From a virus, in the IMG/VR virus record IMGVR_UViG_3300030329_005244: DNA of 64,000 bases; one strand, 5' to 3'. Below the pieces are notes generated by a model that saw only the letters and a program-made list of their open reading frames with translations, made no database searches and was not told where the DNA came from. Below are positions 1 through 64,000 of the stretch, piece by piece. The translations under genes and the position numbers were made by a program. Position 1 is the first letter of the stretch. Each line of letters starts with the position of its first letter.

Positions 1-1842
1 TCCACCGCCAGCGGTATAGCCAGAGTAAAGAATGTTGTGATAATCTACCACACTACCATCGGGACGAGAACTCGTCTCGGTACGGGTGGTTTGCATACCA
101 AAGAATGCGTCTTCGGGATTAGTCAAGCCGCCATCGGAAGCGGAAAGGCGCAGACGCACAGTCGGCATCTCCAAAGAGCCGGTGCAAGATGCCACACCTT
201 TTCCACTGATTCCCCAACCACCACTCAGATAAGTGCCAGCATAAGCGGGAACCAAAACAGTGCCAGCAGGCATCGCGGCTGCACCGCTGGTGTGGGGGAT
301 ACCCATGCCGCCGGTGAGGAAATAGTTGGTTAAGGATAACTCAGGACTAAAGTCGTGGGTGCCAGGAGTCACGCTTCCTTGAGGATTAATCTGTCCTGGG
401 TAGCTTCCTGTCGTGAACTGGCCAGGACCCTGAAGGTTAAAGATGGTGCTGAAGCGCGGAGGACCGAAATAACCGAATGGAAGCAGAGAAGCGTCAGTGG
501 CGCCTCCCTCCACATCTGAAGCCATTTCCACATAGACAAACTTGGATTTATTATCATAGTCGCCATATGTCTTTAAGCGCTTTTCGGTGGCATCCCACGT
601 TTGGTATTTATCACCTATCTTACGTCCAAGATAGTTAGGAGAAGAAGGATCGAGATTACAATTGTCATAACGTTCCATCACTTCAATCTTGGCATCTGTA
701 TCATGAATATTACGGATAATAACCGAGAACGTTCCATACGCATCAGTGTTAGTGGAGGAACGTCGAATGTTAGCAATCGACACCTTGCAGTTCTTTTGGA
801 GCCATGCCCCATGTCCACGCCCAATAAAGCGGAAGAGTTTAGGCGCATTCTCAGCGACGAACGCTGCGGGCTGTCCTAAATCCTGCCCGATGAACCACCC
901 AGCCTTGGCTTCATTGGAAGCCTGACCCTTCAGGGCATTGGGGCCCTCGCTCGAACTGCCCTTCCACAGAGCAAATACTGCGCCCAAAGAGCCAGTGTGG
1001 AGCGCCCTGTCGCGAATAGTCTGATCGAATGTCTGCCCCAGCCAATAAGACTGAGCTGAATCCGAGGCATAAAAAGTACCGGCACTGCTCGCCTTGGTGG
1101 GGTTGGTGTTGAAAACATTGCGGATATAGTTAGCGTTCGTGTCATCTAAGGTGAAAGTATACTTCTTCTCCGTCATCTGACCAGGTGAGCCGCTAAGAAC
1201 CATAGTAAACAAGTCGTTGGAATCCCGTCCAATCACAGTGCCGTTCGCGCCCGTAGCCTGAAGAAGGTTACCCGCAGCGCCTGCGTCAAGGATTGCTCCA
1301 CCATATACATTACCGCTTAGGAAGAGATCGCCAGCTTCCACATAGAAGATAGCTGCCAACGAACCTGTGCCGATGTTAGCCTGCGTGGCTGCGCCAGAGG
1401 TAAAAAGAAACAACCCATACGCCCCACCATTACTGGGAGGAGAGATGTTGGGGTTATTGCTGGTTTTCCAACCCGCTGCACCAGCAGGCACCGAAGCTGC
1501 ATTAGCCGAACCAATGGAAGTCTGCTGCCCCAAGAGACGCAGATAGTTAAGAGGAGCCACATTGGAATGAAGGAAGGCTTTTGCGGCATAAGTTCCATAC
1601 ATGGGGGATTGCGTGTCACCGTCCCGCCAAACATCAACGCCAGAGCCGCCCGCAACAGTGTCTCCAAACATCTCCACAAACTGAGAGTAAGACTCCACCT
1701 TGACGGGTTGCATCGCCAGTCCTCGCGTGGCTCGACCGACAACAAGTGGGCCGATGGCTTCAGGGGATGTTGGAATAAACGAGTTATCAATCTCGTTAAT
1801 AAAAACGCCTGGGGATACAAATTTAAAATCTTTAACTGACAT
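1..1842 (-). CDS. Contractile tail sheath protein (T4 gp18-like), truncated at the window's left edge
   Basis: Absent from the ORF track because it has no stop in the window. ATG at 1842 follows an AAGGA RBS and reads MSVKDFKFVSPGVFINEIDNS, the typical sheath N-terminus (SPGVxxxEID). Only the start and the last codons (…YSGYTAGGG at position 1) were translated by hand. It follows the neck/tail-terminator genes. Confidence 0.9.
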   Translation of the reverse strand, partial: MSVKDFKFVSPGVFINEIDNSFIPTSPEAIGPLVVGRATRGLAMQPVKVESYSQFVEMFGDTVAGGSGVDVWRDGDTQSPMYGTYAAKAFLHSNVAPLNYLRLLGQQTSIGSANAASVPAGAAGWKTSNNPNISPPSNGGAYGLFLFTSGAATQANIGTGSLAAIFYVEAGDLFLSGNVYGGAILDAGAAGNLLQATGANGTVIGRDSNDLFTMVLSGSPGQMTEKKYTFTLDDTNANYIRNVFNTNPTKASSAGTFYASDSAQSYWLGQTFDQTIRDRALHTGSLGAVFALWKGSSSEGPNALKGQASNEAKAGWFIGQDLGQPAAFVAENAPKLFRFIGRGHGAWLQKNCKVSIANIRRSSTNTDAYGTFSVIIRNIHDTDAKIEVMERYDNCNLDPSSPNYLGRKIGDKYQTWDATEKRLKTYGDYDNKSKFVYVEMASDVEGGATDASLLPFGYFGPPRFSTIFNLQGPGQFTTGSYPGQINPQGSVTPGTHDFSPELSLTNYFLTGGMGIPHTSGAAAMPAGTVLVPAYAGTYLSGGWGISGKGVASCTGSLEMPTVRLRLSASDGGLTNPEDAFFGMQTTRTETSSRPDGSVVDYHNILYSGYTAGGG

Positions 1843-1898
1843 ATTGGAGGGTTCCTTTTGAGGGCTTCTGGTGCTGATAGCTACCGCATAATCATTAT

Positions 1899-1906
1899 TA
1901 AATAGT
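1899..1906 (-). promoter_or_regulatory. Putative late promoter motif ACTATTTA (coding strand) upstream of the tail sheath
   Basis: TAAATAGT on + strand in the intergenic gap, 57 nt before the sheath ATG. The motif recurs upstream of many structural genes. Confidence 0.65.
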
Positions 1907-1956
1907 GCTGATGCCCTTCAAACGTCAGGAGAGTTTTAATAAAATGGGCGTCTATA

Positions 1957-2850
1957 TCAGGAACTACCTTTAGTGATGTTCCCAAAGATATTTGACATTC
2001 CCGGCATCGCAACTGTCTCTCTGGGGTATGTAACCTCCACTACATTCTCTCTAATTTCCACAAGGGGCCGCTCATCGTTGGGGCCCTCCCCAATGAGATA
2101 GCCCAAGACGTTGATCGTGATGTCAGTAGAAAAGGTGCGCAACTCCGTACCTAAATTAGACATATTGTTGTTTTGGGCGAAGTTGGCGTCAATAAAGGCT
2201 TCATATAGATGTCCATTGCGCCGCATCACAAAAGAATTGATTTGTCCTGTTCGTCCCAAAAAGGGCATCACGATTTCATTCATCTGTTGCTGGTATTCAG
2301 TTTTTATAGAAATCTTGTAATCCACATTCACGTACACCGGAATAGGAATAGACAAGGTGCGCACCACTATTTTCTTATTTACTCTCGGATAATGCCTTTG
2401 CAGCTTGGTGTTGGTGTTGTTCCGCACCCCAGTAGCTACGGCAAAATTGCGCGTTTTATCAGGAACTATCTGCTTGGCTAGAATGACTCTCCCACTCCGT
2501 CCGTTTGTTTTCTCCGAATACAAATTAGCTTGAAAGCTTCCTTTCTTTTCTGGATCTTTGCTAACTGTTGTCCGTTCGATGCTCACCAATGGAAGCTTTA
2601 AAGTGCCCCCATCATCACGCAATTGCTTTTCGTTTTTAATCTGATAGGCTCGTTCAGGAGCTTGCCATAAAACTGGCACCTGTGCCCACCCCTCGTTGGT
2701 GGTTGCGCGCAGATCCAAGTCCTTCTTCAGCCACTCTACGAGGGCGGCATCAATATCTTCTAACGTAGAAGAGAGCATCCCAATTTCTTTTAAAGTGGCG
2801 TTAGGAATATCCCTCGGAATAAGCGCAAAATTAAAATTCTTAGGAAGCAT
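1957..2850 (-). CDS. Tail terminator/completion protein (gp15-like)
   Basis: Likely start MLPKNF at 2850, overlapping the upstream stop. Contains LPLVSIERT and PVYVNVDYKISIKTEYQQQMNEIV segments typical of gp15-like proteins. Lies between the neck genes and the sheath. Confidence 0.65.
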   Translation of the reverse strand: MLPKNFNFALIPRDIPNATLKEIGMLSSTLEDIDAALVEWLKKDLDLRATTNEGWAQVPVLWQAPERAYQIKNEKQLRDDGGTLKLPLVSIERTTVSKDPEKKGSFQANLYSEKTNGRSGRVILAKQIVPDKTRNFAVATGVRNNTNTKLQRHYPRVNKKIVVRTLSIPIPVYVNVDYKISIKTEYQQQMNEIVMPFLGRTGQINSFVMRRNGHLYEAFIDANFAQNNNMSNLGTELRTFSTDITINVLGYLIGEGPNDERPLVEIRENVVEVTYPRETVAMPGMSNIFGNITKGSS

Positions 2851-3328
2851 CGAATAACCCCTTGCGTGCTTTTTGACAAACTGCTGACACTTCAAAGAAA
2901 TGATCCACTTGTCCAAACAATTGTGTATCAATCGCAAGCGTTACGATTTCATAATAAGTCTCACCGTATAAAACAAAATCTCCTTCACGTACATACAAGT
3001 CCTGGTCCTCTTCAAGGCGCCTCTTGTGAAAGTGAATGGTGATTTGCCAGTTTTTATCTACACCTGCGCCCTCTAAATAAAAAGTTTCAGCAGCAGTAAA
3101 TTCTACCAAAGCATACACACGGACTGGAGGAAGAAAATTCTTAACGATTGCCTCTCCATATACTTCATTGAAGTTGGTGCGCTGCATATCAATGGGATAA
3201 TACAGAACCTGTTGCCCTACAACCTTTTCAATCAGCTCATCATTGACTTGCTTAACTAAATCTCGTTCTTTCTCTCCTAAAAAGAGCGGTGGTGGGGGCT
3301 GTGGTGGGCGTTGCCATTCATCGGACAT
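2840..3328 (-). CDS. Neck/head-closure protein (gp14-like)
   Basis: GQQVLYY…VYGEA…REGDFVLYG pattern; synteny gp13-gp14-gp15-gp18. Confidence 0.7.
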   Translation of the reverse strand: MSDEWQRPPQPPPPLFLGEKERDLVKQVNDELIEKVVGQQVLYYPIDMQRTNFNEVYGEAIVKNFLPPVRVYALVEFTAAETFYLEGAGVDKNWQITIHFHKRRLEEDQDLYVREGDFVLYGETYYEIVTLAIDTQLFGQVDHFFEVSAVCQKARKGLFDAS

Positions 3329-3334
3329 ATGTTA

Positions 3335-4618
3335 TTATCCTACAAAAATCGGAAGGGGAGATTGCCGCAATGTAGCGGCGGAAGCGTCAGCCTTTTCTTG
3401 ATCCAGCTTAGCCAATTCCGCGTATTCCATCTCTTTCAACAGCTCACGCAGTTTGTCTTTGAGGGTTGCCTGTTCTTCCTTGGCTTGACTCAACAATTCA
3501 GAGAAATTAAGAGTAACAGATTGCCCCGGAATAGGAATTGTGGTAAACTTGCCTCGAATTTGCCCCAACATCTCTTTACATAACGCCAACGCATATTTTC
3601 GAATCCATTGTTTTCCAATTGAATTGATGTTTTCATACGGTAGGTTTCCAAACGGCAGCGTATTCATATTATTAACGCCCTTAACGCCCGTGCGATAACC
3701 ATCGTCTTCATCCCATGCATTAGATTCAACATAAAATTTAAACCACACTCGATTAAAAAGACTTTCCATATCCCACGTAGTCGGACGCGGATATATTCGC
3801 AACCGGTTATTAATTAATTCATAGGAGAAATTAGAGATGCGCGTAGTAATCGCATCTTCATACATCATCGCTTGAAGTTTGTTCTGCCAAACAGGCACAA
3901 TTTCAAATGTTGAATCATCAGCATACTGTCCATAGGTGGAGTAATTTCCCACCACACCTATGCCCCCGTAATAGCCATAGAAGCGCCACATAGACGCAGG
4001 AGACTTATAAAAAACCTGAGTAATGATAATCCGGCTGTCTCCAACTTTTCCTGAGAAATCCACAGGATTGCCCGCATCGTCAGTGCCCGTACTGGAGGCT
4101 TCTTCTACAATGGCTTGAAGATCGTAATCTTGTTTGTTGTCCACAACATCAAACGATGCTGAATATTGAGGGATTGTTCCACCCAAACCGCCAGGTACAG
4201 CCGCTGCCATTCCATCACCCACTTGGCGGGAATAACTATACTGAAAACGTGGATATCTAAGGCTTGCGCTAGCGGGTGTGTTCCCTTGTTCTACACCCAT
4301 GTGATTGAAAGTGCCAGTCGTATCTCCCAAAGTATCGGAAAGAACATTTTTGGCTTGGTGCAGGTTGAGAATATATGAATATTCTAAAACCGCCTCCTCA
4401 TAAGCCGAATATACATTGGCTGGTGTCAGCTCGATGTCTACAACATCGCCACCTAGCTTTTTATAAACATAATTAACCTGAACCGCAGCTCCGCTGAGGA
4501 AATCATACGATCCTGTATACATTCCAAAAGGCACGGCACTCGCCACATCATTGGCGGTCCCCGTTGATGGCAAAATAACAGCACTGACTTGAGATTTAGG
4601 ACTTAGATTGACGGGCAT
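3335..4618 (-). CDS. Neck protein / head-tail adaptor (gp13-like)
   Basis: KLGGDVVDIELT near the N-terminus and WIRKYALALCKEMLGQIRGKFTTIPIPG…LN…LLSQAKEE at the C-terminus are gp13 hallmarks. Confidence 0.85.
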   Translation of the reverse strand: MPVNLSPKSQVSAVILPSTGTANDVASAVPFGMYTGSYDFLSGAAVQVNYVYKKLGGDVVDIELTPANVYSAYEEAVLEYSYILNLHQAKNVLSDTLGDTTGTFNHMGVEQGNTPASASLRYPRFQYSYSRQVGDGMAAAVPGGLGGTIPQYSASFDVVDNKQDYDLQAIVEEASSTGTDDAGNPVDFSGKVGDSRIIITQVFYKSPASMWRFYGYYGGIGVVGNYSTYGQYADDSTFEIVPVWQNKLQAMMYEDAITTRISNFSYELINNRLRIYPRPTTWDMESLFNRVWFKFYVESNAWDEDDGYRTGVKGVNNMNTLPFGNLPYENINSIGKQWIRKYALALCKEMLGQIRGKFTTIPIPGQSVTLNFSELLSQAKEEQATLKDKLRELLKEMEYAELAKLDQEKADASAATLRQSPLPIFVG

Positions 4619-4635
4619 TTACAGAGTTCTCCTGG

Positions 4636-4645
4636 TATAAATAGT
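4636..4645 (-). promoter_or_regulatory. Putative late promoter motif ACTATTTATA
   Basis: TATAAATAGT on +, between a terminator hairpin and the GGAG RBS of gp13. Confidence 0.65.
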
Positions 4646-4651
4646 GCCCAT

Positions 4652-4681
4652 AAAACAAAACCCCCAGCGTAATGCCGGGGG
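4652..4681 (-). terminator. Rho-independent terminator
   Basis: Minus strand CCCCCGGC-ATTAC-GCTGGGGG hairpin followed by TTTTGTTTT. Confidence 0.8.
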
Positions 4682-4701
4682 CTTGCCGAAAGACAAATTA
4701 T

Positions 4702-5022
4702 TTATGCAGATGCTTCTGTTTTTGCCTTTGTCTTCCTCCTCGTCGTCGTCCGTCGGCTTGCCGTCGAACGCTTTCGAGGCGCTCTCTTCTTTGGAGGGGT
4801 GGGTTCTTTCGCTACGGGAGCAACGTCAACCTTTTCTTCCACGAGAGGGGGAGGTGCGACTGCTGGCTCGGGGGTCGGTACCGGGGTGCGACTCGGTGCC
4901 GGTGATTCCTCCGATAATCCCATCTCCTCTGTATCTACGTCGTCTTGGCTTATAAGAGGATGTGCAGAGTGTTTGTTGCCAAACTTATGCCTCGCAGAGA
5001 TCAGCCGTCTCTTCCTGCCCAT
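4702..5022 (-). CDS. Hypothetical low-complexity protein (basic ends, Pro/Glu-rich centre)
   Basis: 106-aa ORF with GGAG RBS, a motif variant upstream and a terminator downstream. Lys/Arg-rich C-terminal tail. Confidence 0.7.
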   Translation of the reverse strand: MGRKRRLISARHKFGNKHSAHPLISQDDVDTEEMGLSEESPAPSRTPVPTPEPAVAPPPLVEEKVDVAPVAKEPTPPKKRAPRKRSTASRRTTTRRKTKAKTEASA

Positions 5023-5042
5023 AAAGACTCCGTAAATACATC

Positions 5043-5052
5043 TATAATTAGT
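5043..5052 (-). promoter_or_regulatory. Variant late promoter motif ACTAATTATA
   Basis: TATAATTAGT on +, in the same position (after the terminator, before the RBS) as the other copies. Confidence 0.5.
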
Positions 5053-5064
5053 CTCTCAAAAACG

Positions 5065-5090
5065 AAAAACCCCACTTTTTTAAGGTGGGG
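5065..5090 (-). terminator. Rho-independent terminator
   Basis: CCCCAC…GTGGGG stem followed by TTTTT on the minus strand. Confidence 0.75.
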
Positions 5091-5111
5091 CTCAGATAAA
5101 TCTATCTTTTA

Positions 5112-5726
5112 TCAACCTTCGACGTGAACATATTTGACCCACATGCGGACTCTGCCGTCTGAATTGGCGAAAGTCGAGTTCGATGTCAGGGTAATATGAA
5201 TATCTCGCGCAGACGCAGAATAGGCAGCATCAGCATCAAGAACCATGGTAGCAAGTCCACCCAAAGAAGTGCGAATCGCGGTATTTGTACATGTCCCTTT
5301 CCCCACGGCGATGGTAGTAGAGGCGTTGGAAATAGCGTCAACATCGTTATTTGCTATTTCCTGACCGCTGGCAGTCGTTCCGGCTTTCATGCCCAATTTC
5401 GCTGATGCATTGAGAGTAATTAGCGTTGTCACCACCACTCCAACATCCAAAATAATACAATGTGCTGGAACGGCTAGGGCGCCCGAAGCGGCGCCGGCTT
5501 GCCCACTAGTACAAGTAACATCTCCCGAGTGAGTAATTCCCACCATCCCAGTTTTATAAGCGCTTGCACTCAAGTTGCCAGAAAGGGTAGATGTCCCACT
5601 TATAGTTACGTCTTGCCCGGTATTAATGATAGTGTCAGTAAAGGTTGCACCATTCCAATCGATGCTTCGCTTTAGATATTCGACTAATGCTTGGGTTCTT
5701 GCCAAGCCGACTCTTTTAGTTCCCAT
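5112..5726 (-). CDS. Putative capsid decoration/cement protein, paralogue 3 (MGTKRVGLARTQAL family)
   Basis: Shares its N-terminal 14 aa with two neighbours. Small-residue beta-rich C-terminal domain ends WVKYVHVEG. Lies just downstream of the MCP. Confidence 0.55.
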   Translation of the reverse strand: MGTKRVGLARTQALVEYLKRSIDWNGATFTDTIINTGQDVTISGTSTLSGNLSASAYKTGMVGITHSGDVTCTSGQAGAASGALAVPAHCIILDVGVVVTTLITLNASAKLGMKAGTTASGQEIANNDVDAISNASTTIAVGKGTCTNTAIRTSLGGLATMVLDADAAYSASARDIHITLTSNSTFANSDGRVRMWVKYVHVEG

Positions 5727-5740
5727 AGTTATTAATCTCC

Positions 5741-6346
5741 TCAGCCTTCCACATGGATGTATTTGACCCAGAACCGAACGGTTCCAGCCGTAATACTTCC
5801 ACCACCAGCCGTAAGAGTGCAGTGAATATCTCGTGCCGATGCAGCATATGCCTTATCAGCCGTCACTACCACCACAGCGTTGCCACCCATTGCCGTCGTC
5901 TCAGCAGAAACTGTATTGCAACCCTTTCCAACTGCAATGCTCTCACCACTAGCTGCCAATGAATTGGCAACAGCCGCAGCAATATCGGTCCCAGCGGCGG
6001 ATGTTCCCGCTTGCAGACCATACGTGCCGTTAGCGGCTTCCAACAGCGTCGTGACAACGACACCTATATCAGTAATAATAGCGTGAGCGGGGATCGCCAG
6101 GGCTCCCGAAGCCCAAGTGGAGCCGCTCGATGCGCTAATTGCAGCCGAATGTGTCACCCCCTCGATGCCCGTCTTATAGCCACTAGCGACAAGGTTACCA
6201 GAAAGGGTAGTGGTACCGCTTACGGTTACATCTTGCCCGGTGTTAATGATAACATCGGTGAATGTTGCCCCGTTAAAGTCGAGGCTCCTTTTTAAGTTTT
6301 CGATCAAAGCTTGTGTACGAGCCAAGCCGACTCTTTTAGTTCCCAT
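5741..6346 (-). CDS. Putative capsid decoration/cement protein, paralogue 2
   Basis: Similar to 5112..5726 along its length (same N-terminus, WVKYIHVEG end). Confidence 0.55.
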   Translation of the reverse strand: MGTKRVGLARTQALIENLKRSLDFNGATFTDVIINTGQDVTVSGTTTLSGNLVASGYKTGIEGVTHSAAISASSGSTWASGALAIPAHAIITDIGVVVTTLLEAANGTYGLQAGTSAAGTDIAAAVANSLAASGESIAVGKGCNTVSAETTAMGGNAVVVVTADKAYAASARDIHCTLTAGGGSITAGTVRFWVKYIHVEG

Positions 6347-6379
6347 TTATATGCCCCTCCAATTTATAAGCATTTACTC

Positions 6380-6387
6380 TAAATAGT
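6380..6387 (-). promoter_or_regulatory. Putative late promoter motif ACTATTTA
   Basis: TAAATAGT on +, between the terminator and the GGAGG RBS. Confidence 0.65.
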
Positions 6388-6397
6388 GAGGTCACGC

Positions 6398-6421
6398 ACA
6401 AACCCCCTCCGAAGAGGGGGG
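6398..6421 (-). terminator. Terminator hairpin with C(UUCG)G-type loop
   Basis: Minus strand CCCCCTC-TTCG-GAGGGGG-TTTG. Confidence 0.75.
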
Positions 6422-6444
6422 GGAATAAAACATTCTATCTAATC

Positions 6445-6972
6445 TTAACCGAGATCCTGGTAACCTTCCACATAAACATAGAACTTGCCAGCAGTAAGAG
6501 CCGCACTTCCAATAGTGATAGAAACCGGAGCAACAGTGGTAACAATGCGTTTGCCAGCGGCAGTCGTGTTGTGTGCAAGGGCACCATCGAAAGGATGCAC
6601 CGAGTTGGCGGTTAAAGAAGCTTTCCCGATGGATGTTACGAACCCATTGGGATCGGCACCAGTCGCGGTCGTTCCGGTGCCCACGATGAGCGTAGCCGCA
6701 CCACCAGAAGTCACAGCGTCAATTACTTCGAGCCATCCGCCTGTTACCATAAAACCAACCGGAAGAGACAAAGCATTTCCCAGTGGATCCTTCAAGTTGT
6801 GCTCCGCAACAGTAGCCGTGTCAGTGCCATATTCCCACTTAAACGTATACGTTTGCTTCTGAGGTTGAGACGCCTGGAAGGCTTGCGTTTTAGCCCCACC
6901 CATCGTCAGCTCTCTCTTTAAGTTTTCAATTAATGCTTGGGTTCTCGCCAAGCCTACTCTTTTGGTTCCCAT
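6445..6972 (-). CDS. Putative capsid decoration/cement protein, paralogue 1
   Basis: Same N-terminal peptide. The C-terminal LPVGFMVTGGWLEV…LTAGKFYVYVEGY segment resembles small jelly-roll cement proteins. Confidence 0.55.
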   Translation of the reverse strand: MGTKRVGLARTQALIENLKRELTMGGAKTQAFQASQPQKQTYTFKWEYGTDTATVAEHNLKDPLGNALSLPVGFMVTGGWLEVIDAVTSGGAATLIVGTGTTATGADPNGFVTSIGKASLTANSVHPFDGALAHNTTAAGKRIVTTVAPVSITIGSAALTAGKFYVYVEGYQDLG

Positions 6973-7035
6973 AATTTATAACCCTCCATTTGTAATCATG
7001 TCATTAAACATAGGATGAATCTTTTTGATTCACAA

Positions 7036-7043
7036 TAAGTAGT
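7036..7043 (-). promoter_or_regulatory. Variant late promoter motif ACTACTTA
   Basis: TAAGTAGT on + in the intergenic gap upstream of 6972. Confidence 0.45.
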
Positions 7044-7079
7044 TGAGGGCAAAATCAAAAGAGACAGAGTTTGTACCTT

Positions 7080-7445
7080 TTAGCTTGTAACGTAGCGTAC
7101 CGTGGGAGGCGTAGCAGGTGCAGCAGTATCAGTTTGAGCGGCGCCTGTAGTACACCAATGACTAAAACCGGATGCGAAAGCAACCCCTTCGGGCATCACA
7201 TAGCTCCGCTTCACAGAGGCGGGGCACAAGAACTGCATCGTCACGGCAGTTGTGCCAGCGGTGGCGTCCGCGCTGTCAGCTAATTTAAAATAAACAGCGG
7301 TTGAATAGGAGGTGTTATCAATCTCCACCATATAAAGAGAGCCAGCGGCTCCGGTTGTATTGTCAACGGCGCTATTTGTCGCCCCTGTGTCTTGCACAAT
7401 CTTAGATGCAAGGGGGTTTGATTGATTGGTAACTGTAACTGCCAT
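7080..7445 (-). CDS. Small virion/head decoration protein (hypothetical)
   Basis: 121-aa Ala/Thr-rich beta protein immediately downstream of the MCP, with an AGGAGG RBS. Confidence 0.6.
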   Translation of the reverse strand: MAVTVTNQSNPLASKIVQDTGATNSAVDNTTGAAGSLYMVEIDNTSYSTAVYFKLADSADATAGTTAVTMQFLCPASVKRSYVMPEGVAFASGFSHWCTTGAAQTDTAAPATPPTVRYVTS

Positions 7446-7467
7446 GGGCGTGAGCCCTCCTTTTTAA

Positions 7468-7475
7468 TATATAGT
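7468..7475 (-). promoter_or_regulatory. Variant late promoter motif ACTATATA
   Basis: TATATAGT on +, between the MCP terminator and the next RBS. Confidence 0.45.
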
Positions 7476-7483
7476 CTCGGCAC

Positions 7484-7513
7484 AAAAGAAAAACCCCCGG
7501 CAAAAGCCGGGGG
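7484..7513 (-). terminator. Rho-independent terminator after the MCP
   Basis: CCCCCGGC-TTTT-GCCGGGGG followed by TTTTTCTTTT on the minus strand. Confidence 0.85.
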
Positions 7514-7544
7514 CTTAACTTATTTGGACCGTTCCTAATTTAGA

Positions 7545-9374
7545 TTAGGAAGTGGCGCCAGCCTCACCCATGATTCCGCGAACGATGACTAAGCCATACA
7601 TATCGGGACGAACCATCTTCTTGGCGTAGCGCGTCATGACGCCCTTACGGGGCACGAAGTCTTCCGGTCCAAAGATGGTGGGAGTGGTTTGCAGCGGCAC
7701 ATACGGTGCGTACACATAACCACTTTCGAGGAAGCTGCCTCCGCGACGACCGACGAGAACGACGGTACGGGGGAAGTAAGGATCGACAATAACGTCGAAC
7801 TTCTTCGAGAGGGAACCAACCTTCACAGAGCCAATGCTTCCCTTGTCGTCATCAGCGGTAACGCTTGCGCGGAAACCAGCCGTGAACTCAAGGATGTTAG
7901 CAACCTCGGGTCCGCAGACGACGAAGTTAGCTCCACCGCGAAGAGTCTTACGGTGAATCTGTGCAGAGACATCATTGATTGTCTCAGCAAGAGTCTCGTA
8001 CCACTCAGAGACGGTTCCGGTGAAGTCGGGAGCAGCCGAAGATGCGCCGATTTCCTGGCCAGTCTCGCGGTTGACGAAGAGTCCTGGGGCACGCGACCAG
8101 TAGTAAGTACCAGCGCTTGCACCTTGGATAAGATCAACGAGGATTTCGCGGTCGATTTCAAGAGCAATCTGCTCGGAGAGAATCGAGGTAAGCTCCACCT
8201 CTGCATCCAAGTTGTGATAGGCATTCAAGTCCTGTCCCAACTCAGGGGTCCACTTAGCCTTGAGCTTCTTCGTCATGGCGGTTACAGCAACACTGTCCAC
8301 CTTGATGTCGATCTCAGGGATGCGTGGGTTGTTCTCAAGACCCCAAACGGTGGTACCGAGAACGGAACCAAGTGCGGAACCATTCGTGAAGTTGTCATCG
8401 ATGGGGAACGACACGGTAAGGTTGCCAGAACCAGTAACAGAACCGAGAATACCGTTGTCCCTGCCCTCACCATGCATGGTGACGGAGCCACTAACACCTG
8501 CGAACACCATAGTGAACTTGTAACCAGCCACACTCGGATCTTGCGTAGAAGAACCAGAGGAGACAGTCGTCAGGCGACGGACAAGGTTAACGCTCTGAAG
8601 TCCAGCAGTGTCAGCAATACTATCAACACTAATGCCGATAAGATCTTGAATGTCGAGCTGGCTGAGTCCAGCAGAACCAGTCTGCTCCCAAACAGCACAG
8701 ACTGCACCAGAGAGGTCCACGTCATATCGCGTGAGCTTGTCGAGGGTGGACTGATTGGCAACCGAAAGAGGGTGAGCACCCTGTCCAGGCTGAGCACCAG
8801 CAACACCAGAGGCAATCAACACGAAACCAGCCAGACCAGTACCTGCGGGAGCAAGAGCGGTAGAACCAGTCGGCGACGAGTAACCGTTGTTCAGAGCGTA
8901 AGGACCCGATTCCGAACCACTAAAGATTCCAGAAAGATTCACACCACCAGTAACCTGGGATCCAACAACCTCGCCACCATACAGCGACTGCTCGCCAGGA
9001 CCGTAGCCAAGGCGGGGAAGACCAGCACCATCCGTCGAGGTGGTGAAGTCAAGGAAGAAGATGAGACCGCTGGGCAGGCTCATCGGCTGAACCGAAACGA
9101 GATCGTTTGCAATCAGCCCGGCAAAAACACGGCGAACGATGGGGAATGCGACGGCTGCGAAACCTTCGACATCACCACCAGACATGGTGCTTGCCTCACG
9201 GAGAAGTTCCTTTGCCTGATTCTCAAGCAGACGTGCCATCGAGCCCTTCTTGCGCTCGTCGCCAAGTCCTTCGAGAAGACCAGTTCGCTCCCACTTCTTC
9301 AACAGGGCAGAGCCCTCGGAGCGCATATCACGGTTAACGATACCTTCCGTCAACCTTTCTACAATACTAGACAT
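7545..9374 (-). CDS. gp23: Major capsid protein (T4 gp23-like)
   Basis: VSVQPMSLPSGLIFFLDF, KLKAKWTPELGQDLNAYHNLDAEVELTSILSEQIALEIDREI and GYVYAPYVPL…RKGVMTRYAK motifs; strong AGGAGG RBS. Confidence 0.97.
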   Translation of the reverse strand: MSSIVERLTEGIVNRDMRSEGSALLKKWERTGLLEGLGDERKKGSMARLLENQAKELLREASTMSGGDVEGFAAVAFPIVRRVFAGLIANDLVSVQPMSLPSGLIFFLDFTTSTDGAGLPRLGYGPGEQSLYGGEVVGSQVTGGVNLSGIFSGSESGPYALNNGYSSPTGSTALAPAGTGLAGFVLIASGVAGAQPGQGAHPLSVANQSTLDKLTRYDVDLSGAVCAVWEQTGSAGLSQLDIQDLIGISVDSIADTAGLQSVNLVRRLTTVSSGSSTQDPSVAGYKFTMVFAGVSGSVTMHGEGRDNGILGSVTGSGNLTVSFPIDDNFTNGSALGSVLGTTVWGLENNPRIPEIDIKVDSVAVTAMTKKLKAKWTPELGQDLNAYHNLDAEVELTSILSEQIALEIDREILVDLIQGASAGTYYWSRAPGLFVNRETGQEIGASSAAPDFTGTVSEWYETLAETINDVSAQIHRKTLRGGANFVVCGPEVANILEFTAGFRASVTADDDKGSIGSVKVGSLSKKFDVIVDPYFPRTVVLVGRRGGSFLESGYVYAPYVPLQTTPTIFGPEDFVPRKGVMTRYAKKMVRPDMYGLVIVRGIMGEAGATS

Positions 9375-9397
9375 TTTAAAATACCTCCTAAAAAATG

Positions 9398-10627
9398 TTA
9401 TTTAATTCCTGCTAGTTTTTGCATTCTGTCCATTACTGAATCAGAACGCTTTGGCTCGGTTTGACGAGCCGCACGTATGAGACTAGACGGACTGGCAATA
9501 GCTTCATTGAGCGAACGTGGAGTACTTTTTGTGCTCGCACTTGTCGTGCTTTGAAGGGCGCCATAGATTGCCTTCGCCTCTAACGCAGAACCAGCTTTGG
9601 AAATCGCTTCGACAAGTTTTGTTTTTTGTCGCTCATTTAGGGAGGTATTTCGCAAAACGCGGTTCGTATAAAGTAAGTGAGCATTGGAAAGGTTGACTTC
9701 TTGTAAAGTCTCTCTTAACTGTGCTACAGCTTGTTCATATTTTTCTTTCTGACCCTTGAGTTGTTTATTTTCGAAAACCAACTCTTCTTGGGCCTTTTTC
9801 AAATCTTCTAATTCTTTTGCAATGTCGGTGCTGCGGCGCTTGGCAAATGCTCTCATCATTTCCCATCGCTGGCTCTCGCTGGAACGTCCAGCCCAACCAG
9901 ATAAAGTCGCGTCAGTATCGACTGTTAATTTTTCTACTAAGTCTGCAATCATCTCTTCGGAGATGTCAATGAGTTCTTCTTCATTTGTGGGACTCCGTGC
10001 GGACTCGTCTTCGACGGGGCCAATACCACCATCATCAGTCTTGTCGCTGGCACTGGTAGCGGAACTTTGTTGTGATGCGGCGGCAAGACTAGCCGTGGGG
10101 CTTGCATACGCAACGTCATCGGCTTCAGGCTCGCCCTCTGCCAAAGGAGCTTCTAGAGGCTTCTCATCATCTTCCTCAGCAAGCATGCGCAGAAGCTGCT
10201 CATCCGTAACAATGATCTCTTCGTCGCCCAAGGCGCCATCGTCATCAGCCTCAGTAAGTTGTTCAATAGCTTCGCGAAGAGCATCCAAATTAATCGTTAC
10301 TGGAACGTCTTCGCCTTCTTCTTGCAGGTTGCTCAAGTTCTCACCCTTTTCTTCCGCCAATCCATCGGTGGCAGCTAAGGGAACATTGGGAGCAATATCT
10401 TCGGCTGGGGCGGCTGGGGATGCCTCATCAGGGGCAACATCGGCACCGCCGCCGAGATCACCAAGACCACCAAGATCTCCTAAATCCTCTTCCTGTTCTA
10501 GAAGCCTTTCCAGCGTGCTCCTCACTTCTTCAGAGTACTTATTAATAATAGTACTCTCGGCGTTCTTGAGGGCTGCCTCTCGAAGTGCCTTTGCGTCCAC
10601 CATAGCTTCTTTCAACAAGTTTGACAT
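9398..10627 (-). CDS. Prohead core scaffold protein (gp22-like)
   Basis: Very acidic coiled-coil protein directly upstream of the MCP. Contains LQEVNLSNAHLLYTN, ends RMQKLAGIK, and has many [LI]-x-E sites. Confidence 0.8.
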   Translation of the reverse strand: MSNLLKEAMVDAKALREAALKNAESTIINKYSEEVRSTLERLLEQEEDLGDLGGLGDLGGGADVAPDEASPAAPAEDIAPNVPLAATDGLAEEKGENLSNLQEEGEDVPVTINLDALREAIEQLTEADDDGALGDEEIIVTDEQLLRMLAEEDDEKPLEAPLAEGEPEADDVAYASPTASLAAASQQSSATSASDKTDDGGIGPVEDESARSPTNEEELIDISEEMIADLVEKLTVDTDATLSGWAGRSSESQRWEMMRAFAKRRSTDIAKELEDLKKAQEELVFENKQLKGQKEKYEQAVAQLRETLQEVNLSNAHLLYTNRVLRNTSLNERQKTKLVEAISKAGSALEAKAIYGALQSTTSASTKSTPRSLNEAIASPSSLIRAARQTEPKRSDSVMDRMQKLAGIK

Positions 10628-10658
10628 ACAGATGTCTCCTAAACATTAATATTCACAA

Positions 10659-10666
10659 TAAATAGT
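10659..10666 (-). promoter_or_regulatory. Putative late promoter motif for the scaffold-MCP operon
   Basis: TAAATAGT on +, 32 nt upstream of the scaffold ATG. Confidence 0.65.
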
Positions 10667-10689
10667 GCGATTAAAGTGAAAAGGAAACT

Positions 10690-11835
10690 TTAAGAACCAC
10701 GAGTGCCGATATTCCACCACGTCTGTCCATCGGACTGGAGGGCTCGGCTGCTATTGTTCATTTTTAACACCATTTCGTCAAAAGAATCGAGCTTACCACC
10801 CTTGGCAACAAGAGTAAGCTTGTTGCTATTCAAACGATAAGTGTTGGCATTTATCTTTTTAATATTGATCACGCGCCCCTTATGATTAGCAGCCGCCGGC
10901 AGAGTAATCCTCATATTGTTATCACTGGTATCGGCAAGAATCGTATAGTCGTTTTCTTGTACTGCATACTCTTCATCCTTCACGGTGATAATGTTGGCAA
11001 CCATCGCCCCATTGAGTTGCGTGGTTCCTTCAATACGAGCACTCCCGAGTACAAAAAGGGTATTAGTATTTACTTGCCCATTAACCGCCAATATATTGTT
11101 AGCAGGCTCAAAGCGAAAATTAGGAGAAGCAGCGAAGCCGGTGTTCCCTCTAAACTGAACATTGTATTTTCCTCCCTCGGCATGAGGTACTTTAGTGTTG
11201 ATGTAAGCATTATAGAGATTGGCGAGAGTAGTGCTGCGCACATCGCCACGCGATGAATCCTGTACCAATAACAAATCAGCATCATGAAGGTTCTGCCCTT
11301 TTTCTTTCACCCCTGGCGTGCGGCGCACATCAATAACCACCTTGTCTCCATCAAAGCTCAATCCCCCTTTGTGAGACAATTTGACTCCTACTCCGTCCTC
11401 TGTTGCTTCAATTCCCAAGGCTGGCTTGACTTGCAATGCTTCATCAATATTTCTCAAACCATGACTGTGGGCAATTTGATGTGCCGGGACTGGGTTAATA
11501 AATTTATTAGAGGGGAGCTTGTACAACCCTGCGCCTGAGCCAGTGAGTTGTTGGGCATTGATATTCGGAACATGAAGTGATTGGCCATCAAAGCGCAGAG
11601 TTTCATCCACAGCCGCTACAGTCCCCCCTGTAAAAGTTAGGACTCCTCCGTACCTATCTCCTTTGATTTGCGTCAAGGCGACATCATCTAAAGTAGCCAC
11701 TTCGCTTTGCTTTTTGACATCATAGAACCCATGAGCGCTCACCGGATTAATAAAAGTCTTCTTCCCTCCCACCTCTTGATCATTGTCTTTTCCAACAATC
11801 GACCCAACCTTACCCTTAACAACATTATAAGCCAT
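10690..11835 (-). CDS. Fibre-like structural protein (shared C-terminal TLPAA…IDG domain)
   Basis: True start is probably MAYNVV at 11835 (GAGGAG RBS). The ORF-track extension to 11952 crosses a terminator. C-terminal domain is shared with three neighbours. Confidence 0.7.
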   Translation of the reverse strand: MAYNVVKGKVGSIVGKDNDQEVGGKKTFINPVSAHGFYDVKKQSEVATLDDVALTQIKGDRYGGVLTFTGGTVAAVDETLRFDGQSLHVPNINAQQLTGSGAGLYKLPSNKFINPVPAHQIAHSHGLRNIDEALQVKPALGIEATEDGVGVKLSHKGGLSFDGDKVVIDVRRTPGVKEKGQNLHDADLLLVQDSSRGDVRSTTLANLYNAYINTKVPHAEGGKYNVQFRGNTGFAASPNFRFEPANNILAVNGQVNTNTLFVLGSARIEGTTQLNGAMVANIITVKDEEYAVQENDYTILADTSDNNMRITLPAAANHKGRVINIKKINANTYRLNSNKLTLVAKGGKLDSFDEMVLKMNNSSRALQSDGQTWWNIGTRGS

Positions 11836-11852
11836 GGAATTCTCCTCGCTCT

Positions 11853-11862
11853 TATAAATAGT
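11853..11862 (-). promoter_or_regulatory. Putative late promoter motif ACTATTTATA
   Basis: TATAAATAGT on +, immediately after a terminator. Confidence 0.65.
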
Positions 11863-11864
11863 GC

Positions 11865-11894
11865 AAAAAAAAAGACGCCCCACGAGGGGGCGTC
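11865..11894 (-). terminator. Rho-independent terminator
   Basis: GACGCCCC…GGGGCGTC stem followed by a 9-T run on the minus strand. Confidence 0.85.
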
Positions 11895-11915
11895 CAAAAG
11901 ATAAACTTTTTTGAT

Positions 11916-14297
11916 TTAGAACAACTTCCAAAGGTCGGCTGCGACGTAACACAAGCCAACAGCGGCGAAAGGCGACTGAAGGACAGCCGTCGTAGCTCCG
12001 TCAATGGTTTGCGAACCGGCGCGAGTAATGGTGATAGTATTAGTATCTCCACAGTTACTCGGTGCCTTAACGTACACAATCTGCCCAATAGTGGGCGAGG
12101 CAGGTAACGTCCAAGCGCGAGCAGCCGTCAGCGTAGCGCTTCCGTAGTTGAAGCCCGCAGCCAAAGTCTCAGCTTCATCACCGATGGCGGTGATGGTCTG
12201 AAGAACCGAACCGGCAATACTATTAACGGTAAGATCCTTAACTTGAAGATCCGCATAAGAAGCAACTGTCACCGCACTATCCGTGGGAAGACTAGTGGTG
12301 CGTGCAAAAGCAAACTCCGTTTCATTTTCATCCCAGAACATCACAGCGGCATTTTCACCACTAAGCCCCATCATCAAGCCACGATCTCCAGCAGAACCAG
12401 TAGCGTGCTCAGAATAGCCAAGGCCAATGATTGGATCGTTGACAAGAAGGTGCGAGGTGCTGTGAACAACCTTCGAACCACTCACGATGAGGTTACCAGT
12501 GACACGAACGTCGCCAGAAACGTCAAGCTGAGTAGTACCTTCGGAACCGCCAGAGAGGGTGATCTTGTCACCACCAGCCAGCGTCAGAGTCGAGCCATCA
12601 TAAGTGAAGTTCGAATCATCAGTAAGCTGTCCATTGGTGGTTGCGTAAAGGACACGACCAGAAGTAAGACCATCAGCAGTCAAAGTAGCTGCACGGAAAT
12701 CGTGAGCCCCGATGTCGAGGTCGGTGATAGCAGTCAATGCCGAAACACCTCCAATCGCACCAGCAGCAGTAATACCAGAACTCTGGAGAGCGAGCCCGCC
12801 AGCACCAGTGATAGCACCAGTTGCCGAAAGAGCACCCGAACCAGAGATGGCACCCGCCACCGTCACAACGTTAGTCTTCAAAGTCAGAAGATCCGTATCA
12901 CCAGCGATACCAATGTTCTGTCCCGCATCGAGAAGAAGGTTCTTACCAGCAAGCTGTCCAGAACCAGACACAGAGCTTGCGTTCATTGCACCAGCAACCG
13001 TAACGGTGTTGGTAGTCAAAGTCATCAAGTCAGGATCGCCAGCAGTCCCGATTTCACCACCGGTGTCAACAACAATGCCGCTACCTTTGAGCTGCATCGA
13101 ACCAGAAATCTCTCCTGCAACCTTAACGGCATTAGTCGAGAGCTTCATAAGGTCGGTGTCGCCGGCAATACCCACGAAGCGGTTATTATCGAGAACAAGA
13201 TCCTTACCAGAGAGGTTACCAGAGCCAGAAACAGTAGTAACGTTCTGCACAGCTTTGGTTTTGCTGAGGACCGTAGCGTTACCAATCGTAAGCGCAAGTC
13301 CCTTGAGTGCCATCGAGCCAGAAACCACACCACCCGTGGTGGAGATGTTCCCGCTTGCAGCAACTGCACCAGCCACCGTAACAGTGTTGGTAGTCAGAGT
13401 CATAAGATCGGTGTCTCCAGCGATACCAATGCTCTGTCCTGCGTCAAGGAGAAGTTCCTTACCAGCAAGCTGTCCAGAACCCGAAACAGAACTTGCATTC
13501 ATTGCACCGGCGACGGTGACAGTGTTGGCACTGAGCGTCATCAAGTCCAGGTCACTGGCAATACCAATTTCCTGTCCGTCATCAATGACAAGGTTTTTAC
13601 CAGAAAGACCAGCAGAACCCGACACCGAGCCACCCGTGCTACTAACATTACCGGTTGCGGAAACTACTCCGTTCACCGTAACAGTATTAGCAGTGAGCTT
13701 CATGAGGTCAGTATCGGCAGCAATACCAATGTTCTGTCCATTATCAAGCTGCAAGCTCTTACCAGCGAGCATCAAAGAACCAGAAATATCACCAGCAACG
13801 CGCAACTCGTTGTTGCGAAGCGTCAGCAAGTCATTGTCACCAGCAGTTCCAATCGTCTGATTGGTGTCGATGACGAGGTTTTTAGCCGAGAAAGTGCTAG
13901 AACCAGAAACAGTAGCAACGTTCTTGACATTCTTAGTCTTATCGATGACGGTAGAGTCACCAATCGTAAGAGCAAGACCCTTAAGAGCCAACGAACCAGA
14001 AATCATACCAGCGGTAGTGGTGATGTTGCCCGACGCAGCGACAGTAGTGAGTCCCGAAGCAGCACCGCCCGTGATCGTAGCCGTGCCGTCCGTAAGACTT
14101 CCACCAGTAATCGTGCTAGAAGCATTAACCGTAGTAGCGCCCGCAATGGCGCCCGCGTTTGTAATCCCGCCAGACTGCAAGTTTACCGAAGTGAACGTAC
14201 CGGCCAGAGCACCAACAGTGCTAGAACCGCTAACCGTTCCTTCCTGAATGAGGTTTCCGCCCAGACGGGCATCACCTACTTGAAATTTATAAGCCAT
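11916..14297 (-). CDS. Repetitive fibre protein (793 aa)
   Basis: Gly/Ser/Thr-rich with 7 internal repeats, a GNLIVSG…LLVNDPII motif and the shared C-terminal TLPASP…IDG domain. Confidence 0.8.
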   Translation of the reverse strand: MAYKFQVGDARLGGNLIQEGTVSGSSTVGALAGTFTSVNLQSGGITNAGAIAGATTVNASSTITGGSLTDGTATITGGAASGLTTVAASGNITTTAGMISGSLALKGLALTIGDSTVIDKTKNVKNVATVSGSSTFSAKNLVIDTNQTIGTAGDNDLLTLRNNELRVAGDISGSLMLAGKSLQLDNGQNIGIAADTDLMKLTANTVTVNGVVSATGNVSSTGGSVSGSAGLSGKNLVIDDGQEIGIASDLDLMTLSANTVTVAGAMNASSVSGSGQLAGKELLLDAGQSIGIAGDTDLMTLTTNTVTVAGAVAASGNISTTGGVVSGSMALKGLALTIGNATVLSKTKAVQNVTTVSGSGNLSGKDLVLDNNRFVGIAGDTDLMKLSTNAVKVAGEISGSMQLKGSGIVVDTGGEIGTAGDPDLMTLTTNTVTVAGAMNASSVSGSGQLAGKNLLLDAGQNIGIAGDTDLLTLKTNVVTVAGAISGSGALSATGAITGAGGLALQSSGITAAGAIGGVSALTAITDLDIGAHDFRAATLTADGLTSGRVLYATTNGQLTDDSNFTYDGSTLTLAGGDKITLSGGSEGTTQLDVSGDVRVTGNLIVSGSKVVHSTSHLLVNDPIIGLGYSEHATGSAGDRGLMMGLSGENAAVMFWDENETEFAFARTTSLPTDSAVTVASYADLQVKDLTVNSIAGSVLQTITAIGDEAETLAAGFNYGSATLTAARAWTLPASPTIGQIVYVKAPSNCGDTNTITITRAGSQTIDGATTAVLQSPFAAVGLCYVAADLWKLF
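12845..13910 (-). repeat. Seven ~35-45-aa in-frame repeats (SGS..L.GK.L.LD.GQ.IGIAGDTDLMTL..NTVTVAG)
   Basis: Units contain TAGDNDLL, IAADTDLM, IASDLDLM, IAGDTDLM, IAGDTDLM, TAGDPDLM and IAGDTDLL. Boundaries are approximate. Confidence 0.85.
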
Positions 14298-14365
14298 TTA
14301 TATTATCCCTCCTAATGAGATGTATAAAAACCAGGGCGCCTGGCAAAAGGCACCCTTGTTTCACG

Positions 14366-14375
14366 TATAAATAGA
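14366..14375 (-). promoter_or_regulatory. Putative late promoter motif TCTATTTATA
   Basis: TATAAATAGA on + in the intergenic gap. Confidence 0.55.
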
Positions 14376-14396
14376 AAATCTCTTAGGAAGGAGACA

Positions 14397-15416
14397 TCAT
14401 AAAATATAGAATTTATCGCTTCCGTTGCAATAAACCTGGATAGATGCATAGGGTGACACTAAAGTAACCGAACTTGCACCGTCAATGGTATCGGACCCCT
14501 GACAAGCAATAGTAACATTAGCTGAATCGGCAGCGCCCCCCTCATCTTTGATGATAAACGTTTGTCCGTTACTACATGCCGTCGCAGTGGGAAGGGTGAG
14601 CGTAATCGGATCACTGGATGCCTCTGATACAGCCGCGACAATAAAATCAACTAACTTAATGGTATAATCTACCGCTGTGGCTTTGCGAACATAAGAAATG
14701 CCCCCATAAAATTGCATTTGATAGGCACGCAATTGAAAGACGCGCCCCTGATCCATAAAAATTCCATTATTATGGAAGTTCATAAACCCAACATCAAAAC
14801 CCTTCGTTGTGCTTCCTGAGCCGAATTTTAAATTGTTTCCCTCGACACTTAGAGTGTCAGTGCCGAAATAAATGGTGCTGCTGGATATATAAAGATTGCG
14901 CCATGGGTTGGCGGAAGAACCCAAATCATAAATATTAGGCTCCACAGGGATGATGGACCCTTCCATCGACGCCGTACCGCTCAAATGTAAATTTCCAGTA
15001 AGAGTCAGCACACTACTAGAAAAGATTAAATCACCAGAACCACTCAAGCCTCCCGACCCGGTGGTAAACTGAACAGAAAAGTCAGGTCCTTGGGCATTGG
15101 CGTTTCCACCACCGCCTGCGGTAATCCCTGTGAGCTGGCTTCCATCGCCAAAGAAATAAGATGCGCTGATTCCTTGGCTGGCTGTCACATGCCCTGTTAC
15201 ATCGAGCGTGCTGCCATCAAATAATAAATTACTTTCACAGGTAAAGGTATTCGCATCTCCCGCCACATTCGTAATGAGGGAGTTGTTTACCGCATTGGAT
15301 ACACGAGGAACATTAAAAAGGTTCTCGCCCGATCCCGAAAAAGAACCTGTAACGACAATATCGCCTAAGAGTGTGGCGGGCCCAACAAGAGAACCAGTGA
15401 TTACATTGAATGCCAT
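14397..15416 (-). CDS. Fibre-like structural protein
   Basis: Contains IIP…YDLGSSANPWRNLYISSSTI, a fibre-associated motif, and the shared C-terminal LTLPTA…IIKDEGG…DTIDG domain. Confidence 0.75.
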   Translation of the reverse strand: MAFNVITGSLVGPATLLGDIVVTGSFSGSGENLFNVPRVSNAVNNSLITNVAGDANTFTCESNLLFDGSTLDVTGHVTASQGISASYFFGDGSQLTGITAGGGGNANAQGPDFSVQFTTGSGGLSGSGDLIFSSSVLTLTGNLHLSGTASMEGSIIPVEPNIYDLGSSANPWRNLYISSSTIYFGTDTLSVEGNNLKFGSGSTTKGFDVGFMNFHNNGIFMDQGRVFQLRAYQMQFYGGISYVRKATAVDYTIKLVDFIVAAVSEASSDPITLTLPTATACSNGQTFIIKDEGGAADSANVTIACQGSDTIDGASSVTLVSPYASIQVYCNGSDKFYIL

Positions 15417-15429
15417 AAATGGTCCTCCG

Positions 15430-16110
15430 TTAGAAGACGAACCACTTGTCTACACCATCCGAATAAAGACTGATTGCTGGCATTGTTCCATCGAGTTCGT
15501 AATAAGTTGCTCCATCAATAGTGTCACCAGAGGACGCTGAAATATGTATCAGGTTTGTCCCACCGGTACGGGTAGACACTTCATCTTTGATAATCATTAA
15601 AGCACCTGCCCCCGCAACTGCGGCTTCGTGAATGCGAACATTGGATGCTCCATTCTCGGAAATACCAATCACATAATTTTTGTTAGAACAAGTAAACGGA
15701 GTAGCAGCAACACGCTGATAATGTCCCGCAAACCCCCTTACATGCACCTTCTCGGTTGCCGTCGAAGCACTTAAAATATAATCATAGTTAGAAGAGGTAA
15801 CAATTAAACTACCTGTCCGTAGGTGCGTGTCATCATTGCTGTCACCAAAATAAGTTGAACCCGTCGCATCGATAATGGCGATGTCTTCAACATGATAAAT
15901 GCTAGCGCTTATTGTCCCACTGACGATCATGTTACCTGAAAGCACCAAGCTATTGGGGAAATACCCAAAGCCCGATGCAGAATAATACATCAGGTAATCC
16001 GAACCCGTTAGTTCGCCCGCAGCATGATGGATCTGAACGGAACCAGTTGGACCTTTAGCCGCATCAGTTACGTCAGAGCAATCTACATATGCCCAGCCAA
16101 ACTTAGCCAT
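15430..16110 (-). CDS. Fibre-like structural protein
   Basis: Contains GSTYFGDSNDDTH and the shared C-terminal IIKDE…DTIDG…ISLYSDG..KWFVF domain. Confidence 0.7.
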   Translation of the reverse strand: MAKFGWAYVDCSDVTDAAKGPTGSVQIHHAAGELTGSDYLMYYSASGFGYFPNSLVLSGNMIVSGTISASIYHVEDIAIIDATGSTYFGDSNDDTHLRTGSLIVTSSNYDYILSASTATEKVHVRGFAGHYQRVAATPFTCSNKNYVIGISENGASNVRIHEAAVAGAGALMIIKDEVSTRTGGTNLIHISASSGDTIDGATYYELDGTMPAISLYSDGVDKWFVF

Positions 16111-16112
16111 TA

Positions 16113-16592
16113 TTAACCGACTCCTAGCGAGCCTGTCCAGTTCGGTCCAGCCGCCTCAACAGTACCGTCAACTGCCCTATCATCCGGAATGGAAACACGA
16201 GAAGCAGGAAGGCTCGTAAGCCCCGCCACTACGTCAAAAGTGTAAGTACTGGCATCGTTAGACATAAACCACAACTCGCTCACTTTCAAATCGAGGGGGC
16301 TGCAAAAACTGGAGCTAATATTCACATTAAAATTATAGCCTCCAGCGGGTGTACTGGCTCCCTTCCCGTGCAGCCCATTCTCACTAAAAGCCACGCGAAC
16401 GGAACGATTGTGCGCCATGTCGTGTTGAGGTTGAATCATCACCCACTTGGTGACATAGGGAAACCTCACCACTAAAGAATTGCTCCCGCTTGCATAAGCC
16501 ACACACGAACCGGTGGCGTAAGGGCGTCCGCTCACTTGGAAAGAGCCAACGTTGTTTAAACCTGGAGTGATATTCCAAGGATTATGCGCCAT
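16113..16592 (-). CDS. Hypothetical virion protein
   Basis: AGGAG RBS and late motif upstream; PGLNNVGSFQVSG N-terminus; first gene of the fibre cluster. Confidence 0.65.
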   Translation of the reverse strand: MAHNPWNITPGLNNVGSFQVSGRPYATGSCVAYASGSNSLVVRFPYVTKWVMIQPQHDMAHNRSVRVAFSENGLHGKGASTPAGGYNFNVNISSSFCSPLDLKVSELWFMSNDASTYTFDVVAGLTSLPASRVSIPDDRAVDGTVEAAGPNWTGSLGVG

Positions 16593-16620
16593 AATAAATC
16601 TCCTAAATTGTCATTTGCAC

Positions 16621-16630
16621 TATAAATAGT
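16621..16630 (-). promoter_or_regulatory. Putative late promoter motif ACTATTTATA
   Basis: TATAAATAGT on +, directly after the bS21 stop. Confidence 0.65.
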
Positions 16631-16632
16631 CG

Positions 16633-16875
16633 CTACTTATTTCTATTACGCCTTTCTTGCGCTCTAATTCTTTTTTGTTCCTCCCGATATGCATTCCGTT
16701 TATAACGACGAATCTGCTCCTTCTTTACTACCGAAGGCTTTTTATAATATCTCTTCTCGTGAACTTCTTCAAGAATACGAGCCTTCTTGGTTTTTTTAGA
16801 AAAACGACGAATCATGCGTTCGACGTTGCCTTTGCACTCGCGTAGAGTTACTTTTACATTATATCCTTTTGCCAT
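16633..16875 (-). CDS. rpsU: Phage-encoded ribosomal protein bS21
   Basis: 80 aa and very basic. NVERMIRRFSKK…ILEEVHEKRYYKKPSVVKK matches the bS21 signature (E..LRRFK…R.YYEKPS..RK). Confidence 0.88.
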   Translation of the reverse strand: MAKGYNVKVTLRECKGNVERMIRRFSKKTKKARILEEVHEKRYYKKPSVVKKEQIRRYKRNAYREEQKRIRAQERRNRNK

Positions 16876-16881
16876 ATTATC

Positions 16882-17307
16882 CTACTTCATTGCTTGCCAG
16901 ATATTACCGGCATTTCCAAAAATTGAACTGATGTCTACACCAGCGTCGTTAGGGTTGCCTAAATCCACTGCGCCCGCTTTGGGCGTGGACGCCTCATGTT
17001 GTGACATGGGCGTAGTACCCTCAAACAAATCAATACCATTGTAGGCGTCCGATCCAATGGAATCCATCAAACTTTTACGATGTTCTTGCAACTTGCGCCT
17101 AGTGTCTTGTGCTTGCCGTTTCATTTGTTGCGGCTCTTCGCGCACAACAGGGGGTTGTGGTGCTCGTGTTTCGACCACCAAATTTTGTTGCATTCCCTTA
17201 ACAACCTCAGAGACAACGTTAGAAAGAAGCCCCTCTTCTAAAAGGACTTCTTGGATGCACTCTTTAACGACTGGCTTGATTAAAGCCTTTAATTGATTCT
17301 TTTTCAT
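16882..17307 (-). CDS. Hypothetical protein with a leader related to the MK..LxxIIxEE family
   Basis: N-terminus MKKNQLKALIKPVVKECIQEVLLEE; located in the head operon. Confidence 0.7.
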   Translation of the reverse strand: MKKNQLKALIKPVVKECIQEVLLEEGLLSNVVSEVVKGMQQNLVVETRAPQPPVVREEPQQMKRQAQDTRRKLQEHRKSLMDSIGSDAYNGIDLFEGTTPMSQHEASTPKAGAVDLGNPNDAGVDISSIFGNAGNIWQAMK

Positions 17308-18013
17308 GTATCCTCGGGGGGTGTGGGGTGTTTAAATTTGTTCAAACGGGATTGTAATTGAGATTCCAAATCATCTAAATCTTGAGGAGCGGGGAGTTGC
17401 AAAGGGGGAAGCTGCGTGGGCTCCAAAGTCACATCTAAATAATCCTGTATTTGTTTTTCATTACGATTCCCAAAAACTTTATATAAAGTATCGGCAGTCA
17501 CAAGAGCCATCATTGCAAAAAGACGAGCCGTCCATCCTGCCACATAGCCTTTGGGATCCGCCAGCAATTGGAATCCCCAATGAGTCATCTTCTTTTTTAA
17601 TGCAAAGAGAATAAATCTGACTGATGCTTTAGAGAGCTTGGAAGAGTTCAATTCTTCCAGAAAGTCTTTTTCGGCTTTTGCCCAACCCTTTTCCATCTCT
17701 TCCATGGCAACAACTGTACGACGCAGCTTGTCTGCCAAACCAGGACGCTTCTCCTTGAGAAGTGCCATCTTCGAAGCATCGCGAGATGTTTCTTTAACCA
17801 CATGCCACCAAGTAGGCCATGAAATGCCATAACCCACTACCTCAGTTAATTCCTCAGTGGGCTCAATTTCCAAAACCTGAATCAATTCAGGGAGGTCTTC
17901 TCGCAGGGTTTCCTCGGCTGCAACGATATCAGGGTCGGTGCCATCTTCGGTGAGGTATTTCCGCCAATTCTCCATAAGGAGGCTCTGCTTGGGAAAACTC
18001 GACCATGACTTGT

Positions 18014-18017
<4 letters not shown>
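17304..18017 (-). CDS. Hypothetical protein, putative internal head protein (WSSF…ENWRKYL leader)
   Basis: Shares its N-terminal ~25 aa with 18014..18655; ATGA coupling. Confidence 0.65.
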
Positions 18018-18647
<630 letters not shown>

Positions 18648-18655
<8 letters not shown>

Positions 18656-19253
18656 CGCTCAATACCTCGTTAAGAAGTCTATTGATACGGTCTCCCTTTG
18701 TGAAAATGTTGGGCTTTAATTCTTTTGCCTCTTTCATCATGAAGGCGCCAGGCGTAGAAGGCTCGGAAACGAAGTCAAAGCAAATTAATTGGAAGTCGTC
18801 TTCAACAATCGAGCGTCCATTTTCTTCTCGCAACGAACCCATTCCTCTGGAAGAAATGCCCATCGTGCATTCATCATCCACCAAAGCGCGGAGGATTTTC
18901 CCCGCAGGAGTGTTGAGTACTCTGGCTTTTCCCATAACAGCATCGCCGTCCATCCAAATAGCGGTTATTCTATGGGAGGCATTGGCGAGATTAATCACTG
19001 CTGAATCAGGGTGATCCAATTCGCCTAATGCTCGGTTTTCTTTGATAAGTTTTTGATAGTTTGCAACTTCTCTCTTCATCACTTCAAAGGTGTAAGTCCG
19101 TCCATTTCCATTGACAGTATTGCATTGTTGGAGTTTGCCCGAAAGGATCATTCCGCCTTCGGCAACGAACTTCTTTTCGGATTCGGTGAGAAGGTCTTGG
19201 CAGACGCCTCCGTCGCAGAGGGCGTAGTATTCGCGTAATAAGTGTTTAGCCAT
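18648..19253 (-). CDS. gp21: Prohead protease (T4 gp21-like)
   Basis: NGNGRTY, ALGELDHP, GISSRGMGS and DFVSEPSTPGA catalytic motifs. Confidence 0.95.
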
Positions 19254-19259
19254 TGCTTC

Positions 19260-19934
19260 TTATTCCTCCCATACCCTTTTTTCGTCAGCCAATTCTTTGC
19301 GAGCCCATCGACGAGACTCCCAATATTCCCTTCCCAGGCGACCGGACGGCATATCCTCCGAACCATATTTTTCTTCATTGGCTTGGATACTGTCGTCGTG
19401 GGGTCCTCCCCACGGGTTTACTTCCATCTTGGCGTCGTCTACGCCATCACCTCGGGCATTATCAAGTCGGACGCTCCAATCGCCTCCGCCATAGCCGCCT
19501 TCATCGGACGCGCCGCGTTCATAATCGCCATAGCCTTCCTGCATCGTCTCATCTAAATCTTTGCGATAAAGGTAATGCATATAGCCCTTCATATATGCCC
19601 TATCTTCGGGGGTTGAGCGAGGCTGTGGACGATTAGGCTGGATGTTGTCCCAAGTGCCAGGCTTCCAAGTAGCCGTCGTATGATCAAAGTTGTCACGTTG
19701 TGCAAGTGCATCTTCTTTGCCTTGGTCGTAGTTAGAATCACCGGGACCAGGTTCTGGGGGAAGTTCGGGCGCTGCTGGTGGCGCTTCGGCGCGGTGGATG
19801 TGGTGAGGATCATTTCGGCGACGCTTATATCTCCGATACGGTCCGGTGGTCCACCACTCGCCATGAACCTCTTTCATCGTCCGCGAGATCTCTTCTGTGA
19901 TAATCTCAATCAATCGCTTCTTTGAAACTTTCAT
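19260..19934 (-). CDS. Hypothetical protein with MKVSKKRLIEIITEEI leader
   Basis: GGAG RBS; leader-family member with an otherwise low-complexity body. Confidence 0.7.
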   Translation of the reverse strand: MKVSKKRLIEIITEEISRTMKEVHGEWWTTGPYRRYKRRRNDPHHIHRAEAPPAAPELPPEPGPGDSNYDQGKEDALAQRDNFDHTTATWKPGTWDNIQPNRPQPRSTPEDRAYMKGYMHYLYRKDLDETMQEGYGDYERGASDEGGYGGGDWSVRLDNARGDGVDDAKMEVNPWGGPHDDSIQANEEKYGSEDMPSGRLGREYWESRRWARKELADEKRVWEE

Positions 19935-19940
19935 AATACG

Positions 19941-20009
19941 CTAACTCCCTTTGCAGCATCTGCGAACAGGCTGTAAGCCCCATTTGTGTGTTAGAAAATT
20001 GTTCATCAT
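19941..20009 (-). CDS. Small ORF MMNNFLTHKWGLQPVRRCCKGS
   Basis: 22 codons with an AAGGA RBS. It fills the gap and is in frame with the upstream gene's TAA. Confidence 0.45.
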   Translation of the reverse strand: MMNNFLTHKWGLQPVRRCCKGS

Positions 20010-20015
20010 ATATCC

Positions 20016-20384
20016 TTAGTGAATAACTTCGTCTTCATTAACAAAAAAATCTGTCTCAACATCAGCAACCTCTTCATCAACTAAAATGGACTTGTCTTTA
20101 ATCTTCAACCCATCGTCATCAAACAACATGCTCAACACGTATGAGGTTCCAGAAGAGAGTCCTCCTAAAATGAAAAAATTAGCCGCAGAGACTTCAAAAC
20201 TAAATAGTTCTGTAAATGGAGAAAGAAACATTAAGAGCCAGCCAATGTGAAAGCCCATGCACATTGGGCATTTGAAGAGTTCTCCCAGCTTTCCCTTGGT
20301 TGGGCGAAATCTGTCAAAAACCTTCCCATAGACAATTATCTGGGTGAGCCCGTAGGCTGCCAAAATAAAAAATAAGAGTTCCAT
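20016..20384 (-). CDS. Membrane protein, DUF1360-like
   Basis: Start MELLFF at 20384; three hydrophobic segments and an LFKCPMCMGFHIG (CPxC) motif. Confidence 0.65.
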   Translation of the reverse strand: MELLFFILAAYGLTQIIVYGKVFDRFRPTKGKLGELFKCPMCMGFHIGWLLMFLSPFTELFSFEVSAANFFILGGLSSGTSYVLSMLFDDDGLKIKDKSILVDEEVADVETDFFVNEDEVIH

Positions 20385-20391
20385 TATTCCC

Positions 20392-20931
20392 TCACATTTG
20401 ATACCACATCCCCATTCCATAGGGGTTGTTAATGTAACTTTGTCTAATGGAGCCCTGCTTGGTGCGCTGTGGCACTTCTCCTAGTTCTGTGGAGTCTGCC
20501 TTGTCGGGATGAACAAGTTCATCGTCATCCATATCTGTAAACATCTGCACCGCTTCGAAGTAAGGACGCTCTTCATCAATAAATTTGGAAATATTAATCA
20601 GAGCCATCTTGCTAGCGCTAATGTCTTCTTTATAGGGAATCTCCATTTTTGCTTCCATGGCTCCGTAAAAAGCGCCGCCTTGAATTGATTCACCCATAAC
20701 AATCCCCCTCTTCTGGAGGTGGGAGAATAAACGATTTTGAGCACCATATACCACATCTGTCAGCACATCTTTGGGAAAAGCTACAATCTTATTCTTTGAT
20801 GCCGAAAGGACAATATCAATATCGCCATGATCAAAAATCATCAAATCGCCATTCAAGCTTTTGCGAATATCGAGTTCAAGCTTGACTGTAGCTTGGTTGG
20901 CTTTATCACCAATTCTAATTGTGATTGGCAT
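20392..20931 (-). CDS. Hypothetical protein (head operon)
   Basis: 179-aa ORF translationally coupled within the portal-protease operon. Confidence 0.7.
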   Translation of the reverse strand: MPITIRIGDKANQATVKLELDIRKSLNGDLMIFDHGDIDIVLSASKNKIVAFPKDVLTDVVYGAQNRLFSHLQKRGIVMGESIQGGAFYGAMEAKMEIPYKEDISASKMALINISKFIDEERPYFEAVQMFTDMDDDELVHPDKADSTELGEVPQRTKQGSIRQSYINNPYGMGMWYQM

Positions 20932-21745
20932 CGGTATTGATTTCCTTAAGAAGCGATTGTATATTTAGAACATTCAACAATAAGTGTTCGCTTATTTCTG
21001 TCTTTGCAAACCCATTTAGTTTTTCCACTACCCTTTCAGTCTTCTGGAGCATCTCCGGGTCCGATTGAATCTCGGTAATGGTTTTGGCATCTTCCAACTC
21101 TCTTTTGAGGCGACAAATTTCCTCATTAAGGAACATCTTGAGTTCGACAGCATTATCCGAAAAAGAGGCGATATAGTGAGCAAGAAGTGCTTTTTGCTCA
21201 TCCAGAAGCTCAGCCCCATATTTATCATTAAACTTTTTTACAAAAGAATTGTAGACAAGATTGTCTACCACGGGGGCATCCTGCTCGGCAGAAGACTGCA
21301 TCATTCCCTTTACGATGTTGCTCTCCAACATTACGCGATCCTTGGGAGAGGTTTTAAGAGAAAAGATTTGCGCAATTGTAGCTAAAGACTTGTAATTGGG
21401 AACAAAATTGTTAAACACCGAAGGAGAAAGCTGCTTGTTAATGTCTTTAATAAGAGCTGTCTTTTGAGCGAACAGCGTATGTGCATCCAACGCACTGCGC
21501 TGATGTCGTGCTTCTTTTAAAATCTTTCGTGAAGTTTCTTCGTCTAGATTCTGATTTTCATACAGAGAGGAATAGCATTGCATTTCCTTTCTTAAGATAG
21601 AATCGGATGCAAAATGCTCTTTGAGGATGTTCACTATTTTATTTCGTCTTTCAACATCCTTGCGCATCACAGCCACTGTCGCTTCACGTACAAGTGCTTC
21701 ATAAACAAAAGCAATGTTTCTCTTCTTATTATGTCGTTTTTTCAT
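20915..21745 (-). CDS. Hypothetical helical protein, possible prohead core component
   Basis: 276 aa; overlaps the portal stop; helical with many L-x-E sites. Confidence 0.65.
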   Translation of the reverse strand: MKKRHNKKRNIAFVYEALVREATVAVMRKDVERRNKIVNILKEHFASDSILRKEMQCYSSLYENQNLDEETSRKILKEARHQRSALDAHTLFAQKTALIKDINKQLSPSVFNNFVPNYKSLATIAQIFSLKTSPKDRVMLESNIVKGMMQSSAEQDAPVVDNLVYNSFVKKFNDKYGAELLDEQKALLAHYIASFSDNAVELKMFLNEEICRLKRELEDAKTITEIQSDPEMLQKTERVVEKLNGFAKTEISEHLLLNVLNIQSLLKEINTDANHN

Positions 21746-23750
21746 CTACAGTCTCCACCAAAATTGTTTGTTTCTTTTCCAAGCCTTCGATAAGATTGCG
21801 AATTGAATCATTCACATCAAAGAGCTTTTCCTCTTCAAGTTTTTCTCTCACTTTATAAGTAGATTGATTATTCTCATAAATACCCTCAGTTATACCGCGC
21901 GCCAGGGTTCTCAATTCTTTGGCGCCAGGAAATACATTGGTCAGGGTATTTTTCCCCACAGAGTTGCCGCCTAAAGACAATTGGTGCCGATGACGAGCGC
22001 CACCGCCCCGACTATCAAAAGGCTCTCTTTCGTACCTCTTGCCGTTGGAGCCCGGGGTTAGGTAACCTTTTTTGGTTGACGACTTTGTTGGCTTTAAGGT
22101 AGGGGCATTCCGAGAACCAGGAGGAACAGCCAACAATGTCGGCTCTTCGGCAGCTCCACCGCCCAATTCATCAGGGGCAATATCAGCGGCATCTGCCTCA
22201 ATGGGGCCAGCATCTTCCATGTCGCCCATAAGATCTGCCCCAAGTTCTGCTTCAAGTCCTCCACCAGCAGCACCGGCTTGTTCACCTTCTGCGGCAGCCT
22301 GCAACGCCGAATCATATTTCCTATCATAAAACATCTCTCGCTGACACCGCAAGAACTCCTCATGAGACATGTTGAACACATGTTCAGCAACCCAACGACG
22401 ACTGAAAAAGCCCTCGGTTGCACCGGCTGCTGTATCAAACTTAGTCTTCCAATGTTCCAATTCTTGAAGCTCGGCAATCTTGGAAGGATTATTAAGAGTC
22501 AGTGAGAAGCTCAACAAATCATCATTGCGAAAGCCCAAAGTATAAAGATGAATGATTCCAATCTTGGTCAGTTCAGAAATAACCACTCGCTGAAGTCTCT
22601 GAATTGTTCTTGCAAAACGAATATCCTTCTGTGCAAGAGTTGTCTTGTCTTCCGCACCATCTTCACCCATCGTCAAATAAGCTTGGGGAATCTTAATGGC
22701 TGCGAAGAGCTTATCGCGCAAATACTTAATATCATCAATCTGCGTGGTATTGGTGCCACCAGCCAGATTCTGAATGTCCGTGACACTTCCAGCGCGCACA
22801 GGAATGAAATAATCTTCTTCAATGCTCATAGGGTTATAGCGAAGATCTACGCGCCCGGTGTCAGGATCCACCAGAGAGTGACGCTTAAGCTGTGTCACAA
22901 TTTTTTGCATATACTGCTCCACATCTTGTGGAGGAATGGCGCCCACATCAATCTTAAAGACGCGACGTTCTGACGAACGGACGACCCGATAAGCCATCAT
23001 GGCGTCTTCCATCAGAGTTAGCTGGCGCCAAATACGTCGGCACGGCTCTAAAACTGAAGTACCGTAAGGGGCATACTTATCGTTTCCAAGAATTCTGAAG
23101 TGTGCAATCTGCCAGTTCTCAAACGTCATTCCCGCTGAGTTCCACTGGTATTGGACATAATTGGGATTCGTTGCATCTTGCCCCTCCAAGCGCTCGATCT
23201 CCGCAGGGGGCAACCCAATAACCGACTTAACTCCAAAGTTGTCATCAATGTCTAGATACAAAAAGAAGTCGCCGTACTTGCACATCGTGCGGCACCAGCC
23301 AAAAAGATTGTTATTAATATTTAAAATGTTATCAAAAAGAATATGGAGGACAGCTTTAATCTCTTCGTTGGGACACTTGACGTTAAGCATTGGACGCAAA
23401 CTAGAATAAGTCGTCATTTCATCAGCATAAATATCCAAGGCTGATGCAAGAATAGGATCATATTCCATTTGATCAAAGTCCACATAGCGCTCTTGCCGCT
23501 GTTGATTGGCAATGGCATTCGCTGCTAAAATATCAAGAGGGTTATAAAGAGTCTTTTTAAACTGCTGACCTGATGCAGATTTAAAACGAGAGGAGAACTT
23601 ATCTAAATGTTGTCTCCGAATCTTTCGTCCAGATTGAGAGCGGTAATTGATAATAGGCCCCGAGAACAATCTCGTAAGCGCCTTAAAAAGCCCAGTGGAA
23701 GTGTCCACGGGATTCTTACCTTTAGTTATGTTTTTGTTAAATGGGGGCAT
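21729..23750 (-). CDS. gp20: Portal protein (T4 gp20-like)
   Basis: MEDAMMAYRVVRSSERRVFKIDVG, EDYFIPVR, DDIKYLRDKLFAAIKIP and DIRFARTIQRLQ motifs; long acidic C-terminal extension. Confidence 0.95.
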   Translation of the reverse strand: MPPFNKNITKGKNPVDTSTGLFKALTRLFSGPIINYRSQSGRKIRRQHLDKFSSRFKSASGQQFKKTLYNPLDILAANAIANQQRQERYVDFDQMEYDPILASALDIYADEMTTYSSLRPMLNVKCPNEEIKAVLHILFDNILNINNNLFGWCRTMCKYGDFFLYLDIDDNFGVKSVIGLPPAEIERLEGQDATNPNYVQYQWNSAGMTFENWQIAHFRILGNDKYAPYGTSVLEPCRRIWRQLTLMEDAMMAYRVVRSSERRVFKIDVGAIPPQDVEQYMQKIVTQLKRHSLVDPDTGRVDLRYNPMSIEEDYFIPVRAGSVTDIQNLAGGTNTTQIDDIKYLRDKLFAAIKIPQAYLTMGEDGAEDKTTLAQKDIRFARTIQRLQRVVISELTKIGIIHLYTLGFRNDDLLSFSLTLNNPSKIAELQELEHWKTKFDTAAGATEGFFSRRWVAEHVFNMSHEEFLRCQREMFYDRKYDSALQAAAEGEQAGAAGGGLEAELGADLMGDMEDAGPIEADAADIAPDELGGGAAEEPTLLAVPPGSRNAPTLKPTKSSTKKGYLTPGSNGKRYEREPFDSRGGGARHRHQLSLGGNSVGKNTLTNVFPGAKELRTLARGITEGIYENNQSTYKVREKLEEEKLFDVNDSIRNLIEGLEKKQTILVETVDEKTT

Positions 23751-23758
23751 TTATTTTC

Positions 23759-25348
23759 TCACTTTATAATCCACATGAACTCATCATAGCTTCGCTTCGC
23801 ATCATTAAGTTGGTCCACAAAGTCATTGTGTCTATCGTATCCCTTTTGTCCTTTAATTCTTGAATTCAAAACAGTTCTGGAGGTGACAATCGCATCAGCA
23901 AATGCCTTTTGATAGTTTAAATCTCGGGAATTTGCTTGAATGGCTGTGTCGCGAACCCAGCAAGCAATCGCCAGAGCCATAACTAAATCGTCATTGTAGC
24001 CCTTCATCGCCTGCGGCTTACCATTTTTCCAGATAAAAGTCTTTAATTCGTTTACTAACCTCGAAGAATACACCTTAATTAGTTTGTTTCTTACAAACTC
24101 CTCCAGTTTTGCGATGATAAGCGGGCGCGTCTTCATCGTGGTGGTAAAACCAGCAACTGTATTGGTGCGAACTTCTGCTTGATGCTGTTCGATGTATTGG
24201 TGCGTTGATTTTATAGAATAATAAATATTAGGATAACCATATTCTACAAGTTTGTCAAGAACGCTATAACCAATATTATTATTTTCTACCACGAGCATTG
24301 CATTTCCATACTCTCGCCCAATCTGGTTTAGCATCCCAGCATACATATCGAGCGTAGGTTTGCCCTGATATTCTCCGACGACAGCCAAAGTTTCTAACTC
24401 AATAATATGAAAAGTAGAGAAGTCTTCACCATCTCCACGAGCAACGTCAGCCACCATTAAATAATTGCACGAAGGATCACACTCCTGCCATATCCAAAAG
24501 TTTCTATCAAAGCCGGTACGATATTTGGGCTCTTGGCAGTTTTTAAGAAGCCAATCCATGTCATCAGGCTCAATAACAGTTTCTCCAGATGTATTAAAGC
24601 TACACAGCAGCTCCTGCGCAGCCTGTCGCTTGGACATGTTCTTGGTTTCTTTTCTAAACCAAGCCTCATCTCTCTCTGGGTGAACATCCCACGGAAGAGT
24701 CGTTAAGTGAAAATTATTTACCCCTGCTTGGGAGTCTACACAAGTTTTATGGAACCAGTTACCGACGCCCTTGGGCGTGGAAAGGGCTATACATCGCCCA
24801 CCTGTGCTCAGCGTAGAATACAAACCAATCCAGAGTTCGCCCATATTATCAATATGAGCCGCCTCGTCAAGAATCAAAAGAGACAGAGCCTCTGAACGCC
24901 CAGCGTCACCAGAAGTAGCGGCTGATTTAATAAACGAACCATTGTCCAATTCGAACGAAGTTCTGTTATCCACGATGATGGGCGAAATGTCTCGCAACCA
25001 CGGCGGAAGGCTTTTAACAATTCCCTTCACCTTTCGTGTCAGGTTGCCTGCGGTTCCGATCTTCGTCGCCATAACGAGCACAGCCTTGTCGCGATGGAAA
25101 AGCATTAGCCACGCAACATAGCCTGCAACAATGGTGGAAATACCAAGCTGCCGCGCTTTTAACACGGCATTGAATCGGTAATCATTAAAGTCGTTTAAAA
25201 GAGAATCCTGATAATCAAACGTGTCAAATAAAATCAACCCCTTGACGGGGTGAGAAATACGTGCATACGTTTTAAGGAAATACGCAGGGTCCTTACCGCA
25301 CTTCAGTATTTCCTTAATCTTTTTTTCTTTGGTGAGCTTAAAAGCCAT
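23759..25348 (-). CDS. terL: Terminase large subunit (gp17-like)
   Basis: KARQLGIST Walker A, LILDEAAH Walker B, STPKG motif, and RNase H-like DVARGDGED and NDDLVMALA. Confidence 0.96.
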   Translation of the reverse strand: MAFKLTKEKKIKEILKCGKDPAYFLKTYARISHPVKGLILFDTFDYQDSLLNDFNDYRFNAVLKARQLGISTIVAGYVAWLMLFHRDKAVLVMATKIGTAGNLTRKVKGIVKSLPPWLRDISPIIVDNRTSFELDNGSFIKSAATSGDAGRSEALSLLILDEAAHIDNMGELWIGLYSTLSTGGRCIALSTPKGVGNWFHKTCVDSQAGVNNFHLTTLPWDVHPERDEAWFRKETKNMSKRQAAQELLCSFNTSGETVIEPDDMDWLLKNCQEPKYRTGFDRNFWIWQECDPSCNYLMVADVARGDGEDFSTFHIIELETLAVVGEYQGKPTLDMYAGMLNQIGREYGNAMLVVENNNIGYSVLDKLVEYGYPNIYYSIKSTHQYIEQHQAEVRTNTVAGFTTTMKTRPLIIAKLEEFVRNKLIKVYSSRLVNELKTFIWKNGKPQAMKGYNDDLVMALAIACWVRDTAIQANSRDLNYQKAFADAIVTSRTVLNSRIKGQKGYDRHNDFVDQLNDAKRSYDEFMWIIK

Positions 25349-25354
25349 CGGGGT

Positions 25355-25630
25355 TTAATACCCAACGCTTGCTAAACTTGCGCCAGGAGTAATAAGCTGC
25401 CTGATAAGTTCTACCACTTCTTTATCATCGCCAATCTTTAACTTGGCGGCTATTTCTTCAGCAGTGCTGCCTTGTTTGGAGAGTATTTCTCCCGCATGAA
25501 TCAAGTTCAAAAGTTTGCCTTCGGGAGAGGTGTCGAACACAGGCTCGGTAGTTCCGAGTTCTTCGCCCGCAGCGATGTCCTCAATCTCTTCTTTAATAAT
25601 CTGCTTAAGTCTTGCCTTTGAAAGTTTCAT
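25355..25630 (-). CDS. Hypothetical protein with MKLSKARLKQIIKEEI leader
   Basis: Start at 25630 overlaps the upstream stop (ATGA); leader-family member. Confidence 0.7.
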   Translation of the reverse strand: MKLSKARLKQIIKEEIEDIAAGEELGTTEPVFDTSPEGKLLNLIHAGEILSKQGSTAEEIAAKLKIGDDKEVVELIRQLITPGASLASVGY

Positions 25631-26169
25631 TTCTTGGATTCCTTTTTCCGAGTATCGTTTTGCGGGCGCTTGCCTTTCCAACCACCAAGATCGAGAAAGT
25701 CACGCCAACTCTTTTCTACAGGATCACCCCCGGCGTCCATCTGCATCACGTCCTTCATGCCCCCAATCTCATAGAGCTGATAAGCAGTAACCCACGAACG
25801 AATGCGTGAAGAGCTTTCAACTCGAACATCAATTTCGCCCTTCTTCTTTAAAGTAACAGAGTCGCCAGTGACTTTTTTATATTCTTTCTTGAGGAATTTA
25901 GCAATATCAGCCAAGCGTTGTTCCATTTCACCTTCGAAGCCCTTCTTGTAGACTTCTTTGAGTTGAATTTCGGACATATAAGAGATACACAGATTGGGTC
26001 CCATAAACCTCACGTTAAAGCCATCCATTACTCGCTTATCAATAAGCGGATCGCCTTTTTCACGCATGAGTCCCACTTCAATGGCTTTGCCATCTTGATC
26101 AAACGCACCATCATGAGCGTTTGCTGCGGCTTGGGAAAGCCCCCTAATAATTTCTAAAACTGTTGCCAT
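25627..26169 (-). CDS. Hypothetical protein
   Basis: 180-aa ORF with a GAGG RBS, coupled to its neighbours. Confidence 0.7.
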   Translation of the reverse strand: MATVLEIIRGLSQAAANAHDGAFDQDGKAIEVGLMREKGDPLIDKRVMDGFNVRFMGPNLCISYMSEIQLKEVYKKGFEGEMEQRLADIAKFLKKEYKKVTGDSVTLKKKGEIDVRVESSSRIRSWVTAYQLYEIGGMKDVMQMDAGGDPVEKSWRDFLDLGGWKGKRPQNDTRKKESKK

Positions 26170-26555
26170 TATTTTTCCTCAGTGTGCGTTGGTCGCCACC
26201 CTGTTTTCCAGCGCTCCTCTCGCCCCTCGACATGTTTTATATAACAAGTGTTACAACACTCGTATTTGATAATATAAATGTCATCGAGAGACTTTTGTGC
26301 AAAACTTCCACATAGTGGGCAATTTCGCACCGAGTCTCTGTTAAATAGTTTTTTTGAAATCTTAATGCCGTTAATGTCTACTTTTTCTTGCCACTCATCA
26401 TTTTTATGAGTCTTGGCATAAAAAGCCTTCATTTGCTTAAGATATTCTTTCTCTTTATTCTCGTCCCAATTTCCTTTTGGGTTCTGTATGGTTTCGTCTC
26501 CATACTTGTCGCTTATCGCCTGTTCAACCTTGGCGACATAATTTGGGTCGCTCAT
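26169..26555 (-). CDS. Hypothetical Zn-finger protein
   Basis: Start MSDPNY at 26555 (GGAG RBS); CPLC…CNTC motif. Confidence 0.65.
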   Translation of the reverse strand: MSDPNYVAKVEQAISDKYGDETIQNPKGNWDENKEKEYLKQMKAFYAKTHKNDEWQEKVDINGIKISKKLFNRDSVRNCPLCGSFAQKSLDDIYIIKYECCNTCYIKHVEGREERWKTGWRPTHTEEK

Positions 26556-26556
26556 G

Positions 26557-28137
26557 CTACTCTCCGCAATCACCCATTATAGCATACTCAATCTCAATTG
26601 TCGAGCCACCTTCTGGAATATGTGCTTTTTCAAACACAACAGAGTTGTCTGTGGAATTATAAGTCCAGCCAGTGGAAGTTACAACGCCATCAATCGTCAC
26701 AACAATTGTGCTCGCAACAGGATAATCTGTTAACTCAAACTCATCGAGGATTTTAACGGAATTTTCAGCCAGAGTTTCAAGGTGGCTTCCCCAATCTGCT
26801 GCACAGATGGAAAGAAAAGAACCGCCAGTATAACCAGTCAGTTCATAGTAGCCTCGACCTGCTGACGCACCACCGCATCCAGAGGGCATGTCGCCCGCTA
26901 TAGCGTGGGCAATAAAATCATCAGGGTCTGCCTTAAGGCTAGAAAAATAATTGTAGTAGTCAATTGCTTGTGCGCCTGATTGATCAGGTTCATCCGACAC
27001 AAAGATAATAACGAACTGCCCATCCTCCCTCATGAAGGAGCCCCCAGGAGCCGCCTCACCAGCGATGCTTGGATCGGTGGCACGGTAAGCCATCGCCATA
27101 CCAGCTTCAATGCCGGAACCGTTGGTTCCTGCTTGAACTTGCTGTGCAAAAACATCAGCAGCGTTGGGCGTTGTCTTCGTAATGATGTCTCCACGGAAGA
27201 AACCGCTATCGGTTGTGATGACGGCAATCTGCCAGTCCGTGTCGTTCTTCATAAATATCTGCATGAAGTTCGCAAAGTTGTTGGCCAACGATGCTTGCTC
27301 ATCTGCCATCGAGCAAGAGTTATCAACCACGAATAAGACATCGCTATAAGACTGAAGCGGTTGTTCGTAGGCGTCAAGAGTCTCGCCATAATACTTGCCT
27401 TGTCCCTCATAGAGAACTTTCTTTCGAGGAGTCAGCGGGTCATTGGAATCGATATAAGTTTGCGATTGGGTGAGCAAGTCATCTTCGGGAGCGAAAGTCA
27501 CATCGATTTCTAACTCTTCATCCATCGGAAGCGTCCAAGGGAGTGGTCCGTTATCGCCAGTTCGCAAGTCATAAATCCAGCCATATTCAGCATAGTCGAG
27601 ATTATCAATAATTAAATCTTCATTCCCGACATTGGAAATGGTGATGGGTTGTGTTGCGTCACAGCCAACATAATGGCTTCCAAAGGTATACTCCTCTGGT
27701 GTCACATCAATAACTGGAGCAGTTCCCTCGCCAAGAATCGGAACTTCCACAATGCCTTCGTCGGGATCATTCGACTCAATCGAAAGAGTCGATTCATACA
27801 CGTTCATTGTTAGCGGCGTGAAAGTCACCACCAACTGTGCTGTCGCCCCTTCGGGAAGCAATAGGCTGGAAGGTGTTGTCGTGGTGTATGTGGCTGTGTT
27901 CGACAGCGAAGCACCGACAATCTTTAAGTCGCCCTCACCCTCGTTCGTAATGTCAACGACTTGGGAAACTTCCGTTTCAGTTACAACCGACAGAGCGCCA
28001 AAGTCAATTGACGAGGGCTCAACAACAATATCGGGTATTCTATTATCCTCAATCCCGTCCCCGTCATCCGGGTGATAAACAAGTTCGTTTTCAGTACAAC
28101 CTAACAAAAAGAGCGATAAAAGAATATATTTCAACAT
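26557..28137 (-). CDS. Lipoprotein with two Ig-like (choice-of-anchor D/ASH-type) domains and a VWA domain
   Basis: Lipobox MLKYILLSLFLLG|C after a GGAGG RBS; two 'I.V.P..IDFG…ITN.G..DL.I…SNDP' repeats; DVLFVVDNSCSM MIDAS; IFVSDEPDQS. Confidence 0.85.
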   Translation of the reverse strand: MLKYILLSLFLLGCTENELVYHPDDGDGIEDNRIPDIVVEPSSIDFGALSVVTETEVSQVVDITNEGEGDLKIVGASLSNTATYTTTTPSSLLLPEGATAQLVVTFTPLTMNVYESTLSIESNDPDEGIVEVPILGEGTAPVIDVTPEEYTFGSHYVGCDATQPITISNVGNEDLIIDNLDYAEYGWIYDLRTGDNGPLPWTLPMDEELEIDVTFAPEDDLLTQSQTYIDSNDPLTPRKKVLYEGQGKYYGETLDAYEQPLQSYSDVLFVVDNSCSMADEQASLANNFANFMQIFMKNDTDWQIAVITTDSGFFRGDIITKTTPNAADVFAQQVQAGTNGSGIEAGMAMAYRATDPSIAGEAAPGGSFMREDGQFVIIFVSDEPDQSGAQAIDYYNYFSSLKADPDDFIAHAIAGDMPSGCGGASAGRGYYELTGYTGGSFLSICAADWGSHLETLAENSVKILDEFELTDYPVASTIVVTIDGVVTSTGWTYNSTDNSVVFEKAHIPEGGSTIEIEYAIMGDCGE

Positions 28138-28182
28138 TGGCAATGCCTCCTGTTCTAACTATGTCGCTAGAGCAAGAAACGC

Positions 28183-29001
28183 TTAGTTTTCGCCTTGGTT
28201 CATTAGATAATCGATGGCGCCCTGAACATGGTTCATCATTTCTCGCATTGCTTCATAGGCTTGCTGTTCGGTTTCGGCACCCCTCTGGGCGAGTTCTTTA
28301 ATTTGTGCGAAGGCTTTTCCTGGCTCGACAGACTCAACCGAATCAAGAGTTCGAACCATTCCAGTGTCGCCCTCTTCGCCTTCAAATTCCTCCGGATGCT
28401 CAAAGACATATCCCATCGCCTCTTCGGCAAATTCCATAATTTCTTCAAGAGCCCCCATCGGATCTTCTTGAATAGATGGATCGTCAAGAAGAACAAGAAC
28501 TTCCTGCATTGCCCCTACGGGCGAAAGGCCACCCTCATCGTCGGCAAGGTCCTGCACAAGTCGGCTGTAATCAGCTTCCTTGAGAACCTGGCGAATAAGG
28601 TGTTGAAGGCTTTGCTTCGTGAGTTTCATAGGTTTGTTTTCCTTTACTACTCTGAGATGTGTGCCTTTAGCCCTGGTGTTTTCTGGTGGCGGCTCCCATG
28701 GCTCAGCGACATTTATTGTGATGCGATAATATAGATCGTTGGTGTCTCCTCTACCTTCAGTCGCATCAATCCTAATGCTTTGCAAGTCGTAGTCGCCATA
28801 GTCATCCGTCGGCACAAGACCCAGATCTCGTAGAACATCATCAATCTTCTCCCTGAGTCGGCGCTGTCTATGATCATCCATCGGCACAAGGGGGTGCCAA
28901 GGTCTTGTACGCGATCCAGGTTCTCCTCGTTCGTTTTCTGTCACGGCTTTGCCGTATTCTTCTTTGATAATCTTTTTAAGGGCTGCTTTTGTAAGTTTCA
29001 T
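28183..29001 (-). CDS. Hypothetical two-module protein with two MK-leader motifs (29001 and 28629)
   Basis: MKLTKAALKKIIKEEY at 29001; internal MKLTKQSLQHLIRQVLKE at 28629 with its own AAGGA RBS. Confidence 0.7.
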   Translation of the reverse strand: MKLTKAALKKIIKEEYGKAVTENERGEPGSRTRPWHPLVPMDDHRQRRLREKIDDVLRDLGLVPTDDYGDYDLQSIRIDATEGRGDTNDLYYRITINVAEPWEPPPENTRAKGTHLRVVKENKPMKLTKQSLQHLIRQVLKEADYSRLVQDLADDEGGLSPVGAMQEVLVLLDDPSIQEDPMGALEEIMEFAEEAMGYVFEHPEEFEGEEGDTGMVRTLDSVESVEPGKAFAQIKELAQRGAETEQQAYEAMREMMNHVQGAIDYLMNQGEN

Positions 29002-29420
29002 TTTGTTAATTGGACAGCCAAGGCTGCTGTTCCTCCTACTCCTATTGCCACGCCAGCAGCGAACCACCAGCCAGGTTTTTTGGAAGAATACTTCTTTAAC
29101 TCTTCTTGAAGAGCAAGAATTTCTTTGTCCTTGTTCTCTCTAATTAGTTTGTACTCGTCATTAAGAGAATCATAATCAATTTTTAAATCTCTTATCTCCA
29201 ACTTGTATCTATTTGCTTGCAGTCCAAGTTGGTGACTCATATGCAAATCACACTCGCGACGAGCAGTTTCTCTAAAAATAATAATATCGGAACAGGCGTA
29301 CTTATCAAAAAGGAAGCCGTCAAAGGGGGCTGGTTCGTTCGCCTTAACAGACGAAAACGTGCCCACTTCTTCGGCTTCTGCTGTTCCTATAAAAAGTAAA
29401 AATAATAAGCTACTTAACAT
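28998..29420 (-). CDS. Secreted/membrane coiled-coil protein, possible spanin component
   Basis: Signal peptide (…AEA|), coiled coil and C-terminal transmembrane segment; overlaps the Rz-like gene. Confidence 0.5.
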   Translation of the reverse strand: MLSSLLFLLFIGTAEAEEVGTFSSVKANEPAPFDGFLFDKYACSDIIIFRETARRECDLHMSHQLGLQANRYKLEIRDLKIDYDSLNDEYKLIRENKDKEILALQEELKKYSSKKPGWWFAAGVAIGVGGTAALAVQLTK

Positions 29421-29787
29421 ATTCAAACCCGTAAAGAGTTTTTATCTTTTCTATGAGTTCGTCCTGATTGCCTGTGAAGTCTCCGATGTACTTTCTTCGG
29501 TTGACTGCTTTTAAGACTTCAAGTTGGTGTTTATTTTCTTCGTAGTTCTCGGTGAGTTCTTCAAGGGTTCTCCGATACTCGTCCAGCGACTCTTCTCTGC
29601 GAATGGCATCACGCTGTTGAATCTGCTTCATGCCTTCAATTTGGTTCTGAAGAGATGTCTGCGTGGTTTCGTATGCTCGTTCAAGCTTCTTGTAGTCGCT
29701 GTGTGTCTTTAACAAGAGCCCTCCCATCAAAAGGACAATCGTAATTTCCTTCCAGTTTGAGAGTGCAATTGATAAAGCTTTATTCAA
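29410..29787 (-). CDS. Putative inner-membrane spanin (Rz-like)
   Basis: N-terminal TM followed by a long coiled coil; follows the holin-like gene. Confidence 0.5.
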   Translation of the reverse strand: MNKALSIALSNWKEITIVLLMGGLLLKTHSDYKKLERAYETTQTSLQNQIEGMKQIQQRDAIRREESLDEYRRTLEELTENYEENKHQLEVLKAVNRRKYIGDFTGNQDELIEKIKTLYGFEYVK

Positions 29788-29978
29788 TGATCGAGCCCCT
29801 TGATTTTTGCGATGGCATCAATGACGCTCTGCCCACCAAGATACAGTGCGGAAACAATAATCCAGTCTCCACTTTCGAGGTGTCCCAAATACATCAAGCC
29901 CGTTGCGGTTAACCACACGAGCAACTTACGAGAAGTTAATTTTTCAAGACCCTTGTCAATTAGGGCTTTCTTTGCCAT
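29784..29978 (-). CDS. Putative holin
   Basis: 64 aa with a KLTSRKLL motif, two TM helices and a charged C-terminus. Confidence 0.55.
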   Translation of the reverse strand: MAKKALIDKGLEKLTSRKLLVWLTATGLMYLGHLESGDWIIVSALYLGGQSVIDAIAKIKGLDH

Positions 29979-30235
29979 CAGTAGTCTCCAGGGGCACCCA
30001 TATCGATAACAACCTCTTCTTCGCCTGCCGGAACCATATCAGTTCCACCAAGCGCAGCAGACAAACGCTGTGCGAGGTCTGCAAGTTCCGCCGCCAGAGC
30101 AACGGGATCCTCAGCAGCAGGTTCCCCAACGGGATCCATCTCTTCTGGTGCTGGTTCATCAGCCATCGGGCAACCGCCCTCGTTGGCCAACTCTTCCATA
30201 ATAATTTGTCGTAGTCTTTCTTTTGAGATTTTCAT
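29978..30235 (-). CDS. Small acidic protein with MKISKERLRQIIMEEL leader
   Basis: Leader followed by an Asp/Glu/Pro-rich, scaffold-like body. Confidence 0.7.
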   Translation of the reverse strand: MKISKERLRQIIMEELANEGGCPMADEPAPEEMDPVGEPAAEDPVALAAELADLAQRLSAALGGTDMVPAGEEEVVIDMGAPGDY

Positions 30236-33200
30236 TGTTTGATCCTTGCATAACTGCCTTTCTTATCAATCACAATCTGCATATCAACACAATCCTTGAG
30301 AGAATCCAGATGAGAAATCAAGAGAACATTTTTAAAATACACCTTAATTAGTTCTAAGATTCGAATAAAGCCTTCCATATTCTCTTCGTCTAATGCCGTC
30401 CCTGGCTCATCAAGCACAAAGAAGTCGCTCTTGGGAAGAGACGAGACAGACAGCAGAGCCAAACGAATAGCCATCGCAGCCATCGTCTTCTCCGCGCCAG
30501 ACGCCATCTCTATTGGGCGTCCCTCGTGCTTGGGATGCTTAATGAAGATGTTGAGTTTATTTTTATCTGTCTCGAAATAAATCTCAAAGTCCACAATGTT
30601 CGCCAAGACTTTCGCAATCTCCTGATTGATTACAGGGATTTTCTTTTTGATGATGTCGTAAGGGATTCCGTTGGGATGAACACATCGCATAAAGAGTTGG
30701 AAAGCTGAAAACTCTCTTCGAAGACTTTCGTGAGCCTCTCGTTGTTCTCGGATTGAATCGACTCGCTGTTCTGCCGACCCAACTCGTTTGTATAACACAA
30801 GCGTCTTCTTCTCACATTCCTTGATAGATTTCTCCTTGCTTTTAATCTCATTCTCATAGTCCCCCCTCCGTGTTAATAAGTTTTCGAGATTTTGAATCGC
30901 TTCTTTGTTCTCGTTATAAATGTCGATTTTCTCTTGAAGTCTTGACATGTCATGAACCAATTCAGTCACCCGGTGTCGGCTTGTCTGAACGGACAACTTC
31001 GATGATGAAATCTTTCGCTCCAAAGATGTTATCAATCCTTGAATCTTTTTATAATATTCAAACTTCTTTTCAACCTCGTCCTCGCCAAGGTTTGCAAGCG
31101 CGGCTGTTGCAGAAGTCATTTGAGAGTCAACCGTTTTCCGCTTGTCCACATGGACAATCGCATCGCGAATGAACCGACACGTCGGAAAGCTGTCTCCGCA
31201 CGGCACGCTATCAAGAAGTTTTTGTTTTTGTTCTATTCTCTTGATTTCTTCTGCGAGCCTTCCAATCTCCAATTTCTTTTCAACAATCTCCTCACGAGAT
31301 TGGGTGAGTTCTTCAACATCCAACATCGTCAGAAATGATTGAGACTTTTCAAGCTTCTCTTCTTGCGAAAGAATCTCTGCCTCTTGGCTGGAGATTGTTG
31401 CTTCATACGCAACACGCTCTCGTTTCTTCTTTGCGTGTTCTCGAATGAGCTTTTTGTGGTCGATCACCTCTGTTGGTGTCGCTTCAATGTCCCTTGTCAA
31501 ATCGTTGACATTTTGTCGTAATTCAATAATTTTTTTACGAAGGGAATCACATAGGGATTTATTTTTTTCTGAATCGGCTTTTGCCTCTGTGAGAAGAGCC
31601 ATCTCTTCCTGAATCTCGTTTTCGTATTCTCGACCCTCAACTTTGCGAAGGAGGGCACGAGTGTCCACAGATTCGTCCTTGGCAAGCTTAAACTTCTTGT
31701 CAAGAAACTCCAAGTCCAGAAACTTGGCGATGATTTCCTTTCGCTTGGTGGATCCCTCTTCAATGAAGGCTAATGCGCCGTGCTGTGACGCCAGAGAAGA
31801 CACGGCAAAATCATCCATGGTGCCGAAGTGCTTTCTAATTTTTGCGTCTGTCTGTGAGCGCGTGGTTCCGTTTAAGGATGTGGTCTCGCCAGTGAGCTTA
31901 TCGTGAACCATAAAGTCAAGGATTGTCTTGGCTTCGATTGTCTCTTCGCCTTTTAATTTCTTTGTGTATTTCTCGGCTGTTCTCTCGATTGTATACAGGC
32001 GCTCGCCGACTTCAATCTCTAGGGTTCCGCGTCCGTATCCTCGGTTCTGATTAATGACATTAATGTTCTTTCGTTCGTTCTTGCTCGTTGTGCCAAACAG
32101 AGTGAAAAGAAGAGCATCGATGACAGAACTCTTCCCAGAAAAGTTCTTTCCAAAGAGCCCAACAATCCCGCTAAGCCGATCAAAATCAATGGCATTTCCT
32201 TTCCCATAGTTAAAGAGGTTGTCCCATTTAAAAGACTTCAGTTTCCAATTAATGTTCCGTGCAATTTCCTCATTCTCTTCAACAATTTTATTAAAGTGTT
32301 GGTTGAGTCTAAAGACTTCTTCGAGAACTTCATCCTCTACTTCATAGTCCTTCAAATACTCCTTCATCAAATCTTCCTGAACCTGAACGTCTCGGAGGTT
32401 CTCGGTTTGAAGATTGTTCGCGAGGTTTCCGATGCTGCCATCGTCGCCGACAGAGCGATTCAAAAATGCAATGCTCTCGGGCTTAAACTTCAATTTCGCA
32501 TAGTCAATTGCCCTCTTCATCATGATGAATGAGAGGTTGTTGTGCGAGATTAAACGCAGGCGAGCCTTATCAGGAACTTGAAGGTTCTTTGGGAATTTAC
32601 CTCCTGATGTTAGCTCAATAGACATGAATGGTTTGGGATTTTTGTAGGCGATAGGCTTAATATCCCAGTCATCCTTGGTTCTTATGTCCCAGATGAGCAA
32701 ACCTTTGTCATCAGTCTCGCCGTGGTTCTGTTGAACAGTTGAGCCGCAGTACCAAATGCGCCCGTGCTTATCCAACGGCTGACGCCTGTGAATGTCGCCA
32801 AGCATAGCGAAATCGTACTCTTTAAAAATATCAATTTCATCATCTCCACGAGCCATCGTCCAGTCCAAATCTGTCTGGCAATTACTAATGGATCCGTGGT
32901 ACAAAGCGACGTTAATTTTGTCTTTATTTTTTGGGCTAGCCCATCTATCTCTATCAAAAATTGAAAGGACGTGAAGGGACACAGAGGGCGTCAGAGACAC
33001 CTCCCCGGAGTGCTTCAACATGTGCAAGTTCGGCAGCGAAAGAGCCTGCACAATTGGGCTCAATGCGTCCTGCCGATTTGAGTTGCGAAGGTTGCCGTCA
33101 TGGTTGCCCAGAATAATATACGTGGGGGCAATGGACGCCAAGGACTCAAAAAAGTTCGCACACATCTCAACGAATTCTGGTGAGATTTGTGTTTTTGTGT

Positions 33201-33339
33201 GAGCGATGTCGCCACAGTGGACGATAGCGTCAACCTTCTCTTCTCTTAGTGTTTCATAAAGTTGATCAAAGACGATTTGATACTCTTCATGGAATTTAAA
33301 ATTTCGAATGTGCGTGTCAGCCAAATGGGCTATTTTCAA
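30232..33339 (-). CDS. Fused SbcD/Mre11 nuclease - SbcC/Rad50 ATPase (T4 gp47-gp46-like)
   Basis: Phosphoesterase motifs ADTH, GD, GNHD and GDIH; Walker A GKNFSGKS; coiled coil; SGAEK signature; VLDEPGTALD; LISH. TTG start. Confidence 0.93.
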   Translation of the reverse strand: MKIAHLADTHIRNFKFHEEYQIVFDQLYETLREEKVDAIVHCGDIAHTKTQISPEFVEMCANFFESLASIAPTYIILGNHDGNLRNSNRQDALSPIVQALSLPNLHMLKHSGEVSLTPSVSLHVLSIFDRDRWASPKNKDKINVALYHGSISNCQTDLDWTMARGDDEIDIFKEYDFAMLGDIHRRQPLDKHGRIWYCGSTVQQNHGETDDKGLLIWDIRTKDDWDIKPIAYKNPKPFMSIELTSGGKFPKNLQVPDKARLRLISHNNLSFIMMKRAIDYAKLKFKPESIAFLNRSVGDDGSIGNLANNLQTENLRDVQVQEDLMKEYLKDYEVEDEVLEEVFRLNQHFNKIVEENEEIARNINWKLKSFKWDNLFNYGKGNAIDFDRLSGIVGLFGKNFSGKSSVIDALLFTLFGTTSKNERKNINVINQNRGYGRGTLEIEVGERLYTIERTAEKYTKKLKGEETIEAKTILDFMVHDKLTGETTSLNGTTRSQTDAKIRKHFGTMDDFAVSSLASQHGALAFIEEGSTKRKEIIAKFLDLEFLDKKFKLAKDESVDTRALLRKVEGREYENEIQEEMALLTEAKADSEKNKSLCDSLRKKIIELRQNVNDLTRDIEATPTEVIDHKKLIREHAKKKRERVAYEATISSQEAEILSQEEKLEKSQSFLTMLDVEELTQSREEIVEKKLEIGRLAEEIKRIEQKQKLLDSVPCGDSFPTCRFIRDAIVHVDKRKTVDSQMTSATAALANLGEDEVEKKFEYYKKIQGLITSLERKISSSKLSVQTSRHRVTELVHDMSRLQEKIDIYNENKEAIQNLENLLTRRGDYENEIKSKEKSIKECEKKTLVLYKRVGSAEQRVDSIREQREAHESLRREFSAFQLFMRCVHPNGIPYDIIKKKIPVINQEIAKVLANIVDFEIYFETDKNKLNIFIKHPKHEGRPIEMASGAEKTMAAMAIRLALLSVSSLPKSDFFVLDEPGTALDEENMEGFIRILELIKVYFKNVLLISHLDSLKDCVDMQIVIDKKGSYARIKQ

Positions 33340-33446
33340 AAAGCACCTCGAATAAGGGGTGTCAATCCGAATGACAAGTAGAACACCACTTCAAACACGA
33401 AAGCGAGCAGAAGGGTTTCCAACAGTTTGCAAAGAAGCTTTTTCAT
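33336..33446 (-). CDS. Small hydrophobic ORF MKKLLCKLLETLLLAFVFEVVFYLSFGLTPLIRGAF
   Basis: 36 aa with a GGAGG RBS; its TGA overlaps the TTG start of SbcDC. Confidence 0.6.
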   Translation of the reverse strand: MKKLLCKLLETLLLAFVFEVVFYLSFGLTPLIRGAF

Positions 33447-33461
33447 CTTACCTCCACAAGT

Positions 33462-33489
33462 AATATAACACACTCGGAGCAAGAAGCAA
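33462..33489 (-). promoter_or_regulatory. Sigma70-like promoter (TTGCTT-16nt-TATATT, extended TG)
   Basis: Minus strand ttTTGCTTcttgctccgagtgTGtTATATT in the only sizeable gap upstream of the recombination gene. Confidence 0.45.
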
Positions 33490-33509
33490 ACCTCTTATCG
33501 CTTGTCACC

Positions 33510-34754
33510 TTATCGTCGCGGAATGCCAGGGTTTTTTTCGCCCGCTATTCCCGCTTCGTATCCCATCGCAACCAATTCTGGTTGATGACTAAAGAACACC
33601 GACGTTTGATCTATTTCTCCACCTGCTTTACCCAACTCGTATCCGTGGTCTACCGCTTGCTTCTGTCCTCTCGGGGTATCAAAATGTTTTCTGATTTCTT
33701 CTTTGTCTATCTTGCCCTTAAACTCAACCATTTGAGCCTCATCTAGTCCTTCTAAGGAGTTTGTCAAGAAGGTAAACAGAATTGACCACTCGGGGGGCAA
33801 CACTGTTTTTACTTCGCCACCATCTTTAACTTTTATTTGAACTGATTCTGCGCCCGCTAAACCAACTTGCCCAATGCCCAAAAGTTCCCTATAAACAGAA
33901 AAGAGATATTTGACTTTATCTGGGGAGCCATCCAGATTCGCTTGAAGGTAATCGAACGCTTCTTGCCCAGTGTCGGATTTTAACTTTGGAATTGGCTTGT
34001 CCAGTAAAGCGCCGGGAGAAATGTAATCGGTGGCTGGCGCTCTCTTATATTTAACGAGCCTCTTCTCCATGCTGCCTTCTCCAAAAGAGTCGATAGAATC
34101 TATTTGTCCTTCAAAATTGTAGTTGTCTAAATAGTGATCTCCCTGGACTGCCATGTGTGGCCCTCCATAATCTCCGCGAACATCCTCAACAGATGCGTGG
34201 TGAGCGGGGCGTTCCAGGGCTGCTTGGGATTGAAGATAATCAAGAAAGGATGCTCCCGTACCAAGGGCGGCGGCAGTGCCAACCACAAGTCCGATCCTCT
34301 TAAGAAGATCCCTTCGGCTTTGCATTTTATAAGCGAGTTCAGCGCTAACATCTTCTTTCTCGATGCCGCGCTCTGTTGCTTTTAAGCCAATCAGCTTCAA
34401 TAATTGTGCGGCAAAACCGCCTTGGGCTTCGTCTAAAGTTCCAGAATCAAGTATATCAATGATTTCATCAGCAGCTTGTGCCGCCTCGTCATCCGGCGGA
34501 GATTGTTCGGCGAGCCAATCTGTCACGCCCTCTTTAACAACTTGCTGAATTATATATTCTTCAACCGTCTCGCGGATTATTTGAAGTAGGGCAGCCTCTG
34601 TGAGTTCCACGGCTTCATCTGTAGAGCCACTGTCGGGTTCCACAGAATAGAGTTTAGCCATATACGCTTTGGCTTTTTCTTCAGTTGAGGAGCAGCCTTT
34701 TTTTTCATCTGTATCTTTCCTATAGACGCACTTGCCTCGTCTTACATAAGGCAT
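33510..34754 (-). CDS. Hypothetical mosaic protein, putative internal head protein
   Basis: N-terminal MPY…KCV…GCS..EKAKAY module, then an internal leader-like LTEAALLQIIRETVEE, several L-x-E sites and one hydrophobic segment. Confidence 0.65.
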   Translation of the reverse strand: MPYVRRGKCVYRKDTDEKKGCSSTEEKAKAYMAKLYSVEPDSGSTDEAVELTEAALLQIIRETVEEYIIQQVVKEGVTDWLAEQSPPDDEAAQAADEIIDILDSGTLDEAQGGFAAQLLKLIGLKATERGIEKEDVSAELAYKMQSRRDLLKRIGLVVGTAAALGTGASFLDYLQSQAALERPAHHASVEDVRGDYGGPHMAVQGDHYLDNYNFEGQIDSIDSFGEGSMEKRLVKYKRAPATDYISPGALLDKPIPKLKSDTGQEAFDYLQANLDGSPDKVKYLFSVYRELLGIGQVGLAGAESVQIKVKDGGEVKTVLPPEWSILFTFLTNSLEGLDEAQMVEFKGKIDKEEIRKHFDTPRGQKQAVDHGYELGKAGGEIDQTSVFFSHQPELVAMGYEAGIAGEKNPGIPRR

Positions 34755-34756
34755 TA

Positions 34757-36004
34757 CTAGTCCTTCTTGCCTTTGCCCTTTGGGTAGACAAGACTGTCGC
34801 TGCTATTAACATTTGCTGCGAACGCTGCTTGTCGCTTGCGCTTCGTGGAGGAGCCACTTGCTGCCTTATCAACGCACGCCTGGGTCACATCTCCACCGCA
34901 ATACTTCGTGAATTCGCCTTCCGTGCCCTTCTCTTCAATATCTTCGGCTGCGTCTTGAGCCCAGTTCTCGTCTTTCTCTTCTTTCATGTGAACCCCCCTC
35001 ATTTGAAGTGCATCGCCCAACTCTCGCTGATACTGCTCTCCTTCGGGAGTGGTAGGCTGCCACTTTTCATAAACTGCCTCGGCGGCGCGCAACTTGCGCT
35101 TTGCTATTTCGGCTCCAAAATCGTGCATTCCAACATCGCCATGCCCTTCGGCAAGAGCCTTTTCAATTTCCTCAACCAAAATGGCTTTCAATTGTTTTCG
35201 GGTAATCTTCATTTTGTTTTCCTTTAATTCTTTTCCCCCCTTATGATAAGCGGGCATAGATTCTAATTCTTCGGCTTGAACTTTTAATGCTTTTTGTAGC
35301 AACGTGGGATCAAAGGCGGCGCACTTTCGGGCCTGGGCGCTTCCAAGCCCTCCACCTCCCATAATTTTATTATAAAGCCTAACTCTATCATATAGATGCT
35401 CAGACCCATAGCTGGTTTGTCCAATTTTGCCGCCTCGGCGCATTCTAAAAGATACGCAATCCATAGACATGTCAGTATAGCGACCGTTTTTTTCATCATA
35501 CTTTCCACATCTTTTTCCAAGTTCTCCCGACCAATCGTGAGCGGATCTATCGCTATCTAAATCCGAATAAATGTCTTTGTGTTCGCGATCTATTATTTTA
35601 TCCAAATGTCCTTGCAAGCTCATCCCACACGAAAGCATATCTTTATATTTACCACGATCCAATGTGTCAGAGGGGTCCATTCCCAACGCAATCATTGGCT
35701 CTGCTATTGCAGCGCGGCCTCGTTCAGTTTCTATTTGTTTTATAAAATTTGTACTAATTTTAAGACGTTGGCGCGAACTTTCGGCGTCTCGCCAATCATA
35801 TTGAGTTTTGGAAGAGCCTGGTCCTGCGCCCAAGCCTCCTTCCAGCCTTTCTGCTTTTCGGGCTATAGCGGCATATCGTGAATGGCTGGGGCCAATATCA
35901 AGGATTTCATAATCCTCGTCAGTCATTTCGTTGTAATTTTCGTAGAGAGCAGCACTAATCTCTTCTTTAAGAATAGCCTTCAACTGCGACTTTGAAATCT
36001 TCAT
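34757..36004 (-). CDS. Hypothetical multi-module protein with two MK-leader motifs (36004 and 35212)
   Basis: MKISKSQLKAILKEEI at 36004 (GAGG RBS); internal MKITRKQLKAILVEEI at 35212 (AAGGA RBS). Confidence 0.7.
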   Translation of the reverse strand: MKISKSQLKAILKEEISAALYENYNEMTDEDYEILDIGPSHSRYAAIARKAERLEGGLGAGPGSSKTQYDWRDAESSRQRLKISTNFIKQIETERGRAAIAEPMIALGMDPSDTLDRGKYKDMLSCGMSLQGHLDKIIDREHKDIYSDLDSDRSAHDWSGELGKRCGKYDEKNGRYTDMSMDCVSFRMRRGGKIGQTSYGSEHLYDRVRLYNKIMGGGGLGSAQARKCAAFDPTLLQKALKVQAEELESMPAYHKGGKELKENKMKITRKQLKAILVEEIEKALAEGHGDVGMHDFGAEIAKRKLRAAEAVYEKWQPTTPEGEQYQRELGDALQMRGVHMKEEKDENWAQDAAEDIEEKGTEGEFTKYCGGDVTQACVDKAASGSSTKRKRQAAFAANVNSSDSLVYPKGKGKKD

Positions 36005-36015
36005 TCGTGCGTTCC

Positions 36016-36948
36016 TCAAATTGCGGCAAGCAAATCTAACAATAAATAGTCCTCTTGATTGATAAAGGTTGCGTTTTGCTTTCTTTCTTGAAAGATGTGT
36101 TTCGGCATAGAACCAACATCTTCATATCCGTTCACATCAATCTTATAAAGTTCGATGTCATATTTGAGAAGGGTCTGAATTAATCTCCGTTCTTTCTTGG
36201 CTGCGTCAGGGTCGAGAGCCACAAAAACAGGAGTATCATTATAGACGATACTTCGCACCAGCTTGGAATTCTCTTGAAGCGATGAGCCAAGCAGGGGCAC
36301 AGAGTTGCCTGCGACGATGGCGTCAAAGGCTCCCTCAACGAGCGTCAGGTCATTCGTCCAGTCCACATACAGTTCGTTGAAGATAATATTTTTTGTTGCT
36401 CTCGGATTCTTGTATTTGTAAGAGTCGCCGTTATAAGAACGGGCGATGAAGAAGTTGGTATCACCATCATCATCAAACGATGGAATGATCACCCGGTTGC
36501 GATACTCGCCTTCAAAGCAATAACCAATCTTCCATCGCACCATATCGTCAAAAGTCACTCCGCGCGACTGGAGATAGTTAAATGCGTGCCTTCCTGTGGC
36601 TGATACCTTGCGAGAAGTTAGGGTGCGGAATTCTGCTGGGAGTTCAACTTTGCTCTTTGCATCTTCATTCCCGTCTTCACTGAAAAGATCGCAAAATCTT
36701 TCAAGCTCAGTTCCACCCGACAATTGTCGCCATTTCTGGAGTTGTGTATAAGAACCAAAACGCTTAACAAGCCGTACAATACTGCGCCCACGATAATCGC
36801 ACACCCAGCACTTAAACATATTTTTGTCAACGTTAACAGAAAGTTTGCGCTTGTGGTGAGAGCATTTCGGACACGCGAAAAGGAGTTCTTTATTCCTGTC
36901 GATGTAGTTTCCAAGTATCTCATGAAGGATTTTCTTCTTCTCTTTCAT
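36016..36948 (-). CDS. dnaG: DNA primase (DnaG/gp61-like)
   Basis: Zn finger CPKC…H…CWVC; YLQSRG; RVIIP; TOPRIM LVEGAFDAI and LDPDA. Confidence 0.92.
   Translation of the reverse strand: MKEKKKILHEILGNYIDRNKELLFACPKCSHHKRKLSVNVDKNMFKCWVCDYRGRSIVRLVKRFGSYTQLQKWRQLSGGTELERFCDLFSEDGNEDAKSKVELPAEFRTLTSRKVSATGRHAFNYLQSRGVTFDDMVRWKIGYCFEGEYRNRVIIPSFDDDGDTNFFIARSYNGDSYKYKNPRATKNIIFNELYVDWTNDLTLVEGAFDAIVAGNSVPLLGSSLQENSKLVRSIVYNDTPVFVALDPDAAKKERRLIQTLLKYDIELYKIDVNGYEDVGSMPKHIFQERKQNATFINQEDYLLLDLLAAI
36043..36050 (-). promoter_or_regulatory. Putative late promoter motif inside the primase 3' end
   Basis: ATAAATAGT on +, 39 nt upstream of the leader-bearing gene at 36004. Confidence 0.55.
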
Positions 36949-36978
36949 AGTTCCTCGGGGGAGTTGCCCTTAATCTAA

Positions 36979-37518
36979 TCACCCTGTTGCCGATGTCAAG
37001 CCCTCGTGCTCAAGTTTGTATCCTGCGCGAGCGATAACAATAGCGTCCGCACGATCAAAAAACTCTGCCTTGGGGTTTCCAAAGCGTGTTGTCGCCACCA
37101 CGAATGTGGGCTCTGTATTGGCAATATGTTCTATCACAACTTTCTTTGCCTTTGTTCCTCTGGGGATTTTTATTCCGCACTGCTTTCGAGCAGAGCCAGC
37201 AGAAATATACTTGGGCTCTTTTCTAAACTCTTCATAACACACCCAAGACACCATGCCATTAAAGCGTGTGAGAAGTGACAAAGTTTTTGCAGAGGACTTT
37301 CCGCCCATAAACATGTGAAGAGATTGTTCAATATAAACCTCATCAATGCCGTAGTAAGTCTTGCGAATGTCTTGAAGCTTATCAACGAAGCGTTCACATT
37401 TAGCAAAAATGTTTTTTTCTTTGCGTAAGTCGAGAGATGTATGGTGAACCAACATTCCTCGTTTGTCTATAACAGCAAAGCCGCAAATGCTTGTGCTGAT
37501 GTCCAAACCTAAAATCAT
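36979..37518 (-). CDS. ruvC: RuvC-like Holliday junction resolvase
   Basis: ILGLDIS, YIEQ and DRADAIVIA catalytic acidic residues. Confidence 0.88.
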   Translation of the reverse strand: MILGLDISTSICGFAVIDKRGMLVHHTSLDLRKEKNIFAKCERFVDKLQDIRKTYYGIDEVYIEQSLHMFMGGKSSAKTLSLLTRFNGMVSWVCYEEFRKEPKYISAGSARKQCGIKIPRGTKAKKVVIEHIANTEPTFVVATTRFGNPKAEFFDRADAIVIARAGYKLEHEGLTSATG

Positions 37519-38891
37519 ATGTCAAGCCGTAATTTAAACGTAAGATCCTCATCCTCCTTCTTTAAAACAGGATTAGCAAGGGTGGCGACACCAATCAGAT
37601 TCTTGCTGGAATCGTAAATGCCGATTCGAGAGATATACACTTGCCTCTCGAAAGAAGCGGATTGGTGTGCGTAACTAGAGCTTACCACGTTCTGTATTAA
37701 ACGACTACTATTTTCTTCATAAATTTGAGAAGAAGAATGAGCCACCAGATTTTGTCCATATTGAAGGAATGTGGGATTATTAGAATAGTTAACCTCGCCC
37801 CGGCGAGCATTGGTAAACATTGTCACCACCTGAGTGTCAGTTTCTCCCTGGAAGGATGCTCCAAAAGATGCAGAACTATAAGTGGCCGCAGTCGTGGCTT
37901 GAGTGACGCCGTCGTTGGCTCCAGCTCCAAAATAAATCCACTTAGGCTTATATGTGGTGGCGTCATCTTTAATGATTGCCACTTGTTCGCTGGTAAGATC
38001 CCAGGAGCCAGTTAGAAGAATCAAACCTTCTTCATAAAGAACGACGCCCGCGACAGAACCGCTGTTGTCAGGAAGATTAGAATCGTTTCCCAAGTCTCGT
38101 TCGCTGGTTACTTGGATTAATTCTCCGTTTTGCTTAATGTCTTTGACTTCTCCCAAAAGAGAACCAGTCATATACCAACGCAATGAAACTGTGCCTGGAT
38201 AAATGCGTCTTCCATAAAAGATAGAAGGGACAGACAACATATTGATGACTTGTTGATCCTTAATCCACTCATACGTGTCTCCGGTGGCAGAACCGGTTAC
38301 TCTATAATGCTTGCTGCGAGCGCCTAAAAAGTTAAGCCTATTTTTCATAGCCCAGTAATGACGATATTTTAGCTCGCCATGAGTTTCGCACTTTTGAGTG
38401 CTATCGTCACACTCGGTTAAATCTAAATCATCGCCAGTATTAGCATCATAAATTTTAATTAACTTCCCTGCGGTGTCTTTCATGTATTCTCGCACGATGG
38501 AAGCAGACATGGGAAGCTGTCCATACATCGTGTCGCCATAAGAAAACTCATTGGCATAAGCGGTGGCGCCCACTGTGGTAAAGCTGGCGCCTGCACTATC
38601 TTTAGTGATAAAGGGGCGAATGAAAAGATTGCCACCCCGAGATACATGATAGCCATCGGGATCCGTAATGGGTGTTCCTACGCCGCTACTCTTATCGATG
38701 TTATATTCATAAAGGCTTATGTAGCCATGCCCACCAGACACCGATGTCACTGCCGTTCCGTTAAACGAACCTGATCGAGCCGGAATATTATTATAATAAA
38801 TTCCACCATCATAAATGAAAAACTCACTTTGAGGGTGAGCTTTCATTGTGTTTATAATAATATCATTGGTTCCGAACTTTTTAAGGGACAT
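37515..38891 (-). CDS. Baseplate/tail-associated structural protein
   Basis: C-terminal NYSNNPTF…YISRIGIYDSSKNLIGVATLANPVLK…RLDI; paralogous to 38899..40002. Confidence 0.6.
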   Translation of the reverse strand: MSLKKFGTNDIIINTMKAHPQSEFFIYDGGIYYNNIPARSGSFNGTAVTSVSGGHGYISLYEYNIDKSSGVGTPITDPDGYHVSRGGNLFIRPFITKDSAGASFTTVGATAYANEFSYGDTMYGQLPMSASIVREYMKDTAGKLIKIYDANTGDDLDLTECDDSTQKCETHGELKYRHYWAMKNRLNFLGARSKHYRVTGSATGDTYEWIKDQQVINMLSVPSIFYGRRIYPGTVSLRWYMTGSLLGEVKDIKQNGELIQVTSERDLGNDSNLPDNSGSVAGVVLYEEGLILLTGSWDLTSEQVAIIKDDATTYKPKWIYFGAGANDGVTQATTAATYSSASFGASFQGETDTQVVTMFTNARRGEVNYSNNPTFLQYGQNLVAHSSSQIYEENSSRLIQNVVSSSYAHQSASFERQVYISRIGIYDSSKNLIGVATLANPVLKKEDEDLTFKLRLDI

Positions 38892-38898
38892 GGTGCTA

Positions 38899-40002
38899 TT
38901 AGTAGTCTAGTCGGACACGCAGCGTAATATCGTTGGTGGGATCCTTTCTTAAGGGCTCGCTAAGCTTTGCCGTTGCAAGAAGTTCGTTATTAGAACTGTA
39001 TAGTCCGATGGTGGTGATGTACGAAACCGGGTTGTCCGAAGCAACGTTCTTCACCTGAATCTTGCTGCCTGACGTATATGTCGGGTTGGAGCTGTAGTTG
39101 TACTTATTGTGCGGCACTCGACAGAAATAAATCGTAGAGTTAATCTCGGTAGTGTTGTTAAACGAGAGATTGTAAAGCCGATGCCGAAGGGCGTCACAGT
39201 TTCCAGAGATGGATTGAGAGACGAACGAGTCGGCGAATTCATAGTAACCCCCACCATCTGAATGCGACTTGCTGAAGAATTGTGCCGAACTAGAGAAAAT
39301 CGAGCCTGTAACCACCACGATTCCAGCCTGGTAGAACACCAGCCCATACACACCTGCGCCGGCGCCCTTACCATAGGTTCCATCGCCGTTAGCTTCGTAA
39401 AGAAGTCCGTATTGCCCACCCACTGTGTCTTGGATGCCGCTATCTGCCGAGGATGCCGACACATCCTGAAGGGTGAGAATCGAGCCGCCAGTGGAGGCGA
39501 AAGGATCTGCCCAAGAGCCTGTACCAATCTTAAGATTGACAGAACCTTTTTTAATCTGATCCTTGGTAAGCAATCGAGAGAACGAAAGGAAATATCCATC
39601 TTTCATCAGGTTGGCAGCGCTTGCATCCAACACAAGATCATTCTCAAACAAGCGAACCGTGTTAGTGGAGCCAGTGTATCCCAGAAGAACCTGCGAGAAT
39701 TGATTGTAAATATTGATTTTCTTCGACTGTTGGACGGCGTTCAGAGAACCAGACATGGTGGAGGACTCATCAAAGCCCATCGTAATATCAAAAATATGGT
39801 TGGCGGAAGAACTAAGGTACGGATAGTCAAATTGGCTTTGCCACATTCCGTGGGTATAGTTTTTAACATTCGTCTCGCTCGTCCAATTGCCGTACACACC
39901 ACTCATGATGGTACCGGTTACCGGAATAGCTTCATGTAAGAGGGTCTTAGTTGTGGTAACATCTGTAGTCGTATTCAGACTCTCATAATTTTTAACTGGC
40001 AT
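38899..40002 (-). CDS. Baseplate/tail-associated structural protein
   Basis: C-terminal NYSSNPTY…YITTIGLYSSNNELLATAKLSEPLRK…RLDY. Confidence 0.6.
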   Translation of the reverse strand: MPVKNYESLNTTTDVTTTKTLLHEAIPVTGTIMSGVYGNWTSETNVKNYTHGMWQSQFDYPYLSSSANHIFDITMGFDESSTMSGSLNAVQQSKKINIYNQFSQVLLGYTGSTNTVRLFENDLVLDASAANLMKDGYFLSFSRLLTKDQIKKGSVNLKIGTGSWADPFASTGGSILTLQDVSASSADSGIQDTVGGQYGLLYEANGDGTYGKGAGAGVYGLVFYQAGIVVVTGSIFSSSAQFFSKSHSDGGGYYEFADSFVSQSISGNCDALRHRLYNLSFNNTTEINSTIYFCRVPHNKYNYSSNPTYTSGSKIQVKNVASDNPVSYITTIGLYSSNNELLATAKLSEPLRKDPTNDITLRVRLDY

Positions 40003-40015
40003 TTAATCTCCGTCC

Positions 40016-41026
40016 TTATGTTCCAGAATATTGAATAATAGTAACGTCAACCTGTTCCGTGATGCCGGAAATTGCACCTTGAATATAAACAGTTGTCGTT
40101 AAGTAATTGTATTGATTGCTCCCGGCAAAACGACTAGTGTCGTTAAGGCTTCCGTACAGAGAGAAAGTGGTGTCGTTTAAGCCCCCAACAGTTTGAAAGT
40201 TCAACATCGTAAAGGTGCCACGCGGGCCCTTTAAGGCAGAAACTGTACTATCCGCTGGAGAGCCTGTATATTGGAAAATACTATCGGCAATACCCGACAC
40301 AGAAGCGACTGCATAGTTTTCCATAAAGTCAGTTGCCGAAGTGCCCCCAACAGCCGCCAAAGATTTATTTAGGGTGACGACTCCATTGCTCGTATCATTA
40401 GAAAAGCTAGTTCCCGACGAAGGACCAATCACTCCACCAAGGAAGCGCGTATCATAATATACATTAAATGTGGTATCTAGCATATTATTATTAGTTAAGT
40501 AGGTTTGTCGATTTGCCGAAGTGGGAGCCACATCGGAAGTATCCAGTCCAGATTCCAAAAGAACTGCCCGACCACTTGTAGAGGCATCCGTGAGGAAGTA
40601 TTTGGCATTCCCTAAATCAGTGGCTAGCTTATCCTCAGTGCTGGCAGCCGTCGTTGTGGCTGTCATAGCCAAGTAAACTGTCCCGTTTTTCTTATAAACA
40701 ATATTATCAGCCACAGCGGCGACAGTAGACTCGTTCATCACCAAAGAGGGCATATAAAGAATATCATCGCGAGAAAGACTCATCAAGCCATAATTGATAT
40801 TGGCGTTAGTGCCCGTGAACGCTTCAAACACTGGCGTCTGCATGATCTCTAAATCATAATATGCCGTTCCACTTGGGTGGTTCTTGTTGTATAAACCATA
40901 ATCAATCTCATCATCCCCAAGCGCATACTTGACGACACTAAATGTTCCATCCGCCATCTTCTTTCTGCCCACATCCGTTAAGACGGCATCGAGAATGATG
41001 TCACCGGAATTGTCTAAAAAAGCCAT
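40016..41026 (-). CDS. Baseplate/tail-associated structural protein
   Basis: N-terminal DAVLTDVGRKKMADG.F…ALGDDEIDY motif; late motif upstream. Confidence 0.6.
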   Translation of the reverse strand: MAFLDNSGDIILDAVLTDVGRKKMADGTFSVVKYALGDDEIDYGLYNKNHPSGTAYYDLEIMQTPVFEAFTGTNANINYGLMSLSRDDILYMPSLVMNESTVAAVADNIVYKKNGTVYLAMTATTTAASTEDKLATDLGNAKYFLTDASTSGRAVLLESGLDTSDVAPTSANRQTYLTNNNMLDTTFNVYYDTRFLGGVIGPSSGTSFSNDTSNGVVTLNKSLAAVGGTSATDFMENYAVASVSGIADSIFQYTGSPADSTVSALKGPRGTFTMLNFQTVGGLNDTTFSLYGSLNDTSRFAGSNQYNYLTTTVYIQGAISGITEQVDVTIIQYSGT

Positions 41027-41047
41027 TAATGTACCTCTCTCTCACCA

Positions 41048-41055
41048 TAAATAGT
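41048..41055 (-). promoter_or_regulatory. Putative late promoter motif ACTATTTA
   Basis: TAAATAGT on + in the 40-nt gap, before a GAGG RBS. Confidence 0.65.
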
Positions 41056-41066
41056 TGTATTTTTCT

Positions 41067-43751
41067 TTATTCGCCATTCAACTTATAAGTAATGTTCAGG
41101 TCAATTTTCTTCCCTGTTTTCTTAGATGTCAAGCGAACCTTGAATTTCTTCCCCCAAAGAGAATCTTCTGCTACCCCTACGCCTTGCGTTACTGCCTGAA
41201 ATTGGTTTAGCGCCGTATCTGCAAAGTCTACATCTTCCGTATTAAAAGTCAAATGAGACAAATTAGGCTCCAATTGGAATATCTTCTTAAAAGGAATCGA
41301 AGGGTTGGAGTAAGACGATTGTCCCAACGAAGACGGAAATAACGTATTAAAGGTGGCAAATTTAAATCCCCCATCGCTCACCAATTCTGCTTGGAGAATG
41401 TCCGACACATGCCCGTATCCACCCTCCTCATTCAAAACCCTAAATAAATAGTAGTACTTGCGATTTATATCGATTCTATCAATGAAGTCCACATAAGAAA
41501 GGCGATCTGAATCGTCTTGTTTTTTTAAGTCTATGCTTGCAATCTGACTGCCTTCAAAATCGTGCAAAGAGTGGGGCAACTTGTCCAATCGGTAAACCTC
41601 AATAGATTTATGTTGGGAAACTGTTTCAAGCCACAAATCATTGTCCTCCAGCAAATCCCATGCATGCAGATAGCTTGTTTTATACTCTTCGTCTCTTGCC
41701 AACACTCCAAGAGGAAATGGCTGTTGCAAAAAAGTTTCATATCTCAAGGAGAAACCAATTCGTTGAGAGTTGTCTAAAAATTGGCGAGGAATAACATTCA
41801 ATTGATTGGGAGGGTTGTCTAATACTTTCAAGGTTTTACTCCCCATGGGAATTTCAAACAATTTGAAAGAAGGAGCAATGTTTACCTTAAAATCTGCCAT
41901 ATATTGTTGCGAACTTTTAACCTGCGCTGGGCCCTGATAAGTGTTAAAACTCTGATCGTGGCCAAACAATTGAGGAGTTGATTCCGATGTAAGAGGATTA
42001 TAGTACTCCAAGCAATATTTTTCCTCAGCCTCGTCATAAGATATTTGACGAGTCACTGCCAAATCAGTACACTGATATTCGTGTCCTGCTCCGACCACAT
42101 AGGCATAAATCTTATAGGTATAGTCTTTGCCGTACTTTACTTGAGTATCACAATACATAAACGATGTTAAGTCGCTGGAATTAAAGAACCAGAAATTTTG
42201 AAGAGTGGGTTGTGTTATGTCATCCCCCGTGGGGCTGCCCCCTATTTTCTCTATTCTATATGCCAATGTTTCACTGTAATAGAAAGCTTTTTGGTAAAGG
42301 CGCGCTAACGGATGTATTTGAGAGCCCTGTGTTTCCTGCCCCGCTGTCTTCCAAATGTTGTTGTTCATCCAATTGTCAACAAATTTTTCCTCCACCACGC
42401 TAAGAGTGTCTCTCATCACATTCAATACATTAACCGTGTTGTATGCTCGATAAGTGCCCGTGGAATCCATCACTCCTTTAATTGCCAAACCGTCTTCTTC
42501 CACAAAACAACAATTAGAAGTAACAGATTTATAATTATTATGAATATAGCCTAACATTTTTAGAAAGTCAACCTCTCTCAGTGGAGTATTGTTGACTTCA
42601 TAGCGATTATGAACAACACCCTCAGCAGAAGCAGAGTACATCGAATTCCAAGCGGCATATTCCACCTTTTTGGCCTTAAAATCATCTAACTGATCAGTAA
42701 AAATCTCCTTGAGAGTTTTTAATAATTTATTGCCAAAATCATTTTCTTCTATGGCATTGCCAATGGCGCCAACAGAATCGGGCGTAAACTCAATCTGATT
42801 ATAGTAAGGGAAAAATGCTTTCTCCTCACTCACATCCGTGAGAGGGTTGAATGTGGTATTTCCAACCACCCCGCTGCTAGGATCAATACCACTGACGGCA
42901 TTATCCGAAGCAAAAATCATATTTTGTAGTTGATCCTTGACTGCTGCTTCTGTGCTGGCAGACAAAGGAAACATCAATATAGATTGGGCAATGGAACTGT
43001 TAAACCCATCATAATTGGGGGTATCGTATTTATTTAAATAAGTTTCCAAAGGCTGTTCATTGGTTAAGTAAGTCCCTTCGTGAATAGCGCCATCGCGAGT
43101 TACAAAATTGTGCAACGTTTGCGTCAAGGCGGCGTTGTTTCCCTCGCCAGTGTTGTACCAGGTAAAATTATTATTCATCTTTAAAAGATACATATTGGGA
43201 ATGAGAAGTTCCGAATCTAATCTATTAACATACTCTTCGTAATTTTTGAAATGATGATTGTAGCGCGGAGTTATGGTAAACACCTCGCTTTCACTTACAA
43301 GCCCTGGACTTAAAGTGTTGAGAACGTTCTTTTGAATCCCGTCGTAAAGAGAGGTGTGAACGAAGGAATTGTTGTCAAACACCTCTTCATTAAAAATAGG
43401 AGCATACTCATTTTCTCCCCACGTTCCCCCCACCAATATGGTTTTCCACTGTTCATCGCTGAGAATTAATTCAGCATTTCCATTTAGCCTAGCCATATAT
43501 GTGTAGTTGGGCACAATAGCCTCGGGATTATTAACGGAAATATCGTGAGTAAAGCCATCGTATTGGCCCCAAATATTCTTTAAAAAAGGATTTGCCAAGT
43601 TAGTATGATCAAATTCATTTGCCCATGTCGTCGAAGTCCCGACACTGGGACTGCTGGCTTCTACTTCCTCGTAAAAAAACCCCAAAGCAGTACGCAAAGT
43701 ATCGCTAGAACCCGAGAAAAGGTTTAAATCAAAATAAGAAGTGGTGGGCAT
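41067..43751 (-). CDS. Hypothetical structural protein (894 aa, Fn3-like beta segments)
   Basis: DTQVKYGKDYTYKIYAY and DRIDINRKYYYLFR segments; C-terminal KFKVRLTSKKTGKKIDLN; located in the baseplate block. Confidence 0.6.
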   Translation of the reverse strand: MPTTSYFDLNLFSGSSDTLRTALGFFYEEVEASSPSVGTSTTWANEFDHTNLANPFLKNIWGQYDGFTHDISVNNPEAIVPNYTYMARLNGNAELILSDEQWKTILVGGTWGENEYAPIFNEEVFDNNSFVHTSLYDGIQKNVLNTLSPGLVSESEVFTITPRYNHHFKNYEEYVNRLDSELLIPNMYLLKMNNNFTWYNTGEGNNAALTQTLHNFVTRDGAIHEGTYLTNEQPLETYLNKYDTPNYDGFNSSIAQSILMFPLSASTEAAVKDQLQNMIFASDNAVSGIDPSSGVVGNTTFNPLTDVSEEKAFFPYYNQIEFTPDSVGAIGNAIEENDFGNKLLKTLKEIFTDQLDDFKAKKVEYAAWNSMYSASAEGVVHNRYEVNNTPLREVDFLKMLGYIHNNYKSVTSNCCFVEEDGLAIKGVMDSTGTYRAYNTVNVLNVMRDTLSVVEEKFVDNWMNNNIWKTAGQETQGSQIHPLARLYQKAFYYSETLAYRIEKIGGSPTGDDITQPTLQNFWFFNSSDLTSFMYCDTQVKYGKDYTYKIYAYVVGAGHEYQCTDLAVTRQISYDEAEEKYCLEYYNPLTSESTPQLFGHDQSFNTYQGPAQVKSSQQYMADFKVNIAPSFKLFEIPMGSKTLKVLDNPPNQLNVIPRQFLDNSQRIGFSLRYETFLQQPFPLGVLARDEEYKTSYLHAWDLLEDNDLWLETVSQHKSIEVYRLDKLPHSLHDFEGSQIASIDLKKQDDSDRLSYVDFIDRIDINRKYYYLFRVLNEEGGYGHVSDILQAELVSDGGFKFATFNTLFPSSLGQSSYSNPSIPFKKIFQLEPNLSHLTFNTEDVDFADTALNQFQAVTQGVGVAEDSLWGKKFKVRLTSKKTGKKIDLNITYKLNGE

Positions 43752-44383
43752 TATGTCACTTCCTTTGTCTTCACAAATCCGGTTTTTATTTGCTGTTCGA
43801 CTTCTTCAATCCCAAACACATCTACCATATCGTCCTCAAAGGGCACAGGGGGAGTTTGTTTGAATGAATATTTATTTACATAGAGGGTGGCGAGAATCTC
43901 GCTAATAACGTCCGTCACCTTGTTGTGGAGGGCACCACTTTCCACGCCGTCGCTATTGTCATAAAAGTAATCTTCCTCCATATAGCCGTAACGCTCTTTT
44001 AAGCCACCAAGCTCAGCCTCTCCATACTCCACCTCTATATCGCCTTTGCCCGAACTATCGCCGCTATCGCCACTTTCGTCAGCTTGAGCATAATAAATGT
44101 AATTGCCATAATTGCTGTTTATGCCGCTCGTATACCAATTGCGCAACCCCGAATCGTCATCCGTATACTTCACCAACCCAAGAATACCGTTCCACGCAAA
44201 TTCATAAAATGCCGACACATCTTCACTTTTAGAATAATCAGCCTCGGTTGCGTAAAATGCGCTCCAGGTCCAACCACCAGGATTATGGCCGCTGGTGGGT
44301 TCTATGAGTTCAGTTGTTCCGCCATCGTAGCTATCATCCGCATTTGTTCCCAACTTGTTCAGTTGATAAAAAGTATAGCCCAT
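43751..44383 (-). CDS. Hypothetical acidic protein
   Basis: 210-aa ORF with a GGAG RBS and a motif variant (TAAATATC, 44399-44406) upstream. Confidence 0.65.
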   Translation of the reverse strand: MGYTFYQLNKLGTNADDSYDGGTTELIEPTSGHNPGGWTWSAFYATEADYSKSEDVSAFYEFAWNGILGLVKYTDDDSGLRNWYTSGINSNYGNYIYYAQADESGDSGDSSGKGDIEVEYGEAELGGLKERYGYMEEDYFYDNSDGVESGALHNKVTDVISEILATLYVNKYSFKQTPPVPFEDDMVDVFGIEEVEQQIKTGFVKTKEVT

Positions 44384-44410
44384 TTTCTTCTCCCTCTCTA
44401 AATATCTTCT

Positions 44411-44995
44411 TTATTTAAATTCCGACAATGTACTAGGATTTGTAGTGTCCATATTGATGCTAAATACATCTACCGCTACCGTAATAACATCGGGCGTCAT
44501 TTTAGATGTTCTTCTCGCTTTATCTGCTGTCGATAATGCCTGCGGGATATCTCCATCCAACTCATAAAACGCATCATTAGAGTTTGTAAATTTCCCAGAC
44601 GCAGTTTGAGTTTTTGTCTTGGGATCGATAGTGCTCCTATCAGAAATATTAGGATTGCTTATGACCTCTGTATCGGTAGTATCTCGTTGCAAACTATAGT
44701 CGCTCCCTTTAGAATAATCCACCGAACAACCTAAAGCGCCCAACATATTAAGGGCGGAATTATTAACACTATTCTCCCCCGCGTAGCCCATATCAGCAAT
44801 ACCCTTCGCAGACATCATGTGAGTAGCCTGCGCCACTTGGGCACGTTGGGGACTTAGAGCAGAACTAACTACGACATTTCCATACCTTTTTGTAGTCGAA
44901 CGAGCAGAAAACTTTTTACCCCCCTCTTTGTTTATTTGAGTGGAGTTTGGGGTTGTGAGAAATTCTTCAGGTGTGGGGGTTTTAAATTTTGCCAT
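44411..44995 (-). CDS. Hypothetical protein
   Basis: 194-aa ORF in the operon; AAGGA RBS. Confidence 0.6.
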   Translation of the reverse strand: MAKFKTPTPEEFLTTPNSTQINKEGGKKFSARSTTKRYGNVVVSSALSPQRAQVAQATHMMSAKGIADMGYAGENSVNNSALNMLGALGCSVDYSKGSDYSLQRDTTDTEVISNPNISDRSTIDPKTKTQTASGKFTNSNDAFYELDGDIPQALSTADKARRTSKMTPDVITVAVDVFSINMDTTNPSTLSEFK

Positions 44996-44997
44996 GT

Positions 44998-46329
44998 CTA
45001 TAAATCCTTTGTAGAGTAAGTGATAACAATGCCGCTACCCTGATAAGCGCCGCCATCTGCTGGAGAACTCGTCCCATCCCAAGTAGCACCCGACCATTGA
45101 GCTATCCAATCGCTCGCCATTTCGCTTTGTCCGCTATAGTGAGAAGCCCCGCCACTGGACTGTCCTTCGCTAAATCGAACGAAAGTCCCGTTAGCTGTAT
45201 AGCTAGCTGACCACTGATAACCCTCGGTAGTTGCGGAATTAAAATTGTAGTGACCCTCAGAGGTTTCTGCGCCTGTGCCGCTAATTTTATCCTTAGCTGA
45301 ACCTTCAACGAGAGTAAACGGCCCATAACATTTATTGCCATGGTCATTGTCAGCACAACTCATATTCCCCGCCACTATCTTTTCCACTGTCATTGCGAGC
45401 GCTCCAGAGCCTACGGGATCAATTTGATAAAATTGGACAGTGATGCTACCAGGATCAGCCTCAACGGGCAGCTTATAATAATATAGCCAACCGGCCGTCG
45501 CGGCGGTGTCTGTCGCTTTAAATGCAGTTAACTCATCGGGATCACTTATGATATCTACAATTGTTGAACTGTAGTTTTGCTTATCGAAGTTTGTTGCCCA
45601 AGTAATGAGGGCGCCACCTTCTCCAAAAAATATATCTCGAAAATCATTATCCGTTGTCCCATAAGTAGACTCTGCTTCAGCCAGCAAGAGAGACAGCGAG
45701 CCTGCTATTTGATATTCCGCAAAAGGAAGTTTTCCTGTACTATACGAAGAACTCTTTCCTGAGAAAGTGTGTATTCCCCAATCGCTATTAGTTCCCATCC
45801 ATCCGCCTGCCGCGTCAATAACATTATACCACTTATACACATAAAGACTCTGATCGTAATCATCTGCCCCCATTGACAACACCAACATGGAATTAGGATT
45901 ATAAAGATACAGATTTTTCCCAGAAGGCGGTTGACCCGTATTCTTGTATATAGGATTGTTTATCAACTGTTGACCGCCCGCCAAATAAACATCCTCAGCC
46001 TTCACGTAATAAACAGTGACTTGAACGTCTAACGTATCACCTATAGTATTGCCTGTTCCCAGTTGCCAATCATAATAGGGAGAAATATCTGTCAACAATT
46101 CATCCCCCAAGGTGTCATATCGATTTGTCCACGCTTCTGCGACAACAACACTCTCAGAAGTTTCCGCATTGCGTACCAATTCCCAGTAATATCCAAGTAT
46201 AAACGCGTCAGAAACCTCGGCAGAAAAACGTCCCCGAAGGAGGTCGTTACTCTCAAAATAAGTTGGCGATGAAGATTTCATGCTTCCATCAGAGTTGTGC
46301 GTGGTTAGCCAAACGTTTGTTATTGCCAT
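44998..46329 (-). CDS. Hypothetical structural protein (aromatic/Gly-rich)
   Basis: 443-aa ORF in the tail/baseplate block. Confidence 0.65.
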   Translation of the reverse strand: MAITNVWLTTHNSDGSMKSSSPTYFESNDLLRGRFSAEVSDAFILGYYWELVRNAETSESVVVAEAWTNRYDTLGDELLTDISPYYDWQLGTGNTIGDTLDVQVTVYYVKAEDVYLAGGQQLINNPIYKNTGQPPSGKNLYLYNPNSMLVLSMGADDYDQSLYVYKWYNVIDAAGGWMGTNSDWGIHTFSGKSSSYSTGKLPFAEYQIAGSLSLLLAEAESTYGTTDNDFRDIFFGEGGALITWATNFDKQNYSSTIVDIISDPDELTAFKATDTAATAGWLYYYKLPVEADPGSITVQFYQIDPVGSGALAMTVEKIVAGNMSCADNDHGNKCYGPFTLVEGSAKDKISGTGAETSEGHYNFNSATTEGYQWSASYTANGTFVRFSEGQSSGGASHYSGQSEMASDWIAQWSGATWDGTSSPADGGAYQGSGIVITYSTKDL

Positions 46330-46335
46330 TTTTCT

Positions 46336-48519
46336 TTATCCTGTCGTTAAAACTTCGTCGGCGGTGTAATAATTATTATAAAAGGTTCGAACTTGTGTGG
46401 CAAAGTTAGTTAAGCCAGTGAAAGTTCCAGTGTCGGGATTGATTGCTTCAATGGTTGATTTGATTTTCTCTTTCATTTTGGCATAATCTCCGTCAAATAT
46501 TTGCTCGATCAATTCGGCGTGCATATAAAACAAGGCTGCCATCTTATACCATGGTGCTGTTTCCGGTTCTTCTGCAAACTTTTCTCGCATTGCATCTGCA
46601 AAAAAGGTATTAAACGAATCATCAAAAGAATTATAACTACAAAATTCGTTGGCACCATCTACATAGTCATCAAATACTGTCATCGCAGTCTCATATTGCG
46701 TTATTAAATCTCTCATAATTTTATAAGTTGTGTCGCGGACTTGCACATAAATATAATAATTTTCATCCCAACTTTCCCATTCATCTTTGGGCATCACGTC
46801 TTGCAGTTCAAATGTCATCAGGCGATATCCATTTAGATAAGGATAGCCATTCGTAGAACTTCCATACGAGAAGTCTACATTTCGCAACGTTACGTGAGAG
46901 GCATACTCATAAGAGCCTAAAGTCTTTATAGGATAGCCCGTGGTGCCATCATTAAGGGTGTATTGCAAGCCCGTAGTGTAAGGAAACTTTTTATAATCCT
47001 CTCCCCAGAGCGTATGATCCCACTCATCATAGGTGGCACTTATATTCGTATTCTCCACAAAAGTCGAATCAGAATTCAAATTGGATCGAATATAAGTGGC
47101 ACCCTTGCCCGACTGACCGCTGTTGCGGTACACCATCACCAAATGCAGCATCAAATATTCATAAGGGATTTTCATTCCAAACAGTTCTTCAAATTTTTGA
47201 ATGTTAATCATGCTCGAAAGAGCAGATGCCTTGCGCAACAATTTTTCGTAATCAAACCACCAATATCCCTGATTTCTCACTGTATATTCTATGCTGCTAT
47301 ATTCTCCCACATCGTCGTTGGTACTCAGGGAATATATTTGACTTTCTCCAACGGTGGAAGCAAAATAAACATATTTATCACTTAAGTCGGAATCATGTTC
47401 CACGCTCGTATAAGAACCGCCGAAAGCCCGAGAATCCAACACTTTGGGGTTTCGGGTAAGGCGCTTAATTAATCTATCTGATTTTATCAATGTACGATTG
47501 AATGTATAGAGTTTATTACGAAATGTCCTGTAAAGCTTACCCACCGGATTGGTTGGTAGCTTATTGGGAAATGTCTTTCGAAGATCATTAAGTTTTCGTA
47601 AGAGAACCACATCTCCCCCATATTCCGTAATGATGTAAGAAATATTATTTAACATCTCTTCTGATGTCGAATCCGCCACTTGGCGTTCTGCCATTTTTTC
47701 TTTTGTTTCGTCCACCATTTTTTGAAATGCTGCCACCACATTCTTATGGGTTACATTGTTTACTTTATAATAAAAACCATCAAAAGCCTGGAGGGGTACC
47801 AAGTTGTACAGCAAATCCGTAGAAGCATCAACGAAGGATGTTTCCACCTTAGATGCCAACTCGCCCGCCTCAAAAAGGTGTTCATATGCAAAATTGCTCG
47901 TCAAAAGGGTATCCAAGACAGAACGAGAGTCTTCCCCTGTTATACTGTCATTATCATGGGTATACCTCCAATTAGAGGCAGCTTGTATTTCCGTCACGAT
48001 GTCTTCTAAAGCAGAAAAAGCGAACAAGGTTATATCTTGATTCGAATTCCACATAAGGGTTTGCATCCATTCATCTTCAGTAGGAGGCCACCGAAAATTA
48101 GAAACCGAAGTTACTTTAACTATCTTCTCTCCTTCCACACTATAGCTCGTGCTATAGTTCAGCTCGGTAGAATCCGTAGCTTGAAAATCTTCCCAGCCCA
48201 TCTCCACCACATTGGACATCAAATAATCAGTTCCCCCAGATGTTTTATTTTCCCTGAAAGCATATTTGAGGAGGCTCTCGCCATCTTGAAGAACGGCGGT
48301 TGTGGCTGACGATCCGGCGCCGAGTAGAAAAAACTTCAACCCACTTTCCTTCATATAAGCAAGATAGGTATCTATATCTTGTTCATCATCCATATTGAAA
48401 AATAGAGATATCTGAACTTCACAATAATCGTCATACACATATACGTGCTCAATATAGGGCACTGGCAAGAATTCGCCAAAGTTTTGGTTTAAATCACCTT
48501 GAAAGATTAATTTTGACAT
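46336..48519 (-). CDS. Hypothetical structural protein (727 aa)
   Basis: N-terminal FGEFLPVPYIEHV; coupled to the upstream gene. Confidence 0.65.
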   Translation of the reverse strand: MSKLIFQGDLNQNFGEFLPVPYIEHVYVYDDYCEVQISLFFNMDDEQDIDTYLAYMKESGLKFFLLGAGSSATTAVLQDGESLLKYAFRENKTSGGTDYLMSNVVEMGWEDFQATDSTELNYSTSYSVEGEKIVKVTSVSNFRWPPTEDEWMQTLMWNSNQDITLFAFSALEDIVTEIQAASNWRYTHDNDSITGEDSRSVLDTLLTSNFAYEHLFEAGELASKVETSFVDASTDLLYNLVPLQAFDGFYYKVNNVTHKNVVAAFQKMVDETKEKMAERQVADSTSEEMLNNISYIITEYGGDVVLLRKLNDLRKTFPNKLPTNPVGKLYRTFRNKLYTFNRTLIKSDRLIKRLTRNPKVLDSRAFGGSYTSVEHDSDLSDKYVYFASTVGESQIYSLSTNDDVGEYSSIEYTVRNQGYWWFDYEKLLRKASALSSMINIQKFEELFGMKIPYEYLMLHLVMVYRNSGQSGKGATYIRSNLNSDSTFVENTNISATYDEWDHTLWGEDYKKFPYTTGLQYTLNDGTTGYPIKTLGSYEYASHVTLRNVDFSYGSSTNGYPYLNGYRLMTFELQDVMPKDEWESWDENYYIYVQVRDTTYKIMRDLITQYETAMTVFDDYVDGANEFCSYNSFDDSFNTFFADAMREKFAEEPETAPWYKMAALFYMHAELIEQIFDGDYAKMKEKIKSTIEAINPDTGTFTGLTNFATQVRTFYNNYYTADEVLTTG

Positions 48520-50072
48520 ATCTCAGGCTCCGTCGGGTTTCCATAAATATCATAGTTCTTGCCGTAGATGTCGTAATAAGAAGACTCGCCCTTCTCATGA
48601 TCGCAATCAAAATCCAAATCCACATAATACGACTGCTTATTAAATACTGCCGCGCCCTTACAGGCAACCTGGGGCTCTATGGCTGCATCCACCAACACAT
48701 CAAAATAATACTCTACGCTGTTGGTTGTCAGCTCCTCTTCGGGGTTTTCTTGCTGTTGGGCAGAACGCATGAACCCCTGTACCACTTGGGGAATCCTCTT
48801 CTCAAAATACTTCCGATTGAGATTTTGGGAATTGGCACTCACCCCAGAATCTACAAACTCAAACACTTCAATATCAAAATTCTCGCTCAAAACTTGAGTA
48901 TTCATTTCATCTGCATAAACCAAAGCATCGTCACTTTCCAAAACAACAATCCGATTATCAGCAAAAGGAGGCGTCTTGGCTATTAACTTTCGTAGGTTCG
49001 CAGGATCAAAATCAAAATTTGCTGGCTGCACAGATGTCTTATAATGCAAATCTATGTTCAATTGTGGAACTTGTACGTCATATCCCGTACTTAGTGTAAC
49101 ATCTTTTGTAGCAGATGCACTAATATTTCCTTGTAAAGTTACAATTTTCCAAGCAGGGGCAGATTGTGTGTCGCCGTCCAAATAGGCATCACCAATGGCA
49201 TTATCAAATTTATAGATACTGCTTCTCGGAACAGTTCGAGTTGGCTCAACATCAGCAGAAAAATACTGACCGGTATATTCCGTGCCGCCTACCTCTATCT
49301 CTCCAACTCCAGGTATATTCAGTTTTATTATATCTTCTGTCCACTCTTCTTCCGAAGGGGTAATCTTGTTAACAAACTCTTCGGCATCTTCAAAAAGTAC
49401 AAGGCTTTCAAGGTAGCAAGTCTCATCTTTAATGCGCTTATGAATTTGGTTCTGAGGCTCTGCTGTGGCATTTTTTCCGCCTTCAAACGCAGTAGCTGTC
49501 GCCCTGCCACCGCCCACGCCGGTGCCCGTCACTGTCTTGCCATTTCCTCCGGTTCCCACCGCAGTCATGCGTAAAATAACCTCATTCGTTCCAACCCAAC
49601 CATTTCCCAGCCATACATTACCAGCCGCAACAGTATTCGTTTCGGTGGCAAGATTATCCCAGTAAGTTCGCTGAGTGGCTGAAATTCCAATCAACCCTTC
49701 TTTTCGAGCCAATTCAATACAGGTGGCTATCTGTTGAGCTATCTGCCCTGCGGTGGTATATCCATAGTTGTTGATAACCGTGCTAGAATTAGGATATTTA
49801 ATAGAATTGTTTCTGAATGTGAGGGTGTGCGTGGTGCCGTTGGCGTCTTCAAGGATGAGCGTCCGCGTGGACATCGTGCCAGGACTTGCGGATATTTGTG
49901 TCCATAAAGCTCCTGCTGGTGCCGCGTTTACATACCGCTGATCATAAACTACATTATCATCAAAGAAACCATAATAAGCTGGCTTAAAGGAGCCTACTGA
50001 AAGCAAGTAATGTCCATAAGTGGTGAGCTTTAAATCGTAGACTTGTTCTTTTTTATTTAGAAATTTTGCCAT
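48507..50072 (-). CDS. Baseplate-associated structural protein
   Basis: N-terminus FLNKKEQVYDLKLTTYG…FFDDNVVYD parallels that of 40016..41026. Confidence 0.6.
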   Translation of the reverse strand: MAKFLNKKEQVYDLKLTTYGHYLLSVGSFKPAYYGFFDDNVVYDQRYVNAAPAGALWTQISASPGTMSTRTLILEDANGTTHTLTFRNNSIKYPNSSTVINNYGYTTAGQIAQQIATCIELARKEGLIGISATQRTYWDNLATETNTVAAGNVWLGNGWVGTNEVILRMTAVGTGGNGKTVTGTGVGGGRATATAFEGGKNATAEPQNQIHKRIKDETCYLESLVLFEDAEEFVNKITPSEEEWTEDIIKLNIPGVGEIEVGGTEYTGQYFSADVEPTRTVPRSSIYKFDNAIGDAYLDGDTQSAPAWKIVTLQGNISASATKDVTLSTGYDVQVPQLNIDLHYKTSVQPANFDFDPANLRKLIAKTPPFADNRIVVLESDDALVYADEMNTQVLSENFDIEVFEFVDSGVSANSQNLNRKYFEKRIPQVVQGFMRSAQQQENPEEELTTNSVEYYFDVLVDAAIEPQVACKGAAVFNKQSYYVDLDFDCDHEKGESSYYDIYGKNYDIYGNPTEPEICQN

Positions 50073-50081
50073 TTATGTTCC

Positions 50082-53000
50082 TCAATAGCCCCCGCCACCT
50101 GACGATCCCGACATGCGACTGGGATTGTGGAAAAGAACATCCACATCCATTTTGATAGATTCCACAAACGACACATAATCGTAAGGCCAGTTAAACCCTA
50201 ACTGATATCCAGATTGTGTGGCTTGGAAATCTTCTGTAGTGGAGCTTTCGCCTGCTTGGGGTGCAACCAAATTAAAATAATTCTTTTGTGACTTCTGCTT
50301 AACTTTAAATACCATCCAGCGCAAGTTTTCATTATCAATAATATCTTCTGGTGCCAGCAATTCATTCTCGCTAAGAGTGTGCCCCGTGGACTGGAAAGTC
50401 AAACTGATCTTTTTGTAATCTCTAGGCGCCAAGTTTTGCCAGATATAAGACAAGTCGTCCTTATCTAAATCGTAAGTAAATTCGAAGAAATACATGACGA
50501 TGGGGCTCACATCAGTGTTGTTTAGGAAATCAAATTGCGGAGGAAGAATGTAGCGTCCCATTTTTTGGACCAACTTACGAATAGACTCGCCAGAAACATC
50601 AAGAGAGTCTCCATCCGCACTCCCAACTTCACCAGACAAAGCTGCATCATAGCGCTCTTGAGCAATCTCAAACAACTTTTTATTGGTAACTCCCGATTCT
50701 CCACTTACATCGCCTGCTTCCACGATATAAGGAATTGCCACAATGGCTTCTTTGAGTGTCTGCTTTTCGGCCAATTCGCCCAAGCGAACCTTGCTGGCGT
50801 TTCTATTGAAGCCCACCACATCACCGAGTGACTTCATATCGCGATAAACCGTAGGTCCGTTATTTTCTGCGTCAAGATCGTTATACACACTATTGTTCTC
50901 AAGCACATCATAATGATATTTCAACCAGTTGTTGGGAATGTCGCTCATCTCCATGAAGACACCAATGTTAGGATTAGCGGGAATAGCTCCAAACTGATGC
51001 CACATGCCTCGGGGCACAGAAGCAGAACCGAAATTGCTTGGCATTGTAATCGTGCTATTATCGGTAGTAATGGGGCGAATAGTATAAAGGCTATCGTTAA
51101 AGTTCATATGAGGAGTTTCAAACTTGGGCTGAATAACCCACTTCTTTCCTACAGTTTTGTTAATAGACTTAATCTCGTTGCCAAATTTATCCTTCTCTTC
51201 CTCCAGCACGTTTTCAATACCAAAGATGTTTAAACTTGCACTAATTTGCATAGCATTGGCATTGACATTCTTGCCATCATAAATTTGATGTTTCATCAAT
51301 TCGCCGTCGCCCCCGACATCAGTATCCACAGAGCACCAACTCTTAATCAATGTCGTGCGAGGATTGACAGCGTTTCCATAGTCATAACCAGGATCAACAC
51401 GCCAATAAGTGCCCGAGGTTTCCGCCAGCATCGTTTCTAAATCGTAGGTGGTGTTCTCCCGAGGGCGGAAAATAAAGTCAACCCACGCCTCTCCATTATA
51501 ATATGGAGGAGTGAACGCCCAGTTGCACCCGTTAAAGCTGTCCAAAGTTCCCGAAATCTCCGCTCCACCCGCATCACTTCCGCTCGGACGACCAGCAACC
51601 GGAGGACCGAAACCAGTGGGACGACTATACATCGTAAAGCTTTCTTGGAAGTTGGGATTCTTTTGAGGATCTTGGGGAATGGGGTACTCTGAGCCTGAAT
51701 GGAAATTCTCCAACGGCACAGCTTCAGAGCCGCTGTACAGAAGGGCTCCGAACCTTCCAAAGCCCGTGTTATTTGCATCAAAAGTTCCGCCCAGCTTCGC
51801 GAAAGAGCCCGATTCATATTCGTAGGTTCGTGGGCCTTGAGTAGAGCGATACAGCTTTAACCGCGCTCCATATACAGCTCCCGCCTCAAATTGCAAATCA
51901 CTCTTAACGGTATTTGATTTCAATGTAGTAAAGCTACTATCTTTCAAGAAGAAGCTCCCCACTTCTCCGAAGAAATTATTTGCCATCAACGTATAAATAT
52001 CATCTACAGATTCCCCAGTGAATGAGGCAGTTGCCTCCAAACTCATCGAAGGGTGGCTCTCTATATCATAAAAGGGCACCTTGGAAATATATTTCTCTGG
52101 CTCCAGCAAAGTCTCAAACGGAAGACGCATATCCCAGTATTCTCCTCCGCGATATCCCGTAGCAGTAGGACCCAAGCCACTAACAAGTTGAGGAGCTAAG
52201 CCCCACGTATCTGTAGATTCTGAAACTGCTGTTCCATAGAAAGCCTTCTTAATTTTCGCATCGGTAGTCACCAGGGGATAATCGACTGCCACGCCCGCCT
52301 TGATGGTGTTGTACAGCAACCCTGGCGAGTATAGGGCTTGGAAAAGAGGACGACTGGCGCCTCCATTGTTTTTAAACATCTCCCCCGACTCAACAGACGT
52401 TTCGGTGCCCGCTGCTTGCCCAGGAATCCAACCAACCAATCCATTGCCATAAGAACGGGAGAATTGAGTGAGCAAGTCCAAGCTCCGCTGTGCAGGATAA
52501 AAGCCCTTATAGGGATTAAATCGAATCGAAGCAGAACACACCAAGCGAATCTCCTTGGCGTTGAGCATTGATTCATCGTGAACCTTGGCGAAGCCCTTGA
52601 GGAATTCTGAGTTGGAGTAATCTTTGTAGAAAGAGGATGTAGTGCTGTTAATCCCAGTTCCCACAATCTCAAAAGTGTCCTGCTTGTCTTCGTTTAATAA
52701 GCCATACTTTTTGTAATCTTCAACATGCTCACTAATCCTAAACTCAGGAACAATGGCGTAACCCTTGGCTACGTTTTTCAAATCAAAGATGTAGTCAGCA
52801 TACTCATCAAACCACGGATCAGTGGGATAGGAAACAAATTGAGAACTAGAACCTGTTTTAACAACAATCCCCGCATTATCATTAGCTTCCCAATTTGCCT
52901 CACCGGCGTAAATATCCACCGCAAAGTTCTCAGTATTGAAGTAAATAAATGCCGAACCAGTGGGCACGCTGCCTGTCTGGGGAATTTGCATTCCCGATGG

Positions 53001-56000
53001 AGAAACCACTGTACGAGGGCTGGGCAATACGTGCTTGCGTGCATAAAGGGCTCCAGGGCGCAGCGAACCTAACTTCTGGAATGCCTGCAATGGAGAACCT
53101 GGCTCGTCTGTCTGATAAGAGAAGTAAGTATTTTGGAACTCGCCGCCTTTACTGGCTGTAAGTAATGGAGTCTTTACATAAGGAAGGGCAGAGGGGGCTT
53201 GTGTTCGCGTATTAAAATCGCTCGGAGGATCTAAAGGCCACATACTTTGAGAAAGCCCAATAACTCCCAAAGAGTTAACTATTCTATCTGTAGGCTCAAA
53301 CCCCTCTAGGCGATTGGAATTACTCTGACGCCAGAATTGATTGTTGTATCCCACTCGACTAGTCGAAGAAGAGAGGAATTCATTTCGCAAGGATGGGAAG
53401 ACATTCTGAGAATAGAGAATCCACGTCAAATGATAATTCGAACCAGAAGCATTAGCAGCCTCCGTAATCTGCTCCAGGGGCGTGTAAATATCAGCATCAC
53501 CCCCCAAGCCTTGGCGATTGTCCAAATCAGTTTCATTGAAGAAAATCTTCATATTATTATCGGTAACTTTGAGAGTCATGTTATTGCTCTCCAAACCAGA
53601 ACCAGCGTCAGGATCTTCTGAAGAAGTTGGGGCTGTGATATTAATATAAGCTGGACGACCGCGAAGAGAAACAGGAGCCAAACGATATTGAGTTAAGCCA
53701 TCGCTGCTCGTCAAAATCGACAATTCGTTGTTTTTTACTTCATTGAGAATTATCTTGTTAAGATTTCCTTGTCTCCCTTTCTTCCAATTCCACCCATAAG
53801 AGCCGCCGCGATGAGTCAACAGCAAGTTTAACAATCCATCAGTTACATTCCCTGGAGTAACTCCGATATCAGTAGCGAGTTCGGTATTAAAGTAAGCAAG
53901 CATCTTGCTCCCAGAAGGATATCCCATAGTATTTGTCGATGAAGTGATGGGATCAACAATGAAATTATTTAAACGATAGGTGGGCTGATTAAATGTGGGA
54001 TAGCTCGAATCCACTACCTCACTGGCTGTCACAAAATTGAAATAAGCCTCCCAACCATCGACAGAGCTTGAATACATGCCTTCTGTCAATCCTGAAACTG
54101 GGGCTCTACCGTAATAGCGGATTTCTTCGCTGTTAGGGGCTAGTGCCGCAGTAACCCAAGAATATTGACGATCAGCACGAGGAATCATGTGGCCAACGCT
54201 AAAGTTGTCGAACAGCGAACAAGTTTCAAATGTTTCTATTTCGTTCCACTTCTCAAGTGTTGCCGAACAGCCAGCCAGCCCTGCTGAGGCGGTGGAGATA
54301 CCAACCAAAGAGCCTGACTTGCAAATAAGGAGGGTGTTGGCGCCCCCCACTTGATCGATTATCCGATTGGTGGCTGACGAGGTTGTTTCTCCTACTCGTC
54401 CCGCAACAACGCCATCAAGTGGGTCGTCTCCCATGCGCCACCACGAAAGAAGCGCATCTCTATTGGGGGTGACGCTCGCCGTTAAATCACAGGGCTTGCC
54501 TGAGTTATAAATGTATTGTGCATCTGCCTCCGACGAACAGGTGGCAAACAGAGCCATTTCGTCCATAGAACCAACATACTCCACACTGGAGTTGTTGTCC
54601 ATCTTGCCCCCAAACAAGAACATGCCAGGCAAGTCGAGGGCTCCAAAATTCCTAAAGTTATTCTTAGTGGAACTTCCAGTGGGGATTTCATCATAGGGAG
54701 TGTTGCTTAGGGCAACTGCTTGCTCCACTCCATCGATGTAGATGCTAGCGGTAGCACTCGTTGAGAGAGAGCCTTGGGAGCCTGAGAAACTTACATAAAG
54801 ATGGAACCACGAATCGTCAGGCCATGTTGAGCTTGGAGTTTCAAAGTCTGTGCCTCGATAAAGAGAGCCATTATAAGTTTGTAAAGTAAGGGTAACTTGA
54901 CGAGAAGGGGCTTTGTTTAGGAATTGAACGGGAGCGCTGCCTGCGTTACGCCCCATGGAGAAGATAGGTCGCACTGTTGTGTCGGCAGGCGCCTTAAACC
55001 ATCCGCTGAAAGACCAGCAAATATTTCCCGATGCCTCAGCCATATTGCCATCAAAATTTCTTTGCTCGGCTTTTGCTGCGTTTTCAATAAAAAAGCAGTT
55101 CCCTTCATAGGTGCCCGTATCGGAAGGAAATTCCAAAGCCTTGGCGTTGTTCAACCAAGAGCCAGTTAATTGGGCTTCTATTGAGTTTTCTTCACATACG
55201 CGCACCTTTCTATTGCGATTGTTTTTAAACATCGCAGGAAGCTGATCGTATTTTGCACCCGGCAAATCTCCAGAAGAAGTTACAAAGAAAGAGTCTCGTC
55301 CAAAGCGAGCGGCATGGCGAGCCATGTGAGAACGCAAGCCGTAATCGCGCCCGTGAATATCAAACACTCGAATACCGGTGGTGCCCGAACCCACAGCCTG
55401 ATAGAAGGAGCTGGTAGCGCCCTGAGAGGGTTTAATAACTGATAGATTGCGATAGTTTAGTGCATTATAAACACTAAACTCCGACGCCTTGAAACTCTGG
55501 TATCCATAAGACATCACCTCGATGCCGCCAGGTGCGGCAAAACGTTGAGTAATGACAGACTTGTTGCTCGCTCCTGTCAAATAATCTGTAGAATATTCAC
55601 TCACCCATTGGTGATGTCCCCTTACGCCTCGGCGCGTATTCCAAAAGGTTCGCACGTTGGTGGGAACCGAACTGCTTCTTGCTGACCACACCACCTGAGT
55701 GGGTAGTGTTGGTTGATTATCAATAAAGTTTCGTGGATTAGAACTCGCACCCACAGTATTGACGATTTGATAATTGTGTTGATAGTTTCCAAGCACAGAG
55801 GAGCCTGACGAAATTTCGTTGGAACCTGTGCTGTTCAAAATGTTTTTAATGTTAACTGGGCGTTTGGCTGTAAAATCTCGGTAATAGACTGCCTTTTGCG
55901 AGGCTGTCATGGGATAAGGAACAACATCTTCCTCATTAGCCTCGGGCCAAGGATAATCAGCACCCACCAAGCCGATGGCGCCGGTATGTTCGTCACACGT

Positions 56001-59000
56001 CCCCAGGAGCAACTTCCATGCCTCGGGACGATTATACCAAGCGTCACTGCCGGTGTTAAGGCTCACATGCCGGGATTGATGCCCACCCACTGCATAATTG
56101 GTAAAAGGCCCCTGCATGGGAACTTCCAAATCGGGCCCATACGCATCATTGTGCAGATTGACAATGTTGAGATTGCCGCTAACCCTTTCATTGATAGCGT
56201 TGGAATAGCCACCGCTAACTGAAGAGCTAAGCATATTAAAGGGAAAACTGAACGTTGACTTTGTATTGGCGTAGCCGCCATCTTCGTAATCGCGTCCATG
56301 AATAACCTTTCCATAGCGCATTAGTTTCTTTTGCGGATGATTAACCAATTCTTGGGGAGTGTATTCTGGGATCTTTACGAAGTCATCCACAAATGCCACC
56401 AAAACATTTTCAGGCAAGAACACACTATCTTCGGTATTGATAGGACCGGCGGGATATACTGCGTTATAAGTGAAAGCGAAATTCTTTCCTTCTTTAAAAT
56501 TAACACCACCCTTGATAACATGTGTGGGGTTGCTAATCTTCAAGTCTATAAGGTTTTGGGAATTTCTTCTGGCATATGTATTGCGCGAATATGTGGTGCC
56601 ATCCACCGTGGATTCCACCGGCAAGCTAGAACTTAATTCGGGAGATGACCACGCTACATCTCGGAAAGTGTCGCGTTGAGCGTCTATTGTGGCATCACCA
56701 GAAGTGATTTCAGTAGCATCACGCTCTGCCATTCTCTGCCAATAAAATCTATTAACCTTGGTAGAGCGTGGTGATTCGGGAACCGGACTTGCCGACATAG
56801 CGTAATCGCGATCGGCGCTGGGACCATCTGCGGCGGCGTCTAAATTAGGCTGCTTAGCTTCCAATGTCGGGAATTTGGAGGCATATTTGTTGCGCTCCAG
56901 AACGTGGCTCTCGATGACATTATAAGAATCAGGAACGAAATCCGAAGAAGCTGGCACCATTTGAGCGATCAACATAGCCAAAGCGTCATCAAACCACTTA
57001 TAATAGGCTATAAACTTTTCTACATCCGATGTCTGGGTAACTCTCCTAAAGAAAATTTCTCTAAGCTTTTCAATTTCTTTGTAGTTTCCACGATAGCGAT
57101 TGACTGGGTGTCCAATTAGGTTGTTGAAATCCAAGGCTCCCGCAAAAAATTGCATCATCTCCTCAGAAATAGCGTTGTACATACTCTTCTCAAGTGTGTA
57201 AACGTAGTTGGGAACAGTCTCGGTAAATCCAAACACCTTGTCGTCATTGGTCAAAATACGCACTGCGTCATCAGAAACTGCCAATTCGGGATTGATGAAT
57301 TTAAAGGAATTAAGAGGAGCAGTTTCCACTACACTGGTGGAAGAAGTGGCAAAGCCGTATCCATAGCCAGTGTGTTGGTAGCCCGCCACTTCACCCAACC
57401 ATCCAAAATTATTACGAATCAGAGTCGAACCTGAGCTGTAATCATCAACAACAAACGTGCCGACGGAATGCCCATCAGTTGCAGCGGTTGAACCAGTAAC
57501 AGTTCCAAAAGTCCAATTAAGAGCGAGCGTATCCATGTTGAGAAGGGATTTGCCTGCACTCCCGGTGTCTAAGGCAGAAATATATTCATAAGAACCCGAA
57601 ACTCCATGGTTTTCAAAATCATAAGTGTGCTGATTTAAAGTTTCATTATCGATATATTTTGCCCAATATCTCAGCGAATGAAAGTTTACATCAGAATAGT
57701 TTAGAAGAGCGCCAGTAATATTGGTTCTGCGTGCGCCACAATAAAGTCTTTTTGCGGCTCCAAGGATTTCTTCACCAACGGAAGCTGCTAAACTAGCAGT
57801 TAATTCGAAACTATCGACAACAGTTCCCAACTCGCTATGGACGCCTCGGAAAACCAAGTCATAAGCGTTAGAGCCATCGTAGCCATCGGTGGAAAGTCCG
57901 TAAAGATAAGAACCACTAATAGTATTGGTAAAAGGATAATTGGCAGGCTTAATGCGAACCGAGAAGTTCCACTCTGTATTGTCATACACATCCATGAAAA
58001 GACTGCTCGTAAGTTCAGGTATGTACGTGGGAGCATTAGAAGAAGTTAAACGGAAATAAACATTCTTCGAATATGGTGTGGGTCGAACCGCCGATACTTG
58101 GAAGTTGGCATAATCGGGACCCAAAGTAGCCGGGCCATAATTCGTTAACCATGTGGTATTGGAGCCTAGTTTGCTATTAATCGAAATGGCGCCTGTTGGG
58201 GCTACCTCATACATCCCAAAGAGGGACATTTCGTTATAAAATCTATCGAATTTATCATGAGTGGGGAAAAACTTAGGAAAGTTGACATCGGCTTCCACTG
58301 TCATTCCGTAGCGATACTCATATCCTCCGATATTGTTTCCGACGCCCGTCATTCCCAAGCCTTGACTCCCAGAGATGTATCCCTGGGCATCTCCATTGGA
58401 AGCCGCAGTACCAGAGACAGCTTGGAATACAACTCCTCCATAATTGTCTTTCTCGTTCAGATTTAACGAGGAACGATTTATAAAGGTTTGTTTAAGATTG
58501 TTTTTAAGCTCATAAGTGTTATCGTTGGTGTAAACGTTAAGGCGAAGAAGGCTCTGATCGAGATTAAAGCATCGTAAAATGCTTCTGATAGAACGTTCCG
58601 TTCCCTTGCTTTTAAAAATCTCAGTGATGTTGTTATAGAGATTTAAGTAAATGAGGTTTTTTGCCTCTTCCACATTGTTTTGGAATAAGGCGGTGTCATC
58701 TCGATTCAAGAACTTTTCGAGGACTGTGGCGTCAATAAACAACTCGGGAGTAAATAACCCTAACGATTGAGGAAGATGATCAGCAAACGGCACCGGCTTG
58801 TAAGACGAACTGGTATAAAGAGCGTTCTTAAACTTGGGCAATTGAGAAATTTGGAGATAGAGCTTATCGAAATAAGTTCCCAAAATATGGGTCAAAATTT
58901 GCAAGCCGCTAGTGCTGGTATTATCCACACTGGTAATGATCCACTCTGGGAGGGTGGATAGAATATTGCTATTATTGTTATTATCGTGATACGAACCGCT

Positions 59001-60434
59001 GTCTAGCAATCCCGTTTTAAGAGTTACAACATCAGGATGAGTAGCGTAAATAATGGGATCGTGGTACTCTTTGATAGCAGCAGAAGCGGACAAGATAGCA
59101 GAACCCGTGTTTCGAGAATTCGAACCATAACCAGTCCAAACGCCATTACAAATTCGCCCACCATAATCCAGTACCGTATTATCAATGCTCGAATCTCCCG
59201 TGATTCCCGAATTGAACTTGTAGTATAAGCCAAGGGTGGCATTCGCAACATCAGTGTTCACGCCGCCACGAACTTGGGTGTTCCAGTGTCGCCCAATTTG
59301 TTGGGCGTTTCTACGAGCTTTCCAAAAACGGAATTCGTCCATAGAACCACTTAATTTAGCAGATCCCGAACCAGCAGTCGTTCCCTTGGGTGCTCTCATC
59401 AAAGCGCCTAGGCGCCCTTTCATTTCCTTGGAAGGCAGCTCTCCCAATGCTTGCCCTGGAAAGACGCTAGCAGTCTTGTAGAGCCCATCCAAATAAAGTT
59501 CGCACCCTAAGTCACTACCGGAATTAAAAATGGTAATTGCGTAGTGGTGCCATGCGGAAAAGGTGTCCACATTGAGCAATGAGGCGCCAAGAGTTTCTTG
59601 AAAGATTCCCTTTGTAGAGCCAGAATGAACCGTTAATTCAAGGGGAGAAACGCCACTGCTGGCACTCGCATTTAATTCTAAAGTAATGCGTCCATAATCT
59701 GCTGCTGCTGTAGCCGTACCCACCGCCGATGCCTTATTGTTCCAAATATCAACAATAACTTGTTTGTCGGATAAGCCATCGCTATAGGTGGTGTTGGCCG
59801 ATCCAGTTGTCAGCCAAAACTCAATAGTAACGCCTGTATCGAAATCAGATTTTAGGTTAGATTCTCGGGTGCCTTGACCATAATCGCTGGGCAGGCCCTC
59901 AGTCTGATAGATGTCAGTATCGTAAATATTGGAATACTGAAACTTACTGCTCATCGGGTTCGGGCTTAAGGCTGCGTAAGTATCTCCCGAAGCCGTCCCA
60001 GGACCGCCTTTAAATTCAATATATTCAAGCGTGTTGGGGAGTCCATAACCCGAGGTTTCACTGGCTTGAGTTCCCCACCCATCGGCACTAATGTTTACAT
60101 AACCAGTCGTGCGAGGATAAAGGTTATTGAAAATATAATTCTCAATGTCGAGCGACTTATTGTGAAACTCGTTTATTTCTGCATCAGAGCCATCATAAGG
60201 ATAGAAATCTAATATGCGCTCAATAGCAGACTTATAATAAAGATAAGCAGAACCATAGCGAGCAAAATTTGCTGGATTAGCGTAATCAATCTGCGGAACA
60301 AACGCTTCCTGCTCGACTCTAATCGCTTCAACATTTCTCTGAGATTCGACATCTTCAAACGCATCTTTCTGATTAGTATCGCTTAAATAGTTTCGTGATT
60401 TGTCGGTTGATGAGAAAAGTTTCTTAATACTCAT
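50082..60434 (-). CDS. Giant (3450 aa) baseplate wedge/receptor-binding protein with LamG (concanavalin A-like) domains
   Basis: IFKSKGTERSIRSILRCF (gp7/P2-gpI-like wedge motif); LamG motifs TIEFW…WHHYAIT…LYLDG…GSMDEFRFW and WSFSGWFK…WFHLYVSF…YIDG…GSMDEMALF; follows gp6. Confidence 0.75.
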   Translation of the reverse strand: MSIKKLFSSTDKSRNYLSDTNQKDAFEDVESQRNVEAIRVEQEAFVPQIDYANPANFARYGSAYLYYKSAIERILDFYPYDGSDAEINEFHNKSLDIENYIFNNLYPRTTGYVNISADGWGTQASETSGYGLPNTLEYIEFKGGPGTASGDTYAALSPNPMSSKFQYSNIYDTDIYQTEGLPSDYGQGTRESNLKSDFDTGVTIEFWLTTGSANTTYSDGLSDKQVIVDIWNNKASAVGTATAAADYGRITLELNASASSGVSPLELTVHSGSTKGIFQETLGASLLNVDTFSAWHHYAITIFNSGSDLGCELYLDGLYKTASVFPGQALGELPSKEMKGRLGALMRAPKGTTAGSGSAKLSGSMDEFRFWKARRNAQQIGRHWNTQVRGGVNTDVANATLGLYYKFNSGITGDSSIDNTVLDYGGRICNGVWTGYGSNSRNTGSAILSASAAIKEYHDPIIYATHPDVVTLKTGLLDSGSYHDNNNNSNILSTLPEWIITSVDNTSTSGLQILTHILGTYFDKLYLQISQLPKFKNALYTSSSYKPVPFADHLPQSLGLFTPELFIDATVLEKFLNRDDTALFQNNVEEAKNLIYLNLYNNITEIFKSKGTERSIRSILRCFNLDQSLLRLNVYTNDNTYELKNNLKQTFINRSSLNLNEKDNYGGVVFQAVSGTAASNGDAQGYISGSQGLGMTGVGNNIGGYEYRYGMTVEADVNFPKFFPTHDKFDRFYNEMSLFGMYEVAPTGAISINSKLGSNTTWLTNYGPATLGPDYANFQVSAVRPTPYSKNVYFRLTSSNAPTYIPELTSSLFMDVYDNTEWNFSVRIKPANYPFTNTISGSYLYGLSTDGYDGSNAYDLVFRGVHSELGTVVDSFELTASLAASVGEEILGAAKRLYCGARRTNITGALLNYSDVNFHSLRYWAKYIDNETLNQHTYDFENHGVSGSYEYISALDTGSAGKSLLNMDTLALNWTFGTVTGSTAATDGHSVGTFVVDDYSSGSTLIRNNFGWLGEVAGYQHTGYGYGFATSSTSVVETAPLNSFKFINPELAVSDDAVRILTNDDKVFGFTETVPNYVYTLEKSMYNAISEEMMQFFAGALDFNNLIGHPVNRYRGNYKEIEKLREIFFRRVTQTSDVEKFIAYYKWFDDALAMLIAQMVPASSDFVPDSYNVIESHVLERNKYASKFPTLEAKQPNLDAAADGPSADRDYAMSASPVPESPRSTKVNRFYWQRMAERDATEITSGDATIDAQRDTFRDVAWSSPELSSSLPVESTVDGTTYSRNTYARRNSQNLIDLKISNPTHVIKGGVNFKEGKNFAFTYNAVYPAGPINTEDSVFLPENVLVAFVDDFVKIPEYTPQELVNHPQKKLMRYGKVIHGRDYEDGGYANTKSTFSFPFNMLSSSVSGGYSNAINERVSGNLNIVNLHNDAYGPDLEVPMQGPFTNYAVGGHQSRHVSLNTGSDAWYNRPEAWKLLLGTCDEHTGAIGLVGADYPWPEANEEDVVPYPMTASQKAVYYRDFTAKRPVNIKNILNSTGSNEISSGSSVLGNYQHNYQIVNTVGASSNPRNFIDNQPTLPTQVVWSARSSSVPTNVRTFWNTRRGVRGHHQWVSEYSTDYLTGASNKSVITQRFAAPGGIEVMSYGYQSFKASEFSVYNALNYRNLSVIKPSQGATSSFYQAVGSGTTGIRVFDIHGRDYGLRSHMARHAARFGRDSFFVTSSGDLPGAKYDQLPAMFKNNRNRKVRVCEENSIEAQLTGSWLNNAKALEFPSDTGTYEGNCFFIENAAKAEQRNFDGNMAEASGNICWSFSGWFKAPADTTVRPIFSMGRNAGSAPVQFLNKAPSRQVTLTLQTYNGSLYRGTDFETPSSTWPDDSWFHLYVSFSGSQGSLSTSATASIYIDGVEQAVALSNTPYDEIPTGSSTKNNFRNFGALDLPGMFLFGGKMDNNSSVEYVGSMDEMALFATCSSEADAQYIYNSGKPCDLTASVTPNRDALLSWWRMGDDPLDGVVAGRVGETTSSATNRIIDQVGGANTLLICKSGSLVGISTASAGLAGCSATLEKWNEIETFETCSLFDNFSVGHMIPRADRQYSWVTAALAPNSEEIRYYGRAPVSGLTEGMYSSSVDGWEAYFNFVTASEVVDSSYPTFNQPTYRLNNFIVDPITSSTNTMGYPSGSKMLAYFNTELATDIGVTPGNVTDGLLNLLLTHRGGSYGWNWKKGRQGNLNKIILNEVKNNELSILTSSDGLTQYRLAPVSLRGRPAYINITAPTSSEDPDAGSGLESNNMTLKVTDNNMKIFFNETDLDNRQGLGGDADIYTPLEQITEAANASGSNYHLTWILYSQNVFPSLRNEFLSSSTSRVGYNNQFWRQSNSNRLEGFEPTDRIVNSLGVIGLSQSMWPLDPPSDFNTRTQAPSALPYVKTPLLTASKGGEFQNTYFSYQTDEPGSPLQAFQKLGSLRPGALYARKHVLPSPRTVVSPSGMQIPQTGSVPTGSAFIYFNTENFAVDIYAGEANWEANDNAGIVVKTGSSSQFVSYPTDPWFDEYADYIFDLKNVAKGYAIVPEFRISEHVEDYKKYGLLNEDKQDTFEIVGTGINSTTSSFYKDYSNSEFLKGFAKVHDESMLNAKEIRLVCSASIRFNPYKGFYPAQRSLDLLTQFSRSYGNGLVGWIPGQAAGTETSVESGEMFKNNGGASRPLFQALYSPGLLYNTIKAGVAVDYPLVTTDAKIKKAFYGTAVSESTDTWGLAPQLVSGLGPTATGYRGGEYWDMRLPFETLLEPEKYISKVPFYDIESHPSMSLEATASFTGESVDDIYTLMANNFFGEVGSFFLKDSSFTTLKSNTVKSDLQFEAGAVYGARLKLYRSTQGPRTYEYESGSFAKLGGTFDANNTGFGRFGALLYSGSEAVPLENFHSGSEYPIPQDPQKNPNFQESFTMYSRPTGFGPPVAGRPSGSDAGGAEISGTLDSFNGCNWAFTPPYYNGEAWVDFIFRPRENTTYDLETMLAETSGTYWRVDPGYDYGNAVNPRTTLIKSWCSVDTDVGGDGELMKHQIYDGKNVNANAMQISASLNIFGIENVLEEEKDKFGNEIKSINKTVGKKWVIQPKFETPHMNFNDSLYTIRPITTDNSTITMPSNFGSASVPRGMWHQFGAIPANPNIGVFMEMSDIPNNWLKYHYDVLENNSVYNDLDAENNGPTVYRDMKSLGDVVGFNRNASKVRLGELAEKQTLKEAIVAIPYIVEAGDVSGESGVTNKKLFEIAQERYDAALSGEVGSADGDSLDVSGESIRKLVQKMGRYILPPQFDFLNNTDVSPIVMYFFEFTYDLDKDDLSYIWQNLAPRDYKKISLTFQSTGHTLSENELLAPEDIIDNENLRWMVFKVKQKSQKNYFNLVAPQAGESSTTEDFQATQSGYQLGFNWPYDYVSFVESIKMDVDVLFHNPSRMSGSSGGGGY

Positions 60435-62073
60435 AGTCTTCTACTCGGAACTTAAATGTTTGTCGTTGCTCGCGCCAGGTGGCGAGCCCACTATCATAAA
60501 ATGAGAATTTTATTCCGTAAGCATAACCCGGCTCCAATAAGCTCATATCTAAGTCAAAATAGTTGCCCGAAACATCATATGATAATCCCGTATGAAGATC
60601 GCTCCCAGTCCCATAAGGAATGGCGTTGTAAGCATCCAATAATCTATAAATTTGATACGAAGCGCTCCTAATAGAAGTATTAGGAATGTTAGAACTTGCT
60701 CGGGTATAAATAGTTGGACTCCAATTTTTCTCGCGCACATACAAGTTGAATCTCCCCACTTCATCTGCGCGATACCTATCTCGTAAATTGGTGATATTAA
60801 TGTAATAAACCGGACGAGTTTCCACCACGGAGGAACCCAAGGTTAGAGGAGTGATGGTGCCTGTGTGAAATTGCACTTTAAGATGATCGCCATCAATAAT
60901 ACTACCTGTTGACCACACATCATAAAGAGTTTTTATGGGCGTTGCTGCTGCCGTAAAAGCCAGCGAAGCAGTATAAATCCCAGTTTCCTTCCATCCTCCA
61001 GATACGCTTGTCACGACGGAAGAATTGGAGCCATCATACAACTCCAATTTAGAGCCCGAAGGAGCGCTGTTATTTGCTGATCCCGAGAAGAGGGACAACA
61101 TAATAGAACCTGTCGTCCCAATCTCAGGAATATCCGTTAAGCGCCCTCGAACTACATTATAGAGATAAAGGGTATTAAGGTTGTCTTCGCCTGTTGCCAA
61201 AGAACTGCTATAGTAAAAAGAGCCCCGGTCGTCATATCGAGTAGAATTCCAACGCGCTTCAATTACCGGCTTTTTGAAAAAGAACTCGGTGCCTCGCGCA
61301 AACATTCGCTTAGTGTAATAGGAGGTAGTGGAGCCACTAGGGTTATAAATAACCGCGCTCGTAGGAGATTGCGCATCTAAAGTCTGGGGGACTCGACTTA
61401 CCAATTCGTCCGCAGAGCTTGATGAGGCTGCTTCATAACTCGCTGAGAGTTTTACTCCGATGCCATAATTCGTCCATGTCCCAGCCATCCATTGCTCTAC
61501 CCAGGGAGTAATGTTAACCTCTACATCTTCCAGCCCTGTGGAGAAGTCTTGGGTAAAAGTAAAGATGTCTACATCTACATCCGCGTTTACCGTTCCGGTG
61601 TGATAAGAGCCCCCCGCCAAAAGAGTGCCATTGTCATCATACCAGTAGCCAGTGGCAGCGTTTGATGCCGACATCCAGTTGGCACCCGTGTTTCCATAGG
61701 TAAGATCAGTGTAATTCTCTAAATCAAGTCCAACCCCTTCTTGCCATGATTGTGAAACTGCTAAGAAAGTAAGGGTATAGTCGCGAGGGACCGTTTTAGA
61801 ACTCTCAGCAGAGAACATGCGGAGATAAAAACTCACACTGCCCGAAGCAGGAATGTCACCAGCAGTCCTATCGGTACTAATATCGGTGATAGGAAACTTA
61901 ATCAAAACCCGAGACAACTCCTGAGAACTGGTGGATTGGCGTCCGTACACCGAATAGACTTCTAAAATATCAGCCTCGCCAGCATTGGAGCCGGTTCCAC
62001 GAATCTCTAAATTGTTTTGGTAAGCATTAACAATAGTTGTATCAGCATTAGCCACATACTTCTTGATACCCAT
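60424..62073 (-). CDS. Structural protein with DNRLRE/CBM96-like N-terminal domain
   Basis: ADTTI…NAG..DILEV…SRVLIKF…FYLRMF…QSWQEG…W pattern; located in the baseplate block. Confidence 0.6.
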   Translation of the reverse strand: MGIKKYVANADTTIVNAYQNNLEIRGTGSNAGEADILEVYSVYGRQSTSSQELSRVLIKFPITDISTDRTAGDIPASGSVSFYLRMFSAESSKTVPRDYTLTFLAVSQSWQEGVGLDLENYTDLTYGNTGANWMSASNAATGYWYDDNGTLLAGGSYHTGTVNADVDVDIFTFTQDFSTGLEDVEVNITPWVEQWMAGTWTNYGIGVKLSASYEAASSSSADELVSRVPQTLDAQSPTSAVIYNPSGSTTSYYTKRMFARGTEFFFKKPVIEARWNSTRYDDRGSFYYSSSLATGEDNLNTLYLYNVVRGRLTDIPEIGTTGSIMLSLFSGSANNSAPSGSKLELYDGSNSSVVTSVSGGWKETGIYTASLAFTAAATPIKTLYDVWSTGSIIDGDHLKVQFHTGTITPLTLGSSVVETRPVYYINITNLRDRYRADEVGRFNLYVREKNWSPTIYTRASSNIPNTSIRSASYQIYRLLDAYNAIPYGTGSDLHTGLSYDVSGNYFDLDMSLLEPGYAYGIKFSFYDSGLATWREQRQTFKFRVEDYEY

Positions 62074-63869
62074 TACCTAATCTTTCCTTTTATATCTGTG
62101 GCCGGATACTTGATTTCCACAATAGCATTCACAGGAACCATCAAATAGCTGCCATCTGGCGACATGTTTTGATTGATGTTAAGTTGTGCCGAGGAATAAT
62201 TTCCTCCTGCTTTGTTCACCAATTTCACCTTTTCCACATCTAAGACACCCGTCACCTCTTTCAACTCTGCATAAATATCACTAATATAAAGCGGCTCGCC
62301 AATGAAAAATGAAGTTTCAAACTTTTTCGCGAGTGCGTTAATACATCGATTGACAAGAGAATATTTATCCGTTTGAGATGTGGGACGTACCACAAACTCA
62401 ATGCCGAGATTGAGAATATAAGGATCTAAAATGTCAATGGTGTCGTTAATCATTCTATAATGATTGAGCCAGGTTTTCAAGTTATTTTTTATAGTATTAT
62501 TAGTTTTAATAAGTTTGCCAAACTGATCTTCTGATACCACATACAAATTGAGATTTCGCTTTAACGAATCCTGGTCTTTTGTGATGAGACATCGCTTAAT
62601 CGAACCAAATTTGGGAGGCATCCGATACGCCACGTTTTCATAATCCGCCTGCGTAACTGCTCGATTTTGTGTGGGAAAAGTATCATAAATACGCTGTTTT
62701 AATTCTGCCGATGTGGGAAAGCTGACATCTCCGACAATAGAATCTTCATTAGAAACCTCTAGAGAATTGCGCACAGTGCTCATCGTTGAGGTAGAAAGCA
62801 GTTGAGCATTCTTAAACTCCATTTGTGTGGTTCCCAGTTCATTTATCGATCCAGGCCCAGCATTAGAGTTAGTAAGATTGGTGGCGCGATAGGCTATGGT
62901 GAGCGTAGTGTTGGAGGGAACAATGCCCATATTCTGATTTTCAGAGAGCTTTGTCGGATCAAAAGTGGTTGTAGTGACATAATCTTTGCCAAATATCTCC
63001 ATCGCTACTTCTTGAGGTTGGGCCACCACATCAGTTGCTCCCGAACGCCCACTTCCAAATTGAAGGAAAGTCTCCGTTTTTGTTTGCGTCACAACAAACT
63101 TTCTAGACACCAACATGGGCTTTAAAATTGACGCAACGTTATCGCTCTTAAAATTAGGATTTCCCACCTCTTTAAGCACCATGTCTTGAGCTAAATAATC
63201 CACTTCAAAATATTCATTTCCTTGGGAATCCACCACCGAAAGAATTTCTGTCACCCCGTTTACTGGCACTTTCACTTTTAAAAATCGTTGAAACTCCCCC
63301 ACCTCTATGGTGGTGGAACTAAAAAAGCCAGAAACCACATTTCCATAGGCTTTAATGGCATAATTGGTGGGAGCGCCTGTCGTGTTGTCCACTGTTGCCA
63401 CAACCACAGCATTCTTCGGATCTGCAAAGTCTACGTTTTGCGTGAGTACAAAAGTCAACCCATTAGTAGAACTAAAAGTGGTTCCCCGCTGCAATAGGGG
63501 AATATACTGGGTATCCGGGCCCAGTCCCGTGGCGGATGCGGGCACCAAAACAAAGAGTGCCACCTCTCCAAACGTCGATGGGCGACCACCAAATTTATAA
63601 CCCAAGATGCGCCCGTGCCGAATGATGTTATCGTATTGATAAGCTGTATCTAAGAAGGTTTCATTGACATTGTAGTCGAGATAAAAAGAAAGCTGATCCC
63701 CTACATACGCTATGGTATCCACCATAAAAGAAGCAAAAGTCCCTTGACTAAAGTCTTGAAAGGTGTCGGGATAGAAACGTTCCGCAATACCAATTAAATC
63801 TCGCCTAATCGACTCGTAATCGCGATTGGTATAATTAATAGGAACTATCTTTTTTTGTTGATCTGACAT
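62073..63869 (-). CDS. Baseplate wedge protein (T4 gp6-like)
   Basis: YTNRDYESIR, YVGDQLSFYLD…ETFLDTA, LQFGSG and QNRAVTQADY motifs. Confidence 0.9.
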   Translation of the reverse strand: MSDQQKKIVPINYTNRDYESIRRDLIGIAERFYPDTFQDFSQGTFASFMVDTIAYVGDQLSFYLDYNVNETFLDTAYQYDNIIRHGRILGYKFGGRPSTFGEVALFVLVPASATGLGPDTQYIPLLQRGTTFSSTNGLTFVLTQNVDFADPKNAVVVATVDNTTGAPTNYAIKAYGNVVSGFFSSTTIEVGEFQRFLKVKVPVNGVTEILSVVDSQGNEYFEVDYLAQDMVLKEVGNPNFKSDNVASILKPMLVSRKFVVTQTKTETFLQFGSGRSGATDVVAQPQEVAMEIFGKDYVTTTTFDPTKLSENQNMGIVPSNTTLTIAYRATNLTNSNAGPGSINELGTTQMEFKNAQLLSTSTMSTVRNSLEVSNEDSIVGDVSFPTSAELKQRIYDTFPTQNRAVTQADYENVAYRMPPKFGSIKRCLITKDQDSLKRNLNLYVVSEDQFGKLIKTNNTIKNNLKTWLNHYRMINDTIDILDPYILNLGIEFVVRPTSQTDKYSLVNRCINALAKKFETSFFIGEPLYISDIYAELKEVTGVLDVEKVKLVNKAGGNYSSAQLNINQNMSPDGSYLMVPVNAIVEIKYPATDIKGKIR

Positions 63870-63884
63870 ACAAAACCCTCGAAA

Positions 63885-64000
63885 TTAAATAGTGACATCA
63901 AGGAAATCTTGAAAGCCGATTTGCGGAACACTATAAATGATTCGCATCCTCAAGCGATTACCATCGGCGCCCGATTCATCAAAACTGATGTTTATTATTT
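63885..64000 (-). CDS. 3' end of a gp25-like baseplate protein (truncated)
   Basis: Frame reads …IINISFDESGADGNRLRMRIIYSVPQIGFQDFLDVTI*; immediately upstream of gp6. Confidence 0.6.
   Translation of the reverse strand, partial: IINISFDESGADGNRLRMRIIYSVPQIGFQDFLDVTI
63886..63893 (-). promoter_or_regulatory. Putative late promoter motif overlapping the gp25-like stop
   Basis: TAAATAGT on +, 17 nt upstream of the gp6 ATG. Confidence 0.55.

Follow-up and report, generated by a model that had tools for sequence, protein, structure and literature searches.

A conserved, predicted amphipathic helix in the scaffold protein of a T4-like phage and its weak likeness to cargo leaders

The acidic middle of the gp22-like scaffold protein of an uncultured marine T4-like phage contains a short conserved segment, island C, that is predicted to form an amphipathic helix and that resembles, in part, the leaders carried by presumed capsid-cargo genes of the same virus. 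The likeness is weak and mostly generic, and it is too weak to carry the mechanism that had been proposed for it, in which the cargo leaders imitate a self-association helix of the scaffold and co-polymerise with it into the core. Mimicry of island C by cargo leaders is thus not shown. The explanation towards which we lean is that island C serves the scaffold as a contact helix and has a protease site at its end, with the likeness to leaders arising from constraints on helix starts and protease sites that both kinds of element have in common.

The phage and its head genes

The window, by which we mean the entire 64,000-nucleotide stretch of viral DNA that was analysed (IMG/VR record IMGVR_UViG_3300030329_005244), has all of its long ORFs on the minus strand. 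Its capsid protein is 41-47% identical to those of the closest cultured relatives, Flavobacterium phage immuto, Microcystis phage Mel-JY01 and Rhodothermus phage RM378, and the virus is therefore an uncultured, distant T4-like myophage. The scaffold gene lies immediately upstream of the gp23-type capsid gene, inside a module that includes the portal and S77 protease genes (Table 1), and the order of the head genes is the same in immuto and Mel-JY01.

Relative to those two phages, the window carries several additional genes at 10690-16875 (minus strand), from the protease block to the scaffold. One of these, at 16633-16875, is bS21-like; others are ORFs of 159, 226, 339, 793 and about 380 aa, the 339-aa ORF having a weak gp9/10-like baseplate match. 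A plus-strand frame of 297 aa that runs antisense over the scaffold gene (9756-10649) most likely arises from the richness of the coding strand in GAA and GAG, and was treated as an artefact.

Table 1. Positions of the head genes, scaffold elements and cargo leaders discussed in the text; positions are those of the window, except for the last line
Feature	Position	Strand	Sequence or residues	Basis or remark
Major capsid protein, T4 gp23 type	7545-9374	-		Pfam PF07068, E 4.5e-71; PHROG 138
Scaffold, T4 gp22-like prohead core protein	9398-10627	-	409 aa	Position upstream of capsid gene, composition, AF2 model
Scaffold C-terminal tail	9401-9436	-	VMDRMQKLAGIK	RM[QKR][KRQ]LAGI essentially invariant in scaffolds of 80 related viral contigs
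Island D	9881-9970	-	Residues 220-249	Conservation; AF2 helix 224-235
Island C	10166-10222	-	EEIIVTDEQLLRMLAEEDD, residues 136-154	Core at 10172-10210; conservation; AF2 helix
Island B	10241-10300	-	VTINLDALREAIEQLTEADD, residues 110-129	Conservation; AF2 helix 114-129
Prohead protease, T4 gp21 type (Peptidase_S77)	18648-19253	-		Pfam PF03420, E 5.5e-32, 111 bits (cut-off 27)
Cargo leader	19887-19934	-	MKVSKKRLIEIITEEI	Gene directly upstream of protease
Portal-like gene	21729-23750	-		Head module
Cargo leader	25583-25630	-	MKLSKARLKQIIKEEI
Cargo leader	28954-29001	-	MKLTKAALKKIIKEEY
Cargo leader	30188-30235	-	MKISKERLRQIIMEEL
Cargo leader	35957-36004	-	MKISKSQLKAILKEEI	Second, internal copy MKITRKQLKAILVEEI at 35165-35212
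Mel-JY01 scaffold	L002:10830-11930			Match at residues ~167-180

Architecture of the scaffold protein

The ORF next to the capsid gene was taken to encode a gp22-type scaffold because of its position, its composition and its many hydrophobic-x-Glu sites. There are 17 such sites, many of them conserved, as expected of a core protein that is degraded by the protease. The protein has a pI of 4.36; residues 50-250 are acidic (net charge -46) and largely disordered, and the C-terminal half is basic and of coiled-coil type. Searches of Pfam and PHROG returned no scaffold family, with no PHROG match and only sub-threshold matches of coiled-coil type in Pfam, and the 2874 homologues found in metagenomes do not include a single named protein.

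In an AlphaFold2 (AF2) model based on the homologue alignment, helices are predicted at about residues 1-49, 114-129, 142-152 and 224-235, followed by a long C-terminal coiled coil, and the linkers between the mid-region helices have pLDDT values below 50. In this model, acidic spacers separate three short mid-region helices, here called islands B, C and D. Island B is a conserved helix of the same general type as island C. Island D is the most conserved of the three, with an invariant E232 and nearly invariant D237, G244 and W245, and it leads into a strongly conserved LTVD...LSGWAGRS block; in distant homologues it is often the top leader-like segment of the protein.

One scaffold homologue of 709 aa (P0104) carries ~350 extra residues, including stretches that are Gly/Ala-rich or basic, inserted between islands B and D at the usual place of island C. 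This region of the scaffold seems to tolerate, or to serve for, large insertions.

Island C is a conserved segment in a variable region

The first-pass annotation had placed a leader-type motif at scaffold residues ~140-152, and translation of the gene puts it exactly there, as VTDEQLLRMLAEE (V-T-D-E-Q-L-L-R-M-L-A-E-E, residues 140-152). The weaker copy that it had also listed, ISEEMIADLVE, is present at residues 222-232 (nt 9932-9964), at the start of island D. Alignment of homologues bore out the further expectation that the segment is a conserved island within the low-complexity middle of the scaffold. For instance, the sequence VTD[EQ][QE]LL[RN]MLAEE is nearly invariant in 18 relatives at 69-79% identity, in which the flanks are acidic and vary by substitutions and a 20-residue indel. 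Among 37 homologues down to 35% identity, columns 135-154 are distinct from their gappy, low-information flanks, and the island is recognisable in about three-quarters of these more distant proteins, with a family consensus of ~EE[IVF]E[IL][DETN]EEDLxx[LM]LxE[ED]. The features that they retain are the hydrophobic positions 138, 140, 145, 148 and 149 and the acidic end.

The AF2 monomer model shows island C as an isolated helix of 11 residues (142-152, pLDDT ~73) between linkers with values below 50. The helix is short and amphipathic, with T141 as its N-cap, and it ends in L149-A150-E151, a hydrophobic-x-Glu sequence that matches the L/I-X-E motif after which T4 gp21, the enzyme that degrades gp22 to peptides, cuts (PMC9026906); the core protein of T4 is likewise described as chopped by the prohead protease (PMC9958956). 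In the column of E151, a hydrophobic-x-Glu arrangement is found in ~41% of the 37 aligned homologues, and the protease-site part of island C is therefore not firmly conserved.

Cargo leaders and the features shared with island C

The leaders of the window conform to MK[ILV][ST][KR]xxLxxI[IL]xEE, also written MK[ILV][ST]KxxLKxIIxEE, and are found at six ORF starts and as two internal copies; ORFs headed by the same MK[ILV][ST] type of leader are present in related viral contigs. Over leader residues 1-13, the net charge is +3 to +5 in 11 of 13 leaders. Another leader-like sequence, VELTEAALLQIIRETV, is located at 34563-34610 (minus strand), where it forms residues 49-64 of a 414-aa ORF (33510-34754) and is thus internal rather than N-terminal; it scores 16-19 bits against the leader matrix, above the scaffold segment. 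A second leader class, WSSF..ENWR[KR]YL, occurs on the window ORFs at 17304-18655. Four ORFs of immuto (nt 118587, 1802, 103761 and 117586) begin with another N-terminal family, ME(N)(T)FDLKKFLVENKLT.NS..., which may correspond to this second class.

Leaders and island C can be placed in one register, with leader positions 3, 8, 11 and 12 equivalent to scaffold V140, L145, M148 and L149. Both have a hydrophobic residue just ahead of a Ser/Thr, further hydrophobic residues at +5, +8 and +9, and a final x-Glu-Glu (E151 and E152 in the scaffold). In one anecdotal case, that of L013 and L073, Leu gives way to Ile in leader and island alike. The predicted helix starts also agree, at scaffold residue 142 after T141 and at leader residue 5 after Ser/Thr 4, and with each AF2 helix beginning next to its Ser/Thr, the [IV]-[ST] that they have in common amounts to an N'-Ncap pair, that is, to a generic helix start. 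The capping box with a hydrophobic staple is an established helix-start motif. Its arrangement of a hydrophobic residue, Ser/Thr, x-x-[Glu/Gln] and a hydrophobic residue fits island C and the leaders alike, and, as a piece of structural grammar that marks no functional family, it accounts for part of the likeness without any shared partner.

Other features are not shared. Island C has no equivalent of the N-terminal Met-Lys of the leaders, being internal (residue 138/140) with I-I in place of M-K. At leader positions 2, 5 and 9, which are basic, and 13, which usually is, the scaffold has I, D, L and A, and the family consensus E, E, x and E. The helices also differ in length, with ~20 residues in the leader (5-24) and ~11 in island C.

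How leader-like is island C?

The pattern on which the likeness was originally based, [IV][ST]x3Lx2(hyd)2xEE, matches no window ORF of 50 aa or more, in any of the six frames, apart from the leader-bearing ones and the scaffold at this site, and it occurs in 0.11% of shuffled scaffolds. It was, however, drawn post hoc, with wildcards exactly where scaffold and leaders differ (K5, K9 and K13), and a pattern faithful to the leaders has no match in the scaffold. Scored with a matrix made solely from the seven leaders of the window, island C is the best segment of the scaffold at 10.5 bits, as compared with 20-36 bits for six of the seven real leaders in a leave-one-out test (the exception, at 3.3, is the divergent internal copy in 28183-29001). 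When the scaffold is shuffled with its composition preserved, 10.5 bits is reached in 4.1%, 11% and 22% of cases with 13, 14 and 16 columns, respectively; if the matrix is instead built from 13 leaders and used over 13 columns with a general background, P from shuffles is 0.003. Comparators from the same window include the bS21-like protein at 12.3 bits and several unrelated proteins at 7-9 bits. The match at island C is real and somewhat above chance in this scaffold, and it is far below that of a true leader.

When the comparison was extended to the scaffold family, the expectation that the segment would stand out against a leader model largely failed. Across the 37 homologues, the mean score of island C against the leader matrix is -4.4 bits, the same as for other scaffold helices and control segments, and only six of these sequences reach at least 8 bits. 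An hhalign comparison of the leader profile with the scaffold profile found no relation (probability 0.2%). A profile-profile scan gave its best offset jointly to island C and to residues 32-46, and column-permuted leader profiles fit the scaffold profile equally well (P 0.17-0.5). Among 140 homologue representatives, segments of at least 10 bits were found in 15 forward sequences versus 3 reversed and 7 shuffled ones, a mild, direction-specific excess. None of ~270 scaffold homologues examined has a true MK-leader. At the DNA level, 17-20 of 39 bases are identical between the segment and leader-coding sequences, with third positions random, which argues against any recent exchange of DNA between them.

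Comparison with immuto and Mel-JY01

A matrix constructed solely from the four leaders of immuto (MKKS[QE]L..II.E.L) was run over the whole 190-kb genome of Mel-JY01 (PP395634.1). The best match genome-wide lies inside the scaffold, at 25.0 bits versus 12.8 for the runner-up, and is MKKEKLVQLVKEEE (short form KKEKLVQLVKEEE), at a position equivalent to island C. In 40 relatives of the Mel subfamily, this helix is conserved as [DM]KKEKLVQLV[EK]EEE. Without the first three columns of the matrix, the match is only the fourth in the genome. No leader-bearing cargo gene was found in Mel-JY01, and the helix thus exists there with nothing to mimic it. The possibility that the MKKEKL... sequence is an internal translation start was ruled out, the Met being Asp in most relatives.

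A clear case of a scaffold element on other proteins is provided by immuto (MW353176.1), a phage of the same clade as the window virus. Its scaffold (125582-126823) ends in SEQVSRWQKLAGIIK, and two ORFs other than the scaffold (nt 111630 and 25469) start with MKKQILSEQF[RK]RMQ[KF]LAGIITE, a near-copy of that tail. Judged from the sequences, these starts are a scaffold-tail tag on other proteins, that is, a cargo tag copied from a scaffold element. The two situations are not of the same closeness, with a near-exact copy of the scaffold C-terminal tail in immuto and, in the window, a far looser, skeleton-level likeness to an internal helix. The RMxKLAGIK tail also ends the scaffold in the window and in 80 related contigs; a search of the window for RMxxLAGI copies of the tail found it on the scaffold itself only.

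Comparison with T4

As in T4, the scaffold gene of the window comes directly before a gp23-type capsid gene, the head module has an S77 protease of gp21 type, and the scaffold is an acidic, helical protein rich in sites of the L/I-x-E type. Its N-terminus, MSNLLKEAMVDAK, resembles that of T4 gp22, MLKEQLIAEAQK, while a direct hhalign alignment with gp22 is not significant (probability 0.4%, 29 columns at 41% identity around EVNLSNA..SLNERQK). In contrast to T4, the window has ~8 kb of fibre-like and other genes between scaffold and protease, and its scaffold is longer (409 versus 269 aa), has a long disordered acidic middle with helix islands, and ends in the invariant RMxKLAGIK tail that is absent from gp22.

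The T4 internal proteins IPII and IPIII carry the capsid targeting sequence (CTS) MKTYQEFIAE, which was confirmed against the T4 genome. This CTS shows an affinity for the core, and gp21 removes it (PMC9026906, PMC9958956). Its skeleton of hyd-x-x-hyd-hyd-x-Glu is common to island C and to the longer leaders of the window. Island C is nevertheless unlike the CTS in being internal, at residue 140, in having no initiator Met and in lacking the basic residues of the leaders. In four T4 reviews (PMC9026906, PMC9958956, PMC3012670 and PMC7411985), there is no statement that the CTS imitates a gp22 helix.

The N-terminus of gp22, MLKEQLIAE-A, resembles the CTS, MKTYQEFIAE-A. Both (T4 locus L083:118-147) also resemble short hyd-hyd-x-Glu peptides at the N-termini of the window's scaffold (MSNLLKE-A, 10607-10627, minus strand) and protease (MAKHLLRE-Y, 19230-19253, minus strand). 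It is possible that the core proteins themselves carry, in these, N-terminal peptides for processing or targeting.

Explanations for the likeness

The account that we find somewhat more persuasive than not begins with the architecture of the scaffold. Islands B, C and D would be short amphipathic helices along the acidic, otherwise disordered middle of a gp22-like scaffold, with island C held by purifying selection, as its conservation suggests, as a contact module of the prohead core; candidate partners are another scaffold chain, the capsid protein or a core protein. When the core is dismantled, the phage's own S77 protease would cut at hydrophobic-x-Glu sites such as the one at the end of island C. 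The leader likeness would then follow from joint constraints on the two elements, namely a hydrophobic residue with a Ser/Thr N-cap, an i, i+3, i+4 spacing of hydrophobic residues, and, at the end, a site of protease type with Glu after it, and the leaders would not be copies of the island C helix. What the analysis shows directly is the sequence and how it is conserved, the helix prediction and the weakness of the similarity in statistical terms.

A functional link between leaders and island C appears rather unlikely. Here, a single type of hydrophobic face would serve both, either through mimicry or through pairing of complementary charges, such that the leader takes the site at which island C packs onto the scaffold, or a basic leader pairs with the acidic island; cargo would be recruited to the growing core in this way, and freed by a protease cut after the terminal Glu. 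The identical hydrophobic register and N-cap position are consistent with such a link, as are leader positions 2, 5 and 13, which are basic in the leaders and acidic in the island consensus, and the mild forward excess of leader-like segments in the family. In addition, the conserved Mel-type island, KKEKLVQLV[EK]EEE, is the top genome-wide match of the immuto-leader matrix, and T4 internal proteins co-purify with gp22, the CTS being said to have affinity for the core (PMC9026906). However, the leader-likeness of the island is not kept across homologues and has no significance at the profile level, and Mel-JY01 has the leader-like scaffold helix with no leader-bearing cargo genes found. Moreover, the immuto leader is two residues shorter before the first Leu, whereas the scaffold island keeps the longer spacing. 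For the mimicry proposed in the first-pass annotation, then, the register, the N-cap, the forward excess (15 versus 3 and 7) and the Mel-JY01 match stand in its favour, and the profile comparisons and the basic leader positions stand against it.

A more specific form of this idea is that island C, together with its Mel-type counterpart KKEKLVQLVEEE, represents a copy, within the scaffold, of an address helix used by the cargo leaders, which we regard as doubtful. On the same reading, leaders would have arisen from, or converged on, a core-docking scaffold helix or would be its charge-reversed partner, and we attach equally little weight to this origin.

Also doubtful is the view that what leaders and island C have in common serves chiefly as an extended helix for recognition by the S77 prohead protease, since one enzyme has to cut both, leaving the island with no separate role in assembly. 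In its favour, the skeleton hyd-x-x-hyd-hyd-x-E is found in the T4 CTS (Y4..F7 I8. E10), in the leader (L8..I11 I12. E14) and in island C (L145..M148 L149. E151), residues 8 and 10 of the CTS govern processing in T4, and the scaffold is rich in conserved hydrophobic-x-Glu sites. Yet the full skeleton is present at island C in only 12 of the 37 homologues, at least two matches to it occur in 12% of shuffled scaffolds, and T4 gp21 reportedly needs very few determinants besides L/I-X-E. Recognition by the protease would, in addition, leave the conservation of residues 138-145, upstream of the site, without an explanation.

Pure coincidence, by which an acidic helical protein happens to fit a loose pattern and the conservation of the island has no tie to leaders, would agree with the post hoc pattern, the spread of P in fair tests (0.003-0.5) and the similar scores of unrelated window proteins, but it is improbable, since it overlaps mostly with the contact-helix account and differs only in denying the helix-start and protease-site constraints, and since the forward-over-reversed excess and the Mel-JY01 case point beyond noise.

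Implications

To our knowledge, the structural basis by which a CTS of the T4 type recognises the scaffolding core is still not known. If leaders really share a helix grammar with a conserved scaffold element, targeting could be tested by simple peptide and mutant experiments, and the design of cargo tags would become possible for T4-like phages across a large marine and freshwater clade. Were the address-helix reading to be true, it would provide the first structural rule for how a T4-type CTS chooses the core. The outcome for capsid targeting is modest, a testable but weakly supported lead. For the scaffold itself, an architecture of three conserved helices, acidic linkers and an invariant tail is now defined for a very large unnamed family of more than 2800 homologues.

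Follow-up and report, generated by a model that had tools for sequence, protein, structure and literature searches.

Two open reading frames of an uncultured marine "Far-T4"-type (T4-like) myophage contain, deep inside their coding sequence, an in-frame ATG preceded by one and the same 14-mer, raising the question of what such a shared junction does. Both lie on the minus strand of a 64,000-nucleotide stretch (IMGVR_UViG_3300030329_005244), referred to below as the window. The 14-mer, TAAAGGAAAACAAA, is located at 28633..28646 in ORF A (29001..28183) and at 35213..35226 in ORF B (36004..34757), and its position ahead of the internal ATGs (28629 and 35212), pointed out in the initial annotation, is exact. 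At junction A it is separated from the ATG by 3 nt (cct), at junction B by 0 nt. The AAGGA Shine-Dalgarno sequence within it was said to have usable spacing, and does, with distances to the ATG of 10 nt (A) and 7 nt (B). Upstream of the two ATGs, 170 and 303 in-frame codons are free of stops, and the 14-mer itself is read in frame as V-K-E-N-K in ORF A and L-K-E-N-K in ORF B. Each joint appears as a complete second leader behind an intact Shine-Dalgarno sequence and ATG, an arrangement suggestive of both internal initiation and cleavage.

Both frames are built as leader-module-leader-module chains. ORF A consists of module A1 (124 aa, 28630..29001), with the N-terminal leader MKLTKAALKKIIKEE, and module A2 (148 aa, 28183..28629), with the divergent leader MKLTKQSLQHLIRQVLKE. 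ORF B joins module B1 (264 aa, 35213..36004; leader MKISKSQLKAILKEE) to module B2 (151 aa, 34757..35212; leader MKITRKQLKAILVEE), the latter having a conserved C-terminal TEGEFTKYC...AAFAAN domain. The next ORF (33510..34754, minus strand, 414 aa) is a third chain, composed of a 48-aa MPYVRRGKC module, a leader-like motif lacking Met (VELTEAALLQIIRE, from 34610) and cargo. Further chains recur in relatives (L005/L039, L020, L025, L044, L078 twice, P0007 and P0009), in agreement with the earlier description of the two ORFs as polyprotein-like chains of tagged modules.

In related genomes, the modules are also found as stand-alone genes and in other combinations. Residues 1-148 of P0013, a 148-aa protein from a 799-bp contig, correspond to residues 125-272 of ORF A at 86% identity; P0013 and P0016 begin at the same Met as A2, and P0014 is likewise short and stand-alone. 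Stand-alone homologues of B2 form at least 10 clusters (93-166 aa), all starting at the leader Met (Val/GTG in one). In the A1 homologues P0015, P0017 and P0019 (35-41% identity), the reading frame continues across a junction of V[KR]ENK type (P0019 has IKNENK) into a leader, which is always the next element in frame (4/4 lineages), and the modules behind it differ. The junction of P0015 lacks the Met, so internal initiation is not universal. Homologues of B1 (P0002-P0006, 320-371 aa) possess a C-terminal tail of their own and are not fused to B2; the B1-B2 fusion was found in this lineage only. As shown by this comparison, ORF A and ORF B are in-frame fusions, each uniting two neighbouring leader-tagged genes; the upstream one lacks a stop of its own, and its frame stays open across the intergenic junction and on into the gene that follows. 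Since the stand-alone homologues of A2 and B2 begin at the internal ATGs, the comparison supports 28629 and 35212 as the ancestral native starts of these modules. The second protein could probably still be produced separately or cut from the fusion.

The leader is an amphipathic N-terminal peptide of 15 residues with the consensus MKITKSQLKQIIKEE and [IL]-x-E-E at its end. A leader HMM gave 8 matches in the window (7.8-24.9 bits), every one on the gene strand, and 241-250 distinct sites, again all on the gene strand, in the window plus 80 related IMG/VR loci, where the highest opposite-strand score was 6.3 bits. Across 165 distinct sites, I11, I12, E14 and E15 are conserved at 87-94% each, I12 being present in 152 and E14 in 155. 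Within the window, six of the seven Met-started leaders have [IL]-x-E at residues 12-14, and A2 has it at residues 16-18. This conservation is seen at the protein level, not at the DNA level. The bodies of the leader-bearing proteins are mutually unrelated and mostly without a known family, the short peptide being what these proteins of one phage have in common. Met-less internal leaders with high scores (20-27 bits) are present in relatives, showing that the motif is retained even where it is not N-terminal. Leader-type genes also occur in a cultured relative, Flavobacterium phage vB_FspM_immuto (gp080, gp072). Judged by its distribution, the leader is a tag on a variable set of unrelated small proteins of this phage.

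The 14-mer occurs in the window as two exact copies on the gene strand, with 0.05 expected by chance. The search for additional copies proposed in the initial annotation was unproductive, no copy with one mismatch being present in the window. By our own estimate, several pairs of repeated 14-mers are expected by chance somewhere in 64 kb; it is the position of the 14-mer that counts. Non-orthologous regions upstream of leaders in this phage family share at least 14 bases in only 0.27% of pairs, and the sharing expected among the window's 21 pairs is ~0.06; the match is more than chance, though not overwhelmingly. Leader-coding DNA at the two junctions is ~44% identical (20/45 nt), the 14-mer is mismatched at 5-7 positions in most leader sites, and its GGARAAYAA core is found at only 7 of 250 leader sites. 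A loose ribosome-site consensus does not fully explain the exact 14-base identity of the junctions. Comparison with relatives shows the 14-mer to be the Shine-Dalgarno sequence (AAGGA) and A-rich spacer of the downstream, formerly independent gene, still intact ahead of its ancestral start codon; the best reading is that of a ribosome-binding site retained after fusion rather than a dedicated recombination signal. With a Shine-Dalgarno 4-mer scored at -18..-5, 67% of N-terminal leaders are positive. Among internal leaders, the count is 7 of 9 where a start codon is present and 1 of 7 where it is absent, against a background of 8.5% at randomly chosen internal codons (binomial p = 1e-6). Internal leaders that bear an ATG retain the Shine-Dalgarno sequence as often as free genes.

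The proposal that [VL]-K-E-N-K is a gp21-type cleavage site stands in part: the reading is correct and L-K-E (junction B) lies within the T4 [LI]-x-E rule, whereas V-K-E (junction A) lies outside it. The [LIV]-K-E reading arises because the nTAAAGGAA Shine-Dalgarno sequence, translated in that frame, forces it, and as each leader brings its own [IL]-x-E, a cut at the junction is unnecessary for separating the modules. The module borders carry L-K-E or V-K-E plus the [IL]-x-E of the leader, a motif that is short and partly forced by Shine-Dalgarno codons. Recurrence of the E-N-K junction in L022, L035, P0015, P0017 and P0019 gives a hint that the peptide may be under some further constraint; its enrichment without the window's own sites is not significant (p = 0.08).

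Both fusions are real and not assembly errors. Contigs of runs X1 and X2 display zero differences over 33184-36040, the 14-mer at junction A is spanned gap-free in X1, X2 and X4, and a TARA scaffold covers 26415-31879 gap-free at 99.89% identity. The exact 415-aa product of ORF B was recovered from 6 contigs, its cluster is present in six databases, and both fusions are found at a depth of 30-38x in several samples, without length variants. Other strains gain, lose or exchange modules, with breakpoints at the edges of leaders or junctions (ribosome sites), indicating that the order of fusion is not fixed. In variant contigs from X2 and X5, position 36013 is joined to 35215, which leaves out B1 and puts B2 immediately after the primase gene; the variant joints 34620 and 34564 flank the Met-less leader-like motif of the third chain. 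The suggestion that the 14-mer could provide the microhomology for this shuffling was not supported. The 14-mer is not conserved: the B2-alone variant retains only its last 3 bases, P0007 has EDKK ahead of the same leader without the 14-mer, and the core is rare among leader sites. The ~45-nt leader-coding repeat is more likely to be the shuffling homology.

The same window encodes a portal, a large terminase, a T4 gp21-family prohead core serine protease (18648..19253, minus strand; Peptidase_S77, E 5.5e-32; phrog_207, E 3.6e-55) and a major capsid protein (7545..9374, minus strand; Pfam Gp23, E 4.5e-71). Stand-alone leader genes, all on the minus strand, are situated directly upstream of the protease gene (19260..19934, 224 aa; MKVSKKRLIEIITEE), just upstream of the gene for the large terminase (25355..25630, 91 aa; MKLSKARLKQIIKEE) and at 29978..30235 (85 aa; MKISKERLRQIIMEE). 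The capsid protein's N-terminal region reads ...AKELLRE/AST, similar to KQIIKE/E of the leader, and we infer that this is its probable maturation site. For the S77 protease, the proposed cut lies behind the Glu in the leader's [IL]-x-E.

A capsid-targeting sequence on internal proteins of T4 was reportedly described by Mullaney and Black in 1996. This 10-residue propeptide sits on IPI, IPII, IPIII and Alt and is removed by the prohead protease gp21 (PMC9026906, PMC9958956), which cuts after Glu; through it, unrelated proteins are brought into the head (PMC9026906, PMC9958956, PMC5694885). The present leader resembles it as a short common N-terminal propeptide on otherwise unrelated, poorly conserved proteins, with a hydrophobic-x-Glu end, a gp21-family (S77) protease in the head module, and a cargo set that differs between relatives. 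It has, however, no sequence similarity to MKTYQEFIAE, MKITKSQLKQIIKEE having by inspection only MK and the terminal I-x-E in common with it, and the relation is one of analogy, without demonstrable homology. The leader is also longer (15 residues) and far commoner (~250 distinct copies in 80 loci), and it occurs internally, in two-leader chains and sometimes without Met; its packaging and cleavage are predicted. Nested in-frame genes with an internal start are familiar from C/Nu3 in the head morphogenesis operon of lambda, and T4 gene 21 has a second start at Met45 (PMC9026906). As in such genes, an in-frame ATG with its own Shine-Dalgarno sequence lies within a longer ORF, making both a full-length and a C-terminal protein possible. 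The internal start here differs in that the stand-alone homologues show it to be left over from a once independent gene; unrelated modules make up the two parts, in place of a protease/scaffold pair, and the two products are predicted. In the giant phages phiKZ, 201phi2-1 and SPN3US, head and ejection proteins are cleaved multiply (PMC5694885, PMC9026906). Common features are a gp21-related protease that cuts after Glu at short motifs, redundant propeptide sites and many processed internal head proteins. Their motifs, in contrast, are S/A/G-x-E or A-x-E, their propeptides are long and do not constitute one fixed leader common to the proteins, and module chains linked through a repeated leader that keeps its ribosome site are unreported there.

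The fusions might alternatively be obligate polyproteins translated from the first ATG only, with the junction selected as a K-E-N-K linker and [LV]-K-E site and the Shine-Dalgarno appearance a by-product. Such a reading fits the in-frame V[KR]ENK or NENK junctions of the A1 homologues, retained in P0015 without the Met, the internal leaders of relatives that have neither Met nor Shine-Dalgarno sequence, the agreement of L-K-E with the T4 rule, and the location of GGARAAYAA sites at in-frame junctions (4/7, Fisher p = 0.003). Yet A2 and B2 are ordinary stand-alone genes in most relatives, starting at exactly this ATG, so the Shine-Dalgarno sequence and ATG are ancestral start signals. The free-gene rate of Shine-Dalgarno sequences at ATG-bearing internal leaders, the loss of significance for E-N-K, the non-canonical V-K-E and the absence of the 14-mer from the B2-alone variant and P0007 likewise make this reading rather improbable. 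Neutral or mildly harmful accidents are another candidate: small indels in the A-rich spacer or beside a G6A4 run (35231..35240, minus strand, just upstream of junction B) would have removed the upstream stop, leaving fusions without a role and a 14-mer identity that is a coincidence of two strong ribosome sites. Leader genes start with ATGA, so that a shift of 1-2 nt turns a stop/start overlap into an in-frame fusion. In L002, whose B1 homologue was examined at the DNA level, a separate leader gene follows with such an overlap after ...GGAGAACAAACAATGA, which can be paired with GGAAAACAAAATGA of the window as overlap and fusion. Were the G6A4 run to lose one base, B1 would terminate at the TAA within the 14-mer; in the assemblies, the run showed no variation in length. 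The confinement of the B1-B2 fusion to this lineage and a chance of 14-mer sharing that is not negligible also suit an accidental origin. We nonetheless consider it rather improbable, given the A1 family in frame with the next leader in all four lineages, the many relatives with chains, and the fixation of both fusions across several samples.

Frameshifting at the junctions is very improbable. A +1 shift before the junction, programmed or by slippage, would end at TAA (B) or TAG-TAA (A) and release free upstream modules, in-frame reading giving the fusion. The +1-frame stops are indeed present at both junctions (TAG and TAA at A, TAA at B), and B has a -1 slippery-type heptamer, G-GGA-AAA, together with the G6A4 run, at a distance of 18-28 nt upstream from the ATG. 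The UAA, however, belongs to the extended Shine-Dalgarno sequence UAAGGAGG and so needs no special reason, the heptamer shifts to -1 and not into the TAA frame, junction A has no slippery run, and out-of-frame stops of relatives fall in different frames. RNA folding at both internal starts gave an unstructured region, with no downstream stimulatory structure (z = -0.4 and +0.2). A programmed ribosomal frameshift site was rejected on the B-only heptamer, its wrong frame and these z values. The leader could also be a tag for a process other than capsid targeting: it might be recognised by a modifying enzyme, serve oligomerisation or enhance translation. In that case the reading of the junction as a ribosome site kept through fusion would still hold, but the proteolytic separation would not. 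Its dissimilarity to the T4 sequence and cargo bodies mostly outside known families leave some room for this. It is made unlikely by the leader end, always hydrophobic-x-Glu like gp21-family sites, by the S77 protease in the same genomes with one leader gene directly beside it, by the similar KELLRE/A site on the capsid protein, and by a motif kept at the protein rather than the DNA level; a candidate modifying enzyme was not seen in the window.

We favor, with a probability of roughly 0.6, a joint reading that combines fusion of tagged genes, a retained ribosome site, internal initiation together with separation by protease, and movement of modules mediated by the leader. If the T4 capsid-targeting sequence is a guide, the leader probably carries its protein into the prohead core, where it would be cleaved off behind the Glu by the phage's gp21-family protease. 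The downstream module would be made in two ways, by internal initiation at 28629 or 35212 and within the fusion. Fusion may be tolerated because the internal leader would still offer the protease a site at which to part the modules within the capsid, and the movement of modules likely proceeds by recombination in the repeated leader-coding DNA.

Every gene of the window is on the minus strand, and two of its reading frames carry an in-frame leader ATG in their interior. ORF A (29001..28183, 272 aa counted from its leader ATG) consists of module A1 followed by A2, and ORF B (36004..34757, 415 aa) of B1 followed by B2. The second modules begin at ATG 28629 and ATG 35212, upstream of which the frame is stop-free for 170 and 303 codons, respectively. 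The initial annotation had placed the same 14-mer ahead of both ATGs, and exact copies of this sequence, TAAAGGAAAACAAA, are indeed found at 28646..28633, followed by cct and ATG 28629, and at 35226..35213, abutting ATG 35212. A search for more copies left just these two in the window (0.05 expected), with none added at one mismatch. The distance from AAGGA to the ATG is 10 nt in A and 7 nt in B, and the in-frame reading of the 14-mer is V-K-E-N-K (A) and L-K-E-N-K (B).

The fusions of ORF A and ORF B are genuine. Contigs of the metagenome runs X1 and X2, whose samples come from different studies (X1 being a possible source of the window), cover 33184-36040 without difference or gap at 30-38x depth. 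Junction A is bridged gap-free by X1, X2 and a further run, X4, and a TARA scaffold (L082) matches window 26415-31879 at 99.89% identity with no gaps. The exact ORF B product is present in 6 contigs, and its cluster occurs in six databases. Upstream of ATG 35212, at 18-28 nt, is a G6A4 run in which the loss of one base would make B1 stop at the TAA of the 14-mer; no such length variant was seen among the assemblies.

Comparison with homologous proteins (P-numbers) bears out the expectation that the modules also exist as stand-alone genes in relatives. Homologues of B2 form at least 10 clusters of stand-alone proteins of 93-166 aa, starting at the leader Met (one at Val/GTG) that corresponds to ATG 35212. 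For A2, residues 1-148 of P0013 (148 aa, 86% identity) align to ORF A 125-272, P0016 behaves similarly, starting likewise at the internal Met, and P0014 is a short stand-alone protein too. The B1 homologues P0002-P0006 (320-371 aa) lack a fused B2 and end in a different C-terminal tail. At the related locus L002, the B1 homologue ends ...GGAGAACAAACAATGA, and its stop overlaps the start of the next leader gene, which begins at that ATG; the window counterpart reads ...GGAAAACAAAATGA, so that a 1-2 nt shift converts one arrangement into the other, overlap into fusion. P0002-P0006 also contain another leader-like motif in truncated form, GVDVxQIIKEEL (L002:4480-4537), some 20 residues from their C-terminus and just in front of the following leader gene; it may be a scar left by cassette insertion, or else serve C-terminal processing or targeting.

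Because the stand-alone homologues begin at the internal ATGs, these codons are probably ancestral gene starts and the 14-mer their ribosome-binding site. The upstream regions of leader ATGs in general share an A-rich consensus in which GGAG falls around -13..-9 and the ATG is preceded by AAA, and a Shine-Dalgarno 4-mer is present at -18..-5 in 67% of N-terminal leaders. Among internal leaders, it is kept in 7/9 of those with a start codon and 1/7 of those without, against an internal-codon background of 8.5% (p = 1e-6), a retention that fits functional internal starts and recent fusions alike. The tripeptide [LIV]-K-E is the automatic result of reading nTAAAGGAA in the junction frame, and UAA belongs to the extended Shine-Dalgarno sequence; hence, the "cleavage site" and the out-of-frame stop can both be accounted for without further assumptions. 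A scan of 28000-36200 for sigma-70 promoters and terminators gave no signal above chance.

The leader itself opens seven minus-strand ATGs (36004, 35212, 30235, 29001, 28629, 25630 and 19934) with the pattern MK[ILV][ST][KR]xxLxx[IL][IL], mostly followed by xEE, and the leader HMM places a Met-less copy at 34610 on the same strand, within the ORF after B. The window and 80 related loci yield 241-250 distinct gene-strand matches; the top opposite-strand score is 6.3 bits. In the consensus, MKITKSQLKQIIKEEL, I11, I12, E14 and E15 are each found in 87-94% of 165 distinct sites. The conservation is at the protein and not the DNA level, as window copies match at 18-36 of 45 nt.

The C-terminal end of the leader, [IL]-x-E, is a hydrophobic-x-Glu site of the kind recognised by gp21-family proteases, which cleave behind the Glu (PMC5694885, PMC9026906), and the capsid protein contains KELLRE/AST, resembling the leader end. 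A gp21-type cleavage site had been proposed on first inspection, and a gp21-type prohead protease (Peptidase_S77) is encoded at 18648-19253. In T4, IPI-III and Alt enter the prohead by means of a 10-residue propeptide, the capsid-targeting sequence, which gp21 then removes (PMC9026906, PMC9958956). By analogy, we infer that the leader acts like this sequence. The two peptides have no sequence similarity, a literature search with leader strings found no paper, and tblastn with the 22-aa consensus leader gave no match in public phages. A cultured relative, Flavobacterium phage vB_FspM_immuto_2-6A, has leader-type genes at 6287-7045 and 16454-16675. Its gp080 opens MKKSQLRQIIKEAL (17.6 bits), and gp072, located between the portal and protease genes, opens MKKSQIVKAVQEVLEE; these genes provide an experimental handle in a cultured phage.

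The proposal that ORF A and ORF B are chains of tagged modules gains support from the relatives, in which two-leader ORFs recur (L005/L039, L020, L025, L044, twice in L078, P0007 and P0009). All four members of the A1 family (the window's own, and P0015, P0017 and P0019 at 35-41% identity to the window A1 segment) continue in frame into a leader. The junction reads AKGTHLxxV[KR]ENK in three of them and IKNENK in P0019. The module after the leader is different in each, and the Met is missing in P0015. In a variant contig of run X5, with an A1 ~93% identical, the leader past the 14-mer resembles that of A1 itself, not that of A2. The ORF after B (33510-34754) is a third chain, in which a 48-aa MPYVRRGKC module is followed by the Met-less leader-like VELTEAALLQIIRE from 34610 and ~350 aa of cargo. 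This N-terminal module also occurs in L022, L027, L031, L032, L050 and L052, and in L022 it continues in frame through ...LTKENKT into a Met leader with a Shine-Dalgarno sequence. Met-less internal leaders score 20-27 bits, indicating that the motif is kept even where it is unable to be an N-terminus; a protease or core-binding element suits this better than a signal requiring a free N-terminus.

The modules also occur in other combinations, as had been anticipated: besides the A1 family with its varying partners, strain joints drop or swap modules. These joints were read from contigs with 88% or more likeness to the window, hence from relatives or strains, and they end at leader or junction edges. 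One, from 35215 to 36013 (X2, X5), lacks B1, with 5 other letters between, placing B2 right behind the primase gene; another, from 28194 to 28998, has the entire ORF A missing or replaced. The joint from 34620 to 36013 ends ~3 codons ahead of the Met-less leader at 34610, and that from 33338 to 34564 just past it. The whole primase-to-structural-gene stretch (28194-36013) is strongly strain-variable, with entire modules present, absent or replaced in X1, X2, X4 and X5 contigs. Module exchange probably proceeds via recombination in the ~45-nt leader-coding repeat.

The identity of the two 14-mers calls for some explanation, since at least 14 bases are shared by 0.27% of pairs among non-orthologous leader upstream regions, and ~0.06 such cases are expected over the 21 pairs of the window. 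The core GGARAAYAA occurs at 7/250 leader sites, four of which are in-frame junctions reading E-N-K (the two of the window, L022 and L035). Its enrichment at in-frame junctions has a Fisher p of 0.003, which becomes 0.08 when the window's own sites are left out, and we take it as a hint only. E-N-K also stands ahead of the leader in P0015, P0017 and P0019. A peptide constraint atop the ribosome site, or recombinational spread of one junction type, is possible. The 14-mer had initially been viewed as a dual-use junction that could also act as microhomology for shuffling. Its sequence is not conserved across the module-exchange events: the B2-alone variant retains just the final AAA, and in P0007 the identical leader is preceded by EDKK. 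Judged from sequence, the 14-mer is most probably a retained ribosome-binding site and not a conserved dual-purpose or recombination element.

We consider it unlikely that the junction is a selected, doubly coded "plug", in which a ribosome-binding site is combined with a protease-cuttable E-N-K linker before the targeting leader. Any leader-cargo cassette placed behind any other would then still give free cargo by two routes and, with recombination in leader DNA, capsid-delivered proteins could be exchanged in plug-and-play fashion across the phage family. Stops in the +1 frame at the junctions could also be reached by a programmed frameshift, but a stimulatory structure is lacking (RNA folds around both junctions have z near 0), junction A has no suitable slippery site, and the heptamer in B moves the ribosome to the wrong frame.

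The protein bodies that follow the leader show no relationship to one another and mostly belong to no family. Among 52 diverse leader-bearing proteins of related loci, three have pentapeptide repeats (E as low as 6e-81) and a fourth is a GNAT acetyltransferase. Proteins of the pentapeptide type can mimic DNA, which would suit an injected anti-defence cargo. PHROGs and Pfam gave no match for any leader protein or module, B1 found nothing above 0.78 in the ESM Atlas, and an AlphaFold2 model of ORF B from 6 sequences has a mean pLDDT of 53. Against public phages, tblastn with ORF B returned just weak C-terminal matches, in crAss-like phages. A conserved domain of ~65 aa (window 34757-34960; P0008, P0041, P0047 and others), WAQDAAxDIEKKGTEGEFTKYCGGDVTQACVDKAA...KRKRQAAFAAN...YPK, is widespread after the leader (linker length 0-70 aa), has no Pfam family, and weakly matches "transmembrane proteins" of crAss-like phages in tblastn. 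IMG/VR scans with ORF A and ORF B as single proteins found no relatives, and a degenerate DNA pattern of the B2 leader had zero matches in viral and metagenome contigs. The B1-family profile recovered the L002 contig alone; that of the A1 module had no match among viral contigs, and its sole metagenome match was the near-identical TARA scaffold.

Besides the protease, the minus strand of the window encodes a large terminase (23759-25348), a T4-type portal (21729-23750), a Gp23-family capsid protein (7545-9374) and a primase. Among cultured phages, the most similar capsid proteins come from Flavobacterium phage vB_FspM_immuto, at 47% identity, Microcystis phage Mel-JY01 and Rhodothermus phage RM378. 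At least 327 related IMG/VR stretches were found, with contigs reaching ~200 kb; across at least 327 stretches, a single 1035-aa ORF at 30232-33339, joining an Mre11/SbcD-like phosphoesterase and a Rad50/SbcC-like ATPase, shows 50-61% identity. The two genes following the protease (17304-18655) share a distinct N-terminal motif with [IL]-x-E sites, WSSFxxQxLxxENWRxYLxE, which may be a second propeptide class. The sequence TAAATAGT (ACTATTTA on the gene strand) has 15 copies in the window against 2.3 expected (+ strand 1899, 4638, 6380, 10659, 11855, 16623, 20201, 26342, 34128, 36043, 41048, 41445, 60384, 60707 and 63886). It is frequently upstream of genes, with a copy 39 nt ahead of the B1 ATG, within the replication-gene block, and none ahead of the internal ATGs, and may be a phage promoter motif.

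For annotation, a long "hypothetical" ORF of such a phage can conceal independent genes, each with a start of its own. N-terminal proteomics on virions of a cultured relative has a clear target in the leader, which is also a possible practical tag to load foreign proteins into the heads of non-E. coli phages. The fused genes would illustrate how cargo genes evolve, with neighbouring cassettes joining and splitting at the boundary of ribosome site and leader, and both products being retained. Should the leader serve to load capsids, a large family of abundant marine phages, with ~200-kb relatives in many ocean metagenomes, would carry exchangeable injected proteins, mostly of unknown function and in some cases pentapeptide-repeat or GNAT, and the T4 internal-protein idea would be extended.
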